This document shows positions 1 to 47,095 of a stretch of 47,095 nucleotides of DNA, in pieces. The stretch is taken from positions 1-47,095 of the forward strand of contig CALRDH010000005.1 of the NCBI GenBank assembly GCA_943354835.1, read 5' to 3'. Position numbers and translations under genes: made by a program. The notes beneath the pieces were generated by a model. It searched no databases and was not told where the DNA came from. It saw nothing but the letters and a program-made list of their open reading frames with translations. This DNA is from a candidate division WWE3 bacterium. GTDB lineage: Bacteria > Patescibacteriota > WWE3 > 2-01-FULL-39-13. How positions within the stretch are numbered: position 1 is the first letter of the stretch; every line of letters starts with the position of its first letter.

Positions 1-426
1 GATTTTATTTTGTTTTATTGCAACAACTGATAATTCTACTTTTCCATCGTCTATAAAAATGCTGTGACCTTTTTCTAGATTATTTATGCATGAAATATTA
101 GGAAAAGGAATCCACGTAGTATTTAGTTCTTCTTTGTCTGAAAGGATTACTTCCTGGCCTTCGGAAAGAATTATCTTTTCAATATTATTTGGAAATATGC
201 CTATTCTTAACTCTGGACCTTGAAGGTCTGCTAAAAGTGCTATGTTTTTATTTAATTTTTTAGCAATTCCTTTTAGCCTATTTGCTAATTCTCCATGCCA
301 TTCGTGATTGTTGTGCTTTAGATTGAATCTAAAAACATTTGCACCGGCCAACATCATTTCTTCTAAAACTTTACTTGTATGCGAAGCTGGCCCTAGTGTT
401 GTTATTATTTTTGTTTTTTGTGTCAT
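1..426 (-). CDS. pyk: Pyruvate kinase, N-terminal part (runs off the left edge; not in the ORF track)
   Basis: Manual translation from ATG at 426: MTQKTKIITTLGPAS...GANVFRFNLKH...IALLADLQGPELRIG, matching the PK motifs TLGPAS, RFNxxH and DLQGPxxR. Confidence 0.93.
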   Translation of the reverse strand, partial: MTQKTKIITTLGPASHTSKVLEEMMLAGANVFRFNLKHNNHEWHGELANRLKGIAKKLNKNIALLADLQGPELRIGIFPNNIEKIILSEGQEVILSDKEELNTTWIPFPNISCINNLEKGHSIFIDDGKVELSVVAIKQNKI

Positions 427-429
427 ATT

Positions 430-2568
430 TTAATTAATTTTAATACCGTAAGTTTTTCTTGAGTGCTCAATTATTTTTTCTCTATGTCCTGATTTGTTTT
501 TAGGAAGAGGAAGCGAATAATAAGTAAACGCACCTGCGCTCACACTTGAAATCATCATCTTTATTATCATTTGATAACTATCAAGTGTTGTTAAGTCCCC
601 TGCTTCTATATCTGTTCCAAATTCTTTGTATAGAATTTCTGAATCTTTTGCTCCTACATTAAAACAGGCAATCGTTCCAACATTACCTAGTATAGCCCCC
701 ATTACGTCTTCGTCAATCTGCGTAATATATTGATTTGCTAATGTTAATCCAAGTTTGTACTTCCTTGCTTCTGAAAGAATCTTTGTAAATGATGAAGTTG
801 CAAAGTTTTGGAACTCATCAACATAAAGATAAAATGGAACGCGCTTGTCTTCGTCTAAAAATGCGCGGTTCATGGCGGCGATTTGAATTTGTGTAATTAG
901 CATTGATCCTAAAAGTGTTGCGTTGTCTTCGCCAATTTTGCCTTGTGAAAGATCTGCTAAAAATATTTTCTTGTTATCCATAAGATCAGAAATAATGACT
1001 TTTGATTTTTTGTGATCAATTATTTTTCTGATTAAAGGTGAAGTTACGAATTGTCCGACCTTGTTTAGAATTGAAGAAATTGCTTCTCCGATGAACTTTT
1101 CACTTAGTGCTTCATATTCGTTTTTCCAGAATTTGTGAAGTTGTGGGTCATCAACATTTTTTAGAACATTATCTCTAAACTTTTTATCGTGGAGAATATT
1201 TATAATATCGACTAAAGTTGCATTTTCAGCTTGAACTAAAGTAAAAAGGACATTTCTTAAAATATGTTCAAGACGTGGTCCCCAAGATTCCGAATAAAGT
1301 TTGTAAAAGATTGCGATAATTCCTGAAACAATAAGTTCTTTTTGGTGGCTACTTTTTACCTCGAGTATATTAAGTGGATATGCATAGTCTGGATCGGCAG
1401 GATTAAAGTAACAGACGTCGTTGATTCTGTTTTTAGGTATGTATTCCATTATATGATCGATGGCGTCGCCGTGCGGGTCCAGCACGGCGACGCCATTCCC
1501 TTTTCTAATATCTTCTATTGCCATGTTGTCTATAAACCATGATTTTCCAGTTCCTGTTTTTCCGACGATGTAAACGTGTCTTAGTCTGTCTTTGGCTTTA
1601 ATTCCAAATATGTGGTCTCTGTTTTTATAATTTACTTTTCCTATGAATGTAATATCTTTTTTTTCTTCTTCTGTTGAATTTTCATGCGCGATTGGCAAGT
1701 CTTCTGGCGGATCTAATTGAAGTTTTTTTCCCCACTTAATGTTTGGTATGTTTAGGGATCCACTTGGCAGGTGCCATAATGTCGTAATTTCAAGCGCGTT
1801 TAACAGGTTTGATGTTCCGTATGATGAATGTGTTGTAATTGCATTTAGTAATTTTGTTTTATTAAATATGTTTGGATTTTTAAGTGTCAATGAATTTCCG
1901 TTTGGTTCAGAGAATAAACTGAAAGCTCCGGACATGTAATTTATGTTTGTATATGTATCAGCAATTAATCTTATATTTGCATTAAATCCGTAGTGTTTTA
2001 TTTTCTCTTGTATTAGCATGCTTTCTGCTTGCATTCTTTGAGATTTAATTTCTGATGCATTTATTGCATTTATTCTTGAAGAGGCTTTCTTTTGCCAGTT
2101 TGTGTTTGCATGAGTAAGTATTATTTGTATCCAAAAAAGTGCGTTTGGATCAGGAGATCTGGACATGCTTGAAAGTACAGATCCAAGTGGATCAACGTCA
2201 ACGAATCCAACCATTGTTTTTATAGGAAGATTCCCACTTTTTGTTAAATTTAATTCAGCAAATTGTATTTTTGAGAAATCTACGGCTCCAATTTCTGAAA
2301 AGGACTCAAGATCCACGACATCTGCCTTTCCATATTGTGCTAAAAGTTGATTTTTAAGGTGAATTAATTCCGTTTCTTTTGTTCCAATTATGAAATATAT
2401 ATTTTGATTGACGGATATTATATTGAACGAATAAACTGGTGAATCTGGTTTTGAGAATGAAAAAATATTTCTATTTGATGACCTTGAAACAAGACTTGAT
2501 ATCAGTGCTAGCCCTTGTTCATATGTATATTCATTATTATGAGGGACTTTAACAAGCAGGAACTTCAT
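430..2568 (-). CDS. DUF87/TraG-VirD4/HerA-like P-loop ATPase of the kind common in CPR
   Basis: Walker A GKTGTGKS, VLDPHGD, Walker B LYVDEFQNF, SEARKY..LTLANQY. Confidence 0.85.
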   Translation of the reverse strand: MKFLLVKVPHNNEYTYEQGLALISSLVSRSSNRNIFSFSKPDSPVYSFNIISVNQNIYFIIGTKETELIHLKNQLLAQYGKADVVDLESFSEIGAVDFSKIQFAELNLTKSGNLPIKTMVGFVDVDPLGSVLSSMSRSPDPNALFWIQIILTHANTNWQKKASSRINAINASEIKSQRMQAESMLIQEKIKHYGFNANIRLIADTYTNINYMSGAFSLFSEPNGNSLTLKNPNIFNKTKLLNAITTHSSYGTSNLLNALEITTLWHLPSGSLNIPNIKWGKKLQLDPPEDLPIAHENSTEEEKKDITFIGKVNYKNRDHIFGIKAKDRLRHVYIVGKTGTGKSWFIDNMAIEDIRKGNGVAVLDPHGDAIDHIMEYIPKNRINDVCYFNPADPDYAYPLNILEVKSSHQKELIVSGIIAIFYKLYSESWGPRLEHILRNVLFTLVQAENATLVDIINILHDKKFRDNVLKNVDDPQLHKFWKNEYEALSEKFIGEAISSILNKVGQFVTSPLIRKIIDHKKSKVIISDLMDNKKIFLADLSQGKIGEDNATLLGSMLITQIQIAAMNRAFLDEDKRVPFYLYVDEFQNFATSSFTKILSEARKYKLGLTLANQYITQIDEDVMGAILGNVGTIACFNVGAKDSEILYKEFGTDIEAGDLTTLDSYQMIIKMMISSVSAGAFTYYSLPLPKNKSGHREKIIEHSRKTYGIKIN

Positions 2569-2575
2569 AAGAAAA

Positions 2576-2584
2576 ATTATAGCA
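2576..2584 (-). promoter_or_regulatory. Extended -10 promoter TG-C-TATAAT, 7 nt upstream of the ATPase ATG; overlaps the rnhB stop codon
   Basis: The minus strand reads TGCTATAATTTTTCTT-ATG. Confidence 0.55.
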
Positions 2585-3206
2585 CCAAATTGTAACTCTT
2601 TCGGTGAATTGGGGTTAATCCAAATGTTTTGATTGCTTGCATATGAGCCATTGTTCCATATCCGACGTTTTTATCAAATCCATACTTTGGATATAATTTG
2701 TGATATTTTTCTTTCATTAGATTATCTCTATAAACTTTTGCTATTATTGAGGCCGATGCTATTGATAATGACTTTTGATCACCTTTCGTGATTGATAAAA
2801 CAGGAATTTTAAGACTAATTTTGAAGTAGTCTATGAGGGCGTATTCGATATTTTTTATATTTTGACATGCATCTTGTAGAGCTTTTTTGTTAATCTCCCC
2901 TACTCCATATGTATCAATTTCATTATTGTCTATTTCAACTATAGAAAATTGATTCGCGTTTTTTATTATGAATTCTGAAAGTAAAATTCTATTTTTTTCT
3001 GTAAGTTTTTTAGAATCATTGATTTTATAGATTTCAGTGATGTTTTGATCTTCTAATATCTTATTTAGTTTTTGGAAATTCCAACTTACGGCTGCTGTTA
3101 CAATTGGTCCTGCAATTGCACCTCGTCCAACTTCATCAGCGCCTGCAACGACTAACAGGCCTTTTTCCCAAAGACTTTTTTCATACGAAATATTATTCAG
3201 AAACAT
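2577..3206 (-). CDS. rnhB: Ribonuclease HII
   Basis: [51 protein letters not shown] motifs. Confidence 0.96.
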
Positions 3207-5820
3207 CTGCTTTTTGGTCTTCTTCTACCTGGCCTTCGTCACCTTTTCCAAAAGCTGAAACCGCTGAAACTTTATCGTTTCCTTTTAGTCTCATTAAGAT
3301 AACGCCTTGCGTATCTCTACTTAATGTTGGAATTGATTCTGCAGGTATTCTTATAATTTGGCCATTTTCTGATGTTAGGATTATGTCTTTTGATTCGCTG
3401 TTTATTATTTTGACAGCAACAATATCGCCAGTTTTTGCTGTTATATTTGCGGCTTTAATTCCGCTACCACCTCGGTTTTGAAGTGTGTATTGTGAAACTT
3501 TTGTCTTTTTACCGTAGCCATGGCTCATTATCGCAAGTAGTTCTTCTGTTTCATTTTCTTTCGAAAGAATTTCCATGCTTATAACTGCGTCACCGCTTTT
3601 AAGTTTTATTCCTCTTACTCCACTTGCACTTCTTCCCATTGGTCTGACATCTTCTTCTTTGAATCTTACTGATTTACCTTTTGTTGTAACAAGAATTACT
3701 TCGTTTTGGCCTGAAGTTAGCATTGATTTTACTACTTCATCTCCTTCTTTCATTCCCATTCCTATAATTCCAGTTCTTCTTATGTTATCGAATTCTGATA
3801 GTGCTGTTTTTTTGATTTGACCGAATTTTGATGCGGTTAGAATATATAGATCTTCTTTTTTGCCTTCAAAATCTTTTTTAATAGTTATGATTTCTTGAAC
3901 TTTTTCATTTGAGCCCATTTCTATAACGTTAACAATTGCAGTGCCTTTTGATGTTCGGCTGCTTTCAGGAATATCCCAGACGTGTTTTTCATATACACGA
4001 CCTTGGTTTGTCATGAAAAGTACTTTGTCGTGTGTATCAGCAAGTCTCATTAAGGCGACTTCGTCTTCATCTTTTGTTTTCATTCCTACAACGCCTTTTC
4101 CGCCACGACTTTGTGTTTTGTATGTATCTGGTTTAACGCGTTTTATATATCCAGAAATTGTTACGGCGATAAGTGTTTCTTCATTTGCGATTAGGTCTTC
4201 TTCTGAAAGTTCGCCGATTTTACCTTTTATTACTTTTGTTCTTCTCGCGTCACCAAATTTAGCTTTAATATCTATGAGTTCATTTTTAATTATTTTTATA
4301 GATTCAGATGGATTTGCCAATATTTGCAAAAGATTTGTGATTGTTTTTTGAATTTCGGCAAGTTCGTTTTCGATTTTGTCTCTTTCAAGGGCTGCGAGTC
4401 TTCGAAGTTGCATATCAAGAATTGCTTGAGCTTGAATTTCTGTTAATTTAAATCGTTTAATTAAATTTGTCTTTGCTTCTTCTGAGTCTTTTGATTTTTT
4501 GATTATTGCGATGACTTCGTCTATAAAATCGAGCGCTATTTTAAGACCTTCTAAAATGTGTTCTCTTTCGCGAGCTTTTCTTAATAAATGTATCGATCGA
4601 TTTATGATTACATCTCTTCTATGTTTTATAAATTCATCAAGGAATGCTTTGATACCAAGCGTAAGTGGTTTTCCACCAACAAGGGCAAGCATATTCGCAT
4701 TAAATGCGTTTTGAAGTTGTGAATATTTGTATAAATAGTTAAGAACTTTTTGAGGATTTGAATCTCTTTTTAGCTCTATTACTATTTTCATTTTTCCACG
4801 GCTACTTTCGTCTCTGATATCGCTAATTTCTCTGACTTTCTTTTCGTTTACTAAATCTGCGATTTTTTCAATTAGTGTTGTTTTGTTAACCTGGTATGGA
4901 ATTTCTGAAATCACAATGCAGAATTTTCCACCCTTAATTTCTTCTATTTTTGCTTCTGCTCTTTGAATAATTTGTCCACGTCCTGTTGCAAAGTATCTTA
5001 ATGTTTCGGATTTATCGTAAATTGTGCATCCTGTTGGAAAGTCTGGACCTTTTATTATTCCAGCTAATTCTTCTAAAGAAATTTGATTCCCGATTTCCCA
5101 CCTTGTGACTGGCGCTTCAGTTTCGATAAGATCGTATGCTCTGATTTTTACAATTTCCTTTTGTGATTCAGTTACTTCGCCTTTTTCGAGTATTAATGTT
5201 AGTGCGTCTGCAAGTTCATTAAGATTATGTGGAGGAATATTTGTAGCCATTCCGACAGCGATACCTGCTGATCCATTCATTAAAAGATTTGGAATAATAG
5301 CAGGAAGAACTGTAGGCTCTTGATATTCTGCGGAGTAGTTGTCTTCGAAAAGTACTGTGTCTTTATCGATATCGGAAAGTAGATAATCAGAAATTCGTGC
5401 TAAACGGCATTCTGTATACCTCATGGCAGCGGCTGGATCTCCATCTATGTTACCGAAGTTACCTTGGCCATCGATTAATGGATATCTTAACGAAAAATTT
5501 TGCGCCATTCGAACAAGGGCATCATAAATTGATGTATCTCCGTGAGGGTGGTATTTACCAATGACTTCTCCGACGAGCTTTGCAGACTTGCTGTAAATTG
5601 CATCGGCTGTTAGATTCATTTGACTTGCAGCAAAGACAATACGTCTGTGAACAGGTTTTAGACCATCACGAATATCAGGTAAAGCTCTTGAGACAATTAC
5701 GCTCATTGCGTAGTCTAAATAAGCTTTTTGCATTTCCTTTGATATAGATGTGTCTAATATCTGCCCCTTTTGCAAATCTTCAGTTTCTCCAATTTCCATT
5801 AAGTCTGTGTTGTCTGTCAT
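3193..5820 (-). CDS. gyrA: DNA gyrase subunit A
   Basis: [30 protein letters not shown] (catalytic Tyr), GyrA-box QSRGGKG, C-terminal pinwheel repeats. Confidence 0.97.
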
Positions 5821-6362
5821 TATGATTGTTGTTTAAATTTTTCCTCGTAAGCTTTCATCGACTCTGCTATTAGTTTATATGCTTCTTCCTTTCCACGAAA
5901 TCCAGTTATTTTAACTGTTCCTGGACCTGTTTGTGCGTATTTATATGTTTCCATAAATGTTTGAAGATCTTTAAGCTCGTGTTTTGGCATATCATCTATG
6001 TCGTTAATATGATCCCATCTTGGGTCTTTTTTGTTAACGCAGATAATTTTATCGTCGGATTCTCCGTTATCTTCCATTCCCATGACACCAACTACTCGTC
6101 CATGAGCAACGGCACCTGGAACAATATTTCCTGTTGTGTACAAAACTGCATCTAGTGGATCGCCATCGTGAATGTTCCATGTTCCAGGAATATCTGCATA
6201 AACAACTGGATAATGGACTGGTCCATAAAGTACACGATCAACTTCTAAATAACCGATTTCATTATTGTATTCATATTTAACAAAATCACCGCGTGAAATC
6301 TCTACTATAACTTTCAAAACTTCAGGTGCTTTATCTTGTTTTATTGCGTGAAAAAGATTCAT
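5820..6362 (-). CDS. ppa: Soluble family I inorganic pyrophosphatase (start moved to MNLFH at 6362)
   Basis: KYEY, DRVL..P.HYP, DGDPLD, D.G.SDDKII, FMETYK motifs. The 6389 start would overlap the upstream gene. Confidence 0.92.
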
Positions 6363-6367
6363 ATAAT

Positions 6368-7564
6368 TTATGTTCTTGTTAGAAACCAAAAAGATATTGC
6401 ACTTAAAAGTCCGGCCATCGAAGAAATTGGCTCCTGGTCTTTTGTTTTCTTTTTGGAATCAACAAACCATCCTAAAAATAAATAGAAACTCAATACTAAA
6501 AGAAGTGAAGACATTGCTTCAACTCTTCCGAATCTTATTATAATGGCAAGTGTAGCAATTGTAAAAAGACTAATAAACAGTGGTATGGATTTTTCAATTT
6601 CGTTTTCTACTAACTTTGATTTTATCTTTTCGACGTATTTTTTTGAATGATCTATAAGTATAAAAATTATAAATATCCAAGATACTTGATAACCACTGAC
6701 TAAGTTAAACCTTGTTATTATGCCTTTATTTTCATTAATTTCTGATGAGGCGAAAATGAACAAAAGTGGAACCAATTTTGAGACTGTATTTTTAAAAGAG
6801 CTTAAATCTTTTCCTGTTGATAAACCAATCATTGCTATATATATAAATGCACTTAAAAATGCAAGACAAATCCCTAAAATCCCTGATATTTGATATGGAA
6901 CTAAAACTAGTAAAACAAGTTCATTAATATCAATAATTATTGATCTGTTTTTAACAAATAAATTTACAATACCTGCGATAATTCCACAAAAAAGTGGAAT
7001 TAATATTGTTGCAACTCCGATTTCTTTAAAAAACATATAGCAGAATGCAAAATAGGATAGAGCGATTAATGCCGTTGAAATTGAAATTACTAACTTGTTT
7101 ATACTTACGACTTTTAGTAAGAAATAAATCGCGAGTGGAACTAAAATCACGAGCAAGATTGTGAATGAGGTTTCTTGTAAAAGTAATTTATTATATCCTC
7201 TAAATTTTTCTATACTGCTTTGGAAAACTAAGCTAGATAATAATATTGTGTTTACAAGATTTAATTCTAGTGTTTTTGCATTGTTTGATATTTCTTGTGA
7301 TCTGAAACTAAAGTAGAGGAAGGCTAAATTTGCACCTATTAAGTATGCTGGTATAAAAATTAAATCTGACTTAAAGAAGTAAATTAAAATCCCGGATAAA
7401 ATTACATAATGCGTAATTTGTGAATTTTTATGTAACAAAATGTATGTGCAAATTATTCCGAATGCGAATGCAATCAGTACATAAATATTATTAAATTGAA
7501 ATAGATAATAAAAAATTACAGGTATGAGTATTGCCGAAATTAACTCCCATTTAAAGATTTTCAT
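6368..7564 (-). CDS. Polytopic membrane protein of unknown function (roughly 11-13 hydrophobic segments)
   Basis: 398-aa ORF tightly packed between gyrB and ppa, almost entirely hydrophobic helices; no recognised motif. Confidence 0.75.
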   Translation of the reverse strand: MKIFKWELISAILIPVIFYYLFQFNNIYVLIAFAFGIICTYILLHKNSQITHYVILSGILIYFFKSDLIFIPAYLIGANLAFLYFSFRSQEISNNAKTLELNLVNTILLSSLVFQSSIEKFRGYNKLLLQETSFTILLVILVPLAIYFLLKVVSINKLVISISTALIALSYFAFCYMFFKEIGVATILIPLFCGIIAGIVNLFVKNRSIIIDINELVLLVLVPYQISGILGICLAFLSAFIYIAMIGLSTGKDLSSFKNTVSKLVPLLFIFASSEINENKGIITRFNLVSGYQVSWIFIIFILIDHSKKYVEKIKSKLVENEIEKSIPLFISLFTIATLAIIIRFGRVEAMSSLLLVLSFYLFLGWFVDSKKKTKDQEPISSMAGLLSAISFWFLTRT

Positions 7565-7568
7565 ATTA

Positions 7569-9569
<2,001 letters not shown>

Positions 9570-9579
9570 CTAAAACTGT

Positions 9580-10788
9580 TTAAAATGACGACGTAAGTTG
9601 ATAAATAGGCATGATAACAGAGATGATCAAAACTCCAACCATGACGCCAAGCATAAGCATTATGATAGGTTCCATTGCCACAGATAAGTTTTTAACGACT
9701 TTGTCTACTTCACCTTCATAATACTTGGCAAGACCATTTAATCTTTCACCAACAGTTCCTGTTTCTTCGCCAACTACCAGCATTTGTCCAACCATTTGCG
9801 GGTAGATTCTTTCTTTGTTGATTGATTGTGATAAAGGTAGTCCGTGTTTTACATCGTCTATAAACCGATCAATTGAATCTCTAAAAAGTCTATTTTTCAT
9901 TGAGTTTTTTGAAATTGCCAGCGCTTCGATAATAGGAACCCCTGCTTCATCTAGTAGTCCGAGTGTTCTTGTTAGCTCAACAATTGCTGATTGTCTAAGT
10001 ATTTCTCCAAAAATTGGTAGTTTTAAACCGACTGTTGAAAAGATTATTTCACCTTCATTTGTTACTGCAAATATTCTTATACCTGTAATTGCAGCAAGTA
10101 TTAAAGTAATCGCTATCCACCAATAAGTTATTAAGAAATCTGATAGAGCAATTAGCGCTTTTGTCATGAATGGCAGATCTATATCAAATGAATCATATAT
10201 AGCGGACATTTTTGGAATAACAAAAACAACAATTAAAAAGAAAACCATTACCATTGCCGATGTGATAATTCCTGGATAAATCATTGCGCCTTTAACCCTG
10301 CTTCCAAATTCTCTTTGCTTTTCGAGCGCATCTGCAAGGCGTCTCATAACTTCATCTACTTTTCCGGTTGCTTCCCCTGCACGCAGCAAACTTATATAAC
10401 TTGGAGAAAAAACTGCGCCTTGATTTTGTATTGCTTTTGAAAGAGGGCTTCCCGATTCGACGTCATTTAAAACGGCTTGAAGAATAACCCCCATTTTATG
10501 ATTTTTTGTTTGAGATGAAAGTATTTCAAGCGACTTTGTAATAGGAAGCCCTGCGTTAAGCATGCTTGCCATTTGATCTGTGAATTTAACTTTTTCAGAA
10601 AGTGAAACTCCTTCCAAAAAAGACATGAAGTTAAACATTTCGGATTTTTCTTTTATTGGTTGAAGCGAGTAAACAAAAAGCCCAGATGATCTTAGTTTTG
10701 CAATTGCAGAAGTGCTGTTTGGAGCATCTATAGTACCTTTACTCTCTTGTATTCCGTCATTTAACTTTGCTTTATATAAAAATTTCAT
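9580..10788 (-). CDS. pilC: Type IV pilus inner-membrane platform protein (GspF/PilC family)
   Basis: Two T2SS-F repeats (GEATGKVD, GEETGTV), AMIYP, MEPIIML..G..VG.LIISVIMPIYQL. Confidence 0.94.
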   Translation of the reverse strand: MKFLYKAKLNDGIQESKGTIDAPNSTSAIAKLRSSGLFVYSLQPIKEKSEMFNFMSFLEGVSLSEKVKFTDQMASMLNAGLPITKSLEILSSQTKNHKMGVILQAVLNDVESGSPLSKAIQNQGAVFSPSYISLLRAGEATGKVDEVMRRLADALEKQREFGSRVKGAMIYPGIITSAMVMVFFLIVVFVIPKMSAIYDSFDIDLPFMTKALIALSDFLITYWWIAITLILAAITGIRIFAVTNEGEIIFSTVGLKLPIFGEILRQSAIVELTRTLGLLDEAGVPIIEALAISKNSMKNRLFRDSIDRFIDDVKHGLPLSQSINKERIYPQMVGQMLVVGEETGTVGERLNGLAKYYEGEVDKVVKNLSVAMEPIIMLMLGVMVGVLIISVIMPIYQLTSSF

Positions 10789-11867
10789 TTTGCTGATTGA
10801 CCTTTTGTATACCTTATTATTTCATCGGTATTTGATGTTTTTGTTAATGCATCTTCTAAATTAATTTTTCCGCTAGAAACAAGCTCTGCCAATGACTTCT
10901 CCATTGTTATCATGCCAAGATCTCCGCTTGTATTAATCAAGTTATGTAGGAAATGAGATTTGCCTTCTCGTATTGTGTTTCTAACAGCACTATTGGCAAT
11001 CATTATTTCGACTGCAGGATATCTTTTGCTTGAATCAATACCACGAATTAATGTTTGATTTATTATTCCTTCAATTACAGATGCGAGTTGCATTCTGACT
11101 TGTGATTGTTGCTGTTCCGGAAACATTCCAACAACTCGATCAACTGTTTGTACAGATGAATACGAATGCAAACAAGTTATAACAAGGTGCCCCATTTCGG
11201 CCGCAGTTATTGCAAGTAGCATTGTTTCTGTGTCTTGAATTTCTCCAATAAAAATAACATCGGCGCTTTCTCTTAAAGCTGCTTTAAGTGCTTTTGACCA
11301 GCTTAATGTGTCTACGTATAATTCGCGTTGATGAATCAAGGATTTATCAGATTGAAAAATATATTCAATAGGATCTTCGATTGTTACAACATGAACACTT
11401 CGATTTTGATTTATCCAATTTATCATTGCAGCTGCAGTTGAAGACTTTCCCATACCAGAAGCTCCGGATAAAATAATTAGACCTTGAGGAAGTTTACAAA
11501 ATTCATACAAAATATGTGGCATATTAAGTTCATCAAGTGTAGGAATGTGTTCTGGGATTAACTTTATTGCCACTGCAATTCGGCCTTTTTCAAAGTATGC
11601 ATTAACTCTGAATCTGGATTTTTCGTCCATTTCATAAAGTGAATTTAATTCCTTTTCTTCGTATAAGATCGAAATTTGTTCTTCATTAAAAAGTTGGCTT
11701 ACTAGATATGTTGTTTCTTCTTTATCAAGGACACTAAACCCTTGAAGTGGAGAAAGTGCTCCTGATATTTGTGCAGTCGGCGGAAGACCTGCACTTATGT
11801 GAAGGTCTTCCGCCTTCACTTGTATCATCTTAGTTAAAAGTTCATCAATTAAATATTCTTTAGACAT
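10785..11867 (-). CDS. pilT: PilT-family retraction ATPase with divergent motifs
   Basis: RFRVN, GASGMGKSS, TIEDPIE, HQRE, ALRESADVIFIGE, GHLV..CLH, AVRNTIREGK. Confidence 0.85.
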   Translation of the reverse strand: MSKEYLIDELLTKMIQVKAEDLHISAGLPPTAQISGALSPLQGFSVLDKEETTYLVSQLFNEEQISILYEEKELNSLYEMDEKSRFRVNAYFEKGRIAVAIKLIPEHIPTLDELNMPHILYEFCKLPQGLIILSGASGMGKSSTAAAMINWINQNRSVHVVTIEDPIEYIFQSDKSLIHQRELYVDTLSWSKALKAALRESADVIFIGEIQDTETMLLAITAAEMGHLVITCLHSYSSVQTVDRVVGMFPEQQQSQVRMQLASVIEGIINQTLIRGIDSSKRYPAVEIMIANSAVRNTIREGKSHFLHNLINTSGDLGMITMEKSLAELVSSGKINLEDALTKTSNTDEIIRYTKGQSAK

Positions 11868-11881
11868 AATTTTCCCTTTCT

Positions 11882-13693
11882 TTATTCATCTGCAACTGTA
11901 TGTACTTCTCCGATTGTCGTTATTCCCCAGAGTGATTTAAGGTATCCATCTTGAACAAGTGTGATCATACCTTTATCTATGGCACTTTTTTCAATTTCAT
12001 CTGTTGCTACATTTTGTTCGGCTAGTTTTTGAATTTGTTCATCTACTTCTAAGACTTCGTAGATTCCGATTCTTCCTTTAAATCCTGTTTGATTACACTT
12101 ATCGCATCCCTTTCCTTTGTATAGTTTAATATTATTCAAATCAATTTCTTTTGTCGGCGATTCTTGATTTTTTGGAGTCGTAATTGGTTCGTCGTCTGTA
12201 TCCGTATCCTCAAATGGATTATGACTTAAACCAACTTTAATGAGTTTGTCACCAAGAACGCGTTTAATGTCAGCTTTTATTTCTGGGTCTGGATCGTATG
12301 CTTCCTTGCAATTTTCACATACTTTTCGAACTAACCTTTGTGCTAAAACGGCATTGATTGTTGATGCTAAAAAGAAACTTTCAATTCCCATGTCTGTAAG
12401 CCTTGGAATTGCACCGGCTGCAGAATTTGTGTGCAAAGTTGCTAAAACAAGATGGCCTGTAAGTGCTGCTTGAATTGCAAGTCTTGCAGTTTCGCCGTCT
12501 CTAATTTCTCCAACCATTATTATGTTTGGGTCTTGTCTTAAAATAGACCTTAATCCGTTTGCAAATGTTAGGTCAGCTTTTATGTTTATTTGAACTTGGT
12601 TGACTCCAGGAATATTTATTTCAACTGGATCTTCAAGCGTGATTATATTTACTTTTACTGAATTTACTTTATATAGAGCTGTTGCTAGAGTAACCGTTTT
12701 ACCCGAACCCGTTGGACCTGTTACTAAAATTATCCCAGTTGTTTGTCTTAATGCTTTATTAAATATGCTGTGTGCATTCCCCCATATTCCTAGCCCTTTT
12801 AATGTGAATACAGTTTTTTGATCTTTTAAAAGACGGATAACAACCTTTTCTCCAAATACTGTGGGAAGTGTTGATACACGAAGGTCTGTGCGAGATTCTC
12901 CAAATATAACCCTGAATTTTCCATCGAGCGGCTTACGTCTTTCATCAATTGGCATGTTGGCTAGAATTTTAATTCTTGCGACAACCGAGTTGTGAATTTC
13001 TTTTGGAAGCGGGAATTTTTCTTGTAAAACCCCGTCGATTCTATATCTTATACGAGTTCCTGTTTCGAAAGGTTCAATGTGAATATCAGAGGCCCCCGAT
13101 TTAACGGCGTATTCTAAGATAACGCTAACAATTTGAGCAACAGGTGAAACTTTTATAATTTGTTTTGCCTGATCAATGTTTTGCAAGCTTTCAGTCATCT
13201 TTTTAGTTGAAGTTTCTGTTGCTTGTTCTATTGCTTTATTGACATCTTTGCCAAGGCTTTTGCTATATTCTCTGTCGATTGCTCCAAGGATTGAATTTTT
13301 TGTACTAGCATATGGCTTTACTTTAAGTTTTAAACTTCTTTCTAAAAATTGAATGATTAAAAGATCGCCTGGATCTGCCATTGCGATATCAATTGTGTTT
13401 TCGTTTCTCTCAATTGGAATGATGGTGTATTTTCGAGCCATTTCTTCTGGAATTGATTGAACTGTTTCTGGAAGTATCGAAAGACCAAGTGGATCAACAA
13501 ATGGAATCCCTTGAAGTTTTGACTCTTCCATTGCAAATTGAGTTTCGTCTATGTATTGATTTTCGAGAATTATTTCTTTGGTAGATTTATCAGAACGAAG
13601 CTTTTCGTTTTTGATTTCTTCGTATTGGTGCTCGCTAATTAGTTGGTCAGCAAGCAATAAGTCTTCAATCGTTTGGGCAGTATTTGTCGACAT
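11882..13693 (-). CDS. pilB: Type IV pilus assembly ATPase PilB (likely start MSTN at 13693)
   Basis: ASDIHIEP, RYRIDGVL, GPTGSGKT, LEDPVE, LRQDPNIIMVGEIRD, GHLVLATLHTN, two CxxC pairs. Confidence 0.95.
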   Translation of the reverse strand: MSTNTAQTIEDLLLADQLISEHQYEEIKNEKLRSDKSTKEIILENQYIDETQFAMEESKLQGIPFVDPLGLSILPETVQSIPEEMARKYTIIPIERNENTIDIAMADPGDLLIIQFLERSLKLKVKPYASTKNSILGAIDREYSKSLGKDVNKAIEQATETSTKKMTESLQNIDQAKQIIKVSPVAQIVSVILEYAVKSGASDIHIEPFETGTRIRYRIDGVLQEKFPLPKEIHNSVVARIKILANMPIDERRKPLDGKFRVIFGESRTDLRVSTLPTVFGEKVVIRLLKDQKTVFTLKGLGIWGNAHSIFNKALRQTTGIILVTGPTGSGKTVTLATALYKVNSVKVNIITLEDPVEINIPGVNQVQINIKADLTFANGLRSILRQDPNIIMVGEIRDGETARLAIQAALTGHLVLATLHTNSAAGAIPRLTDMGIESFFLASTINAVLAQRLVRKVCENCKEAYDPDPEIKADIKRVLGDKLIKVGLSHNPFEDTDTDDEPITTPKNQESPTKEIDLNNIKLYKGKGCDKCNQTGFKGRIGIYEVLEVDEQIQKLAEQNVATDEIEKSAIDKGMITLVQDGYLKSLWGITTIGEVHTVADE

Positions 13694-13724
13694 AATCTCT
13701 AATTTCAGTATATCATAGAGATTA
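13693..13724. promoter_or_regulatory. 9-bp inverted repeat TAATCTCTA-N14-TAGAGATTA enclosing a minus-strand TG-A-TATACT extended -10 in the divergent pilB/holB gap
   Basis: Arms at 13693-13701 and 13716-13724; the spacer reverse-complements to TGATATACTGAAAT. Confidence 0.55.
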
Positions 13725-13727
13725 CTT

Positions 13728-14441
13728 ATGCAAACGGTAATTATTACAAGTGAGAACAAGGAATCGTCTGATTTTTATGTTTCAAAAAATTATGAAATAT
13801 CTGAAGCTGGTGGTAATTCAATGATAATTGAATCTGTGGGTGGAAAAAAGATATCTATTGCGCAGGCTCGCGAACTTATTAAGTTCGCGAGCCTGCGCCC
13901 AGTTAACTCCAAGCAAAAAATTGCATTAATTAGAGATGCGCAAATAATGACGATTGAGGCTCAAAATTCTCTACTCAAATTAATTGAGGAACCTCCTACC
14001 TATTTACAAATTATTTTGATCGTAAATAATCCAAAAAATTTGCTCGATACGATTTTGTCTAGGTGCATAATAATAAGGGTTGAAAAAATTAAAGTAGACT
14101 CCCCTTCTTTGGATTCCGATGAATTTTTTAAAGAATTTTCAGAAATTCTATGTATGTCTATTGGTGAACGTTTTGATTGGCTTTCGAGTAATCAGACAAA
14201 ATTTAAAGATAGAAATTTTGCAGTAGATTTTTTGTCTAGGTGGGAATTATTTTTAAGACATTTTTTGATTGCTTCTGTTAATGTTCCAAATAAACTTCCA
14301 ACAAAAATTTGGCAGGAAAATTTGGTTTATCTAAAAGATGTTATTGAGAAAATTCGTGTAAATAACGCAAATATATCAATGGGTATAGAAAGTTTTTTAA
14401 TAAACTTACCAGTCGTTGCGGGCGCTATGCATACGAAGTGA
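13728..14441 (+). CDS. holB: Short DNA polymerase III delta-prime-like protein
   Basis: ISIAQAREL, KIALIRDAQIMTIEAQNSLLKLIEEPP, LLDTILSRC. No Walker A or Zn finger visible. Confidence 0.8.
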   Translation: MQTVIITSENKESSDFYVSKNYEISEAGGNSMIIESVGGKKISIAQARELIKFASLRPVNSKQKIALIRDAQIMTIEAQNSLLKLIEEPPTYLQIILIVNNPKNLLDTILSRCIIIRVEKIKVDSPSLDSDEFFKEFSEILCMSIGERFDWLSSNQTKFKDRNFAVDFLSRWELFLRHFLIASVNVPNKLPTKIWQENLVYLKDVIEKIRVNNANISMGIESFLINLPVVAGAMHTK

Positions 14442-14447
14442 TATACT
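14439..14447 (+). promoter_or_regulatory. Extended -10 TG-A-TATACT, 6 nt upstream of the pilin ATG (leaderless geometry)
   Basis: TGATATACTGCGAAT-ATG; overlaps the holB TGA stop. Confidence 0.5.
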
Positions 14448-14453
14448 GCGAAT

Positions 14454-14936
14454 ATGGCATATAGAGGCAAGCTTTTTCGAGGACTTACGCTTATAGAAAT
14501 CAGTATTGTTATTGGCATTTTAGCAATTTTATCTGGAGTTATTATTGTTACGTTAAAGCCAAAAGAGCAAACTGGAAAAGCTTCTGACGGAACAAAAAAA
14601 ACAGATAGTGCAGCCCTCTTATCAGCAGTTAATAGATATTTTGTTTCGTATAATGGTGTTTATCCTTGGGCGTCGGTTGCAAACTGTAGCGCTCCTACGA
14701 GTAATGGAACTTCAACAGTTTCTGCTTGTTGGTTGAACCGTTTGGTCGCAGTTGGGGAAATCGATTCAAGCTTTGCAAATGGAAGTAATATTTCTTCACT
14801 GATAGTCACTTTGGATTCATCAAGTGTTGTTCATATTTGTTTTGCTCCAACATCTCAAGCATTTTTGTCCAAGGCATATCAAAATTCAAGGGGAATTAGC
14901 GCTTCCCCTGGTACACATATTTGCATTCCGGAGTGA
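14454..14936 (+). CDS. Type IV prepilin
   Basis: RG|LTLIEISIVIGILAILSGVII class III signal; C-terminal Cys pairs. Confidence 0.88.
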   Translation: MAYRGKLFRGLTLIEISIVIGILAILSGVIIVTLKPKEQTGKASDGTKKTDSAALLSAVNRYFVSYNGVYPWASVANCSAPTSNGTSTVSACWLNRLVAVGEIDSSFANGSNISSLIVTLDSSSVVHICFAPTSQAFLSKAYQNSRGISASPGTHICIPE

Positions 14937-15017
14937 TCGTCTTTCACCTGCGCTAAGTTTAGAAATTTTTAATCAAAAGTTTAACATTTTCCGCTTGATA
15001 TCAACGAAATTCTGTGG

Positions 15018-15641
15018 TTGAATGTGTTGGTGAAAAGCAACGAAGAGACTCTTTTAACAAAAGAATATTTAACCTCATATCTAGATGAAAAGTTGTCAGC
15101 TTTGATTGGTTATATGGATGCTCGGTTTGAAAAGATCGAAAATCGACTAGGTCATATTGAGTCTCGCTTAGATAAAATTGAAGCCCGTCTAGATGGCCAC
15201 GACATTCGTTTCGATCAGATTGACGAACAGCTAATTAATATTAATGTCAGATTGGATGGCCATGATGTACGTTTCATTCAGATGGATAATAGATTCGATT
15301 CCATGGACAAGCGATTAAACAGTGTTGAAGATGAACTTAAGGTTATAAATAAACATTTGGTTGCAATTGATGAACGTTTAGATAGCCATGAGGAAAGATT
15401 CGACCGACTAGAAAAGCATATCGATTTTAAATTTGATTTTTTCAAAGAAGATATTGTACGAAGTCTTGAGCCAATGTTTGCTGATATGAGAATCGACCTT
15501 TTAGGATATAAAGATTCTATGGTATCTAGAACAATGGATATAGAAATTGAGCAAGTCGCGTCAACGAGTATTGCAAAAAGGAATCAAGACTTGCTTTGTG
15601 ACCACGAAGTACGAATTAAAAAATTGGAAGTTACACGGTAA
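15018..15641 (+). CDS. Heptad-repeat coiled-coil protein, no TM or signal peptide (start uncertain: TTG 15018 or GTG 15030)
   Basis: Long 7-periodic RLDxxExRL/RFD pattern; internal 21-aa near-repeat RLDGHDIRF.../RLDGHDVRF... Confidence 0.7.
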   Translation: MNVLVKSNEETLLTKEYLTSYLDEKLSALIGYMDARFEKIENRLGHIESRLDKIEARLDGHDIRFDQIDEQLININVRLDGHDVRFIQMDNRFDSMDKRLNSVEDELKVINKHLVAIDERLDSHEERFDRLEKHIDFKFDFFKEDIVRSLEPMFADMRIDLLGYKDSMVSRTMDIEIEQVASTSIAKRNQDLLCDHEVRIKKLEVTR

Positions 15642-16430
15642 ATGTTTTTAATTATTTTTTTTACTGCATTTTTATTTTTTCTTTTTATCGGATCTTTTTT
15701 AAACGTTGTTATTGAACGCGTCTACAGGGGAGAACAATTTGTGAAAGGAAGGTCATATTGTGTTTCGTGCAAGCATGAATTGTCAGCTTTTGATTTAGTT
15801 CCAGTTTTTTCATTTTTATTTTTAAAAGGAAAATGTAGATATTGTAAAAAGAGTATTCCCCGAATACATGTTTGTATAGAGCTTTTTACGGCAATTTGTG
15901 CAGGATTTATTTTCGCAACTTACCCTTTTATACAAGCTTTGTTTTTTAGTTTGGTTTTGGTTGTTTTGATTTTGATATTTTTTACGGATTTAATGTATTA
16001 CGTTATTCCGGATATCTACCTATATCTTCTTTTCGGACTGTATATAATTGGGGCTGCCCTTTTATATGTCTACCCAAATTCGTTTTATTTTCTTTCCAGT
16101 TTCTACTTCCCTATCTGGGGTCATGTCAGGGCAGCCCTTATCTCTTCCGCCTTTTTTGGAATACTTTATTTGGGTTCAAAGGGTAAAGCTATGGGCGAAG
16201 GCGATATTTATTTATCTGGAATATTGGCGCTTTTTTTAGGTCCGACCTTATCTTTGGTTATGCTTTTCATTTCCTTCTTGACAGGAGCAATAGTTGGAGT
16301 AATACTCGTTTCAATGGGCAGGAAGCGGATAACACAGGTTATACCGTTTGGCCCTTTTTTAATTGTTGGGTTTACGATTAGTTATTTAGTTGGTTTCAAT
16401 TTAATTAATTTGTATCTGGGATTGTTATAA
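15642..16430 (+). CDS. pilD: Prepilin peptidase (A24A)
   Basis: GSFLNVVIER, CVSC and CRYC Zn motifs, FTD and MGEGD catalytic Asp residues, PFGPFL. Confidence 0.95.
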   Translation: MFLIIFFTAFLFFLFIGSFLNVVIERVYRGEQFVKGRSYCVSCKHELSAFDLVPVFSFLFLKGKCRYCKKSIPRIHVCIELFTAICAGFIFATYPFIQALFFSLVLVVLILIFFTDLMYYVIPDIYLYLLFGLYIIGAALLYVYPNSFYFLSSFYFPIWGHVRAALISSAFFGILYLGSKGKAMGEGDIYLSGILALFLGPTLSLVMLFISFLTGAIVGVILVSMGRKRITQVIPFGPFLIVGFTISYLVGFNLINLYLGLL

Positions 16431-16431
16431 T
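16423..16431 (+). promoter_or_regulatory. Consensus extended -10 TG-T-TATAAT upstream of the probable major pilin
   Basis: Perfect TGnTATAAT 32 nt before the ATG at 16464; overlaps the pilD stop. Confidence 0.55.
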
Positions 16432-16463
16432 ATTAGCTTTCTCCGATAAAAAAAGTACGAAGA

Positions 16464-16901
16464 ATGAAAAAATTACCTGTCCGCTTCGGAAGAAAAGGGT
16501 TTACCCTTATCGAGTTACTTATAGTTATCGTTATCATAGGAATCCTAGCCGGTGTAGTCTTGGTGGTACTTAACCCAGCCAAACAACAGAGAAAGTCTGC
16601 AGAATCTGTATTGTCTGCAAATACGAATAAACTTTGTCTAGCGTTAAACTCTTGTGCGGCGACAACTCCAACAGCTGCAAGTTGTGGTACATTGGCACTG
16701 TTAGGGGCTGCTGATCCTGCTGGAGTTCCAACCACCTCAACATATACGCCTGCTGTAGCCGGTAATGTAGTTACTATAACTGGTGCGTTGGCGGCAGCTG
16801 GAGGATCTAAGACCTCCGGTACAGCTTGTAATATTACATGCAGTTTTGATTTTGTTGCAGGTACTGCTGTTAAATTAACTCCTGACGCAGGTTGCTGGTA
16901 A
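16464..16901 (+). CDS. pilA: Probable major type IV pilin
   Basis: KG|FTLIELLIVIVIIGILAGVV; has its own promoter and a downstream terminator, so it is probably monocistronic. Confidence 0.8.
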   Translation: MKKLPVRFGRKGFTLIELLIVIVIIGILAGVVLVVLNPAKQQRKSAESVLSANTNKLCLALNSCAATTPTAASCGTLALLGAADPAGVPTTSTYTPAVAGNVVTITGALAAAGGSKTSGTACNITCSFDFVAGTAVKLTPDAGCW

Positions 16902-16942
16902 ATCGTTACTACCCTAGTTTGCTATCTGATTTAGCAGGTTCT

Positions 16943-16979
16943 GAAAAGGCCTCGGATTTCCGGGGCCTTTTCTGTTTTT
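16943..16979 (+). terminator. Intrinsic terminator after the major pilin
   Basis: 13-bp stem GAAAAGGCCTCGG-ATTT-CCGGGGCCTTTTC (one G:U pair) followed by TGTTTTT. Confidence 0.85.
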
Positions 16980-17023
16980 CCACATTTGTGGTAATGTATT
17001 TTTAGTACATATTTATTTTAAAA

Positions 17024-17455
17024 ATGTCTAAATTTTCTGCCCAACCCTACCGTCTTGCCTTCACTTTGATTGAGCTTTTGATTGTTATTGTTATTATTGG
17101 AATTTTAGCTGGTGTTATTTTGGTTGTTTTAAACCCTGCAGCTCAACAAAGAAAGTCCGCGGAAGCAGTTTTGCAAGCTAATACAAATAAGCTTTGTTTA
17201 GGTCTTTTTTCATGTGCTCAAACTACGTATGATCCGTTAAGGTGTAACGATATGACAAAGATTGGAGGAATTGATCCAATCGACTCCCCCTCTACTTCTA
17301 CTTATGATGTTTTGGCAACTGGTAATGTGATTTCTGTTACTGGAACTTTGCCAGCAGGAGTTGGTTCATCCGTAGATTGCGAATTTACTTGTGCGTACGA
17401 TATAGTTTCAGGAACTCCTCAAAGATTAACGCAAGGAGCAGGTTGCATATTATGA
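17024..17455 (+). CDS. Second pilin, paralogue of 16464
   Basis: LA|FTLIELLIVIV...; 47 of the first 53 mature residues are identical to pilin 16464. Confidence 0.88.
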   Translation: MSKFSAQPYRLAFTLIELLIVIVIIGILAGVILVVLNPAAQQRKSAEAVLQANTNKLCLGLFSCAQTTYDPLRCNDMTKIGGIDPIDSPSTSTYDVLATGNVISVTGTLPAGVGSSVDCEFTCAYDIVSGTPQRLTQGAGCIL

Positions 17456-17865
17456 AAAAAGGTTTTACTTTAATTGAACTTTTAATTGTTATTGGTTTAA
17501 TAGGAGTTCTATCTGGATTCGTAATCGTCGTTATAAATCCACAGACTCAATTTATGAAAGCCCGTGATGCAAATCGTAAAAAAGATCTATCTTTAATTTC
17601 AAACGCATTAGAGCAATATTATGCGGATAATAATAGGTATCCGGCTACTATGGCTGTGTCGAGTCTTCCTCTTGCCGGTTCACCTAAATATATACAATCA
17701 ATTCCTGTAGATCCAAATACTTATTCTTATTGTTATACATCTACTACGCCATTTCAGAATTTTGTATTATGTGCGCGGTTAGAGTCGGGAGTCGCGTCGG
17801 TGCCGGTTGGAATTATCTCGTGTCAGGCGTCTGGCGTTTCGTATTGTCTTACAAATGCTTTTTAA
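17452..17865 (+). CDS. Pilin/GspG-like prepilin (start moved to MKKGF at 17452)
   Basis: KG|FTLIELLIVIG, ARDANRKKDL..I..ALEQYYADN..YP; ATGA overlap with the previous stop. Confidence 0.88.
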   Translation: MKKGFTLIELLIVIGLIGVLSGFVIVVINPQTQFMKARDANRKKDLSLISNALEQYYADNNRYPATMAVSSLPLAGSPKYIQSIPVDPNTYSYCYTSTTPFQNFVLCARLESGVASVPVGIISCQASGVSYCLTNAF

Positions 17866-17868
17866 AGT

Positions 17869-18357
17869 ATGAAATTTAATAATGCCTTTACTCTTATTGA
17901 AGTTTTAATTGTTGTTGGAATTATGGGCATTTTAACTATGTCTGTCCTACCCGCTTTTGGTACTTTTGCAGACCGCCGTGCTTTTCAAAGTAGCGTTGAT
18001 ATTTTCGCAGAAAAAGTTAGATCAGCTAGAACCAAGGCGATGTCTGGTGTTGCGTCATCAGGCACTGATGTGAATTGGTATATTGAACCTACTTCGGGAG
18101 GAACGGGTTTTGTAATTGGTCATACTACAGTTTCTGGTGGAATTTCTACTGCGGTTTTTAATGACAGTCTTTCTGGTTATGGTGTTACTTTTGGAAGTTG
18201 TTCTCCGTGTAGAATTACATTTCAGCGTCTAACTGGAAAAAGACTGTCTGGAAACTCTGATGATCCACAAACTATTTTATTAAATTTTTCAAAAAGTGGT
18301 GAAAGCTTGACTAAAAGTATTAATGTTTACGATAGTGGCAAAATTGAAGTCCAATGA
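17869..18357 (+). CDS. Minor pilin (FimT/GspH-like)
   Basis: NA|FTLIEVLIVVGI, VRSARTKAMSG, terminal SGKIE. Confidence 0.8.
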   Translation: MKFNNAFTLIEVLIVVGIMGILTMSVLPAFGTFADRRAFQSSVDIFAEKVRSARTKAMSGVASSGTDVNWYIEPTSGGTGFVIGHTTVSGGISTAVFNDSLSGYGVTFGSCSPCRITFQRLTGKRLSGNSDDPQTILLNFSKSGESLTKSINVYDSGKIEVQ

Positions 18358-18821
18358 AATTTAATTTATATAAAAATTTAAAAGGCGAAACTCTAATTGA
18401 AGTTGTATTGGCTGTTGGTCTTGCAGTTATGGTTCTTTTTGCTTTGGTCGTCTTGGGGTCTACAGCAGTTAAAACAGGGACAAGTTCGTCAAGACGCGCA
18501 GAAGCTGAAAAGCTTGCATCTTCGGGTGTCGAGGCCATTAGGTACAAGCGTGATGCAAGTGGTTTTGACAGCTTGACGAATGGATGCTATCAGATAAACG
18601 GAAGTGATGTTCAGGCGACTGCGGATTGCGTCAATAATGCTTGGGTTACTATATCTTTAGGTACAGGAAATTTTTTTGATCGAAAAATCGAAATTTCTTC
18701 ATATGCAGGAAGTGCCACAATGAAAAAAATCACATCAACCGCAAGATGGGTCGAAACTGGCGGAGCAGGATCAGGTGAAACAAAAAGTGTTGTAATTAGT
18801 ACTGTTTTATCAAAATGGTAA
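18354..18821 (+). CDS. Minor pilin (PilV-like)
   Basis: KG|ETLIEVVLAVGL, AEKLASSGVEAIR; position in the minor-pilin order. Confidence 0.78.
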   Translation: MKFNLYKNLKGETLIEVVLAVGLAVMVLFALVVLGSTAVKTGTSSSRRAEAEKLASSGVEAIRYKRDASGFDSLTNGCYQINGSDVQATADCVNNAWVTISLGTGNFFDRKIEISSYAGSATMKKITSTARWVETGGAGSGETKSVVISTVLSKW

Positions 18822-19393
18822 AGCTAAACGGCATGAAGCCTTCATTTACATTAATCGAACTCATGATTTCAATTGGAGTTTTGGCAGTGGCATTATCAAT
18901 TACTGCAGGCGTTTTACTTTCCGTAATAAAAGCAACTCAAAAGCAAAAAGTGATCGCAGAAGTTGAAAGAAATGGCAGTTTTGTAATGAGTTATATACAG
19001 GAATCAGCGATGAAAGCACTGTCTATTAATTGTCAAAATAGTGGTGCTTCATCTACTTGCTCCGGGGGCGCTAGTGATGACGAACTTATTTTAGGTCAAG
19101 GATCGACTTCTTTATATGTTGGTTCAAGGGGTAATACTTTCAATTGTACTGGCGGTGCTAGTGTTACAAATAATTTTGTATACGCGACGTCCGATTCTTC
19201 TACTCCAGACAATCCAGAAAAGCTTACGAATGACAGTGAAAATGGCGTCCACATAGCAAGTTTAGCTTTTGTGGTTTCACCTGGAAATCCTGCTCGACTT
19301 ACTGTTACAATGGATGTAGAAAGTTCGAAATGTGGCGGTTGGAATGTGTCAAAGCGGTTCCAGAGTTTTATTACAGTTCGCGGAATATATTAA
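18815..19393 (+). CDS. Minor pilin (PilW-like); alternative start at 18833
   Basis: PS|FTLIELMISIGV hydrophobic helix; position in the minor-pilin order. Confidence 0.78.
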   Translation: MVKLNGMKPSFTLIELMISIGVLAVALSITAGVLLSVIKATQKQKVIAEVERNGSFVMSYIQESAMKALSINCQNSGASSTCSGGASDDELILGQGSTSLYVGSRGNTFNCTGGASVTNNFVYATSDSSTPDNPEKLTNDSENGVHIASLAFVVSPGNPARLTVTMDVESSKCGGWNVSKRFQSFITVRGIY

Positions 19394-19396
19394 AAA

Positions 19397-20221
19397 ATGG
19401 TAACAAAACATAAATCAGGTCAAGCAGCATTAATTATAGTTATCGTTACAATGGTTACAGCACTTGGCGTTGCTGTTTCAAGTATTACTCAATCAAATTT
19501 GAATCTTAAAGAAACTGTTTATTCGACGCAGGCAACGCAAGCAAAAGCATGTGCGGAAGCTGGCGCTGAAAGAGCCTTGGCATTTTTAGCACCAGATCCC
19601 ACTTTGACTGGTGTGACAACACCTCCAATTGTTACTCAGGCATCTACCGATGATCCTGCTTATGCAATAGATGGCTGTACTTATACAACCACGATTAGGG
19701 ATTATCCATGTACTGGCGGTACTCCTTCTTCTCCTTCGTGTAATGGTCAGGTTTATATTGCAAGCATTGCCGAAAATGCAGTGCAAGAAATTAAGGTTAA
19801 AGACGGCAGTATCGATATTACATTTACATATGGTAATTTAGATGAATCTTCTTTAGCCGTTTATTTGTATAAGTCTTCCCCATCAGCTTCGGTTGATAGA
19901 AAGATGTATCACTGTGGATCCCAAAGTAGTCCAAGTGGTGATTTTGATACCGCTTCTAAAGACACAAATACAGGTAAATGTACTATCTCTGGTTTACCGA
20001 CAACTGGTGTTACCTTGGTTAGGTTAAGACCACTTTATACAAGTATGTCTATAAATGTTTCTGGTACTGGAGTCGCAGGAACGAAGTCAGGTTATTTGGT
20101 TGAAACGAAAGGTTCTGCAGGTTCAGTTACTAGAAGTGTTAATGTTTATAGGTTTTTAAGTCAGTTGCCAGCAGCTTTTGATGAAGCTGTTGTTTCTTTG
20201 GGTAGCGCAGAGTTAAATTAG
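19397..20221 (+). CDS. Minor pilin (PilX-like, no Glu5)
   Basis: SG|QAALIIVIVTMVTALGVAV, QAKACAEAGAERAL, typical PilX N-terminus. Confidence 0.8.
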   Translation: MVTKHKSGQAALIIVIVTMVTALGVAVSSITQSNLNLKETVYSTQATQAKACAEAGAERALAFLAPDPTLTGVTTPPIVTQASTDDPAYAIDGCTYTTTIRDYPCTGGTPSSPSCNGQVYIASIAENAVQEIKVKDGSIDITFTYGNLDESSLAVYLYKSSPSASVDRKMYHCGSQSSPSGDFDTASKDTNTGKCTISGLPTTGVTLVRLRPLYTSMSINVSGTGVAGTKSGYLVETKGSAGSVTRSVNVYRFLSQLPAAFDEAVVSLGSAELN

Positions 20222-20243
20222 TTTTTATTTATTTATATTTAAT

Positions 20244-20786
20244 ATGACAGACAAAGTAAAAGCCATAACGATATTCAGTGCCTTCTTGTTGATTGCGGGA
20301 GCAGTTGTTTATTTCGGAATTATAAGAGGAGCTAATTTAATACCTACTCCTTCTGAAGATAACAAAGCTGAAGTAGATCCAAATGTTCCAACAAAGGAAT
20401 TCTTAGAAAGTGCTACGAAAAAAACATATGACGAGTTAAAGCAGGAATCTCCAAACATTGTGAATGCTCCAAATATTTATGATCCTGAAACGAAGGCTAA
20501 ATTTGAGGAAATCGCAAAAAGCCAAAATCCAGAAAACTACTTTGTTGTATTTGATGGAAAAAGTTTTGATCCAGAAAGCATGACAATATTTCAAGGAGAT
20601 CTAGTTACGTGGAGAAATAAAGGTGTATCTGATCTAAAAGTAAAAGGTGCTGGCGATTGGGGAAGCCTAATTCCTATCGAAACGGATCAGGCATTCTCTC
20701 AACAATTCGACTACCTAGGAACATACAAATACACAGCCGAAGCAAACGACAAAATAACCGGCGAAGTAATAGTAGTGGCGAGATAA
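20244..20786 (+). CDS. Membrane-anchored cupredoxin-fold protein lacking copper ligands
   Basis: N-terminal TM helix; FDPESMTIFQGDLVTWRN...FSQQFDYLGTYKY...GEVIV follows the plastocyanin-like pattern. Confidence 0.65.
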   Translation: MTDKVKAITIFSAFLLIAGAVVYFGIIRGANLIPTPSEDNKAEVDPNVPTKEFLESATKKTYDELKQESPNIVNAPNIYDPETKAKFEEIAKSQNPENYFVVFDGKSFDPESMTIFQGDLVTWRNKGVSDLKVKGAGDWGSLIPIETDQAFSQQFDYLGTYKYTAEANDKITGEVIVVAR

Positions 20787-20825
20787 GGGGTTTAACAAAG
20801 TAAGTTTTTTTGCCAACATATTATA

Positions 20826-23800
20826 GTGATAAAGTACAACAATAAAAGTTTAATAGTTTTTCTAAAATTATTTTTATGTTGTGTATTGTTTTTTCTTTTT
20901 TCTGCAAGTGTTACTGCAATTCGTGGATTTTGGTTCGTAACGAAAATATATGCTGCGGATGCATGCGGAGCAAGATGTGCTACAACTTCTTGTACCGGTT
21001 GTAGTGGTAAGTCTGTAACAGTTACGCGTTGTGGAACCACAAACTGTTGGGATAGTGCGGGACATTGTGTTCCTCCACAATCTACAGGGGTTTCATGTAG
21101 TTGTAATAATGGTGTTTTCACAGCTGACTTTCAGTACGCTTGTGCAGCTGGCCAGGGTCAACCACCAGCTTCCGATACCACTGCTCCTACTTGCCAAACG
21201 CCTACTGTTTCGCCTGGTTCGCCACTTAGTGCTGGCTCAATAGATATCAGCGGAACAGGTAGTGATAATGTAGGTATTGCAAGAACAGGCGTATATATTT
21301 ATCAGGGAAGCAATTGGATTGCGACTGTGCGTGATAATAGTAAAGCTAATACTAGTTCCCCACTTAATGTAAGTTGGGCGACGAATGTTCCTGATGGAAC
21401 CTATCAGGTTCATATGAATTGGTATGATGCCGCGAATAATGGTCCGACTCAATGTAGTACGAGCTTTGTTATCGATAAAACTCAACCTTCGTGCGGGGCT
21501 TTTTCTTTTTCTCCAGGAAGTCCTTCTAATGCTAATTCTGTTTATGTTAGTTCTTCAGCAACTGATAATCTAAGCCTGTGGAGGTCAGCTTTATATGTTA
21601 GTAAAAATTCAAATGCAACTCCAGGGAATTGGCAAGCTATTATTCCTCCTTATAAATCATATAATTCAGGAACGACAAGTGGATTTGTTGATGGCACAGT
21701 TAATTTTTCGACTTTTGGAAATGGAACTTATATATTTGCGTCAAATTGGTGGGATACTGCTGGAAATGCCTATAAGCAATGTACATATAATTATACAATC
21801 AACAAAACTCCACCGACTGCGACTCTTTCAGGTGCAACGCAGGTTTGTCTTAATACATCACAGACTTATTCCCTGTCCGCGAGTGCTGTAAATGGGATGA
21901 AACTAGCTTATTTTACATATTATAGGCCTGCTCCGACTAATAGTTGGAAAACGGATCCTTTCCCGCTATATACAACTGGTAATTTATCGGGAAATTCATA
22001 TTCTGGTTCAGCTTCTATAACGTTTAGTACAGCAAATGGTTTTTCTGCTGGAAATAGTTATTATGTTGCATCTGGTGCTGAAGATGATTTGGGTAATAAA
22101 TGTAATGGAAGTCAGCTATTATTTCCAACGGCACCAGCAGCCGGTACTATAGTTTCTGGTTTTTATTACTGCGGGAATTCTTCAAGACAAACGGTAACAA
22201 TTATCGACAAACCAGCCGCAAGCGTTGTTGCTCCTAATTTAAGACAGGTATATAACAGCCTGGATGCAAATTGGACAATACGTTTAAGGTGGGATCAATT
22301 ATCTGGTGATACTGCATCTATGTATAGTGTCACGCAGCCAGCAAATAGCCAATCGTGGAGTACTTTATCATGCAGTGGAACCTATTGTCAGCAAACTTTC
22401 CAAATATCTGGTGGTTGTTCTGCAGAATATACATATTCGGTTGTTAAAACAGATTCTTGTGGTGCCAGTACACCAAAAAGTATAACTGTTTCTCCTAATT
22501 GTTATCCTAGTTGTAGTTTAGGTACAACTTCGAGCCTTCCTGCTAATCCGTCTTCTGCCTTGACAATAAACTCTACAAATAGTCCGGGGGTAAATGATAC
22601 TGGAGATAGTATCTCTAGCTATAATTGGTACGTTGACGGCCAATCAGTAACAGGAACTTTAAATTCCTATAACTACAGCGCTTCTAGTAGTTATGGTAAA
22701 ACACAAACTATAATACAAGTTGTAAGTGACACTTTTGGCTCTTCAAATTCTAAAAGCTGTTCATTAGCGGTTAGTACAGTAGAACCAACAATTTCGGTTG
22801 GCCCTGTTTCAAGCGTAAGTTTTTCTAGAAATTCACAATATGCATATTCAGCATGGGGTGTGGCCGTATCCTCAACGGTATTAAATGATAATCCTGGAAC
22901 TTTAACATATAATCAGTCTGATAACATAACATATGGTGCTTCTTCCTATCAAAATATATGTAAAGCGCCTGGTGTAACTTGCTCGTTTAATTCGACATCA
23001 TTTGTGGCATCAAAATCAATAGCAGGTAGTAATGTATCGACGTGGCTAAATATTAGAGTTCCCAGAGCTTTAACCCCTGGTACATATGCGTATGGACTAG
23101 ACCTGTCTTCGACTAAGTGGGATAATACTGCTATTTCAAGCCAAAGTAATAATTTATTTGTTGTGCGAAATTTTCTTCCACTTTGTGGGAGACCTGTATT
23201 AAGTGAATATTCAACATATAGCTCGGTTGGATATCCTTTGAATTATAGTATCACTGCATCTGCTACTTCCGTATCAGATCTAGACGGAACAATTGTTTCT
23301 TATACTTGGGACGCTCCAAGTGTTGGGGATATTGCCATAGCAGATAGATCTTTAAATCCAACGAACTATATTACTTCATCTAGCTACAATACAACTACTG
23401 CAATTGCATATACAGTAACTGATTCAAGCGGTGGTACTAAAAAATGTACATCTGAGGCAATTAAAACAATTATACAACCTGGCGTTAGTGCTTCTTGGGC
23501 TAATTATGCTATAGATACAAACCAAAATATTACAGATAGCAAAACTATTACAATTACAGAAACGCCTACAGAAGCAGGCTTTACTGTGAATATGGATTTA
23601 GCAATTGATACTAGTTCAAATCAGTTTTATATTAATAGCACAACAGTAAACAATATTTGTAAAGTCACAGACGTCACATGTGAATTCTTAGGAAGCGGAC
23701 TAAGTGTAAACGACAATGTAACATCAACCGCAGGTTCTACATCAAAAGATTACACAGTAAAAATTACAGTGCCACAAAGTATCCCTGTTAGGAATTATGG

Positions 23801-26800
23801 AATCAGGATTGGTGGAACAACGACGTATTTAGGAGAGACACTTACTGTTAATAGTGGAAAAACTGTTTTTATTACAGCCGCACCTTCAACAATTACAGTT
23901 CAGTGCGCAGATGGTTCTACAACCTCACCATGTCCTACAACTTATTCAAGCAATCGAGGTTGGGTTTCTGATGCTATTGCATTCAACATTGTTTCAAGTA
24001 GATTTAACGGAAATTTTAGTGTTACCGAAGATGTAACTTCTGCCTGTGGCGATACGGGAGTTACATGTACTTTTAGTACAACAGCCGCTGGAACATATAC
24101 AGATAGCTTAACAAACCAATCACTTGCGACAGATGCAACCAATATAATTTATATGAAAATTGCCACAACAAATCTATCTGTGCCAAAAGCATATTTAGCA
24201 AAATTTACAGTTGTTGGTACAAGAAATAATGTAAATACATCAACTGGAAATCAATCAAGTCCGGGGACCAGCTTTACACTTGGTAATCAAAATCCGATAT
24301 GTGGAACACAAACATTTACGTATAGTCCTGCTTCGCCAATCGCAAAAGGTGGAACAACAACATTAACAGTTGGAGGTGGAAGCGATCCGGATTCTGATCC
24401 AGTTACTTATGGTGCTTGGGCTACTTCATCTGGCACAATTACTGCTGCCTCAACTAATTCGGCAACAGTTACCGCGGTAAACACCTTTAATTCTTGTGCA
24501 AATATAAGCTATAAGGTTTATGATAACCAAACTCCACAAGGAGTTTCAGTTGCTACCTGTGCTGTTGCCGGAGCTTTATGCACTATCAAAGATAATGTAA
24601 GGCCAACAGCGACAATTACTACTGCCGCCAGTGCTGTGTGTAAAGGTGATAATTATCCGGTTGCTTTTTCATATGCTGATGCAGATAGCAATTTAACTTA
24701 CGTCTCTATCAAGAAGTCTGCTCCAGTTAGTGTAATTGCTGAAAAAACAGGTAGTTTTGGAACCTCAACTACACTTTCTGGGTCAACCACTTTTGCAACT
24801 GCTGGTACATACACGGTTTATCCAACTGCAACTGATGCTTTAGGAAATTCTTGCGACAGTAGCGGAACAAATACTTGCGGTGCTGGAACATCAAAAACAG
24901 TTATTGTAAATGAAAATGCAGACTCCCCTGTTTTGTCGTATGTTGTCGATCCTTTAAGTGAATCAAAAGTTACAATAAAATGGACAAAACCTGCAGGTTT
25001 GTCTGCTTCAAGTTATGCTTTGACAGGAGCTTCTGGAACCATTGGCACAATTACTTGTGGTGGTACTTCTGGTAATGATTGTTATGCAGATGTAGATACA
25101 GGAGCTAATTCATGTACAAATAATTATGTACTTGAGCTTCAGGAAGTCGATTCAAATAATTGTGTTGCAATTTCATCAATTACAATTTCACCAAACTGTT
25201 TCCCAACATGCACAAAACCGGTCCTTGGAGATTATGCTACGTATTCAGCTGCTGGATATCCACTTAGTCACACGATGTCTGTTACAGGGTCGGGGTCAGA
25301 TAATGACGGAACAATTAGTGAATATACATGGGGTGCAACAAGTTCTCCAGGTGTTGGAACGTTAACGCAGGTAAATGATCCAGTATCAAGTTATGTTACT
25401 GCAAGTGATTACGACGCTTCAACTACGATTACATATAGTGTTGAAGATTCAAGTGGTGCAGTAACAGTTTGCCCAGTTTCAGATTCCTTCAAAACACAAT
25501 TAAGACCAGGTGCTGATACCGGTTGGTTTAATTATTCAATTGACATAAATAAAACATTATCGAATGTGCAGAATTTCACGGTTACTGAATCGGCAACTGA
25601 TGAAGGCTTCACAATGAATTCAAAGTTTGACATTGTAACTTCTGGCCAGTATACAAGCGGAACAACGCCAAATATTTGCAATATATCTGGTGTTAAATGT
25701 GAGCTTTCTGCTGGAGTTGTTGGTTTTGACGAGACATATGCAACAACCGCAAGTAGTACAGCAAAAACATACGCAATCACGGTTACGGTTCCAAATAATA
25801 TAGCTGCAGGTACATACGGAATTAAAATTTCAGGAGGCACGACGTACCGTGGACTTGTATTGACAGATATTACTAATGAGAAAGCGGTTATTATTTCAGC
25901 AAGTATTTCAGATATATCAATAATTTGTCCATCAAATAGTTCATGTGCTTCATTTACTTCCCAAAATCGAGGTTGGGTATCTGGAGCTATTTTATATAGA
26001 GTTGTTTCTATGGGTTTTGCTGGAACATTTAGCATTTCGCCTGATTCTTCTAGTATGTGTGGAGTTAGCGGTGCGACATGTACATTCAGTACAGATGGTA
26101 CTACTTTTTCATCTACACTAACTTCAGTTGCTCTTACCGCAAATCAAACAAAGGACGTTTATATGCAAGTAACGACCACAAATGCAATTCCTCCTAATAA
26201 TTATGGTGCAAGATTTATTGCAAATGGAACAAGATCGGTAGTTGGGTCATCAACTGGAAATAAAACTAGCTCAAATACAGCAATTACAATGTTAAATCAA
26301 GCGCCTGTGTGCGCACCTATTGGTGCTAATAACTATAATCCGGCAAGTCCTGTGCCTTTGAGACAAAATGTAACTATTACTGCATCTGGCGGAACCGATC
26401 CGGATTCCGATTCACTTACCTACTCTGTTTGGTCAACAAGTGGAACTGCAATTTCTCCAGTTTCTGGATCAACCAATTCTGCAAGAGTTACTATGCCAAA
26501 TACATACAACACTTGCTATGAAATTAGATACCGAGTTACGGATCAGTATGGTGCAGTTTCTGCTTTGCCTGTTTGTGTCGTTCCAACTACGCTTTGTACA
26601 ATTGTAGACAGCGTTCCACCACAAGCATCGATTACAACAGGTGCTGATTCAGTATGTAAAGGAATTTCATATCCAGTTGCATTTAGTTATACGGATAATG
26701 ACGTTTTGACAGACGTTTCTATAATGAAAAAAAGTCCGGTAGCGACTGTTGCTACAAAGACAGATTTATTTCCGGCTTCTACAACACTTTCAGGTTCAAC

Positions 26801-29800
26801 AACCTTTGATACAGCCGGAACTTCATATGTTTATGCAACAGCGAAAGATAAGAATAATAATACATGTGATAGTAGTGTTACAACAACTTCATGTGGAACG
26901 GGGACACTAAAGGCTATTACCGTAAATGAAAATGCAGATTCCCCTGCAATGTCTTTTGTTACAGATGCTTCTAATCCTTCGAAAGTTAGAGTAACTTGGA
27001 CAAAACCATCTACTTTAGGAACATCTAATTATGTATTTACAAGAGCAAGTGGAACTGCCGGAACATTGAGCCCAATTACATGTTCAGGTAATTCCTGTGG
27101 AGTTGATATTACTGGTCTTGATTGTACTGCGTCATATTCATATAACTTGCAAGAAACAGATGCAAATACATGCAAAGCTTTGTCGACAATTACTGGAGTT
27201 TCTCCGAACTGCGCGCCTACATGTTCTACACCTACTATCGCAAATGCGGTTAGCGTATATCCTTTGAATACAAGTCAAACTATAAATAGTACAAAATCTG
27301 GAACAAATTTTGACTCTGAAGATCTTGATGCCGTAGGACATATTTGGGTTCCTTCCTTAAGCGGAACAGGACTTGGTGGAATAATTGCAGCTATAGGTGG
27401 AATAGCAACTTATACAACTCCAAATAGAAATAATATTACGGTTCAGATTGCTCATTCTGTAAAAGATTCTGGCGGTCCAAATGATAATAATTTTGTTACT
27501 GTTTCATGTGGAGCAGTTTCTTTCCCAATGGCGGCAGATACTCTAAGTACACCAGTTTTTTCACCTGGAAGTATCACGATTGCAAGAACTACGGATAATC
27601 CAACAGGTTCGTCAAACTTCACCTACTCTCTTGCTAATTTCCAAAATGGAACTTTTGCTATCGATACAACGAATACAAATAATGCATCATTTATCGGAAA
27701 TAATATATGTGCTCTAACTTCTTTGGTAACATGTTCTGCTAGTACGACTGCTCCAGTTGGAAATAATCAATCGATACCACTTACTATCACGTTTAATAAT
27801 AATGCTCGTGTAAACTTTAATACTGCAATTACAGGTGGATATAAAGTTCTTGGGAAGATAACTTATGCAACAACAAATGCTTCAAATGTAGTCGTAAATA
27901 AAACGGCACAGGCTTATTACAGCGTAACCATTGGAGATACGGCTCCAACATGTACAGTTTATTCAAGATTAAAATCAACGGATGCGTGGGCCGATGTTAC
28001 AGGAAAATATTTTACTTACGGGCAAAGTACAAAGGTTCAAGTTAGAACAGTTGGTAGCGATTCCGACGGCGATACAATTGGATCGTATTTGTGGTCTGCG
28101 TCTGCTGGAACAATCACACCAACAAATACACAAGAATCTGAATATACGGTTTATGCGGTTGATGGATTAAACGCAACCATTACCGGACGTGTGAATGAAA
28201 GTGCTCCAAATACTTTGTATGGAACTTGTTCGACGGTTATGAAAACACCAGATCCAGGAACTCACACAATTGCGGCCGGAAGTTTGAATGGTAATGATAC
28301 TTCAGAAACAGTTGCCTATTCCTATTCCGGATATGTAAATGCTAACAATGGAATTGGAGTTAATGGTACATCAACAATCTCAAGTGGTGCAATTGCTGGA
28401 TATATAAATTTATGTACGGTTTCTGGAGTCACATGTAATTTCGAAAACAAATCCGTTGGCGCTGGTTTAACTATTGGTAGTGGATCGACTGGTTCTACAA
28501 ATATTATAGTTACTCTTTCAGGACCAAGGCCAAGGATTGATAATACAAAAGTATATGCAATAAAGGTAACCTTTTCCGCTCCAACTGCTGATGGCGGATC
28601 TATAACAGCATCAACAACTGGTGGAATTATTGCGATTACTGATGCCTCGCCAACTTGTGGGAATATTTCGATGTCTCCGGCAGATAATGTTTTATCTGGA
28701 AGTTCGGGGGCTTTGACTATAACTGCCCTTGGATTTGATGATTGGACTATGTCTTCAGCGAAACTTGAATATAACTCTGACATTACTGGTACAAATGCTG
28801 GAACGTGGACGACAATTGGAACAGTTTCTTCTTTTGCTAGCGTCATTTCACCTTCCGCTGTATTTTCCTGGGTTCCAGGGTCTTTAGCTTTAGGCCGATA
28901 TCAATTGCGAGTTACGTGGACAGATAACAAGTCTCCAACAGGAAATACTGTTTTTTGTAGTGCTTTAAATTCATCTATAATTACAACGAATCCTGCGAGT
29001 CCAACAGATCCAAATAATGCAGTTGTGACTGTTAACGGAAATAGATTCTCTGGAAGAGTTTTAATACAAAGCGATGGGCCATCGAATTCTGTTATCTATA
29101 AAACTGTAAGTAAGGATGCTCTTTCAAATTCATTTGTTGTTACAAGTAATTTAGGAGCAACATCTTGGAGTAATTTAACAGTAGGTCCATCCGGAAATCC
29201 TGCCGATTGTGTGTCTAGTTATCCTGATGGTGCCCCCGATTCAAATAATTGTAATAATGATTTCTTTGTTTCCAATACGACGCATTTAGTTGGAACTAGC
29301 TTAACTGCTTCGGTAGCAAATCCTTCAAGTAAATATGCGTGTACATATGATGTTTGGGGTTTAGATGCAAGTGGTGTTAGGGTGAAGAAAATTGCAAATG
29401 GATTTGGTTGCACGACTTCACCTTTTAGTCTTGAAACTGGTCTTTCTTCATATTCTGCAACCACAAGGTGGACAACCGAAGTTGATTTTTACCTTACATA
29501 TAATACAGATCAGGTTAGAGGGTTTGTTTATACTAATAATGGCTCTAATGCTAGTGACCCATTACTTGGACTTTCAGGATATACAATATCTGCCTCTGGG
29601 TATGTTTCTGGCAGTTCTTTAGCTAATGGCAGTTTTGCTTCTCCAGATAGCACTGATTCCGCAAATTACCTGCCTACTGGTGATAGAGCTTTTACAATTA
29701 CGGGGCCAAATATAGGATCTAGCGCTTCATCAAAGAAATGTTTTTATGCTTTTAGAAATGATGGAGTAAACGGTTCGTTTTTGTATCAAGATATAAAAAA

Positions 29801-31163
29801 TATTGGACGAGTTGGATCAGTCCCTGGTTGGACTACCGGCGAAGGATGCACAACGCAAGCATTATCTATTGCTCATGGAAATCTTTCCCCGCAGTTACAG
29901 AATTATTTGTATTTTTTTGTTGTCCCGAAAATTACAGTCGATCCGACTTCGAGTATTGCCTTTGTTGTTGATTGTTCGTCTGGTGTGGCAAGTGCAGAAA
30001 CACTTGAAATTATACCAACAGTTGATTTGTATGACCCATCAGTCGCTTCTACTAATAGAATAGGTGAAGAATTGTATAACGCCACGGGGTTTTCTATAGT
30101 AAATCCGAGTAGCTCTGATCCGACTGAACTTAAGTGGAATCAAACTTATCAAGCCAATTTGCTTTCAAATGTTAATTTTACAGTATGTAATAATTTGTCT
30201 CCAAGTTTTACTGTTGGAACCGCAAGTACAGAACCTAATGTGAATTCGACGCTTGCAAGTTATCCATCGGTGACATCAGCAGATAACCAAGTTAAATTTA
30301 CTTTCAGTATTACGCGTAAAAATAATAATGACTGGTGGCAGGTTTATAATGGTGGAGCACATGCAAATGGATTTATGAATTTGGATCGATTGCCTCACGT
30401 ATTTGTTGATCCAAATGTTGTTAAAGCTCCTGTAGTTGGTAAGTTGATAAATGCTTTAGCAACTCAAATTGCTCCTGAAGTTTTATATGTTCCTGATTTG
30501 AGCTTATATTATTATGTACCAGCTTTGGTTTCTTCTTTTTATTCAGAAGATATTAATTTTAATGATGGCAAAGCAGGAATTTCTCCAAAGATTTGGTCTG
30601 CAAATCAAATGAAGAATGCGATGCCTGTACCTTATGACGATAAGTTTTTTGCGGATGTAACAGGACAAGGATCAGCTTGGGTTTTAAAAACTAATATTGC
30701 AAGTGCATTTAGTTCGTCAAATTCTGATGCTGTTTATGTCAATAGTTCTCAGACGCACGATAATTCAAGTAATACGAACAAACACGCCAGGCCAATAGTT
30801 ATAAACGGAGATTTTACTGTTCAAAGTGATTTACTATTACAGAATTCATCCTCCGGTCCATTAATTATTATCGTTCATGGCAATGTCATTATCGATTATT
30901 CTGTTGCGACTATTCAAGCGACTATTTATGCGACGGGCACTATTTCGATACCAACAAAAGGCGATCAAACTGATCCTATTTTAAATGTTACTGGAAGTTT
31001 GATCGCCGATCAATTTGATTTTAAAAGAGACTTAGCAAATATACTAACTAATGTTGGCGTACCTTCTCAAAAAATAAATTTCGATGCAAAGGTAATTAGT
31101 GGAACTAGTGCTTATCCTATTAGTATGAAACAAGCTAATGCATATTGGGTCGTTACAGATTAA
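20826..31163 (+). CDS. Giant (3445 aa) secreted Cys/Thr/Ser-rich Ig/PKD-repeat surface protein; putative pilus-associated adhesin
   Basis: Signal-like N-terminus, Cys-rich tip, DNVG/DGTY Ig-like motifs, repeated DxD(G/S)xxxxYxW motifs, no C-terminal TM or sortase motif; follows the PilX-like gene. Confidence 0.85.
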   Translation: MIKYNNKSLIVFLKLFLCCVLFFLFSASVTAIRGFWFVTKIYAADACGARCATTSCTGCSGKSVTVTRCGTTNCWDSAGHCVPPQSTGVSCSCNNGVFTADFQYACAAGQGQPPASDTTAPTCQTPTVSPGSPLSAGSIDISGTGSDNVGIARTGVYIYQGSNWIATVRDNSKANTSSPLNVSWATNVPDGTYQVHMNWYDAANNGPTQCSTSFVIDKTQPSCGAFSFSPGSPSNANSVYVSSSATDNLSLWRSALYVSKNSNATPGNWQAIIPPYKSYNSGTTSGFVDGTVNFSTFGNGTYIFASNWWDTAGNAYKQCTYNYTINKTPPTATLSGATQVCLNTSQTYSLSASAVNGMKLAYFTYYRPAPTNSWKTDPFPLYTTGNLSGNSYSGSASITFSTANGFSAGNSYYVASGAEDDLGNKCNGSQLLFPTAPAAGTIVSGFYYCGNSSRQTVTIIDKPAASVVAPNLRQVYNSLDANWTIRLRWDQLSGDTASMYSVTQPANSQSWSTLSCSGTYCQQTFQISGGCSAEYTYSVVKTDSCGASTPKSITVSPNCYPSCSLGTTSSLPANPSSALTINSTNSPGVNDTGDSISSYNWYVDGQSVTGTLNSYNYSASSSYGKTQTIIQVVSDTFGSSNSKSCSLAVSTVEPTISVGPVSSVSFSRNSQYAYSAWGVAVSSTVLNDNPGTLTYNQSDNITYGASSYQNICKAPGVTCSFNSTSFVASKSIAGSNVSTWLNIRVPRALTPGTYAYGLDLSSTKWDNTAISSQSNNLFVVRNFLPLCGRPVLSEYSTYSSVGYPLNYSITASATSVSDLDGTIVSYTWDAPSVGDIAIADRSLNPTNYITSSSYNTTTAIAYTVTDSSGGTKKCTSEAIKTIIQPGVSASWANYAIDTNQNITDSKTITITETPTEAGFTVNMDLAIDTSSNQFYINSTTVNNICKVTDVTCEFLGSGLSVNDNVTSTAGSTSKDYTVKITVPQSIPVRNYGIRIGGTTTYLGETLTVNSGKTVFITAAPSTITVQCADGSTTSPCPTTYSSNRGWVSDAIAFNIVSSRFNGNFSVTEDVTSACGDTGVTCTFSTTAAGTYTDSLTNQSLATDATNIIYMKIATTNLSVPKAYLAKFTVVGTRNNVNTSTGNQSSPGTSFTLGNQNPICGTQTFTYSPASPIAKGGTTTLTVGGGSDPDSDPVTYGAWATSSGTITAASTNSATVTAVNTFNSCANISYKVYDNQTPQGVSVATCAVAGALCTIKDNVRPTATITTAASAVCKGDNYPVAFSYADADSNLTYVSIKKSAPVSVIAEKTGSFGTSTTLSGSTTFATAGTYTVYPTATDALGNSCDSSGTNTCGAGTSKTVIVNENADSPVLSYVVDPLSESKVTIKWTKPAGLSASSYALTGASGTIGTITCGGTSGNDCYADVDTGANSCTNNYVLELQEVDSNNCVAISSITISPNCFPTCTKPVLGDYATYSAAGYPLSHTMSVTGSGSDNDGTISEYTWGATSSPGVGTLTQVNDPVSSYVTASDYDASTTITYSVEDSSGAVTVCPVSDSFKTQLRPGADTGWFNYSIDINKTLSNVQNFTVTESATDEGFTMNSKFDIVTSGQYTSGTTPNICNISGVKCELSAGVVGFDETYATTASSTAKTYAITVTVPNNIAAGTYGIKISGGTTYRGLVLTDITNEKAVIISASISDISIICPSNSSCASFTSQNRGWVSGAILYRVVSMGFAGTFSISPDSSSMCGVSGATCTFSTDGTTFSSTLTSVALTANQTKDVYMQVTTTNAIPPNNYGARFIANGTRSVVGSSTGNKTSSNTAITMLNQAPVCAPIGANNYNPASPVPLRQNVTITASGGTDPDSDSLTYSVWSTSGTAISPVSGSTNSARVTMPNTYNTCYEIRYRVTDQYGAVSALPVCVVPTTLCTIVDSVPPQASITTGADSVCKGISYPVAFSYTDNDVLTDVSIMKKSPVATVATKTDLFPASTTLSGSTTFDTAGTSYVYATAKDKNNNTCDSSVTTTSCGTGTLKAITVNENADSPAMSFVTDASNPSKVRVTWTKPSTLGTSNYVFTRASGTAGTLSPITCSGNSCGVDITGLDCTASYSYNLQETDANTCKALSTITGVSPNCAPTCSTPTIANAVSVYPLNTSQTINSTKSGTNFDSEDLDAVGHIWVPSLSGTGLGGIIAAIGGIATYTTPNRNNITVQIAHSVKDSGGPNDNNFVTVSCGAVSFPMAADTLSTPVFSPGSITIARTTDNPTGSSNFTYSLANFQNGTFAIDTTNTNNASFIGNNICALTSLVTCSASTTAPVGNNQSIPLTITFNNNARVNFNTAITGGYKVLGKITYATTNASNVVVNKTAQAYYSVTIGDTAPTCTVYSRLKSTDAWADVTGKYFTYGQSTKVQVRTVGSDSDGDTIGSYLWSASAGTITPTNTQESEYTVYAVDGLNATITGRVNESAPNTLYGTCSTVMKTPDPGTHTIAAGSLNGNDTSETVAYSYSGYVNANNGIGVNGTSTISSGAIAGYINLCTVSGVTCNFENKSVGAGLTIGSGSTGSTNIIVTLSGPRPRIDNTKVYAIKVTFSAPTADGGSITASTTGGIIAITDASPTCGNISMSPADNVLSGSSGALTITALGFDDWTMSSAKLEYNSDITGTNAGTWTTIGTVSSFASVISPSAVFSWVPGSLALGRYQLRVTWTDNKSPTGNTVFCSALNSSIITTNPASPTDPNNAVVTVNGNRFSGRVLIQSDGPSNSVIYKTVSKDALSNSFVVTSNLGATSWSNLTVGPSGNPADCVSSYPDGAPDSNNCNNDFFVSNTTHLVGTSLTASVANPSSKYACTYDVWGLDASGVRVKKIANGFGCTTSPFSLETGLSSYSATTRWTTEVDFYLTYNTDQVRGFVYTNNGSNASDPLLGLSGYTISASGYVSGSSLANGSFASPDSTDSANYLPTGDRAFTITGPNIGSSASSKKCFYAFRNDGVNGSFLYQDIKNIGRVGSVPGWTTGEGCTTQALSIAHGNLSPQLQNYLYFFVVPKITVDPTSSIAFVVDCSSGVASAETLEIIPTVDLYDPSVASTNRIGEELYNATGFSIVNPSSSDPTELKWNQTYQANLLSNVNFTVCNNLSPSFTVGTASTEPNVNSTLASYPSVTSADNQVKFTFSITRKNNNDWWQVYNGGAHANGFMNLDRLPHVFVDPNVVKAPVVGKLINALATQIAPEVLYVPDLSLYYYVPALVSSFYSEDINFNDGKAGISPKIWSANQMKNAMPVPYDDKFFADVTGQGSAWVLKTNIASAFSSSNSDAVYVNSSQTHDNSSNTNKHARPIVINGDFTVQSDLLLQNSSSGPLIIIVHGNVIIDYSVATIQATIYATGTISIPTKGDQTDPILNVTGSLIADQFDFKRDLANILTNVGVPSQKINFDAKVISGTSAYPISMKQANAYWVVTD
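23180..27220 (+). repeat. Two diverged tandem copies (about 672-675 aa each) of a multi-domain block inside the giant gene
   Basis: C..PVL.(E/D)Y.TYS..GYPL at 23184 and 25209; NENADSP at 24909 and 26925; NRGWVS.AI and GG.DPDSD..TY each occur twice. Confidence 0.9.
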
Positions 31164-31172
31164 TATTAAAAT

Positions 31173-32699
31173 ATGAAAATTCTGCCAAAAGTTTTCCTTA
31201 TATCCTTTTTTATCTTTGCCACTTCCCTATTTTTCAAAGTTGGAATTGTATCGGCTGGATGTAATGCGCTAGGATGTACGGCCGATGGTGATTGTGATAG
31301 CGGTGGAAACCTTTGTGGAAGTGATCCTGGAAGTTGTGCAAATAATTGTTCACAAGCCTGTACTGATCCGAGTGATCCAACAAAAAAAATTCCTGGTACT
31401 GCGTCTATAACTGGAACAAGTTGTAATGTTTGTGATTATGACATTAGTTGTAGTAGTTGTTCTTGTGGAGGTGGAGGTAGCGGTGGAGGTGGTGGATCAA
31501 ACATGAATGGTGTAGTTAATGATTCCGTTTCAGGAAACAGATGGGTTGAAACAACTTTAAGTTGTAATCAGTCTTATACAGGTGTTGTTGTAAAAGGTGT
31601 AGATAAATTGGGAAATGAAATTGCGCAAGGTGATTTTACATGCAATTTAGAATGTCAGAATTGTGATGGAGCTGGGCATTTTGATATGGCTGGAGTTGTC
31701 AATGCTAATACCGAGGTATTCCTTACTTTAACAATCCCAGCATCAATAAGCTATGATTGTGCTTCCGTTACATGGAGCATAACAGACAGAGTTGATTTAT
31801 CGATAGGATCCGATGATGTAATTATAAATACCGGAGTTGGGTGTATGGCTAGCTTTATGAGCGATGTTAATCCTTACAATTGGAGGTATGGTGCTCTGTT
31901 TACAATGAATGCTCAACCGATAGACAATAATCCTCCAACAAAGCCTGGAACGCCTGTGGTTCCAGCATGTCTTGCAATTGGAGGTTCTTCGGCAAATATT
32001 ACTTTTACTGGTTCAACCGATTCTGGATCTGGTATGAGTCATTATATTGTAAATATCGATGAAGGTAATAATGGTAGTGTTGATACCTCTGATCGTCTAA
32101 ATTTTCCTTCAACGTCGTATTCATATTCCTTTAGCGATAGTAAAACATATCGAATTTGGATTGATGCTTTTGATATGCTTGGAAATAAAAACTGGTCAGA
32201 TGAATTGATTTATAATCCAAAAACATTACCACCTGCCCCGACAACTGTTAGGGCAACAGACGGTTTAGATTCAAAGATAGATATAAGTTGGAATGATAAT
32301 TCTAATTTCACATACAATACAGAAGATCGTTTTGATGTAATAAGAGGTGGCGTAGTAATCCATCCGATTCCAACAAGTAATGTGACACGTAATGCGACAA
32401 GCTATTCAGACACAGGAGCCGTGTGTGATGGTAATAATCGTGACTACTATGTTAAGGCCGTAAATTCATGCGGAGAAAGCTTAGGAGGTCCAAATGCAGG
32501 ATATTGTACTAGCCCTTCAGCGAACAGTTGGTGGCAAGTTTTTAATGGAGGCGTTCATTCAAATGGTGCAATAGATATTGATGATATTCCTGCTACTGAA
32601 TCCGTAATTGGTGATGGGTTAACTATTTCGACGTATAACGGCTATGGACTTATGTCTAGCAGGTCTAGCATTGGTATAACATCTGGAATGCAGGTATAA
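31173..32699 (+). CDS. Secreted Cys-rich/Ig/FN3 protein; N-terminal part of a frameshift-split gene
   Basis: Signal peptide, Cys-rich N-terminus, GGGGSGGGGGS linker, FN3 motif (PPAPTTVRAT...ISWND...YYVKAVN..GES), WWQVFNGGVHSNG. Confidence 0.8.
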   Translation: MKILPKVFLISFFIFATSLFFKVGIVSAGCNALGCTADGDCDSGGNLCGSDPGSCANNCSQACTDPSDPTKKIPGTASITGTSCNVCDYDISCSSCSCGGGGSGGGGGSNMNGVVNDSVSGNRWVETTLSCNQSYTGVVVKGVDKLGNEIAQGDFTCNLECQNCDGAGHFDMAGVVNANTEVFLTLTIPASISYDCASVTWSITDRVDLSIGSDDVIINTGVGCMASFMSDVNPYNWRYGALFTMNAQPIDNNPPTKPGTPVVPACLAIGGSSANITFTGSTDSGSGMSHYIVNIDEGNNGSVDTSDRLNFPSTSYSYSFSDSKTYRIWIDAFDMLGNKNWSDELIYNPKTLPPAPTTVRATDGLDSKIDISWNDNSNFTYNTEDRFDVIRGGVVIHPIPTSNVTRNATSYSDTGAVCDGNNRDYYVKAVNSCGESLGGPNAGYCTSPSANSWWQVFNGGVHSNGAIDIDDIPATESVIGDGLTISTYNGYGLMSSRSSIGITSGMQV

Positions 32700-32701
32700 C
32701 A
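32673..32701 (+). repeat. 9-bp direct repeat GGTATAACA x2, 20 nt apart, at the frameshift junction
   Basis: Copies at 32673-32681 and 32693-32701. Confidence 0.9.
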
Positions 32702-32737
32702 GATCATGATTATTTTGCTCAATATAATAATCTTGAT

Positions 32738-33301
32738 ATGGTAAATCCCGCAAATGCGACTACATTCAACAGAATTAAAGCATTGGGTTCATCTTGGACT
32801 GGAAAACTTCAATCTTCAATTTCATTTATGGGGAGTGATCCAACAAATACTTATTATGAGAGTATCTCTTCGGCAAATGTAAATTCAGTAATCACTTATA
32901 ATTCAAACAAGGTCGTTGCGGTTATTTTTCAACCTTCGTCAAATACTTTGTCTTTTAGGAAAAATATAGTTGATAATTCTGCAGGTCAAGATAAATTTAT
33001 GGTTATTTTTGTTGATGGAAATGTTTCAATAGATAGCACGGTTGATAGGATTGACGCTTTTATTATTGCTTCTGGAACTATTACTGTTGAATCGGCTGGA
33101 CTTGATCTTGATGATCCAATTTTAATTAAGGGCGGTTTGTATGCTAATCAGATATTATTAAATCGTGATTTAAAAAATGTAGTTACGAATAATGATAAGC
33201 CTGCGGAATATATTTCATATAATGAAAATCTTATATTAAACCAACAAGATGTACCTTTTGAGATTAAAGAGTCCCCTATTCAATGGGTTTTTGATGAATG
33301 A
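32738..33301 (+). CDS. C-terminal part of the split gene (frame open from 32669); homologous to the C-terminus of the giant protein
   Basis: VIFVDGNVSID...GGLYANQILLNRDL...QWVFDE versus IIVHGNVIID...GSLIADQFDFKRDL...YWVVTD. Confidence 0.8.
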   Translation: MVNPANATTFNRIKALGSSWTGKLQSSISFMGSDPTNTYYESISSANVNSVITYNSNKVVAVIFQPSSNTLSFRKNIVDNSAGQDKFMVIFVDGNVSIDSTVDRIDAFIIASGTITVESAGLDLDDPILIKGGLYANQILLNRDLKNVVTNNDKPAEYISYNENLILNQQDVPFEIKESPIQWVFDE

Positions 33302-33302
33302 T

Positions 33303-33686
33303 TTATTTAGGTTCGAGGGCAGATAATATTTCTTGTTTTATTTGATCCGGCATTAAAGAATCTTTTATTAAATATCCATCCGCACCAAGTTCGAATGCTT
33401 CTTTTATCACTTTTTCCCTTGATAGAACTGTCATCATAAATATTTTTATATTCTTATTTTTTGGATATGATCTAAGTTCCTTAAGGACTTTTATTCCGTC
33501 TATCTTTGGAATCATAAGATCTAAAAGTATAAGATCTATATCCTTGTTGTCTTTTACGAGATCAATTGCTTCTTGGCCGTCTTTTGCCTGAAGTATTTCG
33601 AAACCTTCCATACTTAGGTATTCAGAATAGACTAGTCTTAGAGAATTTTCGTCTTCGACTATCAAGATTTTATACTTCTTATTCAC
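33303..33686 (-). CDS. Stand-alone response regulator receiver (CheY-like)
   Basis: ILIVEDE, LILLDLMIP (phospho-acceptor Asp), MT, ADGYLIK; no output domain. Confidence 0.93.
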   Translation of the reverse strand: MNKKYKILIVEDENSLRLVYSEYLSMEGFEILQAKDGQEAIDLVKDNKDIDLILLDLMIPKIDGIKVLKELRSYPKNKNIKIFMMTVLSREKVIKEAFELGADGYLIKDSLMPDQIKQEILSALEPK

Positions 33687-34851
33687 TATAAGTCAGGCTA
33701 ACAGAATTCTTTGGAATTGTAAACCAAAAAGTGCTTCCTTTGCCAAGTTCAGATGTAAACCCAATTTTTCCGCCAAGTTCTTCGATTATTCTTTTTGATA
33801 TATAAAGTCCAAGTCCTGTACTCGCACCTAATACTTGTTGTTTAAGCCCGGCATTTCCTCTTCCAAATTTTTGAAATAATCTTGGGTAATCTTTTTTAGC
33901 AATTCCTGGACCTGTATCTGATACTGATAATTTTATTTCTTTTCGTGTTGATGAAACCCAAATCTTTATGTGCCCACGCTTAGTGTATTTGATGCTGTTA
34001 CTTATTAAATTATCGAGTATTTCAATAATTTTATCTCTATCTGTGAAGACTTCCTTTATTCTTGTTTTAGAAAATATTAGCTTTAACTTTTTCTTTTTGA
34101 GTAATTCTTTATAGCTTGTTGTTACTTCTTCGATTAACTGATTTATGTCTACTTTCTTTTTTTCAATTACTAGTCTTCCCTGCTCGACTCGTGAAATATC
34201 TAATAAATTACTGACTATTTTGGAAAGTCTTTTAATGCCTTCGTCTGTTTCCCAAAGTAAACGTTTTTGACTTTCATTTAATTCTGCTTTTAATGTATGC
34301 TCAAACATCCATAAATTTGTTTTTATTATTGTTACAGGAGTTTTTAGCTCATGTGAAGCAATTGAAATGAATTCGTCTTTTTCTTTGTCAAGTTCAATTT
34401 CGTCTGTAATATCAGAAAGTGAAATTACACATTCTTTTACTTCAGAGTTTATAAGTATGTTATTAAAATTTAATTTGTAGTAAGAATCTTCATCGGCTTC
34501 TCTTTTGACAATAATTGGATCTCCCAGGTCTTTTTTTACTTTATCTTTTTTTACAAACGCATAATCTTTTACTTTAATTGATTGTGAGTTTTTGTGCGAA
34601 ATCAAGTTTATAATATCATCCGCGTGTCTGCCAATTGCATTTTCTTTACTTATATTAAAAGCAATTTCTGCACTTGAATTAAAAACAACAATTTTGAATT
34701 TTTGATCTATTGAAAAAACAATTTCAGCAACTTGAAACAAAACTTCTTGTATCCTTTTTCGTTCTTTATTCAGCTCAAGATTATTGATATAAAGCTCTTG
34801 GGCAATTTGCTTTAATAGCTGATTTGAATCTGGGTTTACTGTAGCTTCCAT
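33679..34851 (-). CDS. Cytoplasmic PAS-domain histidine kinase
   Basis: PAS (IVVFNSSAE), H-box ASHELKTP, NLISNSIKYT, DTGPGI, STGLGL; no TM segment. Confidence 0.93.
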   Translation of the reverse strand: MEATVNPDSNQLLKQIAQELYINNLELNKERKRIQEVLFQVAEIVFSIDQKFKIVVFNSSAEIAFNISKENAIGRHADDIINLISHKNSQSIKVKDYAFVKKDKVKKDLGDPIIVKREADEDSYYKLNFNNILINSEVKECVISLSDITDEIELDKEKDEFISIASHELKTPVTIIKTNLWMFEHTLKAELNESQKRLLWETDEGIKRLSKIVSNLLDISRVEQGRLVIEKKKVDINQLIEEVTTSYKELLKKKKLKLIFSKTRIKEVFTDRDKIIEILDNLISNSIKYTKRGHIKIWVSSTRKEIKLSVSDTGPGIAKKDYPRLFQKFGRGNAGLKQQVLGASTGLGLYISKRIIEELGGKIGFTSELGKGSTFWFTIPKNSVSLTYSE

Positions 34852-34854
34852 ATA

Positions 34855-35142
34855 TTATTTAAGATTTTCGGGTATGTCAGAAGACTCTAATTCGTGTCCA
34901 AGTTTTTTAATAGCTTCTTTAGAAACTTCAATTGAAGCCTTGCCAAAAAGATTTGCATATTGGTCAACTAAATCTTTTAAAACAATTTTCGGATCACCCT
35001 TAATTTCAACCTTATTATTTTTTACAGATAAATTATCAACAAGTGCTGTCATTTGAATTGAAAGCGCCTTTCCTACTATCTTCTCTTGCTCCTTGGTAAT
35101 TGTAAGAATTGCTTTTTCATATAAATCTAATTTTGTGCTCAT
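34855..35142 (-). CDS. Small (95 aa) protein of unknown function in the signalling operon
   Basis: Tightly coupled ORF between the TM protein and the kinase; EQEKIVG...GDPKIVLKDLVDQYANLFGKASIEVSK. Confidence 0.75.
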   Translation of the reverse strand: MSTKLDLYEKAILTITKEQEKIVGKALSIQMTALVDNLSVKNNKVEIKGDPKIVLKDLVDQYANLFGKASIEVSKEAIKKLGHELESSDIPENLK

Positions 35143-35963
35143 TTTAGCTTTTTCCCTGCTCCTATTTTATCAACTACTTCGCCAAACTGTAAAATTGCAA
35201 TGGACATTAAGAAATATGCGCAGATATAAACTAAATCGCTGATGCCTGCTGGTTCCCATGTATCTTGAAAGGTTCTATATAAGAATGTTGTGTCGGCAAT
35301 ATATTGAATTATAAGTGCGGCAATAATTGATAAAACCATTTTTTTCATCACACCACCAAGTGTTTCTTTTGATAGATAGTAGGCTAATATTGCCATTGAG
35401 ACATATATTGCTTGTCCGAATGGATATCCGAAGTCTAGAAAGATTAATATTGGTTGAGTCCAGTCGAATTCATATGAGCTCAAAAAGATTGTATACGATG
35501 TAAGTATCATCAAAACCGGAAGTGCAATCGATACAACTTTTTTTGATGTATATGCTTTTAGTGATATTTTAGATCCGGACGCGGTTGATATTAACCAAGC
35601 CCCAATTATATAAATTGGTATACTGCCAAAGTAAAATATTTCTCCGAATGATGGATAGGGGTTTTCGATATTATATACAAAAAAGTATATTGCATATGAA
35701 ATCTGTCCTAAAAAATTAAGAGTTAACCCTGCTGAAAATGCGAGAAGGGCTTTCCCTACTACACTTTTTATGCCGCCCCACTTTTTAGCAATTGAAAAAC
35801 CAGCAATTCCACCAATACAGGCAATTATTCCGTATGAGTCAGTAAACAGGTTGTTGTAAGTTTCGTTATCAACTTCAATTAGATTCAAATAGAACCAGGC
35901 AAATGTATAAAAGATAAATATTACTAACAATAATCGAAAAATCTGATTGTTCAGTAAGGACAT
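35139..35963 (-). CDS. Stand-alone 7-8 TM sensor-like membrane protein (likely start MSLL at 35963)
   Basis: PYPSFGEIFY, DFGYP and IADTTF...GISDLVY resemble membrane sensor domains normally fused to GGDEF/HK domains (recalled motif, not searched). Confidence 0.7.
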   Translation of the reverse strand: MSLLNNQIFRLLLVIFIFYTFAWFYLNLIEVDNETYNNLFTDSYGIIACIGGIAGFSIAKKWGGIKSVVGKALLAFSAGLTLNFLGQISYAIYFFVYNIENPYPSFGEIFYFGSIPIYIIGAWLISTASGSKISLKAYTSKKVVSIALPVLMILTSYTIFLSSYEFDWTQPILIFLDFGYPFGQAIYVSMAILAYYLSKETLGGVMKKMVLSIIAALIIQYIADTTFLYRTFQDTWEPAGISDLVYICAYFLMSIAILQFGEVVDKIGAGKKLK

Positions 35964-35970
35964 TAAAACC

Positions 35971-35998
35971 ATTATACATGCGAAATATGTTCAAGCAA
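35971..35998 (-). promoter_or_regulatory. Sigma70-like promoter TTGCTT-N16-TATAAT, 7 nt upstream of ATG 35963
   Basis: Read directly from the minus strand. Confidence 0.5.
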
Positions 35999-36007
35999 AA
36001 GACAATC

Positions 36008-36036
36008 TTTACTATAGGGCTACCTAATGATAAACT
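36008..36036 (+). promoter_or_regulatory. Candidate promoter TTTACT-N17-TAAACT (with extended TG), 7 nt upstream of the in-frame GTG at 36044
   Basis: Read directly from the sequence; divergent from the signalling operon promoter. Confidence 0.4.
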
Positions 36037-36043
36037 TATAAAA

Positions 36044-36958
36044 GTGAATTTTGATCTTCCTATTTTTAAGAAGATTTCGCTTTCCGATAAGGGACAGATA
36101 GACAGCATATTCCAGAACTTTTCTCCATACTGCGACTTTAATTTTTCTAATATATACAATTGGAGTTCGATTTCAAAACCAAGCGAGATAGCTTTTGTAA
36201 ACGAAAATCTCGTTGTCAAAATGAAGGATTTTGTTGAAGACCATGTTGTTGTCTCCTTTATTGGAAATAATAAGATTAGTGATACAGTTTCACATTTGTT
36301 ACATCATTTTGATGAACTTTCAATGATCCCGGAAGAATGTATAACTAAAGAATTATTGGAAAGAGAAGATTTGCTGATAGAGGAAGATCGCAATAATCAT
36401 GATTATATTTTGTCATTAAAGGATTTGATTGATTTGCCAGGAAATAGATTTAAATCGAAAAGAAGAAAAGTAAAAAAATTTTTAGAACAAAACCCAGATC
36501 ATACTGTTCAGGTAATAGATTTAAAAAATGATGATGTTTGGAAATTAATTGAAGATTTAACATTCCTTTGGAATCATTTAAAAAGAGGTAAGGCTTCTGA
36601 TATAAAAAATGAATTGAATGCTTTAAAAAGACAAATTAGTCTAGCCAATGTCTGTGAGATTATATTTGTTGGCGTATACATTGACGGAAAGTTAGTAGCT
36701 TTTACTACGAATGAAATTAAGCATGGAGGCTTTGCAATTGGCAGTTTTGGAAAGGCGGATTTTAGATATGATGGTATCTTTTCATATTCCGAGCACGTTA
36801 CAGCAAAACACCTTTATAGCCTTGGTTGTAAGTTCTTAAATTATGAACAAGATTTAGGACTTGAGGGTTTAAGAAAATCAAAACTTTCATGGAAGCCCGT
36901 AAAATTCTTAAAGAAATATAAAATTAGGAAAGTTGAAAAAGTTAAAGTAGTAAAGTAA
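36044..36958 (+). CDS. DUF2156 / MprF-C-terminal-like GNAT-fold protein (ORF open from 35978; GTG 36044 preferred)
   Basis: DFNFSNIYNW, DYIL..KDL.DLPGNRFKSKR, KAD..Y.G, LNYEQDLGLEGLRKSKLSWKP. Confidence 0.8.
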   Translation: MNFDLPIFKKISLSDKGQIDSIFQNFSPYCDFNFSNIYNWSSISKPSEIAFVNENLVVKMKDFVEDHVVVSFIGNNKISDTVSHLLHHFDELSMIPEECITKELLEREDLLIEEDRNNHDYILSLKDLIDLPGNRFKSKRRKVKKFLEQNPDHTVQVIDLKNDDVWKLIEDLTFLWNHLKRGKASDIKNELNALKRQISLANVCEIIFVGVYIDGKLVAFTTNEIKHGGFAIGSFGKADFRYDGIFSYSEHVTAKHLYSLGCKFLNYEQDLGLEGLRKSKLSWKPVKFLKKYKIRKVEKVKVVK

Positions 36959-36959
36959 A

Positions 36960-38051
36960 GTGAACCATATGCGCAAGACTCCCTATACAATATACGATCT
37001 TGATAAATTATCCAAGAATTATTTGAGATTAAATAAGATTTTTAAGGATAAGAATATATTTTATGCGGTTAAGGCAAATAAATTAGCACCTATTTTGGAA
37101 ACAATGGTTTCTCTTGGTAGCAACTTTGAAGTTAATACGCCACCTGAATTTGATGCGGTTTTGAATGCTGGCGGAACTATAGATAAAATTATTAACAGTG
37201 CCCCTGTTAAGACGATTGATTGCATAGAATATATGTATTCAAATGGCGTTCGGAAATTCGCTTATGATTCTTTTTGTGAAATAGACAAAATTTCAAAATA
37301 CGCTAAAGGTTCGAGCGTATTTCTTAGAGTTTATACAAGTAATGAAGGTAGCGGACAGGCCTTAAATACAAAATTTGGAGTGAATATAAAAGATGCGCCT
37401 AAATTAATCGATTACGCTATATCTGCTGGACTAGATCCTTTTGGTATAACTTTTAGTGTAGGTTCACAATGCGACAATATTGATAATTGGGAAGAAGCTA
37501 TAAAACTTGTCGCACCTCTTTTTAATGAATATCCAAGTTTGACAACTCTTGATATTGGAGGAGGTTTCCCTATTGAATATGTTAGAAGTTCACTTTCTAT
37601 AAATGATATCTCAAATGTCATCGAGAATTCATTAAAAAAGTATTTTAATAAGAAAATAAATTTATATCTTGAACCTGGAAGATACATAGTTGGAAATACT
37701 GGGACTACTGTATCAAGCGTGATTGGCACTAAAATTAATGAAGGTATAAATTGGTGTTTTGTTGATGTTTCAATATTTGGTGGGTTTTTAGAGTTATTTG
37801 AATTCGACGATTGGTTTTCTTACAAGATTACTACAAATAGTAAGTCAAATGAGAAGCTTTTATATAATATTGCGGGTCCAACCTGCGATGGTTGTGACAT
37901 ACTAGCGAAAAATATTCTTTTGCCAAAGATTGATATGAATAGCTTAATTTATTTTCATAGTACTGGAGCATATACGAATGAGTATGCTTCAAATTTCAAT
38001 GGGTTTCCTATGCCTACACATGTGTTTTTAAAAAAAGGAGTTGAACAGTGA
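36960..38051 (+). CDS. Group IV PLP-dependent ornithine/lysine-type decarboxylase
   Basis: FYAVKAN (PLP Lys), LDIGGGFP, EPGRY, GPTCDGCD, GAYT. Confidence 0.88.
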   Translation: MNHMRKTPYTIYDLDKLSKNYLRLNKIFKDKNIFYAVKANKLAPILETMVSLGSNFEVNTPPEFDAVLNAGGTIDKIINSAPVKTIDCIEYMYSNGVRKFAYDSFCEIDKISKYAKGSSVFLRVYTSNEGSGQALNTKFGVNIKDAPKLIDYAISAGLDPFGITFSVGSQCDNIDNWEEAIKLVAPLFNEYPSLTTLDIGGGFPIEYVRSSLSINDISNVIENSLKKYFNKKINLYLEPGRYIVGNTGTTVSSVIGTKINEGINWCFVDVSIFGGFLELFEFDDWFSYKITTNSKSNEKLLYNIAGPTCDGCDILAKNILLPKIDMNSLIYFHSTGAYTNEYASNFNGFPMPTHVFLKKGVEQ

Positions 38052-38965
38052 CCTGGTTAATTTATTCCATAATTCCAGCATTGTTGTGGGCAAGTGTTAA
38101 TTATATCGATAAGTATTTGATTGAGAAGTTTTGTAAGGGGCTTAATGTTGGTGCTCTTGTGCTATTTTCTTCATTTATTGGAATTCCAGTTTCTATTTTT
38201 ATTTTTGCTATTTACCCGGGTGTTTTTGATATCAACTTTTTTGAAATGTTTATTCTTACACTTTCTGGCAACTTTTTTTTGCTTGGAGTTGTTTTTTATC
38301 TTTATGCTTTAAGCAAAGATGAAACCTCGACTGTAGCGCCACAACTTTTAATGATTCCTGTTTTTAGTGGGCTATTTTCATATTTATTTCTTGGTGAAAA
38401 ATTATCTTTTATACAAATGATCGGGGTGCTTACAGTAATTTTAGGCTCGTTGCTTTTATCTATCGATATTAACGATTTAAGAAAACCGAAAATCAAATTT
38501 CCGATTTTTGTGTTAATGCTTTTTTCGTCTGCATTTATGGCGTTAAATGCTGTTATATTTAAATTTGGCGTTGTTTCTGATGTTTCATTTTGGACCGTCG
38601 CTTTTTGGGAGCATATTGGATTTGTTATCTTTGGATTCTTTTGCTTTATATTTGTAAAATCATACAAAATCGAATTCATACATTTAGTAAAAAAGAATGG
38701 ACTAGGCATTCTCTCTTTAAATTTTTTAAATGAAGTAATAACAATTATCGGCAATGTGATATTTCATTATGCAACTCTACTCGCCCCTATAGCGATTGTT
38801 GAAACTGTCACTGAAGGAATTCAACCGTTATTTGTGATCTTGTATGGAATATTATTAACAATTTTCTTTCCAAAAATTATTAATGAAAACATAGAAAGAA
38901 AATCATTACTTCAAAAAATACTAGCAATTGGAATAATGTATCTTGGATTGCAGTGTTTAGTGTAA
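38048..38965 (+). CDS. EamA/DMT-family transporter
   Basis: 10-TM two-repeat pattern, LFLGEKLS.IQ.IG, IINENI..K.L.QK. Confidence 0.88.
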   Translation: MTWLIYSIIPALLWASVNYIDKYLIEKFCKGLNVGALVLFSSFIGIPVSIFIFAIYPGVFDINFFEMFILTLSGNFFLLGVVFYLYALSKDETSTVAPQLLMIPVFSGLFSYLFLGEKLSFIQMIGVLTVILGSLLLSIDINDLRKPKIKFPIFVLMLFSSAFMALNAVIFKFGVVSDVSFWTVAFWEHIGFVIFGFFCFIFVKSYKIEFIHLVKKNGLGILSLNFLNEVITIIGNVIFHYATLLAPIAIVETVTEGIQPLFVILYGILLTIFFPKIINENIERKSLLQKILAIGIMYLGLQCLV

Positions 38966-38975
38966 GTTTGAAACC

Positions 38976-39800
38976 ATGCCTACGGCTTCTGGTACGTCTT
39001 TAAAAATTGATAGTTCAATATCAAAATCTAATGAAATCTATGGTAGTAGTTTTCCTATTAGGGTAGATTACGAATCTTACCTTCTTTCACATGGTTATAT
39101 AGATGATGCAAAGGACGCTTGGAGTGATCCAAAACTTGTAACTATGATTCAACAACATTGGCATCATACAGGTCAAAATGGTTGTGTATTTGCACAATCT
39201 ATAGCTTATAAACGAGAAGAAATAGGCTGGGAATCAGATGTTATCTATAATTTAAACCCAGAAACTTTAAATTACATAGACAATAGGATTAGTGTTGCAA
39301 TTTCTTCATTGGATAACGAAGTTTTAAGTTTGTTATTCCCCAATATCATAACCCCAGAACAATTAGTAGTTTTGATTGTTTGGTTATCCAACGTGCCTTG
39401 TATGAATATAGAATTCGATATACCGATTGACGACTATACGATTATTGGATTGAGAATCCCACTTGGCAACGATGGCGAGGTACAGTCTTGGCTCGTCGGA
39501 TTTGCTCCAATGGATTATTTACCAAACACAAGGCAATCTCCCATCACAGAAATCGCTATTAGAACAAAGCTTAAACATGATAAGCTATTTCATAGACTTA
39601 ATCAAAATAAAAATGAAGCTCACTTGGCTGATGTGCAATTAGATTACAGTGAAGATGTTATGGAAAAATTATGGCAAGCGACTAAGGCAAGAACAAGTTT
39701 TCTTCTTGGTGGTGAAGTGGAAAGAAGGAATATAAAATCAGCTAGCGCTAAGGTCACAATAGCTGTACCGACCGATTTATGGATATCAAAAAGAAATTAG
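38976..39800 (+). CDS. Hypothetical soluble protein (possible remote YqcI/YcgG-like)
   Basis: GQNGCVFAQ and GFAP..YLP.TRQSP..EIAIR motifs; the similarity is only recalled. Confidence 0.6.
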   Translation: MPTASGTSLKIDSSISKSNEIYGSSFPIRVDYESYLLSHGYIDDAKDAWSDPKLVTMIQQHWHHTGQNGCVFAQSIAYKREEIGWESDVIYNLNPETLNYIDNRISVAISSLDNEVLSLLFPNIITPEQLVVLIVWLSNVPCMNIEFDIPIDDYTIIGLRIPLGNDGEVQSWLVGFAPMDYLPNTRQSPITEIAIRTKLKHDKLFHRLNQNKNEAHLADVQLDYSEDVMEKLWQATKARTSFLLGGEVERRNIKSASAKVTIAVPTDLWISKRN

Positions 39801-39820
39801 TTATTTAATTATTTAAAAAC

Positions 39821-40450
39821 ATGTTAGAAGTAGAAAAACGAGTGTTAATTAAAAAATCTGATTTACCTGCACTAATTTTAAGCTTACATCAAGAAGGTAA
39901 ACAAATTATTGAGTTTAAACGATTCACAATGGTAAAAATTGATAATAGCGACTTTATCCCTAAAAAGGATAGCCCCATAGATATTAAGATACGAACATCA
40001 AAAACAGAGTCGTTATTCACGGTAAAGGTAGGAAATTGGCATGCTGACACTGCTAGAAAAGAAAACGAAATCCATTTTGATAAAAATGAGATTGGCGAAC
40101 TTATCTCAATGTTAGTTTCCTTAGGATACAAATATTTTGTTGCTATGTATGTAAATAGAATGAAATTTGAACTAAACGATATGACAATCACTATAGATAA
40201 TTACCATCATTTAGAAGATTGTTTAGTAGAAGTTGAAATATTGATAGAAGCACTTGGGAATAAGGATTATGCAGAGATTAAAATACAAGAGTATTTAGAA
40301 AAATATAATTTAAAACCACTAGGCTCTCAAGACACTATAAACTTTATTACGAAGATAAACATGGTAAAGCAAACGCAAATAGACTTTGAGAAAGTCAGCA
40401 TCCAAGAATGGGAAAGTAAGTGGGAAAAATTTATTCGTTGCGAGGTTTAA
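39821..40450 (+). CDS. CYTH / triphosphate tunnel metalloenzyme
   Basis: N-terminal EVEKR, IRT, LFTVK, RKENE, ITID, EVE. Confidence 0.85.
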   Translation: MLEVEKRVLIKKSDLPALILSLHQEGKQIIEFKRFTMVKIDNSDFIPKKDSPIDIKIRTSKTESLFTVKVGNWHADTARKENEIHFDKNEIGELISMLVSLGYKYFVAMYVNRMKFELNDMTITIDNYHHLEDCLVEVEILIEALGNKDYAEIKIQEYLEKYNLKPLGSQDTINFITKINMVKQTQIDFEKVSIQEWESKWEKFIRCEV

Positions 40451-40463
40451 TTCAGTCTTCATA

Positions 40464-41027
40464 ATGCTTACAACTCAACTTGGCGGAAAATTCTCAACTG
40501 AAGACTCTGGCTTGTTCACTTTAAAGAAAGTGCTTTTGAACGCAGGTATTAATGTCGCTTATCCAACAGGGAATTCTATCGTTACTGTCCAAAATGGTGT
40601 CCCGCTAACTTTTGATCCAAAAACTGAACACAGATCATTTTATGAGATTGAAATCGACTACCTTAAATCAATTAAGGACTCTGACATACATATCATACAT
40701 AACAAGCACATTGATAATCTTGGATACATAGGTGAAAGTGCAAGCGTAGAGTTAGCCTATGCCTTGGTTCATAACAAGCCTGTTTGCTTGATGTATCCTC
40801 CAACTTTCTCTGATAAAGTGCGTGATTCTATAAAGCAAATAATTAATAAGAATGCGGATTTATTTTTAACAACAAATCTGATTGTCATTAATAATGATGA
40901 GCTACACAACACTTTGTCCGATTATGCATCAAAAGCTATAAAATATAGATTAAATGTTTTAGAGGAAATTGAAATTTATAATATAATCAAAAAGACTTTA
41001 AATTCTTATATAATTAGGGATGTTTAG
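40464..41027 (+). CDS. Nucleoside 2-deoxyribosyltransferase-like protein (start moved to ATG 40464)
   Basis: YLKSIKDSDIHII...GYIGESASVELAYALVHNKPV carries the NDT-type E-L-x-YA...KPV motif. Confidence 0.65.
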   Translation: MLTTQLGGKFSTEDSGLFTLKKVLLNAGINVAYPTGNSIVTVQNGVPLTFDPKTEHRSFYEIEIDYLKSIKDSDIHIIHNKHIDNLGYIGESASVELAYALVHNKPVCLMYPPTFSDKVRDSIKQIINKNADLFLTTNLIVINNDELHNTLSDYASKAIKYRLNVLEEIEIYNIIKKTLNSYIIRDV

Positions 41028-41868
41028 CGATAAGATCTCAAATTCATCTAGTGAAGAAGTGAATGGCAGTTTAATCGAATTTGAATTAATAGGTCAAGGA
41101 CTGGAACGGTATACGATCAACCTGGAGCTATTGTATCCAAACACACAAGACCGCATACGTTTTGAACAACGTTGGCCTGGGTTTTACAATTCTGATTCTG
41201 TCAATGCCGATATAATGAGGAAAAACGGGGACGACTTAGTTTATATTTCTGAATCAATAGTGCCTATTGTTGAAAGCAATAAACCACCATTACTTTTTGT
41301 ATTTGGTAACCCTGCTCCTCATTCAGTAAAAGCTGGCATCCCATTTGCGTACGAAGGAAATGGAAAAGAGCATAGAATTTGGAAAGTATTAAAAAGTACA
41401 TCGTTAATAGATTTCGGTCTAGATCACAGCGAACTAAATCCGAACGATATGAATTTACACAGAAAGAATCGACTGCATAATCTTGAATATAACTCAAAGT
41501 ATAAGATAGGTTTTATACAATATTTTTCTATGCCTTCGACACCAAGCAAAATTCCTTGGACAGGGGTGAGCGGACTATCTAGGTTGTTTGGCAATGATGC
41601 CATGAGACTAATTGAAGCCACAGAGCTAAATCGTATTAAAGCAATTGTTGATTCATTTATGGCAAATGGTGGGGTTATAGTTACCTTTCAAAAAGATGCA
41701 TATAATGGTTTAAAATCAGAACAAATGTTTAATTATTCCATAGATTTAGCGAAGGCAAATATGCTAAGTGGAGAGTCTATGTTTGGGAAAGATTATAAGT
41801 TAATTTGTGCGCCTCCGACAAGATTGCTATACAGTAAAGCAATGTTTAACACATTAAGTAATCTATAA
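41020..41868 (+). CDS. Hypothetical protein with a Mug/UDG-superfamily-like motif
   Basis: LLFVFGNPAPHSVKAGIPFAYE...RIWKVL resembles the Mug motif IFCGINPG.SS..GFPFAHP.NRFWKV. Confidence 0.55.
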   Translation: MFSDKISNSSSEEVNGSLIEFELIGQGLERYTINLELLYPNTQDRIRFEQRWPGFYNSDSVNADIMRKNGDDLVYISESIVPIVESNKPPLLFVFGNPAPHSVKAGIPFAYEGNGKEHRIWKVLKSTSLIDFGLDHSELNPNDMNLHRKNRLHNLEYNSKYKIGFIQYFSMPSTPSKIPWTGVSGLSRLFGNDAMRLIEATELNRIKAIVDSFMANGGVIVTFQKDAYNGLKSEQMFNYSIDLAKANMLSGESMFGKDYKLICAPPTRLLYSKAMFNTLSNL

Positions 41869-41931
41869 GTTCTTCACCTCCTAGCATAATTTTGCCAAAT
41901 CCAATATAATCGTTTTTAGTTAAACTTGCCC

Positions 41932-43068
41932 ATGAATGTTAAAAATACCGTACTCGGTCTGGATATTGGTACGAGCCATATAAAGGCTGTTTCAATATAC
42001 CGAGAAAAAAATAAAAATACACTTTTAAGGTACGCTATCGGCCCATCACTTGGTCTTGCAACAAAGATTGCTTCCGAATCAGAGATCGATAATATAGCAG
42101 CTTCAGAAATTCTTAAAAACTTTTTAACTGATAATGGTTTTCAAGATACACAGGCAGTTGCGGTAATTCCGGAACAAAGAGTTTTTAGCAAAGTGATTTC
42201 AATGCCAAATGTTGGAAAGCGTGATTTTAAACAAGCAATCGAATGGGAAGCTGAACAGCATTTGCCTCAAGCGTTAGCCGAAGTTTACCTTAAATATACG
42301 ATACAAAAAGAACATTCAAATTCAAATAAAGTTGAAAAAAAGAATTCTGTTTTGGTTGATGTAAAAAATCTTTTGTCCATGAAGACAGCAACTCCTCAAG
42401 TTAAATCAGAATCAACTGTAGATGTTCTGCTAGTTTCTGTGCAAAGAGGATATGTAGATCGATATCTTTCTGTAATAAATAGATCTGGACTTGCTCCACT
42501 AGGACTTGAACCAACATCAATTTCAGCAATTAGAAGTGTGCTAAACGATGAAACCAATGTTCCAACAATAATAATTAATCTTGGTTATACAAATACAGAT
42601 TTTTATTTTTGTGTTGATAATAATTTGCGATTTGTCAGGCCGATTTCACTTGGAGTTTCAAGTGCAATAAGATTAATATCAGAAGCTCTTGATGTATCTC
42701 CAGTTCAAGCAAACGAATACTTATATACATATGGACTTCAAACAAACGCATTAAATGGAAAAATAAGAGAAATCATAATGCCTGTTATGAGAATGTTAAT
42801 GGAAGAATTTGAAAAATCAAAAGAATATATTGAAAGTAGAGAAGCACTTTTTGGTGATGAGGAAGATAGAAGAGTTAGAAGAATAATGCTCATGGGTGGT
42901 GGTGTATTGATACCCGACATAATGGTATATTTAATTCAGAATATATCAGTTGAAGTAGAAATTGCAGATGCTTGGAAATCTCTTGATATAAGTCTTGTCG
43001 GAGATTCGAAAACAATGGATTTATTCAGACCGTTATTTGTTGCTGCTGTGGGAGCAGGATTAAAATAA
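41932..43068 (+). CDS. pilM: Type IV pilus alignment protein PilM (ORF-track start TTG 41926)
   Basis: LGLDIGTSHIKAV, AIEWEAEQHLP, IINLG, actin-like fold pattern, AAVGAGLK. Confidence 0.92.
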   Translation: MNVKNTVLGLDIGTSHIKAVSIYREKNKNTLLRYAIGPSLGLATKIASESEIDNIAASEILKNFLTDNGFQDTQAVAVIPEQRVFSKVISMPNVGKRDFKQAIEWEAEQHLPQALAEVYLKYTIQKEHSNSNKVEKKNSVLVDVKNLLSMKTATPQVKSESTVDVLLVSVQRGYVDRYLSVINRSGLAPLGLEPTSISAIRSVLNDETNVPTIIINLGYTNTDFYFCVDNNLRFVRPISLGVSSAIRLISEALDVSPVQANEYLYTYGLQTNALNGKIREIIMPVMRMLMEEFEKSKEYIESREALFGDEEDRRVRRIMLMGGGVLIPDIMVYLIQNISVEVEIADAWKSLDISLVGDSKTMDLFRPLFVAAVGAGLK

Positions 43069-43069
43069 G

Positions 43070-43648
43070 ATGTCATACGCCTTTTCAGATGTTAACTTTA
43101 TACCAGACGAAATCGATCAAGTAAGAGATCAGGAAGCTCCTAAAAAATCAGCAGTAAAATACATGATTGTGTTATTTGGCTTTTTCCTACTTGTTGGACT
43201 TGGGCTTTTTGCATACAACCTTTATACAAAATCTAAAATAAATAAAGTAATAAAAGAAACAGAAGAAGGCAGCGCCAAAATCGCTTCCTTAAGCGATTTT
43301 GGCGCCTCTGGATATAAACTCGGGAAACGATTAGGAACTATAAAAAGCTTATTAGAAGTAAGGTCTTATTATGCGAATTTGATAAATGAAATAAATATAC
43401 AGACTCCGAGTGACATCCGAATTGATAAAATTGGATCAGCTGGACAAACAGACATTACTATTAATGGAGTTTCTAGTAAGAACTACTCACCTATATCTAC
43501 TTTTCAGAGGAATCTTCAAAGTTCTGATTCCGGATATTTCATAGATGTTAAATTAGATTCAGCAAAATTAAATAAAGATTATGGATCGGTTGAGTTTTCG
43601 TTTAAGCTTGTTTTAGATAAAGGAAAATTAAATGTCAAACGAAATTGA
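43070..43648 (+). CDS. pilN: PilN-like protein
   Basis: N-terminal VNFIP motif, single TM, PilN-like core; follows pilM. Confidence 0.8.
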   Translation: MSYAFSDVNFIPDEIDQVRDQEAPKKSAVKYMIVLFGFFLLVGLGLFAYNLYTKSKINKVIKETEEGSAKIASLSDFGASGYKLGKRLGTIKSLLEVRSYYANLINEINIQTPSDIRIDKIGSAGQTDITINGVSSKNYSPISTFQRNLQSSDSGYFIDVKLDSAKLNKDYGSVEFSFKLVLDKGKLNVKRN

Positions 43649-44519
43649 TAATATTCCAGAACATAGTTTAGATCAATCCAAGCCTTCCGAAAGCCCAGAA
43701 CAGGTTAAAAATATATCTAATTTGAGTGGAAAAGATCTGTTGGGAAGTTTTGGATTTATAAAAAAGGCTATACCATTTGCTGGCGTTATTGGTTTAGTAG
43801 TCGGGTGTTTCGCTGTTTTCTACTTATTGATTATCCCTCAATATAATTCGTATAAGCAGTTTGGTTTGGATCTTATTTCCGAGCAAAGCAAACTTAAAGA
43901 TGTAACGGATAGACTTTCGTACTTGCAAAGTTTGTATGATTTACGTGATCAACTTGTTGCAAATACAAGGCTTTCAATAGAAGCTTTACCAGATAATAAA
44001 GATAAAATCCCAAATGTTTTAGATCAACTTTTGCAAGTTTCTGAAGAGTCTGGAGCCTCCGTTGTATCACAAAGTTTAGCTGGTATTTTAGGATCCGATG
44101 ATCTTTCAAAACCAAAGTTAATCAAAATTCAGATGGAGTTAACTGGTGAAGAACAAAAACTTTTAGGATTTTTGAATGTAATAAGTACAAATAGAACGAT
44201 AGTTGATGTTGAAAGTTTTAATATAGACAAGGTTGCTAAAAAAGTTGACGAGGCGGATTCATCTGACAAATATGACTTACGTTTAAGCTTGGTTTCGTAT
44301 TATATGGAAGATGCCGCGAATCAAGATATACCTGCTTTAGAAGCACAAAGACCGTTATCTGATTTAGAAATGGTTTTAAATGAAATTAGAAATATGAAAT
44401 ATTATGAGCCAAGACAATCAGAAGTATTAATCGGCAAAGAAGATCCATTTGCAGAGGTCCCTGTTATCAATGAAGATGAAATTGTTACAGAAGAAGATAC
44501 TGGAATAATTCAGGAGTAA
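43632..44519 (+). CDS. pilO: PilO-like protein
   Basis: TM plus coiled coil, ALPD...IP.VL.QL, FL.....NRTIVDVE; follows pilN. Confidence 0.8.
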   Translation: MSNEIDNIPEHSLDQSKPSESPEQVKNISNLSGKDLLGSFGFIKKAIPFAGVIGLVVGCFAVFYLLIIPQYNSYKQFGLDLISEQSKLKDVTDRLSYLQSLYDLRDQLVANTRLSIEALPDNKDKIPNVLDQLLQVSEESGASVVSQSLAGILGSDDLSKPKLIKIQMELTGEEQKLLGFLNVISTNRTIVDVESFNIDKVAKKVDEADSSDKYDLRLSLVSYYMEDAANQDIPALEAQRPLSDLEMVLNEIRNMKYYEPRQSEVLIGKEDPFAEVPVINEDEIVTEEDTGIIQE

Positions 44520-44522
44520 ACT

Positions 44523-44774
44523 TTACTTTTCTTCGTTTATTCTTACGTCGACGTAGATTCCTAGATTCACAGCTTTTACTTTTGCTAAATTTCTTATGCC
44601 TTTAATTGTTTGTCCGCCCTTACCTATTACGACGCCAACATCGGATTGGTCAACTGTTATTAAGTAAAGTTTAGATTTATTTCCATCAAAAGTTGTTGAG
44701 TCTTGTTCCTCAATTACTACAACTTCTGGGTTTTTTACGATGTTTTTAATTAAAAAATTAAGAAGTTCTATCAT
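44523..44774 (-). CDS. khpA: Single KH-domain RNA-binding protein
   Basis: DVGVVIGKGGQTIKGIR (GxxG loop); downstream of rpsP. Confidence 0.9.
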   Translation of the reverse strand: MIELLNFLIKNIVKNPEVVVIEEQDSTTFDGNKSKLYLITVDQSDVGVVIGKGGQTIKGIRNLAKVKAVNLGIYVDVRINEEK

Positions 44775-45136
44775 TTATTTTCTTCTACTACCGGTTCTTC
44801 TACAGCTTCAACTGCTTTTTCTTTTGGTTCTTTCGGCTCTTTTACTTTAGCTAATTTTTCCGCTTTTTTCGCTCTTTTGCCTTTTGGATCGTAATGTTCA
44901 AATTTGTATGTGCCTTTTATAAGTTTTACAATTGCATCACTCGGTTCTGCACCAACTGATGTCCAATATTTATATCTGTCTACATTATATGTGATTTTTT
45001 TTGGATCTTCTGTAGGATTGTAGCTTCCAATTATTTCGATAAATTTCCCATTAACTTTGGATTTTTTATCTGTAACTACAACTCTGTACGCCGGGGCGTT
45101 TTTTCTTCCGATTCGTGTAAGTCTAATTCGTACCAT
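44771..45136 (-). CDS. rpsP: 30S ribosomal protein S16 with a Lys/Glu-rich tail
   Basis: MVRIRLTRIGRKNAPAYRVVV, GKFIEIIGSYNP, GAEPSD. Confidence 0.97.
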   Translation of the reverse strand: MVRIRLTRIGRKNAPAYRVVVTDKKSKVNGKFIEIIGSYNPTEDPKKITYNVDRYKYWTSVGAEPSDAIVKLIKGTYKFEHYDPKGKRAKKAEKLAKVKEPKEPKEKAVEAVEEPVVEENK

Positions 45137-45143
45137 GTGAGAA

Positions 45144-45172
45144 ATTATATGCTAAGAATCAATAAGAATCAA
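45144..45172 (-). promoter_or_regulatory. Sigma70 promoter TTGATT-N17-TATAAT, 7 nt upstream of the rpsP ATG
   Basis: Read directly; includes a 10-bp tandem duplication TAAGAATCAA at 45153-45172. Confidence 0.7.
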
Positions 45173-45178
45173 TGAGGT

Positions 45179-45883
45179 TCATTTATCAAATTCTGGTTTA
45201 ACTTTTTGAAGAGCGTTTTCCGCTGCGCTTTGTTCAGCTTTACGTTTACTTGAGCCTTTTCCTTCTGCTATTAGCTTTTTTCCGATGTATGCACCAACCA
45301 CGAATGTTTTGTCGTGATCAGGACCGTCATCTTCTATTAATTTATAATTTGGAGTTGTTAAAAACTTTTCTTGTGAAATTTCCTGAAAAAGACTTTTAGG
45401 ATCTTTTAATTCACCTTTTTGTACAATATCTTCGGTTTTGTATAGTAATTCTTTATTTACAAAATCAGAACAAGCCTTCATACCTTGATCTAGATAAATT
45501 GCTGCGACTGTAGCTTCAAATGTATTTGCCAAGATGTGATTACTCTCTGATGCAATTTCTCTTTCACCGTTTGATATAAAAAGATATTCAGAAAGCCCAA
45601 GCCTTGATGATTCAGTTGCTAATGAAACTGTATTTACAAGTCTTGCGCGAAGATTTGTTAATTCCCCTTCAGGATATGAGTCATATTCTTTAAAAATATG
45701 CTCCGAAGTTAAATATTGCAAAATTGCATCGCCTAAAAATTCAAGTCTTTCATTTGATTTTAAATCAGGACTAGGATTTTCGTTTATATACGACCTATGC
45801 GTAAGTGCTCTTTGTAAGATGGAGACGTCATTGAATTTTATATTTAATTTTTCTTGTAATTCTGAAAATTTATCAATTGTCAT
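45179..45883 (-). CDS. rnc: Ribonuclease III
   Basis: ALTHRSY, NERLEFLGDAIL, EGELT, ANTFEA, dsRBD (DPKS..QE, GPDH, G.GSSKRKAEQ.AA). Confidence 0.97.
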   Translation of the reverse strand: MTIDKFSELQEKLNIKFNDVSILQRALTHRSYINENPSPDLKSNERLEFLGDAILQYLTSEHIFKEYDSYPEGELTNLRARLVNTVSLATESSRLGLSEYLFISNGEREIASESNHILANTFEATVAAIYLDQGMKACSDFVNKELLYKTEDIVQKGELKDPKSLFQEISQEKFLTTPNYKLIEDDGPDHDKTFVVGAYIGKKLIAEGKGSSKRKAEQSAAENALQKVKPEFDK

Positions 45884-45898
45884 ATTCTTTAGATATTA

Positions 45899-45933
45899 AG
45901 AAGATTCATGTGCTTCAAGCACATGAATCTTCT
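45899..45933. promoter_or_regulatory. Perfect 16-bp inverted repeat (3-nt loop) between nusB and rnc; candidate RNase III site
   Basis: AGAAGATTCATGTGCT-TCA-AGCACATGAATCTTCT; no U-tract follows it on the coding strand. Confidence 0.7.
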
Positions 45934-45958
45934 AATTTGCTCGCGTTGCGAGAAAAAA

Positions 45959-46390
45959 TTATAATGTTTTTGCAATTCCTCCAAGTATCCCGTTTATGAA
46001 TTTTGATGATTCTTCAGATCCAAATTCTTTTGCAAGCTCAACTGCTTCATCAATAATTACTTTTGGAGGTGTTTGTTTTGTTAACATTTCGCAAGTTGCT
46101 ACTATCAATATAGAAAGATCCATTCTATACATTTTGGAAATGTCCCAATCAATGCTGTTTTTTATAATTGTATCTTTATATTGACTAATATTATTTGAAA
46201 GTTCTGAAACGATGATGTCGAGAAGTTTTTTATCGTAATGCTTAATTTCTAGACCATCTAAAGCCACTTCGACAATTTCGTCTAATGATTCTGAAGTATT
46301 ATATGAAGACGCTGAATTTGATTCTTTTGAATAAACGTAAGCAACTGCTATTCGCCTTGACTGATGTCTTGGGTCTTTTGACGTTTTCAT
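45959..46390 (-). CDS. nusB: Transcription antitermination factor NusB
   Basis: RHQSRRIA, W...MYRMDLSIL, VIIDEAVELAKEFG.EES.KFINGILG. Confidence 0.93.
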   Translation of the reverse strand: MKTSKDPRHQSRRIAVAYVYSKESNSASSYNTSESLDEIVEVALDGLEIKHYDKKLLDIIVSELSNNISQYKDTIIKNSIDWDISKMYRMDLSILIVATCEMLTKQTPPKVIIDEAVELAKEFGSEESSKFINGILGGIAKTL

Positions 46391-46399
46391 GAAAAACTT

Positions 46400-46549
46400 T
46401 TAATAATCGTTGCACTTTGCACACTTTGTATGTGGCATTTTTAATGCTCCACATTTTTTGCACACAATAGGATTTATTGCCTCTGGTGCGCTGTGTGACC
46501 TTCTTCTATTTCTTCTTCCTTTTGATGTTTTCTTTTTTGGTGCTGCCAT
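46400..46549 (-). CDS. rpmF: 50S ribosomal protein L32 (49 aa, Zn-ribbon type; missed by the ORF track)
   Basis: Manual translation: [19 protein letters not shown]...[20 protein letters not shown]. Confidence 0.95.
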
Positions 46550-46557
46550 TTGTGTAG

Positions 46558-46586
46558 ATTATAATGCGTGATCAACTATCAAGCAA
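46558..46586 (-). promoter_or_regulatory. Sigma70 promoter TTGCTT-N17-TATAAT, 8 nt upstream of the rpmF ATG
   Basis: Read directly from the minus strand. Confidence 0.65.
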
Positions 46587-47095
46587 GGATAATTTTATGA
46601 AATCAACTTGAGTTATTCCGTATTTTCTTGAATCGTATATTTTAAGCAGTTTATTTTCTGATTCTACGTCCACGCCTTTTTTAAATCCATGAAAATACAC
46701 GACAATGCTTTCTTTTGTCATTATCTCTGGAAGAACTTTAAATATGTGTTTAATTGGAAGATCATAAGGTGCATCAATAAAAATGACGTCAAAATATGTT
46801 TCATAGCTTGAAATGAATTTAATTGCTTCATCTTTTATGACTTTTGTGATTTCTGTATTTTCCAAATTTAGATTTAATATATTTTCATTAATATCTTTTA
46901 TTGCGTAATAATCGTTGTCAACAAATGTTGCTGAAGTTGCTCCACGACTTAAGGCTTCAATTCCAAGGTTCGCGGATCCGGCAAAAAGGTCAAGGCAAGT
47001 TGCATTTAATACTTTATCTTCGAGTATTGAAAACACAGCTAATTTTATACGGTCTCTTACAGGTCTTGCACTTTCTGGAACTTTTATTTTTTTAT
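46572..47095 (-). CDS. rsmD: RsmD-family methyltransferase (5' end beyond the right edge)
   Basis: The frame continues upstream of the ORF track as KKIKVPESARPVRDRIKLAVFSIL; LDLFAGS..LGIEALSRGA, IFIDAPY, YG.T.V.F. Confidence 0.92.
   Translation of the reverse strand, partial: KKIKVPESARPVRDRIKLAVFSILEDKVLNATCLDLFAGSANLGIEALSRGATSATFVDNDYYAIKDINENILNLNLENTEITKVIKDEAIKFISSYETYFDVIFIDAPYDLPIKHIFKVLPEIMTKESIVVYFHGFKKGVDVESENKLLKIYDSRKYGITQVDFIKLSLLDS

Follow-up and report, generated by a model that had tools for sequence, protein, structure and literature searches.

A conserved C-terminal domain of secreted non-pilin proteins at the PilY1 position of type IV pilus operons in Patescibacteria

Two adjacent genes in the type IV pilus locus of a candidate division WWE3 bacterium encode proteins that end in the same C-terminal domain, a real, conserved and unnamed module distinct from the PilY1/PilC propeller. 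It marks a family of Sec-secreted non-pilins in Patescibacteria that has no name yet and whose founding member lies between a PilX-like gene and pilM. Co-occurrence and adjacency tie it strongly to the PilY1 position of type IV pilus operons, both in the class of this bacterium and in other classes, bearing out the pilus link of the original prediction. Since this position recurs across the phylum, the domain probably attaches variable adhesins to the pilus. As far as is known, almost all Patescibacteria have type IV pili. An unnamed non-pilin at the PilY1 position is a concrete candidate for the host-recognition subunit, and the family profiles A2 and A3 provide a marker with which thousands of uncultured genomes can be searched for pilus-linked adhesins. 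In Saccharibacteria, host binding and motility by type IV pili have been shown experimentally (PMC11623550).

The pilus locus and its two domain proteins

The window, meaning the whole analysed stretch of 47,095 nucleotides, comes from a genome of 884 kb with an estimated completeness of 100%. Its pilus genes are listed in Table 1. The order from the minor pilins onward is PilX-like gene, 180-aa gene, domain copies 1 and 2, a response regulator/histidine kinase pair, a seven-gene insert and pilM, which lies 8.6 kb downstream of the domain genes. The domain genes thus lie between the PilX-like gene and pilM, the arrangement that is tight and canonical in other genomes. The PilV-, PilW- and PilX-like names are weak assignments drawn from gene position, N_methyl motifs and weak NCBIfam matches. 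Homologs of the PilV-like gene are kept in pilus operons of other classes, the third of the four consecutive prepilins (17377-17865) has a T2SSG/ComP_DUS match in Pfam, and the PilX/GspK-like protein has an N-terminal hydrophobic helix without a prepilin cleavage motif. A homolog of the 180-aa cupredoxin-like gene occupies the same position in genome G002, and the response regulator/histidine kinase pair also flanks domain genes in genomes G001, G002, G004, G005 and G009. The predicted PilY1 position of the domain genes holds; the giant ORF is not strictly "directly after" the PilX-like gene, because the 180-aa gene at 20244-20786 intervenes.

Table 1. Features of the pilus locus and of the two domain proteins in the window
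Feature	Position	Strand	Evidence or remark
pilC, pilus platform protein	9580-10788	-	Pfam T2SSF 1.4e-56
pilT, pilus ATPase	10785-11867	-	Pfam T2SSE 2.8e-33
pilB, pilus ATPase	11882-13759	-	Pfam T2SSE 3.4e-127 and MshEN
Prepilin (GspG/PilA-like), candidate major pilin	14454-14936	+	NCBIfam IV_pilin_GFxxxE 4.8e-4, GspG 2.8e-4; RGLTLIE
Prepilin peptidase PilD	15642-16430	+	Pfam A24_N_bact 1e-26, Peptidase_A24 3.6e-8
Four prepilin genes	16464-16901, 17024-17455, 17377-17865, 17869-18357	+	Pfam N_methyl 7e-9 to 7e-6
PilV-like minor pilin	18354-18821	+	NCBIfam type_IV_pilV 1.9e-3 (weak); GETLIE
PilW/GspI-like minor pilin	18815-19393	+	Pfam N_methyl 2.3e-4; weak GspI/ComGF-type (~1e-2) and GspH matches
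PilX/GspK-like protein	19397-20221	+	NCBIfam T2SS_GspK 4.5e-3, residues 10-67
180-aa protein, one TM segment and cupredoxin-like C-terminal domain	20244-20786	+	NCBIfam amicyanin 0.012 (weak)
Giant secreted protein, 3445 aa	20826-31163	+	Rich in Ser, Thr, Asn, Gly
Sec-type signal peptide, giant protein aa 1 to ~43	20826-20954	+	Predicted cleavage after SVTA or IYA
Cys-rich N-terminal module	20964-21194	+	10 Cys in aa 47-123 of giant protein
~740-aa super-repeat, two copies (aa ~802-1544, ~1477-2217)	23229-27476	+	Self-BLAST
Shared C-terminal domain, copy 1	30333-31160	+	A1/A2 profile match E 1e-89 to 1e-217
Predicted beta-solenoid core, copy 1, about five rungs	30732-31079	+	AF2 models, column conservation
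C-terminal tail, W at position -5	31080-31160	+	Low model confidence
Second domain protein, 5' part, 508 aa	31173-32699	+	56% identical to intact 727-aa G001 ortholog
Putative -1 frame-change site splitting second gene	32685-32689	+	Codons share one base
Second domain protein, 3' part: solenoid and tail of copy 2	32687-33301	+	Profile match E 2e-86
Receiver-only response regulator	33303-33686	-	Pfam Response_reg 7e-25
Histidine kinase	33679-34851	-	Pfam HisKA and HATPase_c
pilM	41926-43068	+	PilM_2 PF11104 matches on homologs in other classes; phmmer links
pilN/pilO-like genes	43070-43648, 43632-44519	+	phmmer links

The three ORFs described in the original prediction (20826-31163, 31173-32699 and 32738-33301) are present, the last being the ATG-delimited ORF (187 aa, + strand) of the 3' part of a split second protein of about 700 aa. 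The position in the window is therefore held by two paralogs, 3445 and ~700 aa long, with divergent putative docking domains. Hydrophobic windows of the giant protein are confined to aa 6-25, and it has no prepilin motif. The 5' part of the second protein consists of a signal peptide (aa 1-28), a Cys-rich region with 12 Cys between aa 30 and 98, a Gly linker and an FN3-like region, so the predicted layout of signal peptide and Cys-rich tip, the latter with 10 Cys in the giant protein, was found in both. Cys-rich N-termini resembling that of the giant protein also occur in pilus-locus domain proteins of genomes G025 and G014. The two super-repeats of the giant protein share 36-55% identity (self-BLAST, E 2e-37 to 3e-55) and contain weak PKD and Big_9 matches; the Ig/PKD/FN3 stalk proposed for these proteins is suggested solely by Pfam matches that are all sub-threshold (K319L-like PKD 2.6e-4, Big_9 2.9e-3, fn3 5.8e-3). 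No LPxT[GAS] motif and no hydrophobic anchor outside the N-terminus was detected in the domain proteins of the window, and in hmmscan neither the three ORFs nor the isolated domain gave a Pfam match to vWA or T4P_PilY1 (PF05567) at E <= 0.1, in agreement with the predicted lack of TM anchor, sortase motif, vWA domain and PilY1 propeller motif.

The shared domain is as real as predicted, and all four motifs quoted for it are present. Residues ~3275-3445 of the giant protein align with the 187-aa ORF at 31% identity over 185 aa (E 1e-18), and the WWQV.NGG.H.NG motif (WWQVYNGGAHANG / WWQVFNGGVHSNG) aligns separately at 57% over 23 aa (E 5e-7). The predicted domain starts, 30333 in copy 1 and 32529 in copy 2, coincide exactly with the first W of WWQV, and both proteins have W as their fifth-last residue. 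Its layout over ~280 aa is a WWQ..GG motif, a variable low-confidence linker, a beta-solenoid and a tail. We defined the family ("pre-pilM" solenoid-tail, Patescibacteria) by alignments A2 and A3, with the motifs V.FV.GDL.I, LVFIV.GNV.I, ID.A.IIA.G.I, L.V.GSL.A, F.R.L, PAE.I.Y.P.Y and a W near the end; the A2 profile matches copy 1 at E 1.4e-89 and copy 2 at E 2.7e-43, placing both in the family. Among 73 homologs, the tail has a W within the last 9 residues in 53 and W, F or Y in 69. Conserved positions are structural (V, G, G, R, P and W). The alignment shows no conserved acidic or catalytic residues, and for this reason an enzyme reading, as a beta-helix of lyase or hydrolase type, was rejected. 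No Pfam or NCBIfam family matches the domain above cut-off, and a PDB sequence-profile search gave no match even at E <= 10. A Cyclobacteriaceae match to the single-domain query was spurious.

Structure prediction yields a short beta-solenoid for the core (AF2 model from a 73-sequence alignment, pLDDT 87.2, pTM 0.84), and another AF2 model of copy 1 reaches pLDDT 80-96 over residues 110-275. The core of copy 1 contains IIIVHGNVIID, IQATIYATGTI, LNVTGSLIADQFDFKRDL and PSQKINFD. The final three 10-residue blocks, in the tail, have pLDDT 58-69; a conserved tail modelled with low confidence is as expected for a partner-binding segment. The predicted solenoid and the absence of a PF05567 match indicate that the domain is not a PilY1/PilC propeller. 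In the Foldseek comparison that the original prediction had proposed, the top PDB match of both models was ComZ (6qvi, probability 0.97), the tip protein of the Thermus competence pilus, followed by DUF3494 ice-binding solenoids. All of these matches are non-significant (E 0.03-0.06 or higher, TM 0.23-0.41), the best of them having E 0.03-0.06 and TM 0.35-0.40, so homology to ComZ is unproven. A search against viral structures (BFVD) returned nothing informative.

Spread and genomic position of the family

The family counts 319 out of 1.84 billion cluster representatives (E <= 1e-3), and the domain match is C-terminal in all 150 matches listed. The proteins that carry the domain are 94 to 3445 aa long and differ greatly in N-terminal content, a variety that fits a common attachment module with exchangeable heads. 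Within the class, 98 of 114 genomes encode the domain and 111 encode PilM; across the phylum, the domain occurs in 114 of 401 genomes sampled. In the class survey, 74 of 143 matches are on the pilM contig, 54 are no more than 20 kb from pilM, and 21 immediately precede it at a distance of up to ~1 kb. In at least 18 of 44 genomes from other classes, a domain gene precedes pilM on its strand by less than 1.1 kb. The recurring order is pilB-pilT-pilC-pilA-pilD, minor pilins and PilV-, PilW- and PilX-like genes, then a domain protein of ~630-660 aa and pilMNO, with the PilX/GspK-like gene as the immediate predecessor of the domain-protein gene in canonical operons. PilX-like homologs lie directly upstream of domain genes at loci L044, L047, L049, L051-53, L062 and L063, and a non-pilin domain gene stands beside PilV/W/X-type genes in the window and at loci L024, L036, L042, L044-L053, L062 and L063. 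In all relatives examined in family f1, the domain genes either come after homologs of the PilX-like gene and the cupredoxin-like gene or border on the response regulator/histidine kinase pair and pilMNO. Shared descent accounts for part of this conserved order.

A signal-type hydrophobic N-terminus was found in all 26 complete domain ORFs examined. Prepilin motifs and internal TM segments are absent from all 31 domain ORFs of the loci, and none of 149 family representatives has a prepilin motif or a natural fusion to a pilin. The reading of a pilin-derived domain was rejected because members lack the prepilin motif, and the fusion argument for physical association is likewise missing because no natural pilin fusion was found. 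The PilY1 propeller (PF05567) was found neither in the window proteins nor in a six-frame search of 41 related genomes, in which the control genomes also gave no match, so the PilY1 role appears otherwise unfilled.

Many copies do lie outside pilus loci, which goes part of the way to the distribution, mostly outside such loci, that the original prediction had named as speaking against it. A ~650-aa ortholog in family f16 adjoins cysS-recR-dnaX, 47-63 kb from pilM, giant domain copies in genomes G015, G026 and G014 have no pilus neighbours, and stand-alone secreted forms of ~260 aa exist.

Comparison with known systems and competing explanations

How do these proteins compare with known pilus-tip systems? 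In the systems of Pseudomonas and Myxococcus, the N-terminal part of PilY1 varies, and its C-terminal domain is conserved and rests on the minor pilins. Like PilY1/PilC of Pseudomonas, Neisseria and Myxococcus, the proteins described here are non-pilins with a Sec-type signal peptide, are encoded after PilV/W/X-type minor pilins and combine a variable, adhesin-like N-terminal region with a conserved C-terminal domain, and no other candidate for the role was detected in the genomes searched. They differ in having a short beta-solenoid and tail, with no PF05567 match, instead of a beta-propeller, in lacking a vWA domain, in reaching 3445 aa and in belonging to an organism without an outer-membrane secretin. 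ComZ of Thermus thermophilus (6qvi) and cyanobacterial PilX resemble the domain proteins in having a beta-solenoid, here possibly of the same triangular type, and a gene in the minor-pilin cluster, a likeness for which homology is not established. Their solenoids, of ~380 aa compared to ~150 aa here, are enclosed by a pilin fold of GspK type that carries a pilin helix at its N-terminus, whereas our domain proteins have no pilin part at all, the domain stands at the extreme C-terminus after unrelated domains, and the PilX/GspK-like protein is encoded by a separate gene just upstream. The ComZ solenoid resembles ice-binding proteins (PMC6561018), and cyanobacterial PilX solenoids have been proposed as a replacement of the PilY1 cap where a lineage lacks PilY1 (PMC13759059).

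DUF7305 (PF23981), of which no mention was found in the literature searched, gives weak sub-threshold matches over the solenoid rungs in 5 of 26 members (best E 6.5e-5). Membership was rejected, the best score, in a relative, being 24.2 bits compared to a curated cut-off of 27 bits, with none of 31 genomes above it and no match in the window's copies or genome. The Thermus and Synechococcus control genomes were also unmatched, and DUF7305 therefore gives no link from the domain to ComZ/PilX. Streptococcus sanguinis PilB/PilC and the PilX1/PilX2 proteins of TM7x likewise have a pilus displaying a bulky adhesive module, and Nanosynbacter lyticus TM7x illustrates that Patescibacteria bind their host via pilus-borne modules (PMC8179133, PMC11623550). 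In these minor pilins the module is fused to the pilin helix and displayed covalently, whereas the non-pilin carrier domain here would need non-covalent docking. Sortase- or TM-anchored adhesins of the Gram-positive type differ in their C-terminal LPxTG or hydrophobic anchor, neither of which is present.

On balance we lean toward an explanation in which the shared domain docks adhesins onto the tip complex of the pilus. The protein would be exported by Sec and its signal peptide removed, the solenoid and tail would bind non-covalently to the priming complex of PilV/W/X-like minor pilins, and pilus extension would carry the domain protein outward, with the variable N-terminal part acting as adhesin, here a Cys-rich head followed by long beta-sandwich-type repeats. 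We infer the minor-pilin binding and the adhesin role, while a location at the tip rather than at the base or in the envelope is suggested by analogy with PilY1 and ComZ alone; host attachment by a CPR episymbiont is plausible. The protein would then be a non-pilin partner of the pilus, comparable to PilY1 and ComZ but docking through a module of another kind, and docking would represent a third way of loading cargo at the pilus tip, beside the PilY1 propeller and the in-pilin solenoid of ComZ/PilX, helping to explain host-range diversification in ultra-small episymbionts by heads swapped on a fixed adaptor. Several points count against docking: many domain copies lie outside pilus loci, the two copies in the window are only 31% identical and thus may not share one partner, and we know of no precedent for a 3445-aa cargo on a thin pilus. 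A more far-reaching version, possible but rather doubtful, makes the domain a phylum-wide pilus component, a non-pilin PilY1 substitute with interchangeable heads that docks non-covalently on the PilX/GspK-like pilin. The conserved tail strand might be added to the pilin sheet, amounting to a ComZ-type architecture split into two genes, and, with neither an outer membrane nor a secretin setting a size limit, heads could be mounted at any length, as in the 700-aa and 3445-aa forms here. The solenoid-plus-tail module would then be without published description, and the interchangeable heads would be host-range determinants.

The domain could instead attach its protein at the base of the pilus or in the envelope, with the PilM/N/O alignment complex or a conduit across cell wall and S-layer as possible sites, an explanation we regard as unlikely. 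The ~640-aa founding member would be part of a trans-envelope apparatus in a cell without outer membrane, with the giants as adhesins set next to it. No neighbour is more conserved than pilM, at gaps of about 5 to 400 nt, the operon of some classes (L057-L061) runs domain gene, pilM, ..., pilB, response regulator, pilT and pilC with no pilins between, and the N-terminal domains of the ~640-aa members (OmpL47-type barrel 2.4e-10, Big_13) are conserved and free of repeats, unlike hypervariable heads. However, where minor pilins are present the domain gene follows the PilX-like gene equally consistently, a machine part is not expected to diversify into proteins that span 94 to 3445 aa and bear Cys-rich heads and repeat stalks, and the best fold match, though weak, is the tip protein ComZ. 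Somewhat less likely still is a general surface anchor of Patescibacteria, to cell wall or S-layer, of which one member is merely co-transcribed with pilus genes. Several paralogs per genome far from pilM would suit such an anchor (three in tandem in G486, two in G124, others at loci L026-L033), as would the stand-alone ~260-aa secreted forms and the C-terminal placement in all matches listed, which is shared by many wall-anchoring modules. It is at odds with the immediate upstream pilM neighbourhood in at least 39 genomes of several classes, far above the chance level of about 1 in 900 genes per genome, with the lack of similarity to known wall-binding modules in Pfam or NCBIfam and with family f1, in which every copy found is in the pilus region.

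Could the solenoid itself be the ligand binder, a ComZ-like DNA receptor or a glycan binder, with the N-terminal regions as spacers or accessory binders? CPR bacteria depend on imported nucleotides, and the domain is the sole part conserved across the family. ComZ, the top fold match, binds DNA, and its protected lysines K98 and K233 lie between the pilin-like and solenoid domains (PMC6561018). Yet that match is not significant, a K98/K233-type interface is impossible here because the family has no pilin domain, the alignment, whose near-invariant residues are V, G, G and R, reveals neither a conserved basic patch nor a catalytic set, and it is the Cys-rich heads and long repeat stalks that look as if they face outward. 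We consider this explanation improbable.

The frameshifted second gene

The second gene is split, as judged from its sequence, by a single-base frame change. Homology in frame A runs to codon 32685-87 and resumes in frame B with codon 32687-89, two codons with one base in common, and the intact 727-aa ortholog from the same genus, in genome G001, aligns colinearly with a 1-nt gap at the split site. A 20-nt repeat-bracketed insertion was rejected as the cause of the frameshift because this ortholog aligns through the region and shows merely the 1-nt gap. As assembled, the shorter paralog thus appears to be inactivated by a -1 frameshift.

Two secreted proteins with a common C-terminal domain

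The source genome is very small (884 kb in 8 contigs, 100% complete by estimate), and the window (G+C content 31-39%) covers its region of type IV pilus (T4P) genes. The genome has one pilM copy, and a profile search of it finds the domain only in the two genes studied, those of the giant protein and the split second protein.

Gene layout of the type IV pilus region (window positions)
Feature	Position	Strand	Remark
TraG/VirD4-type coupling-protein-like ATPase (DUF87/HerA, TraG-D_C, TrwB)	430-2568	-	left window edge; adjoins RNase HII and gyrA/gyrB
pilC, pilT, pilB	9580-13759	-	
Prepilin	14454-14936	+	
Prepilin peptidase PilD	15642-16430	+	
Four N_methyl prepilins	16464-18357	+	
Three genes, weakly PilV-, PilW/GspI-, and PilX/GspK-like	18354-20221	+	
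180-aa protein, one TM segment and cupredoxin/amicyanin-like C-terminal domain	20244-20786	+	between PilX-like gene and giant protein gene
Giant protein ORF, 3445 aa	20826-31163	+	
Second domain gene	31173-33301	+	split
Receiver-only response regulator and histidine kinase	33303-34851	-	opposite strand, abutting adhesin genes
Seven-gene metabolic insert, including DUF2156/LPG_synthase_C protein, PLP decarboxylase, EamA transporter, and CYTH protein	35978-41868	+	separates adhesin and signalling genes from pilMNO
pilM/N/O	41926-44519	+	

The common C-terminal domain at the core of the original prediction is borne out by BLASTP, which aligns its distal part at 31% identity over 185 aa (E 1e-18) and its proximal WWQV(Y/F)NGG(A/V)H(A/S)NG motif at 57% identity over 23 aa (E 5e-7). 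The ORF sequences contain all motifs described for it, with the domain beginning at 30333 and 32529 and a Trp five residues from each C-terminus. Both proteins begin with a hydrophobic Sec-type signal segment, after which comes a Cys-rich stretch. As predicted, neither protein has a second hydrophobic segment that could be a TM anchor, an LPxTG sortase motif, or, in Pfam, a vWA or PilY1 domain; a sortase-anchored adhesin was rejected for want of LPxTG. For the proposed Ig/PKD/FN3 stalk, Pfam gives matches to PKD, Big_9, and FN3 below threshold only. Within the giant protein, a ~740-aa super-repeat occurs in two copies with 36-55% identity. The window copies are distinct subtypes, separate in the same-genus sister genome (G001) too, with 56% and ~57% identity within subtype versus ~30% between. 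It is therefore plausible that one adaptor type carries both a long and a short adhesin, but the contact sites of the two may differ.

A domain family recurring at pilus loci

Neither Pfam nor NCBIfam gives an above-cutoff match to the domain, and a search of PDB sequences comes up empty even at E ≤ 10. Searching 1.84 billion cluster representatives with a profile returns 319 proteins at E ≤ 1e-3; among the matches listed, the domain is C-terminal in 150/150 and host proteins range from 94 to 3445 aa. Hosts of three types recur: giant proteins with repeats, a ~630-690-aa group that is very regular and has an OmpL47-type barrel or Big_13 domain, and stand-alone secreted proteins of ~260 aa. No prepilin motif occurs in 149 representatives or 31 locus-encoded members, while all 26 complete ORFs examined have a signal-type N-terminus and no internal TM segment. 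The ~260-aa subfamily (P0034, P0041, P0047, P0064, P0089, and P0100) is built from a signal peptide, the conserved N-terminal segment GL(I/V)S.P...C(I/V)...FAPYKIP.Y..LKS.Y, and the solenoid-tail domain. In ~640-aa operon members (L044-L053, L062, and L063), a conserved (D/E)(S/T)TPP(V/A/T)T lies at the mature N-terminus right behind the signal peptide and is followed by G.NGW(Y/F), a second conserved feature of this founding subfamily that is missing from the window's two proteins.

Across both class and phylum, the domain gene recurs between the PilX-like gene and pilM; the original prediction had proposed to look for adjacency to pilV/W/X. Among the 114 class genomes at least 85% complete, 98 encode the domain and 111 encode PilM; of 143 domain matches, 74 are on pilM's contig, 54 within 20 kb of it, and 21 within about 1 kb directly upstream. 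Five relatives in the window's family (f1) carry domain genes, often as two tandem paralogs, after PilX-like and cupredoxin-like homologs or adjoining the same response regulator/histidine kinase pair and pilMNO. The domain occurs in 114 of 401 evenly sampled genomes of the phylum; in at least 18 of the 44 domain-bearing genomes from other classes, its gene lies on pilM's strand and <1.1 kb upstream of it, and in three more within 16 kb. The operon recurring in twenty fetched loci reads pilB-pilT-pilC-pilA-pilD, prepilins, PilV-/PilW-/PilX-like genes, the domain protein (~630-660 aa), and pilM-pilN-pilO. A random gene has a chance of ~1 in 900 of being pilM's immediate upstream neighbor, set against synteny counts that ignore kinship. 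Shared descent accounts for part of this signal, which nevertheless holds across classes of a fast-evolving phylum. Several giant or tandem copies are exceptions in that they lack pilus neighbors. Family f16 is another exception (L026, L030, L031, L038, and L039): its ~650-aa ortholog lies beside cysS-recR-dnaX, 47-63 kb from pilM, and these genomes usually retain domain genes with weaker scores at 5-13 kb from pilM. The cysS-recR-dnaX site, to which the ortholog has moved, is a conserved housekeeping neighborhood.

Predicted fold and a candidate docking role

AlphaFold2 with a 26-sequence alignment models the core, residues 110-275, with confidence (pLDDT 80-96) and leaves the linker disordered; with a 73-sequence core alignment (pLDDT 87.2, pTM 0.84), the model shows about five beta-solenoid rungs and, after them, a tail at pLDDT 58-69. 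This low-confidence tail still has conserved positions, with a Trp ≤9 residues from the end in 53/73 homologs. Residues V, G, G, and R hardly vary, P and W are among the other well-conserved positions, and this conservation looks structural, not catalytic. In a Foldseek search of the PDB, the top match of both models is Thermus thermophilus ComZ (6qvi; probability 0.97); next come DUF3494 ice-binding solenoids, which the ComZ solenoid itself most resembles (PMC6561018). Since these matches are weak (E-values 0.03-0.06, TM at most 0.41), the ComZ likeness denotes a fold class and is no proof of homology.

Like PilY1/PilC, the family comprises non-pilin, Sec-secreted proteins that vary in their N-terminal region, share a conserved domain at the C-terminus, and are encoded after PilV/W/X-type minor pilins. 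Membership in PilY1/PilC was rejected because the propeller was detected neither in the two proteins (Pfam) nor in 41 related genomes, although the genome-wide search also missed every control genome. ComZ/PilX pilins were rejected because the family lacks a pilin part. DUF7305 was rejected too: some members match it below threshold (best E 6.5e-5), none reaches the cutoff, and the window copies do not match at all. By analogy, the family would work most like PilY1, with a modeled fold closest to the ComZ solenoid. Beta-solenoids have been proposed as pilus caps in lineages without PilY1, in ComZ (PMC6561018) and cyanobacterial PilX (PMC13759059); the modules in a TM7x study are fused to pilins, unlike the proteins here (PMC11623550). 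Full-text literature searches found no published description of such a protein in Patescibacteria.

Given the PilY1-like architecture and position, the undetected propeller, and the solenoid caps proposed elsewhere, we infer as the most likely mechanism that the protein binds the minor-pilin priming complex non-covalently through its solenoid and tail, a contact that would display the N-terminal head on the pilus. These cells lack an outer-membrane secretin and so escape the size limit discussed for ComZ; even very long cargo would be possible. The most constant neighbor, pilM, would also fit a domain that attaches the protein to the pilus machine or the envelope at the pilus base, a reading we consider unlikely. 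Slightly less probable still is a general surface-anchor module, in line with the domain copies outside pilus loci, and we give little credence to the solenoid itself being the ligand-binding part.

Split gene and neighboring genes

A single-base -1 frame change at 32685-32689 interrupts the second gene. There, the codon in which homology ends in the upstream frame overlaps by one base with the codon in which it resumes in the downstream frame, and no homopolymer run is present. The intact 727-aa ortholog of G001 aligns straight across the split with a 1-nt gap, which contradicts a 20-nt insertion as the cause. Possible explanations of the split are genuine pseudogenization, phase variation at this site, and an error of assembly.

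The metabolic insert looks lineage-specific, because the domain gene abuts pilM in the canonical operons of other genomes. The 180-aa cupredoxin-like gene has a homolog in the same place in another genome (G002), and in G014 the domain gene is followed by a comparable small protein (L042:10438-10866); this arrangement is reminiscent of the small redox-type accessory protein of the Myxococcus minor-pilin/PilY1 cluster. The same response regulator/histidine kinase pair lies next to domain genes in five f1 genomes (G001, G002, G004, G005, and G009), and in other classes (L057, L058, and L060) pilB and pilT flank a receiver gene.

Follow-up and report, generated by a model that had tools for sequence, protein, structure and literature searches.

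A putative small-molecule signalling cassette with a DUF2156 transferase, a fold-III decarboxylase and an EamA transporter in a candidate division WWE3 bacterium

Introduction

What might a DUF2156 transferase, an ornithine-type decarboxylase and an EamA transporter, encoded side by side in a candidate division WWE3 bacterium, make together, and for which recipient? Most biosynthetic capacity has gone from CPR bacteria, and little is settled about how they perceive one another or their hosts. Should the ligand of the receptor encoded opposite be a product of the trio, the locus would define a new signal class, provide a substrate for the long-orphan 2HQY subfamily of DUF2156 and put a name to a new membrane sensor domain. 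A survey of CPR quorum-sensing genes was built on homology to known systems, with no mention of either polyamines or decarboxylases (PMC7567580), and a literature search found no description of the module.

Results

Organisation of the locus

The window is the whole 47,095-nt stretch of contig CALRDH010000005.1 that was analysed. The initial annotation placed three co-directional ORFs on the plus strand at 36044-38965, and these were borne out. It missed a conserved partner, the divergently transcribed receptor-adaptor-kinase-regulator operon at 33303-35972 on the minus strand.

33303..33686, minus strand: receiver-only response regulator; phospho-acceptor Asp present, no output domain
33679..34851, minus strand: soluble histidine kinase, PAS-HisKA-HATPase; His167 present
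34855..35142, minus strand: helical adaptor, 95 aa; fused to receptor or kinase in relatives
35139..35972, minus strand: 8-helix membrane receptor, stand-alone, without a Pfam family; probable start ATG 35963
35964..36043: short gap between the two divergent operons, with one extended -10-like box per strand
36044..36958, plus strand: DUF2156 double-GNAT transferase, 304 aa, GTG start, free-standing, 2HQY/BT_3689-type
36960..38051, plus strand: fold-III PLP decarboxylase, Orn/Lys/Arg-type, 363 aa, alanine-racemase fold
38048..38965, plus strand: EamA/DMT transporter, 305 aa, PF00892, about 10 hydrophobic segments

An alternative DUF2156 frame, open from 35978, is longer than the version beginning at GTG 36044. 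The latter start is likely because orthologues begin at the equivalent site and an extended -10 box lies upstream (36028-36036, 7 nt before the start). The minus-strand box (35978-35971) likewise lies 7 nt before its start codon, and both boxes are kept in three orthologues. This spacing suggests two leaderless transcripts; the boxes are pattern matches, and 59 of the genome's 683 long ORFs show this arrangement. A promoter scan gave a result at chance level.

The 4-nt overlap (GTGA) of the decarboxylase and EamA genes was confirmed and is conserved in two orthologous loci. The 1-nt gap given for the DUF2156/decarboxylase junction holds with GTG 36960, whereas ATG 36969 gives 10 nt, and the orthologues have 4 and 6 nt. 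Translational coupling had been read from these junctions; they do mark one operon, but ≤4 nt is also the spacing at 19 of the 37 junctions between co-directional genes of the window, and the tightness is therefore ordinary. All three genes are under purifying selection, with dN/dS values against a close orthologous locus of 0.054 (DUF2156), 0.092 (decarboxylase) and 0.116 (EamA).

The 274-aa gene at 38976 was considered as a YqcI/DcsA-like N-hydroxylase of the pathway and rejected. None of 16 homologues had a Pfam match, the gene elsewhere travels with CYTH and two further genes, and it is absent after EamA in genus mates.

The DUF2156 transferase

The first protein of the trio matches PF09924 (E 2e-19, 70.2 bits against a cut-off of 27.5) over profile positions 10-296 of 298. 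Its best PDB match, and only close structure, is 2HQY, found at full length with a single sequence (E 1.6e-22) and with a profile at E 3e-43. Like 2HQY/BT_3689 and H. pylori HPB8_1270, it is a free-standing double GNAT with a basic helix and a C-terminal DLG..GLR..K motif; those relatives are without a known small-molecule substrate. With MprF/aaPGS, ErdS and ErgS it shares the PF09924 domain and the positively charged alpha(+) helix, but it has no flippase or aaRS fusion, no PgsA was found in the genome, and the neighbours of DUF2156 here point to amines rather than lipids. No clear transmembrane segment was seen, in agreement with the annotated absence of an MprF flippase domain.

The alpha(+) helix is intact (residues 133-146, net +8), and its charge is greatest (+5 to +8) in the ODC-paired DUF2156 clade. 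The helix is also common to 2HQY and hence does not decide the donor. An aminoacyl-tRNA donor, initially taken as established, is not so for the 2HQY subfamily, because 2HQY is reported, on indirect evidence, to hold acetyl-CoA, and HPB8_1270 behaves as an acetylase that affects RNase J acetylation (PMC10700544). The donor may instead be an acyl-CoA. Signs of a CoA supply in the genome were mixed: CoaE and ADP-forming acetyl-CoA synthetase domains were not found, but an E1-type dehydrogenase pair lies within a sugar cluster. Complex prediction of the DUF2156 protein with receptor and adaptor scored 0.00, which is evidence in neither direction.

The decarboxylase and the transporter

The second protein has PF02784 and PF00278 domains. 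Its best PDB matches are lysine/ornithine decarboxylases (5GJM, E 1e-54), far above diaminopimelate (DAP) decarboxylases (best E 6e-27). The GPTCD..D motif lies at residues 306-313, and K38, E238, R241, C309, D310 and Y338 are kept as equivalents of Lys69, Glu274, Arg277, Cys360, Asp361 and Tyr389. Compared with its best structural relatives, 5GJM, 2PLJ and the PBCV-1 A207R arginine decarboxylase, it retains the Schiff-base Lys and the glycine loop, but the PLP-stacking His197 equivalent is Ser166, the Tyr323 equivalent is Phe, and there is an insertion in the specificity loop, where the Asp332 position is variable.

The motif had been read as fitting ornithine or lysine rather than DAP. An ODC-like assignment stands by score, but the motif does not fix the substrate, since ODC-type enzymes have repeatedly turned into arginine decarboxylases (PMC13625781) and the His197 equivalent here is Ser. 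The substrate may be arginine.

The decarboxylase belongs to a subclade (support 100/98) encoded directly after DUF2156 and opposite the receptor in all eight loci read. Ser or Thr occupies the His197 position in 8 of 10 members of the subclade, and His in 70/70 readable other homologues. Active-site changes are frequent among module decarboxylases (His197 to Ser/Thr/Asn, Cys360 to Gly/Leu); His197Asn was noted in a non-functional ODC (PMC3543441). Elsewhere an ODC is fused to a GNAT-like domain and lies beside a HisKA_7TM kinase. Genes for SpeD, SpeE, DHS, HSS, BpsA and agmatinase were sought in the genome and none was found.

The transporter matches PF00892 at 50.7 bits (cut-off 28.2). A crude scan gave nine membrane segments and missed the N-terminal one.

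The receptor operon

None of 16 members of the 8-helix receptor family matched a Pfam sensor family, including HisKA_7TM (PF16927). The fold resembles (TM 0.65-0.74) unnamed domains that serve as membrane inputs to GGDEF, PAS and kinase proteins. PDB fold searches yielded only matches of the generic helical-bundle kind, to GPCRs and rhodopsins (Z up to 11, rmsd 4-6), which were not taken as homology. Four acidic residues, E111, D180, D227 and D246, lie in the predicted outer halves of helices, and these positions are 94-100% conserved (n=53 receptors).

Natural fusions of receptor and kinase (L038/L039), receptor and adaptor (L031/L146) and adaptor and kinase support a physical linkage of the three proteins. 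The adaptor has a dN/dS of 0.056 against the close orthologous locus; its match to the H-NOX N-terminal subdomain was weak (Z 6.2, Foldseek E 0.6) and not taken as homology. The cassette lies inside a type IV pilus locus, a location specific to this family.

Distribution in Patescibacteria

In a neighbourhood comparison the trio was not conserved as such, DUF2156, decarboxylase and EamA occurring together only in this genus. DUF2156 adjoins a PF02784 gene in just 2 of 401 phylum genomes, and no EamA gene lies beside 5 of 8 DUF2156+ODC loci. Each of the eight loci with the DUF2156-decarboxylase pair faces an 8-helix receptor, accompanied by adaptor and histidine kinase wherever the contig shows them.

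A search blind to the enzymes gathered 42 receptor loci across Patescibacteria. An amine-making or amine-modifying enzyme is encoded within 5 kb in 37 of these, a kinase in 37 and a DMT/SMR transporter in 31; contig ends cut three of the five loci without an amine enzyme. DUF2156 (22 loci) and ODC-like proteins (12) are joined by SpeD-like, DHS, NNMT, GAMT-like, PRMT-like, SET and GNAT proteins. DUF2156 and ODC are not obligate partners, given that 19 loci have DUF2156 without a decarboxylase nearby and 10 have ODC without DUF2156. A close DUF2156 gene (E<1e-55) lies beside an 8-helix receptor in 22 of the 23 genomes having one, and in the 23rd beside a HisKA_7TM kinase and a pyruvoyl arginine decarboxylase. 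The receptor and amine-enzyme set is kept in approximately one tenth of the sampled phylum genomes.

SpeD-like proteins of CPR bacteria are proven ornithine decarboxylases (PMC10407285), and a SpeD-family gene is present in 14/14 ODC-less module genomes of the WWE3 class and absent from genomes G000 and G001. Replacement of ODC by this family was not supported, as most of the unlinked copies adjoin a BpsA-like aminopropyltransferase, identified by motif, or form a fusion with it; these copies are therefore probably true AdoMetDCs. Among 29 module genomes, PvlArgDC was found in two and a fold-I decarboxylase in none.

Receptor, enzyme and kinase trees

Receptors of DUF2156+decarboxylase loci form a clade (98/96). 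Kinases cluster by host family in their tree (f32, 100; f122, 90; f39, 82; f1+f4, 100), and arrangements uniting them by enzyme set are rejected (AU p 5e-48 and 3e-6). Receptors cluster by enzyme set in theirs; the family groups f32, f39 and f122 are rejected (AU p 9e-80, 1e-78 and 4e-54, respectively), but f1+f4 is not (p 0.107). The groups for all these AU tests were named once the trees had been seen, and a quick LG+G4 model was used. Receptors move with the enzymes while kinases stay with the host lineage.

The DUF2156 tree was poorly resolved. Adjoining genes can be co-transferred without receptor-ligand matching.

Discussion

We consider it about an even call that the product of the trio is an exported diamine, acylated or aminoacylated, which the 8-helix receptor reads. 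In such a small-molecule signalling cassette the trio would be responsible for synthesis and export, and the divergent operon for sensing. The decarboxylase would convert a scavenged basic amino acid (Orn, Lys or Arg) to a diamine, onto which the DUF2156 enzyme would place an acyl group, an amino acid from aminoacyl-tRNA and an acetyl or acyl group from CoA being roughly equally probable. EamA would send the product out, assuming this direction of transport. Conservation and topology suggest that the receptor takes the cationic product in an outward-facing acidic pocket, and the signal would pass through the adaptor to the soluble kinase and the receiver-only regulator. Given the position of the cassette within a type IV pilus locus in this family, the likely output, speculatively, would be pilus activity or host attachment. 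The most far-reaching version, a phylum-wide language of modified diamines in which an aminoacyl-diamine autoinducer made from aminoacyl-tRNA is read by a split receptor-adaptor-kinase system that controls pilus-based host attachment and has its specificity cassette exchanged among lineages in the manner of pherotypes, is unlikely as a whole.

In CqsA-CqsS/LqsA-LqsS and ComQXPA/agrBDCA, a synthase is encoded beside a multi-helix membrane sensor kinase, and the sensor part changes hands together with the synthase, whereas the kinase core descends vertically. The present loci likewise link presumed synthase and membrane sensor across lineages, in 37/42 receptor loci, and the trees and AU tests show the sensor exchanged with the enzymes and the kinase vertical; by analogy, this contrast is the pattern of agr/ComQXP-type specificity cassettes. 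They differ in having enzymes without homology to the synthases of those systems, a modified diamine as presumed signal, receptor, adaptor and kinase on separate polypeptides, and a regulator that lacks an output domain. In valanimycin biosynthesis (VlmD/VlmA), an amine made by a decarboxylase is aminoacylated from tRNA by an enzyme of the DUF2156 fold; the cassette here has neither N-hydroxylase nor seryl-tRNA synthetase and is linked to a receptor.

The initial inference that a diamine is made, modified and exported retains a plausible line through decarboxylase, double GNAT and DMT transporter, but not aminoacylation as a fixed step or the trio as a conserved unit. As a whole, the exported host-directed or charge-shielding aminoacyl-diamine, merely controlled or accompanied by the two-component operon, is improbable. 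It suits the operon structure, the strong alpha(+) helix of the ODC-paired clade and the fact that aminoacyl-tRNA is a donor always present, even in a reduced genome. However, the regulator has no DNA-binding domain, and exchange of the receptor along with the enzymes would be needless for a mere regulator. A sensed signal is more likely than a charge-modifying lipid product, given the conserved receptor-adaptor-kinase partner. Lipid aminoacylation of the MprF kind, in which a split synthase would have either EamA or the 8-helix protein for a flippase, is very improbable. The PF09924 match and the lipid aminoacylation by free-standing fungal DUF2156 proteins (PMC8913301) fit it, but no PgsA-type gene (PF01066) was found in the 100%-complete genome (lipids may be host-derived), the sole PF03706 gene is on another contig within a glycosyltransferase cluster, solved MprF catalytic domains are out of reach even for the family profile, and natural fusions join the 8-helix protein to kinases rather than to DUF2156.

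A home-made signal must also be weighed against sensing of an external cue, which is unlikely. Here the receptor would read amines or amino acids from the surroundings or from a host and EamA would import or clear them. The enzymes would either inactivate this cue or, partly degenerate, serve as ligand-binding co-sensors in the way of antizyme inhibitor, reporting metabolite or charged-tRNA levels to the kinase. Catalytic residues of ODC have been lost repeatedly, and in receptor-linked clades only, which points this way, as do the chemically unlike proteins in the enzyme slot, including protein-methyltransferase-like SET and PRMT folds, the host dependence of CPR bacteria and an EamA that could run in either direction. 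Against this, the Schiff-base Lys, Cys and Asp of the present decarboxylase are intact at a dN/dS of 0.09, and the recurring three unrelated decarboxylase families, DHS and ODC-GNAT fusions are amine makers, not removers; joint swapping of receptor and enzymes suits private signals better than a shared host cue. There is also a small probability that DUF2156 is a protein acetylase or aminoacylase acting on signalling or pilus proteins, with decarboxylase and EamA as a polyamine supply. This would accord with HPB8_1270 and RNase J acetylation, with the acetyl-CoA said to be held by 2HQY (PMC10700544), the only close structure, and with the frequent occurrence of DUF2156 without decarboxylase. 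It leaves unexplained the small-molecule methyltransferases, GNATs and DMT/SMR transporters in the same slot, and the one ODC subclade that is always attached to DUF2156.

The DUF2156-decarboxylase pair and the trio

The Patescibacteria/CPR genome (884 kb, completeness score 100%) carries a single copy of each of the following genes, and the three ORFs are present as described in the initial annotation.

36044-36958, plus strand: DUF2156 gene (PF09924, E 2e-19; best structure 2HQY)
36960-38051, plus strand: fold-III decarboxylase (best structures Lys/Orn decarboxylases, E 1e-54, versus DAP decarboxylases, 6e-27)
38048-38965, plus strand: EamA gene

All three are under purifying selection (dN/dS 0.05-0.12), and a protein 63% identical to the decarboxylase matches the copy in the genus mate. 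The 4-nt decarboxylase/EamA overlap previously noted is real and is kept in orthologues, whereas the 1-nt gap between DUF2156 and the decarboxylase holds with one start choice and varies with the start codon chosen. Equally tight junctions make up 19 of the 37 in the window.

Of 60 relatives, 15 have DUF2156 and 3 have the decarboxylase, and across 401 phylum genomes the two genes are adjacent only in the genome of the window and its genus mate; in other family members, DUF2156 adjoins EamA without the decarboxylase. A wider protein search placed the decarboxylase in a distinct subclade (support 100/98), members of which lie directly 3' of DUF2156 in 8/8 readable loci, down to 47% identity, but EamA follows in only three loci, all in the genus of the window. 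Hence, the two-gene pairing is old, with the three-gene set a local arrangement, and conservation, on which the proposed joint function had been staked, extends to the pair but only narrowly to the trio. Distant CPR DUF2156 genes, which form a separate group, lack the receptor, kinase and amine-enzyme neighbourhood described below. Some lineages show recent decay of the module: at L028:4093-4840, L073:6100-6991 and L086:13559-15071 its genes are broken (frameshifted DUF2156, an EamA fragment, a receptor with internal stops).

The decarboxylase

The decarboxylase retains the equivalents of Lys69, Glu274, Arg277, Cys360, Asp361 and Tyr389, and the equivalent of the PLP-stacking His197 is Ser166. 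Ser or Thr stands at this position in 8/10 subclade members; each of the 70 other homologues that could be read has His. Because His197 contacts PLP and is conserved, and an inactive insect ornithine decarboxylase (ODC) was noted to carry His197Asn (PMC3543441), activity may be low or altered. The GPTCD..D signature does not fix an ornithine/lysine substrate as had been assumed, since arginine specificity has arisen several times among ODC-type enzymes (PMC13625781). SpeD, SpeE, agmatinase, DHS, HSS and BpsA were not found in the genome; a diamine would thus have no ordinary onward route, which favours its use by the neighbour.

In many WWE3-class genomes (L156-L161, L163, L165, L166), an AdoMetDC-family gene lies beside or is fused to a BpsA-like aminopropyltransferase gene, both absent from the genome of the window. 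A second receptor-linked ODC-like clade (L089-L091, L093-L095, L097; e.g. L090:5907-7052) replaces the catalytic Cys360 by Gly, and two members also have Asn for His197. Together with a receptor clade of its own, it moves among four or more CPR families, and possibly represents another chemistry or a pseudoenzyme.

A predicted split sensor kinase

The constant neighbour of the pair is a divergent operon just outside the trio.

35139-35972, minus strand: stand-alone 8-helix membrane protein (receptor)
Remainder of the operon, minus strand: 95-aa helical protein (adaptor), soluble PAS histidine kinase, receiver-only regulator

No Pfam family matched the receptor; its model (pLDDT 87) resembles membrane input domains of GGDEF, PAS and kinase proteins (TM 0.65-0.74). 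Given the natural receptor-kinase, receptor-adaptor and adaptor-kinase fusions, the three are predicted to work as a single split sensor kinase. Across 53 homologues, the basic residues of alternate receptor loops place these loops on the cytoplasmic side, and E111, D180, D227 and D246, in the outer helix halves, are D/E in 94-100%, which would suit a cationic ligand. In the family of the window, the cassette lies between pilin/adhesin genes and pilMNO, hinting at pilus control; its position differs in other families.

At 20826-33301, within the type IV pilus locus and adjoining the response regulator, lie genes for a surface protein of 3445 aa and for another that is split into ORFs of 508 and 187 aa; genus mates have the latter as a single ORF of 707-727 aa. 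By raw count, 59/683 long ORFs genome-wide are preceded by an extended -10 box 5-9 nt upstream of the start codon, as is also seen at 35964-36043, which may point to frequent leaderless transcripts.

Receptor loci across the phylum

The receptor is present in 46/401 phylum genomes. Within 5 kb of the 42 strong-match receptor loci, an amine-related enzyme was found in 37, a DMT/SMR transporter in 31 and a kinase in 37. The enzyme slot is filled variously by DUF2156, ODC-like, SpeD-like, deoxyhypusine-synthase-like, NNMT, GAMT-like, PRMT-like, SET and GNAT proteins; CPR SpeD-like proteins are proven ornithine decarboxylases (PMC10407285). A parallel arrangement is seen next to kinases whose membrane domain is of the HisKA_7TM type: either an ODC with a GNAT-like protein, in some cases as a fusion, or DUF2156 with a pyruvoyl arginine decarboxylase.

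One such fusion (P0078, L151:7001-10904; also P0085, P0087, P0105, P0109, P0113, P0131) adjoins its HisKA_7TM kinase, and the same GNAT-like family occurs unfused beside ODC and 7TM kinases at L096, L123 and L125. At L100:4217-9309, SpeD-like, deoxyhypusine-synthase (SpeY-like) and SET-domain genes flank the receptor module, pointing to a homospermidine-type product. L040 and L041, titled 'uncultured Gammaproteobacteria', hold a complete module; as both receptors and the L041 kinase were placed among CPR sequences, these bins may be mislabelled.

Receptor and kinase trees

The receptor and kinase-core trees cover one shared set of 40 loci. In its tree, the kinase core clusters by host family (supports 100, 90, 82, 100), and groups defined by enzyme set are rejected (AU p 5e-48 and 3e-6). 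The receptor clusters by enzyme set, with three host families rejected (p 9e-80, 1e-78, 4e-54) and the family group of the window's genome not rejected (p 0.107). For both trees, the AU groups were defined post hoc, once the trees had been inspected, and the tests ran under a quick single-matrix model. The window's receptor joins other DUF2156+ODC receptors (98/96), whereas its kinase joins its own family (100). The DUF2156 tree was poorly resolved. Neighbouring genes can co-move without being a ligand-receptor pair. In the agr and ComQXP specificity cassettes, likewise, the sensor part groups with the enzymes and the kinase core with the host, as receptor and kinase do in these Patescibacteria loci.

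Proposed function

In the most likely account, for which the chance of being right is about even, the trio would make an N-acyl or aminoacyl diamine and export it, and the 8-helix receptor would read the exported product, with output through the CheY-like regulator. The initial annotation was right in what it observed and in part of its interpretation. Aminoacyl-tRNA, which it took as the established donor, and acyl-CoA are both candidate donors. The DUF2156 protein carries an alpha(+) helix of strongly basic character (net +8), the feature that ErgS requires to use tRNA (PMC8913301). However, it falls within the 2HQY subfamily, for which acetyl-CoA binding and, in H. pylori, acetylase behaviour have been reported (PMC10700544), and its family profile reached no match to solved MprF domains. 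Protein acetylation is an improbable role. A lipid product is unlikely, since no PgsA was found in the genome and its sole PF03706 gene lies in a glycosyltransferase cluster elsewhere, and lipid aminoacylation has the poorest prospects of the readings considered.

Sensing of a cue by the receptor, with enzymes that are degenerate or clear the cue, is possible though doubtful; a host-directed compound that is not sensed, closer to the earlier proposal, has a small chance, similar to that of protein acetylation.

Each enzyme family and the synthase-exporter-sensor logic are already known. The literature searched gave no description of the combination, the receptor or adaptor families, or the presumed signal chemistry, and PMC7567580 mentions neither polyamines nor decarboxylases. 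New from the window are the DUF2156-tied ODC subclade, its His-to-Ser change, the map of split-sensor fusions and the receptor-versus-kinase tree test.

Genes downstream of EamA

The four genes following EamA are a separate insertion; genus mates lack them at this position, and elsewhere they occur without the module.

38976-41868: four-gene cassette (unknown 274-aa protein, CYTH, NDT-like, UDG-like)

The 274-aa protein family has 53 homologues, including some in Bacillota, Bacteroidota and Actinomycetota and one fused to CYTH, with invariant Trp, His, Cys, Asp and Arg residues.

Follow-up and report, generated by a model that had tools for sequence, protein, structure and literature searches.

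A horizontally mobile four-gene cassette that may purge one non-canonical base from nucleotide pools and DNA

Antiviral activity has been described for the UDG-fold glycosylases Brig1, Brig2 and Brig3-BapA (PMC11078745; bioRxiv 10.1101/2025.10.29.685425; 10.64898/2026.02.25.707755), and the Brig and Dag enzymes reported in papers from 2024-2026 are single-gene antiviral glycosylases. In human cells, DNPH1 sanitises hmdUMP in the nucleotide pool and has been discussed together with SMUG1 for hmU in DNA (PMC10603095). N-hydroxylated and deaminated purines are detoxified by the MOSC proteins YcbX/YiiM and by Ham1/RdgB/ITPA (PMC3831636, PMC5818509, PMC3288088), the MOSC proteins being linked to HAP handling (PMC3831636, PMC5818509).

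The locus considered here lies in a window of 47,095 nucleotides from a candidate division WWE3 bacterium. A first-pass annotation had picked out three same-strand ORFs at 39821-41868 (CYTH, NDT-like and UDG-like) as one sub-module. All three are present as claimed, except that the middle gene most likely starts at ATG 40464 and not at TTG 40386. The boundary drawn around them was wrong: the trio belongs to a horizontally mobile cassette of four genes (ORF4, CYTH, NDT-like and MUG/TDG-like UDG-fold), and ORF4, a 274-residue ORF that had been filed separately, is its most constant member and hub. The relevant features, all on the + strand, are as follows.

35978..38965, + strand: LPG_synthase_C/DUF2156 transferase, Orn/DAP-type PLP decarboxylase and EamA transporter (Pfam matches)
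38976..39800, + strand: ORF4, uncharacterised hub, 274 aa (next to its three partner genes at every cassette locus)
39821..40450, + strand: CYTH / triphosphate tunnel metalloenzyme, 209 aa, CyaB-like subgroup (weak HMM matches, tunnel motifs)
40464..41027, + strand: NDT/DNPH1-like N-glycosidase candidate, 187 aa (hhalign to PF05014 proteins, aligned Glu96)
41020..41868, + strand: UDG-superfamily DNA glycosylase candidate, 282 aa, nearest to family 2 (MUG/TDG) (AlphaFold2 model, Foldseek, motifs)

As with the Brig enzymes, the cassette holds a divergent, candidate UDG-fold glycosylase that goes unrecognised by the Pfam UDG models, has spread horizontally and in some of its contexts sits near mobile elements. 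As with Brig3-BapA, whose glycosylase shares one operon with a second protein, formerly of no known function, that works on the same modified base, the candidate glycosylase here has an operon partner, ORF4, that would do likewise. However, no Brig entry occurs among the significant Foldseek matches of the UDG-like protein, which are led by TDG, MUG, family 4 and UdgX, and the cassette has two extra nucleotide-level enzymes, CYTH and NDT-like, that Brig systems lack. The pairing of a candidate NDT-fold N-glycosidase, which would destroy the monophosphate of an odd base, with a candidate UDG-superfamily glycosylase, which would clear the same base from DNA, recalls DNPH1 and SMUG1; the human genes are unlinked and housekeeping, whereas the cassette pair lies in one operon with a predicted triphosphatase and a hub protein. 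No description of the four-gene cassette was found in the literature searched.

The first-pass proposal was made to depend on conserved linkage, and the families do co-occur, in one or other of two gene orders, on at least seven independent contigs that differ widely in G+C, which excludes chance adjacency. Contigs with all four genes together range from 33 to 65% G+C. The order ORF4-CYTH-NDT-UDG is found in the window (G+C about 0.33), L002 (0.40), L008 (0.645) and L084 (0.60), and again in L006 (0.34), where a guanylate kinase is inserted between ORF4 and CYTH; L086 shows ORF4-CYTH-NDT running to the contig end. The second order, UDG-ORF4-CYTH-NDT, occurs in L087/L088 (0.51). L114 has a longer version made up of an MTase, a PF05014 NDT, ORF4, MOSC-ATL, CYTH, NDT-like and UDG-like genes. 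CYTH is the most dispensable member, missing from L009, L026 and L047, and is fused to ORF4 as one real protein in P0216. The smallest forms consist of a small UDG and ORF4 on conjugative elements, without pathway enzymes.

The UDG-like protein has no Pfam match (PF03167 included) and no useful one in NCBIfam, and neither phmmer nor a profile hmmsearch against PDB sequences found a UDG. Its assignment was borne out by structure prediction: the AlphaFold2 model (pLDDT 90.7, pTM 0.88) retrieves only UDG-superfamily entries at Foldseek PDB ranks 1-15 (probability 0.87-1.0). The best match is human TDG bound to 5hmU (E 2.8e-5, probability 1.0), followed by family 4, UdgX and MUG, with TM-scores of 0.4-0.6 (target-normalised up to 0.62). 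While MUG/TDG is thus the closest structural group, identity to it is only 14-16%, and the cassette protein carries an N-terminal extension of ~85 residues that is family-specific and has invariants of its own (F48, F55, S58 and D59). Across 21 homologues, G96-N97-P98-A99 and P266-T267-R268 are invariant, as are the Asn of G-N-P-A-P and a Q-K-x-A motif. Going by position, we take G-N-P-A-P to be the counterpart of the MUG/TDG motif G-I-N-P-G and P-T-R that of the C-terminal intercalation loop. Membership of this family does not in itself imply a cassette, since most of its members (about 30 of the 41 in the tree) are solo genes without conserved neighbours, including the Thermodesulfobacteriota and Chloroflexota clades. 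All cassette-linked copies fall into one subclade of mixed phyla (support 88/91, under the star threshold of the tool).

For the NDT-like protein of the window, no match was found in Pfam (PF05014 included, E<=1) or among PDB sequences and no useful one in NCBIfam, and a single one of its 76 relatives matches PF05014 (E 0.017). When the 76-sequence alignment was compared by hhalign with bona fide PF05014 proteins, probabilities of 72-81% were obtained (E 1e-5 to 4e-5, about 100-127 columns), as against 0.3-0.6% for control alignments. This supports kinship at the superfamily level, not membership, and agrees with the NDT-like fold originally assigned. Glu96 of SVELAYA, read at that time as a retained nucleophile, indeed aligns with the catalytic Glu of PF05014 proteins (signature G-x-x-x-E-[LI]-G/A-Y-A, aligned stretch G-V-G-Y-E-L-A-Y-A). 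It is kept in all cassette-linked copies and in 57 of the 76 wider-family representatives, 25% of the wider family being without it. Although the longest ORF opens at TTG 40386, the gene most likely starts at ATG 40464, because all homologues begin with M-x-T-Q-[LI]-G-G-K. The family is small, with 184 representatives in 1.84 billion proteins. Myoglobin matches (E about 0.01-0.1) were dismissed as chance local similarity.

The CYTH assignment was upheld by weak profile matches together with an intact E-x-E-K-R and acidic tunnel motifs. The protein scores just below the cut-off of Pfam PF01928 (21.4 bits against 23.2, E 2.4e-4) and matches TIGR00318 cyaB at E 1.1e-6 (28.5 bits, cut-off 57.95), while orthologues in other loci, such as that of L006, carry a precomputed, unmarked PF01928 match (E<=1e-5). 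The N-terminal signature is present as E3-V-E5-K6-R7, with the K/R order swapped relative to ExExK, and the motifs E-x-E-K-R, D-x-K, R-x-E-x-E and E-x-E are kept in all seven cassette copies. The CYTH fold is an eight-stranded beta-barrel tunnel, and cyclase activity, instead of hydrolysis, also occurs among CYTH enzymes. Judged by fold and conserved residues, the CYTH, NDT-like and UDG-like genes are real and probably encode active proteins, which we treat as candidate enzymes.

ORF4, whose coordinates fall outside the span 39821-41868, has no match in Pfam, NCBIfam or PDB sequence searches; it matches phrog_34888 at E 2.8e-6. Ten residues are invariant (W62, H63, G66, G69, C70, R186, E192, K200, H216 and D219). 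The AlphaFold2 model has a pLDDT of 95.6, and structure searches of PDB and BFVD returned no confident match, the best being non-significant ones to NOS haem domains (Foldseek, E 0.1-0.4, TM 0.2-0.3). BapA is predicted to have an ASCH/PUA-like fold, whereas ORF4 matches no such structure; a BapA-like identity was dropped because the Foldseek matches contain no ASCH/PUA entries. The thiolate-haem N-hydroxylases AglA and DcsA of the YqcI/YcgG family (PMC12866846) are similar to ORF4 in size, in a conserved Cys near N-terminal helices with Arg/Lys further on, and, by eye, broadly in the order of secondary structure; however, no AglA-like entry is among the best 50 Foldseek PDB matches listed. The hhalign probability for YqcI/YcgG, with PF08892 proteins taken from Actinomycetota genomes, was under 1% on a thin template that included two out-of-frame ORFs, and was not used for classification. 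None of 47 ORF4 homologues matches PF08892, and we do not assign ORF4 to this family.

Elsewhere ORF4 adjoins two further UDG (PF03167) types (5 loci), a MOSC domain fused to a cysteine-less MGMT-like DNA-binding domain (5 loci), guanylate kinase (3 loci), and also Ham1, NUDIX with HAD, and a SAM methyltransferase, neighbours that share a base-flipping or nucleotide-cleaning theme. The family is widespread, in CPR bacteria, Bacillota, Bacteroidota and Acidobacteriota and in records labelled Streptomyces, Actinosynnema and Staphylococcus, and its members almost always adjoin base-flipping proteins. Recurrence of MOSC-domain and Ham1 proteins beside ORF4 suggests the same kind of base-analogue problem as that met by YcbX/YiiM and Ham1. 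The MOSC partner of ORF4 differs from these in its fusion to the MGMT-like DNA-binding domain, and would therefore act on DNA; it is absent from the window. The papers on YcbX/YiiM and Ham1 make no connection with ORF4-type proteins (PMC3831636, PMC5818509, PMC3288088).

The cassette is accessory and rare and moves between bacterial phyla. ORF4 and the UDG-like protein each occur in one of 134 genomes of the class, and the cassette is absent from the sister genome of the same genus, in which a Fic-type gene (motif read by eye) stands in its place upstream of pilM. A standard UDG and a standard NDT (a PF05014 gene) are present elsewhere in the host genome. Other copies of the cassette or of ORF4 neighbour restriction systems, Mrr, MmeI, HigB and integrases, as well as conjugative-element genes, IS21, DNA methylases, HerA and a STAND-like ATPase. 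The suggested linkage to defence islands gave a mixed picture: defence or mobile-element neighbours occur in about half of the contexts (L001-L003, L047, L053/L080, L057, L087 and L026), whereas L006, L009 and the window have none. An enrichment of this sort is reported for Brig2 (41%). The four cassette proteins match no model in PADLOC. A phage origin was rejected: when 50,697 phage records were searched by tblastn with ORF4 and the UDG-like protein, neither gave a match, and 2.9 million viral contigs yielded one match for each, that of the UDG-like protein frameshifted. Hence, the cassette is typically not phage-borne.

We propose that the cassette carries out a multi-level purge of one non-canonical base, from pools and DNA, in defence or as protection against a mutagen, a reading drawn from folds and conserved residues that we consider about as likely to be right as wrong. 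CYTH would attack one non-canonical (deoxy)nucleotide in its triphosphate state, and the NDT/DNPH1-like enzyme would cleave the base from the resulting monophosphate via its conserved Glu. The same base would be flipped from DNA and excised by the UDG-fold enzyme, through its P-T-R loop and the invariant Asn in G-N-P-A-P. ORF4, which constantly accompanies base-flipping proteins, may recognise or chemically convert the base and would therefore set specificity. The purge could serve immunity against DNA with a modified base, in the manner of the Brig and Dag glycosylases, or protection against a mutagenic base analogue, as provided by MOSC or Ham1 against N-hydroxylated purines; we slightly prefer defence. 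The idea of a single base met as triphosphate, as monophosphate and in DNA goes back to the first-pass annotation, and it fits every recurrent partner found. Clues to the target diverge: TDG with 5hmU, as best structural match of the UDG-like model, would suit the hypermodified pyrimidine that the first-pass annotation gave as an example, while the guanylate kinase, Ham1 and MGMT-like partners point weakly to a purine. Several observations count against the purge model. A guanylate kinase partner works in the direction opposite to pure degradation, the window cassette lies outside any defence island and draws no PADLOC match, most relatives of the UDG-like protein are solo, the NDT assignment is a 72-81% profile match, and CYTH is possibly a cyclase.

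An alternative that we regard as unlikely is that the cassette belongs to a producer with self-resistance, in which ORF4 modifies a base or nucleotide and so turns it into an analogue that is toxic or mutagenic, N-hydroxylated purines being one candidate; it could do this, for example, as a thiolate-haem N-oxygenase resembling NOS or YqcI/YcgG. CYTH would then supply the NMP, the NDT-like enzyme would free the base and, in the window, EamA would export it; the UDG-like protein, MOSC-ATL, Ham1 and NUDIX would guard the DNA and pools of the producer itself. LOG, MilB and BlsM release a free base in biosynthesis. The only structural matches of ORF4, weak as they are, being NOS haem domains argues for such a role, and Cys70, Arg186 and Lys200 loosely recall the haem ligation of AglA by Cys44, Arg166, Lys196 and Arg200 (PMC12866846). 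Further points in its favour are the MOSC and Ham1 partners, known to handle N-hydroxylated purines (PMC3831636, PMC3288088), the ORF4-CYTH fusion, the EamA exporter immediately upstream and the record of a bacterium that makes 6-N-hydroxylaminopurine (PMC6739109). However, the ORF4 Foldseek matches are non-significant (E 0.1-0.4, TM 0.2-0.3), the comparison with YqcI/YcgG was negative (under 1%), though the template is thin, and PF08892 matched 0 of 47 homologues. The exporter, moreover, is not conserved with the cassette, and the smallest forms dispense with pathway enzymes.

CPR bacteria rely on salvage, and a cluster for nucleotide salvage and base-excision repair in CPR style, with no special target, would need only general NTP/NMP turnover and the removal of U or of T:G mismatches. 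In Thermodesulfobacteriota and Chloroflexota, the solo UDG-like clades seem to have been passed down vertically, as repair genes are, which fits this housekeeping role; it is nevertheless made improbable by the restriction of the cassette to one of 134 class genomes and its absence from the sister genome, by the standard UDG and NDT that the genome already has, and by occurrence in unrelated phyla with a mixed phylogeny beside mobile elements. Nucleotide-signal abortive infection appears very improbable. Here CYTH would be a class IV-type cyclase making a second messenger, the NDT-like protein an effector destroying an essential nucleotide, and the UDG-like protein and ORF4 the sensors of foreign DNA. 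Among NCBIfam models, the CYTH protein matches cyaB best, NDT/TIR-like folds act as effectors in other systems, and in L114 the canonical NDT weakly matches ThsB_TIR. Yet no recognisable SAVED, CARF or STING sensor/receptor domain occurs in the cassette, CYTH is absent more often than any other member (L009, L026, L047), and the Ham1, NUDIX, HAD and MOSC-ATL partners are of hydrolytic or repair type, not signalling.

It is also conceivable, at rather long remove, that ORF4 founds a new enzyme family, perhaps with a new thiolate-cofactor fold remotely comparable with NOS or YqcI, which alters a nucleobase beside base-flipping proteins, making the cassette a make-or-break system for one modified purine. 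The chemistry may be, for example, N-oxygenation of a purine amidine or guanidine group, and the partners may be the three UDG types and the cysteine-less MGMT-like domain fused to MOSC. If so, a mutagenic base analogue would arm the cell against phages and competitors while its own DNA is shielded or, alternatively, a phage DNA hypermodification would be stripped so that the glycosylase can cut.

The purge model, if true, would extend the idea of antiviral glycosylases to a coordinated attack at the triphosphate, monophosphate and DNA levels from one mobile operon. The cassette offers a handle on the function of the ORF4 family. Identifying the substrate could bring to light an undescribed base-analogue metabolite or a novel modification of nucleotides or DNA, could yield glycosylases and N-glycosidases as tools for modified-base mapping, and could explain why tiny CPR genomes keep such an accessory island.

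The window copy is embedded in a pilus locus, with small-molecule genes next to it, and no defence island surrounds it. A scan of 35700-42100 found no terminator-like site on the + strand, and the frequency of promoter-like sites did not exceed that in shuffled sequence, so transcription units are not delimited by it. The DUF2156, decarboxylase and EamA genes were rejected as conserved cassette members, being absent from every other cassette locus examined. In the window itself, these three genes (35978-38965) are tightly packed with the cassette, the intergenic distances being 1, -4 and 10 nt.

The CYTH, NDT-like (nucleoside 2-deoxyribosyltransferase) and UDG-like (uracil-DNA glycosylase superfamily) genes are really three members of a quartet that includes ORF4. 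The four genes close a run of seven genes with successive gaps of 1, -4, 10, 20, 13 and -8 nt, and pilM is the next gene at 41926. A sequence scan of 35700-42100 detected no plus-strand terminator-like sites, and promoter-like sites occurred at a frequency not above that of shuffles.

Genes of the run (35978-41868) and basis of assignment
35978-38965, plus strand: genes 1-3, LPG_synthase_C/DUF2156 transferase, Orn/DAP-type PLP decarboxylase and EamA transporter (family assignments)
38976-39800, plus strand: gene 4, ORF4, 274 aa, no family
39821-40450, plus strand: CYTH (PF01928 and TIGR00318 matches, motifs)
40464-41027, plus strand: NDT-like (profile-profile alignment, catalytic Glu)
41020-41868, plus strand: UDG-like (AlphaFold2 model, Foldseek)

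All four cassette genes are found together on a Dojkabacteria chromosome (locus L002, GC 0.40), a contig of GC 0.645 (L008) and a metagenome contig (L084, GC 0.60), and with an inserted guanylate kinase in a Patescibacteria MAG (L006, GC 0.34). The gene order is UDG-ORF4-CYTH-NDT in L087/L088 (GC 0.51), while on another metagenome contig (L086, GC 0.49) the cassette is interrupted by the contig end. Partial forms consist of ORF4, Ham1, UDG-like, NDT-like and guanylate kinase (L009), of a MOSC and cysteine-less MGMT-like fusion (MOSC-ATL) with ORF4, NDT-like and UDG-like (L026), and of UDG-like plus ORF4 (L047, L085). The closest ORF4 relative having a large context (L114, 58% identity) lies in the order SAM methyltransferase, canonical PF05014 NDT, ORF4, MOSC with an MGMT-like DNA-binding domain, CYTH, NDT-like and UDG-like. 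In a 454-aa JGI metagenome protein (P0216), ORF4 (residues 3-245) and CYTH (255-445) are genuinely fused; its source annotation is 'adenylate cyclase class IV' only.

The CYTH protein matches PF01928 (E 2.4e-4, slightly under the gathering score) and TIGR00318 (cyaB, E 1.1e-6), and orthologues elsewhere have stronger precomputed CYTH matches. An N-terminal E-x-E-K-R, D-x-K, G-x-W-H, R-x-E-x-E and E-x-E are invariant in seven cassette orthologues; judged from sequence, this charged-residue pattern is that expected of a triphosphate tunnel. The family assignment is sound, and the predicted activity is triphosphate hydrolysis or cyclisation. L006 encodes three CYTH paralogues within ~11 kb (5758-6366, 8813-9442, 15753-16343), only one of which belongs to the cassette, with an EVE-domain gene nearby at 16350-16781.

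The longest NDT-like ORF starts at TTG 40386, with a 65-nt overlap with the CYTH gene; the position of ATG 40464 is the start in all homologues. No sequence match was found in Pfam, NCBIfam or PDB, and matches to myoglobin were rejected as chance. An exhaustive HMMER search indicated a small family, with 184 representatives among 1.84 billion proteins. When aligned by hhalign to genuine PF05014 members, taken from 150 further genomes in the window's phylum, the family gave probabilities of 72-81% (E 1.2e-5 to 3.5e-5, 100-127 columns), compared to 0.3-0.6% for two control alignments. The alignment pairs Q-L-G-G-K with the S-I-R-G-G phosphate loop, and the Glu of S-V-E-L-A-Y-A with the catalytic Glu of G-V-G-Y-E-L-A-Y-A. 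Retention of this Glu, claimed in the first-pass annotation, is confirmed: it is kept in all cassette-linked copies, as well as in 57 of 76 wider-family representatives. We call the protein putatively NDT/DNPH1-like at the superfamily level, outside PF05014 itself.

Sequence searches with the UDG-like protein found nothing in Pfam or the PDB, also when a profile of 21 sequences was used. Its AlphaFold2 model is confident (pLDDT 90.7, pTM 0.88), and the 15 top-ranked Foldseek hits in the PDB all belong to the UDG superfamily, led by human TDG in complex with 5hmU (E 2.8e-5, probability 1.0) and followed by family 4 UDGs, UdgX and Deinococcus MUG. Invariant among homologues are G96-N97-P98-A99, which we take to occupy the position of the family 2 G-I-N-P-G (catalytic Asn), and P266-T267-R268, presumably at the MUG/TDG intercalation loop. 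An additional N-terminal domain of ~85 residues carries invariant positions of its own. In a maximum-likelihood tree of 41 proteins, all eight copies adjoining other cassette genes fall within one 12-row subclade (support 88/91, under the tool's star threshold) comprising Patescibacteria, Acidobacteriota, Bacteroidota, Chloroflexota, one archaeon and high-GC contigs. Solo genes, whose neighbours are not conserved, form a 19-row Thermodesulfobacteriota-dominated clade and Chloroflexota clades. A frameshift breaks the sole copy found on a viral contig (L111, IMG/VR, 5986-6811) into pieces of 187 aa and ~90 aa; this copy adjoins a primase-like gene and, by eye, an apparent Dam-type methylase gene.

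ORF4 homologues occur in many phyla, all unannotated. Away from complete cassettes, ORF4 sits on conjugative elements (L053-55, L078, L080, L081) directly 3' of a small Pfam-UDG gene, follows a 238-aa Pfam-UDG (L093), precedes MOSC and MGMT-like fusions (L083, L092, L096), or is flanked by HAD hydrolase and NUDIX genes (L056, Cytobacillus). The MGMT-like domains carry P-L-Y-R, P-L-H-R or P-V-H-R in place of P-C-H-R and, lacking its cysteine, are therefore alkyltransferase-like base binders rather than transferases. ORF4 is thus the hub, almost always adjoining a base-flipping protein and often nucleotide-pool hydrolases too. Fusions of MOSC (C-E-x-C kept) to the cysteine-less domain are located at L026 5312-6133, L083 4158-5012, L096 6725-7471 and L114 9837-10544; such a fusion, of which no description was found in the literature searched, would be a DNA-directed MOSC protein.

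The ORF4 AlphaFold2 model is very confident (pLDDT 95.6). In the PDB, NOS haem domains rank highest but are not convincing (E 0.1-0.4, TM 0.2-0.3); no match was found in BFVD, and tests for YqcI/YcgG were negative. The invariant W62, H63, C70, R186, E192, K200, H216 and D219 suggest ORF4 may be an enzyme. A tblastn search of 50,697 phage genomes returned nothing. The profile phrog_34888, whose function is unknown, nevertheless matches ORF4 (E 2.8e-6), and a related, distant family may be carried by phages.

The first-pass annotation had proposed that the CYTH, NDT-like and UDG-like proteins could act on one non-canonical base at the triphosphate, monophosphate and DNA levels. The association of the three genes is conserved across loci, and because of this linkage the central idea has withstood the refutation test set for it. 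Every recurrent partner fits with enzymes acting on these three forms of one base. By analogy, the role could be defence or anti-mutagen clean-up. TDG-5hmU as best match of the model hints that the target might be a modified pyrimidine, while the guanylate kinase, Ham1 and MGMT-like partners hint at a purine. A producer with self-resistance appears an improbable reading, ordinary salvage or repair is somewhat less probable again, and cyclase signalling is the most doubtful of these readings.

For defence or clean-up, the closest precedents include Brig1, Brig2 and Brig3, which are antiviral glycosylases of UDG fold, and the Brig3-BapA operon, where the glycosylase acts on a base readied by a protein of unknown function (PMC11078745; bioRxiv 10.1101/2025.10.29.685425; 10.64898/2026.02.25.707755). 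The DNPH1/SMUG1 logic for hmdU (PMC10603095) is likewise close, as are MOSC and Ham1, which guard against N-hydroxylated purines (PMC3831636, PMC5818509, PMC3288088). No description of the cassette or ORF4 was found in the literature searched, and no PADLOC model matches any of the four proteins.

The cassette is accessory and appears mobile. Among 134 genomes of its class, ORF4 and UDG-like are each present in the window genome only, which elsewhere also has a UDG (113 bits) and a PF05014 gene, both of the standard kind. A same-genus genome has a pilM 82% identical to that of the window, directly preceded by a gene of 352 aa that, read by eye, carries a Fic-type motif (L105, G126:C29, 976-2034) in the place of the seven-gene island. 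As pilM is shared and the upstream gene differs, the spot is variable; the site upstream of pilM is an accessory-gene hot spot. In the window, the transferase, decarboxylase and EamA genes are pressed against the cassette (gaps 1, -4, 10 nt). They adjoin it in no other locus examined, and resemble a cassette of their own that also landed at this variable site.

Neighbours of the cassette or ORF4 elsewhere include type I restriction genes, Mrr, MmeI, HigB and integrases, a set that varies between two strains of one organism. Other contexts contain ArdC, integrase and relaxase; HerA, relaxase, TraG, DNA methylases and a STAND-like ATPase; IS21; or RhuM. Comparison of L001 with L002/L003 reveals an identical UDG-like protein and the same upstream genes, while the defence sets just past the cassette (~10900-17000) differ: a type I restriction methylase, S subunit and DUF4357 in one; Mrr, MmeI, HigB and a Peptidase_M78 protein in the other. 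This is fast defence-island turnover at the cassette border. On a Chryseobacterium conjugative element (L047, 3987-7137), the genes ahead of the UDG-like/ORF4 pair encode a HerA-type ATPase and its unknown partner of 409 aa, a guanylate kinase, and a small synthetase of RelA/SpoT type; together they may represent a larger nucleotide-centred cargo.
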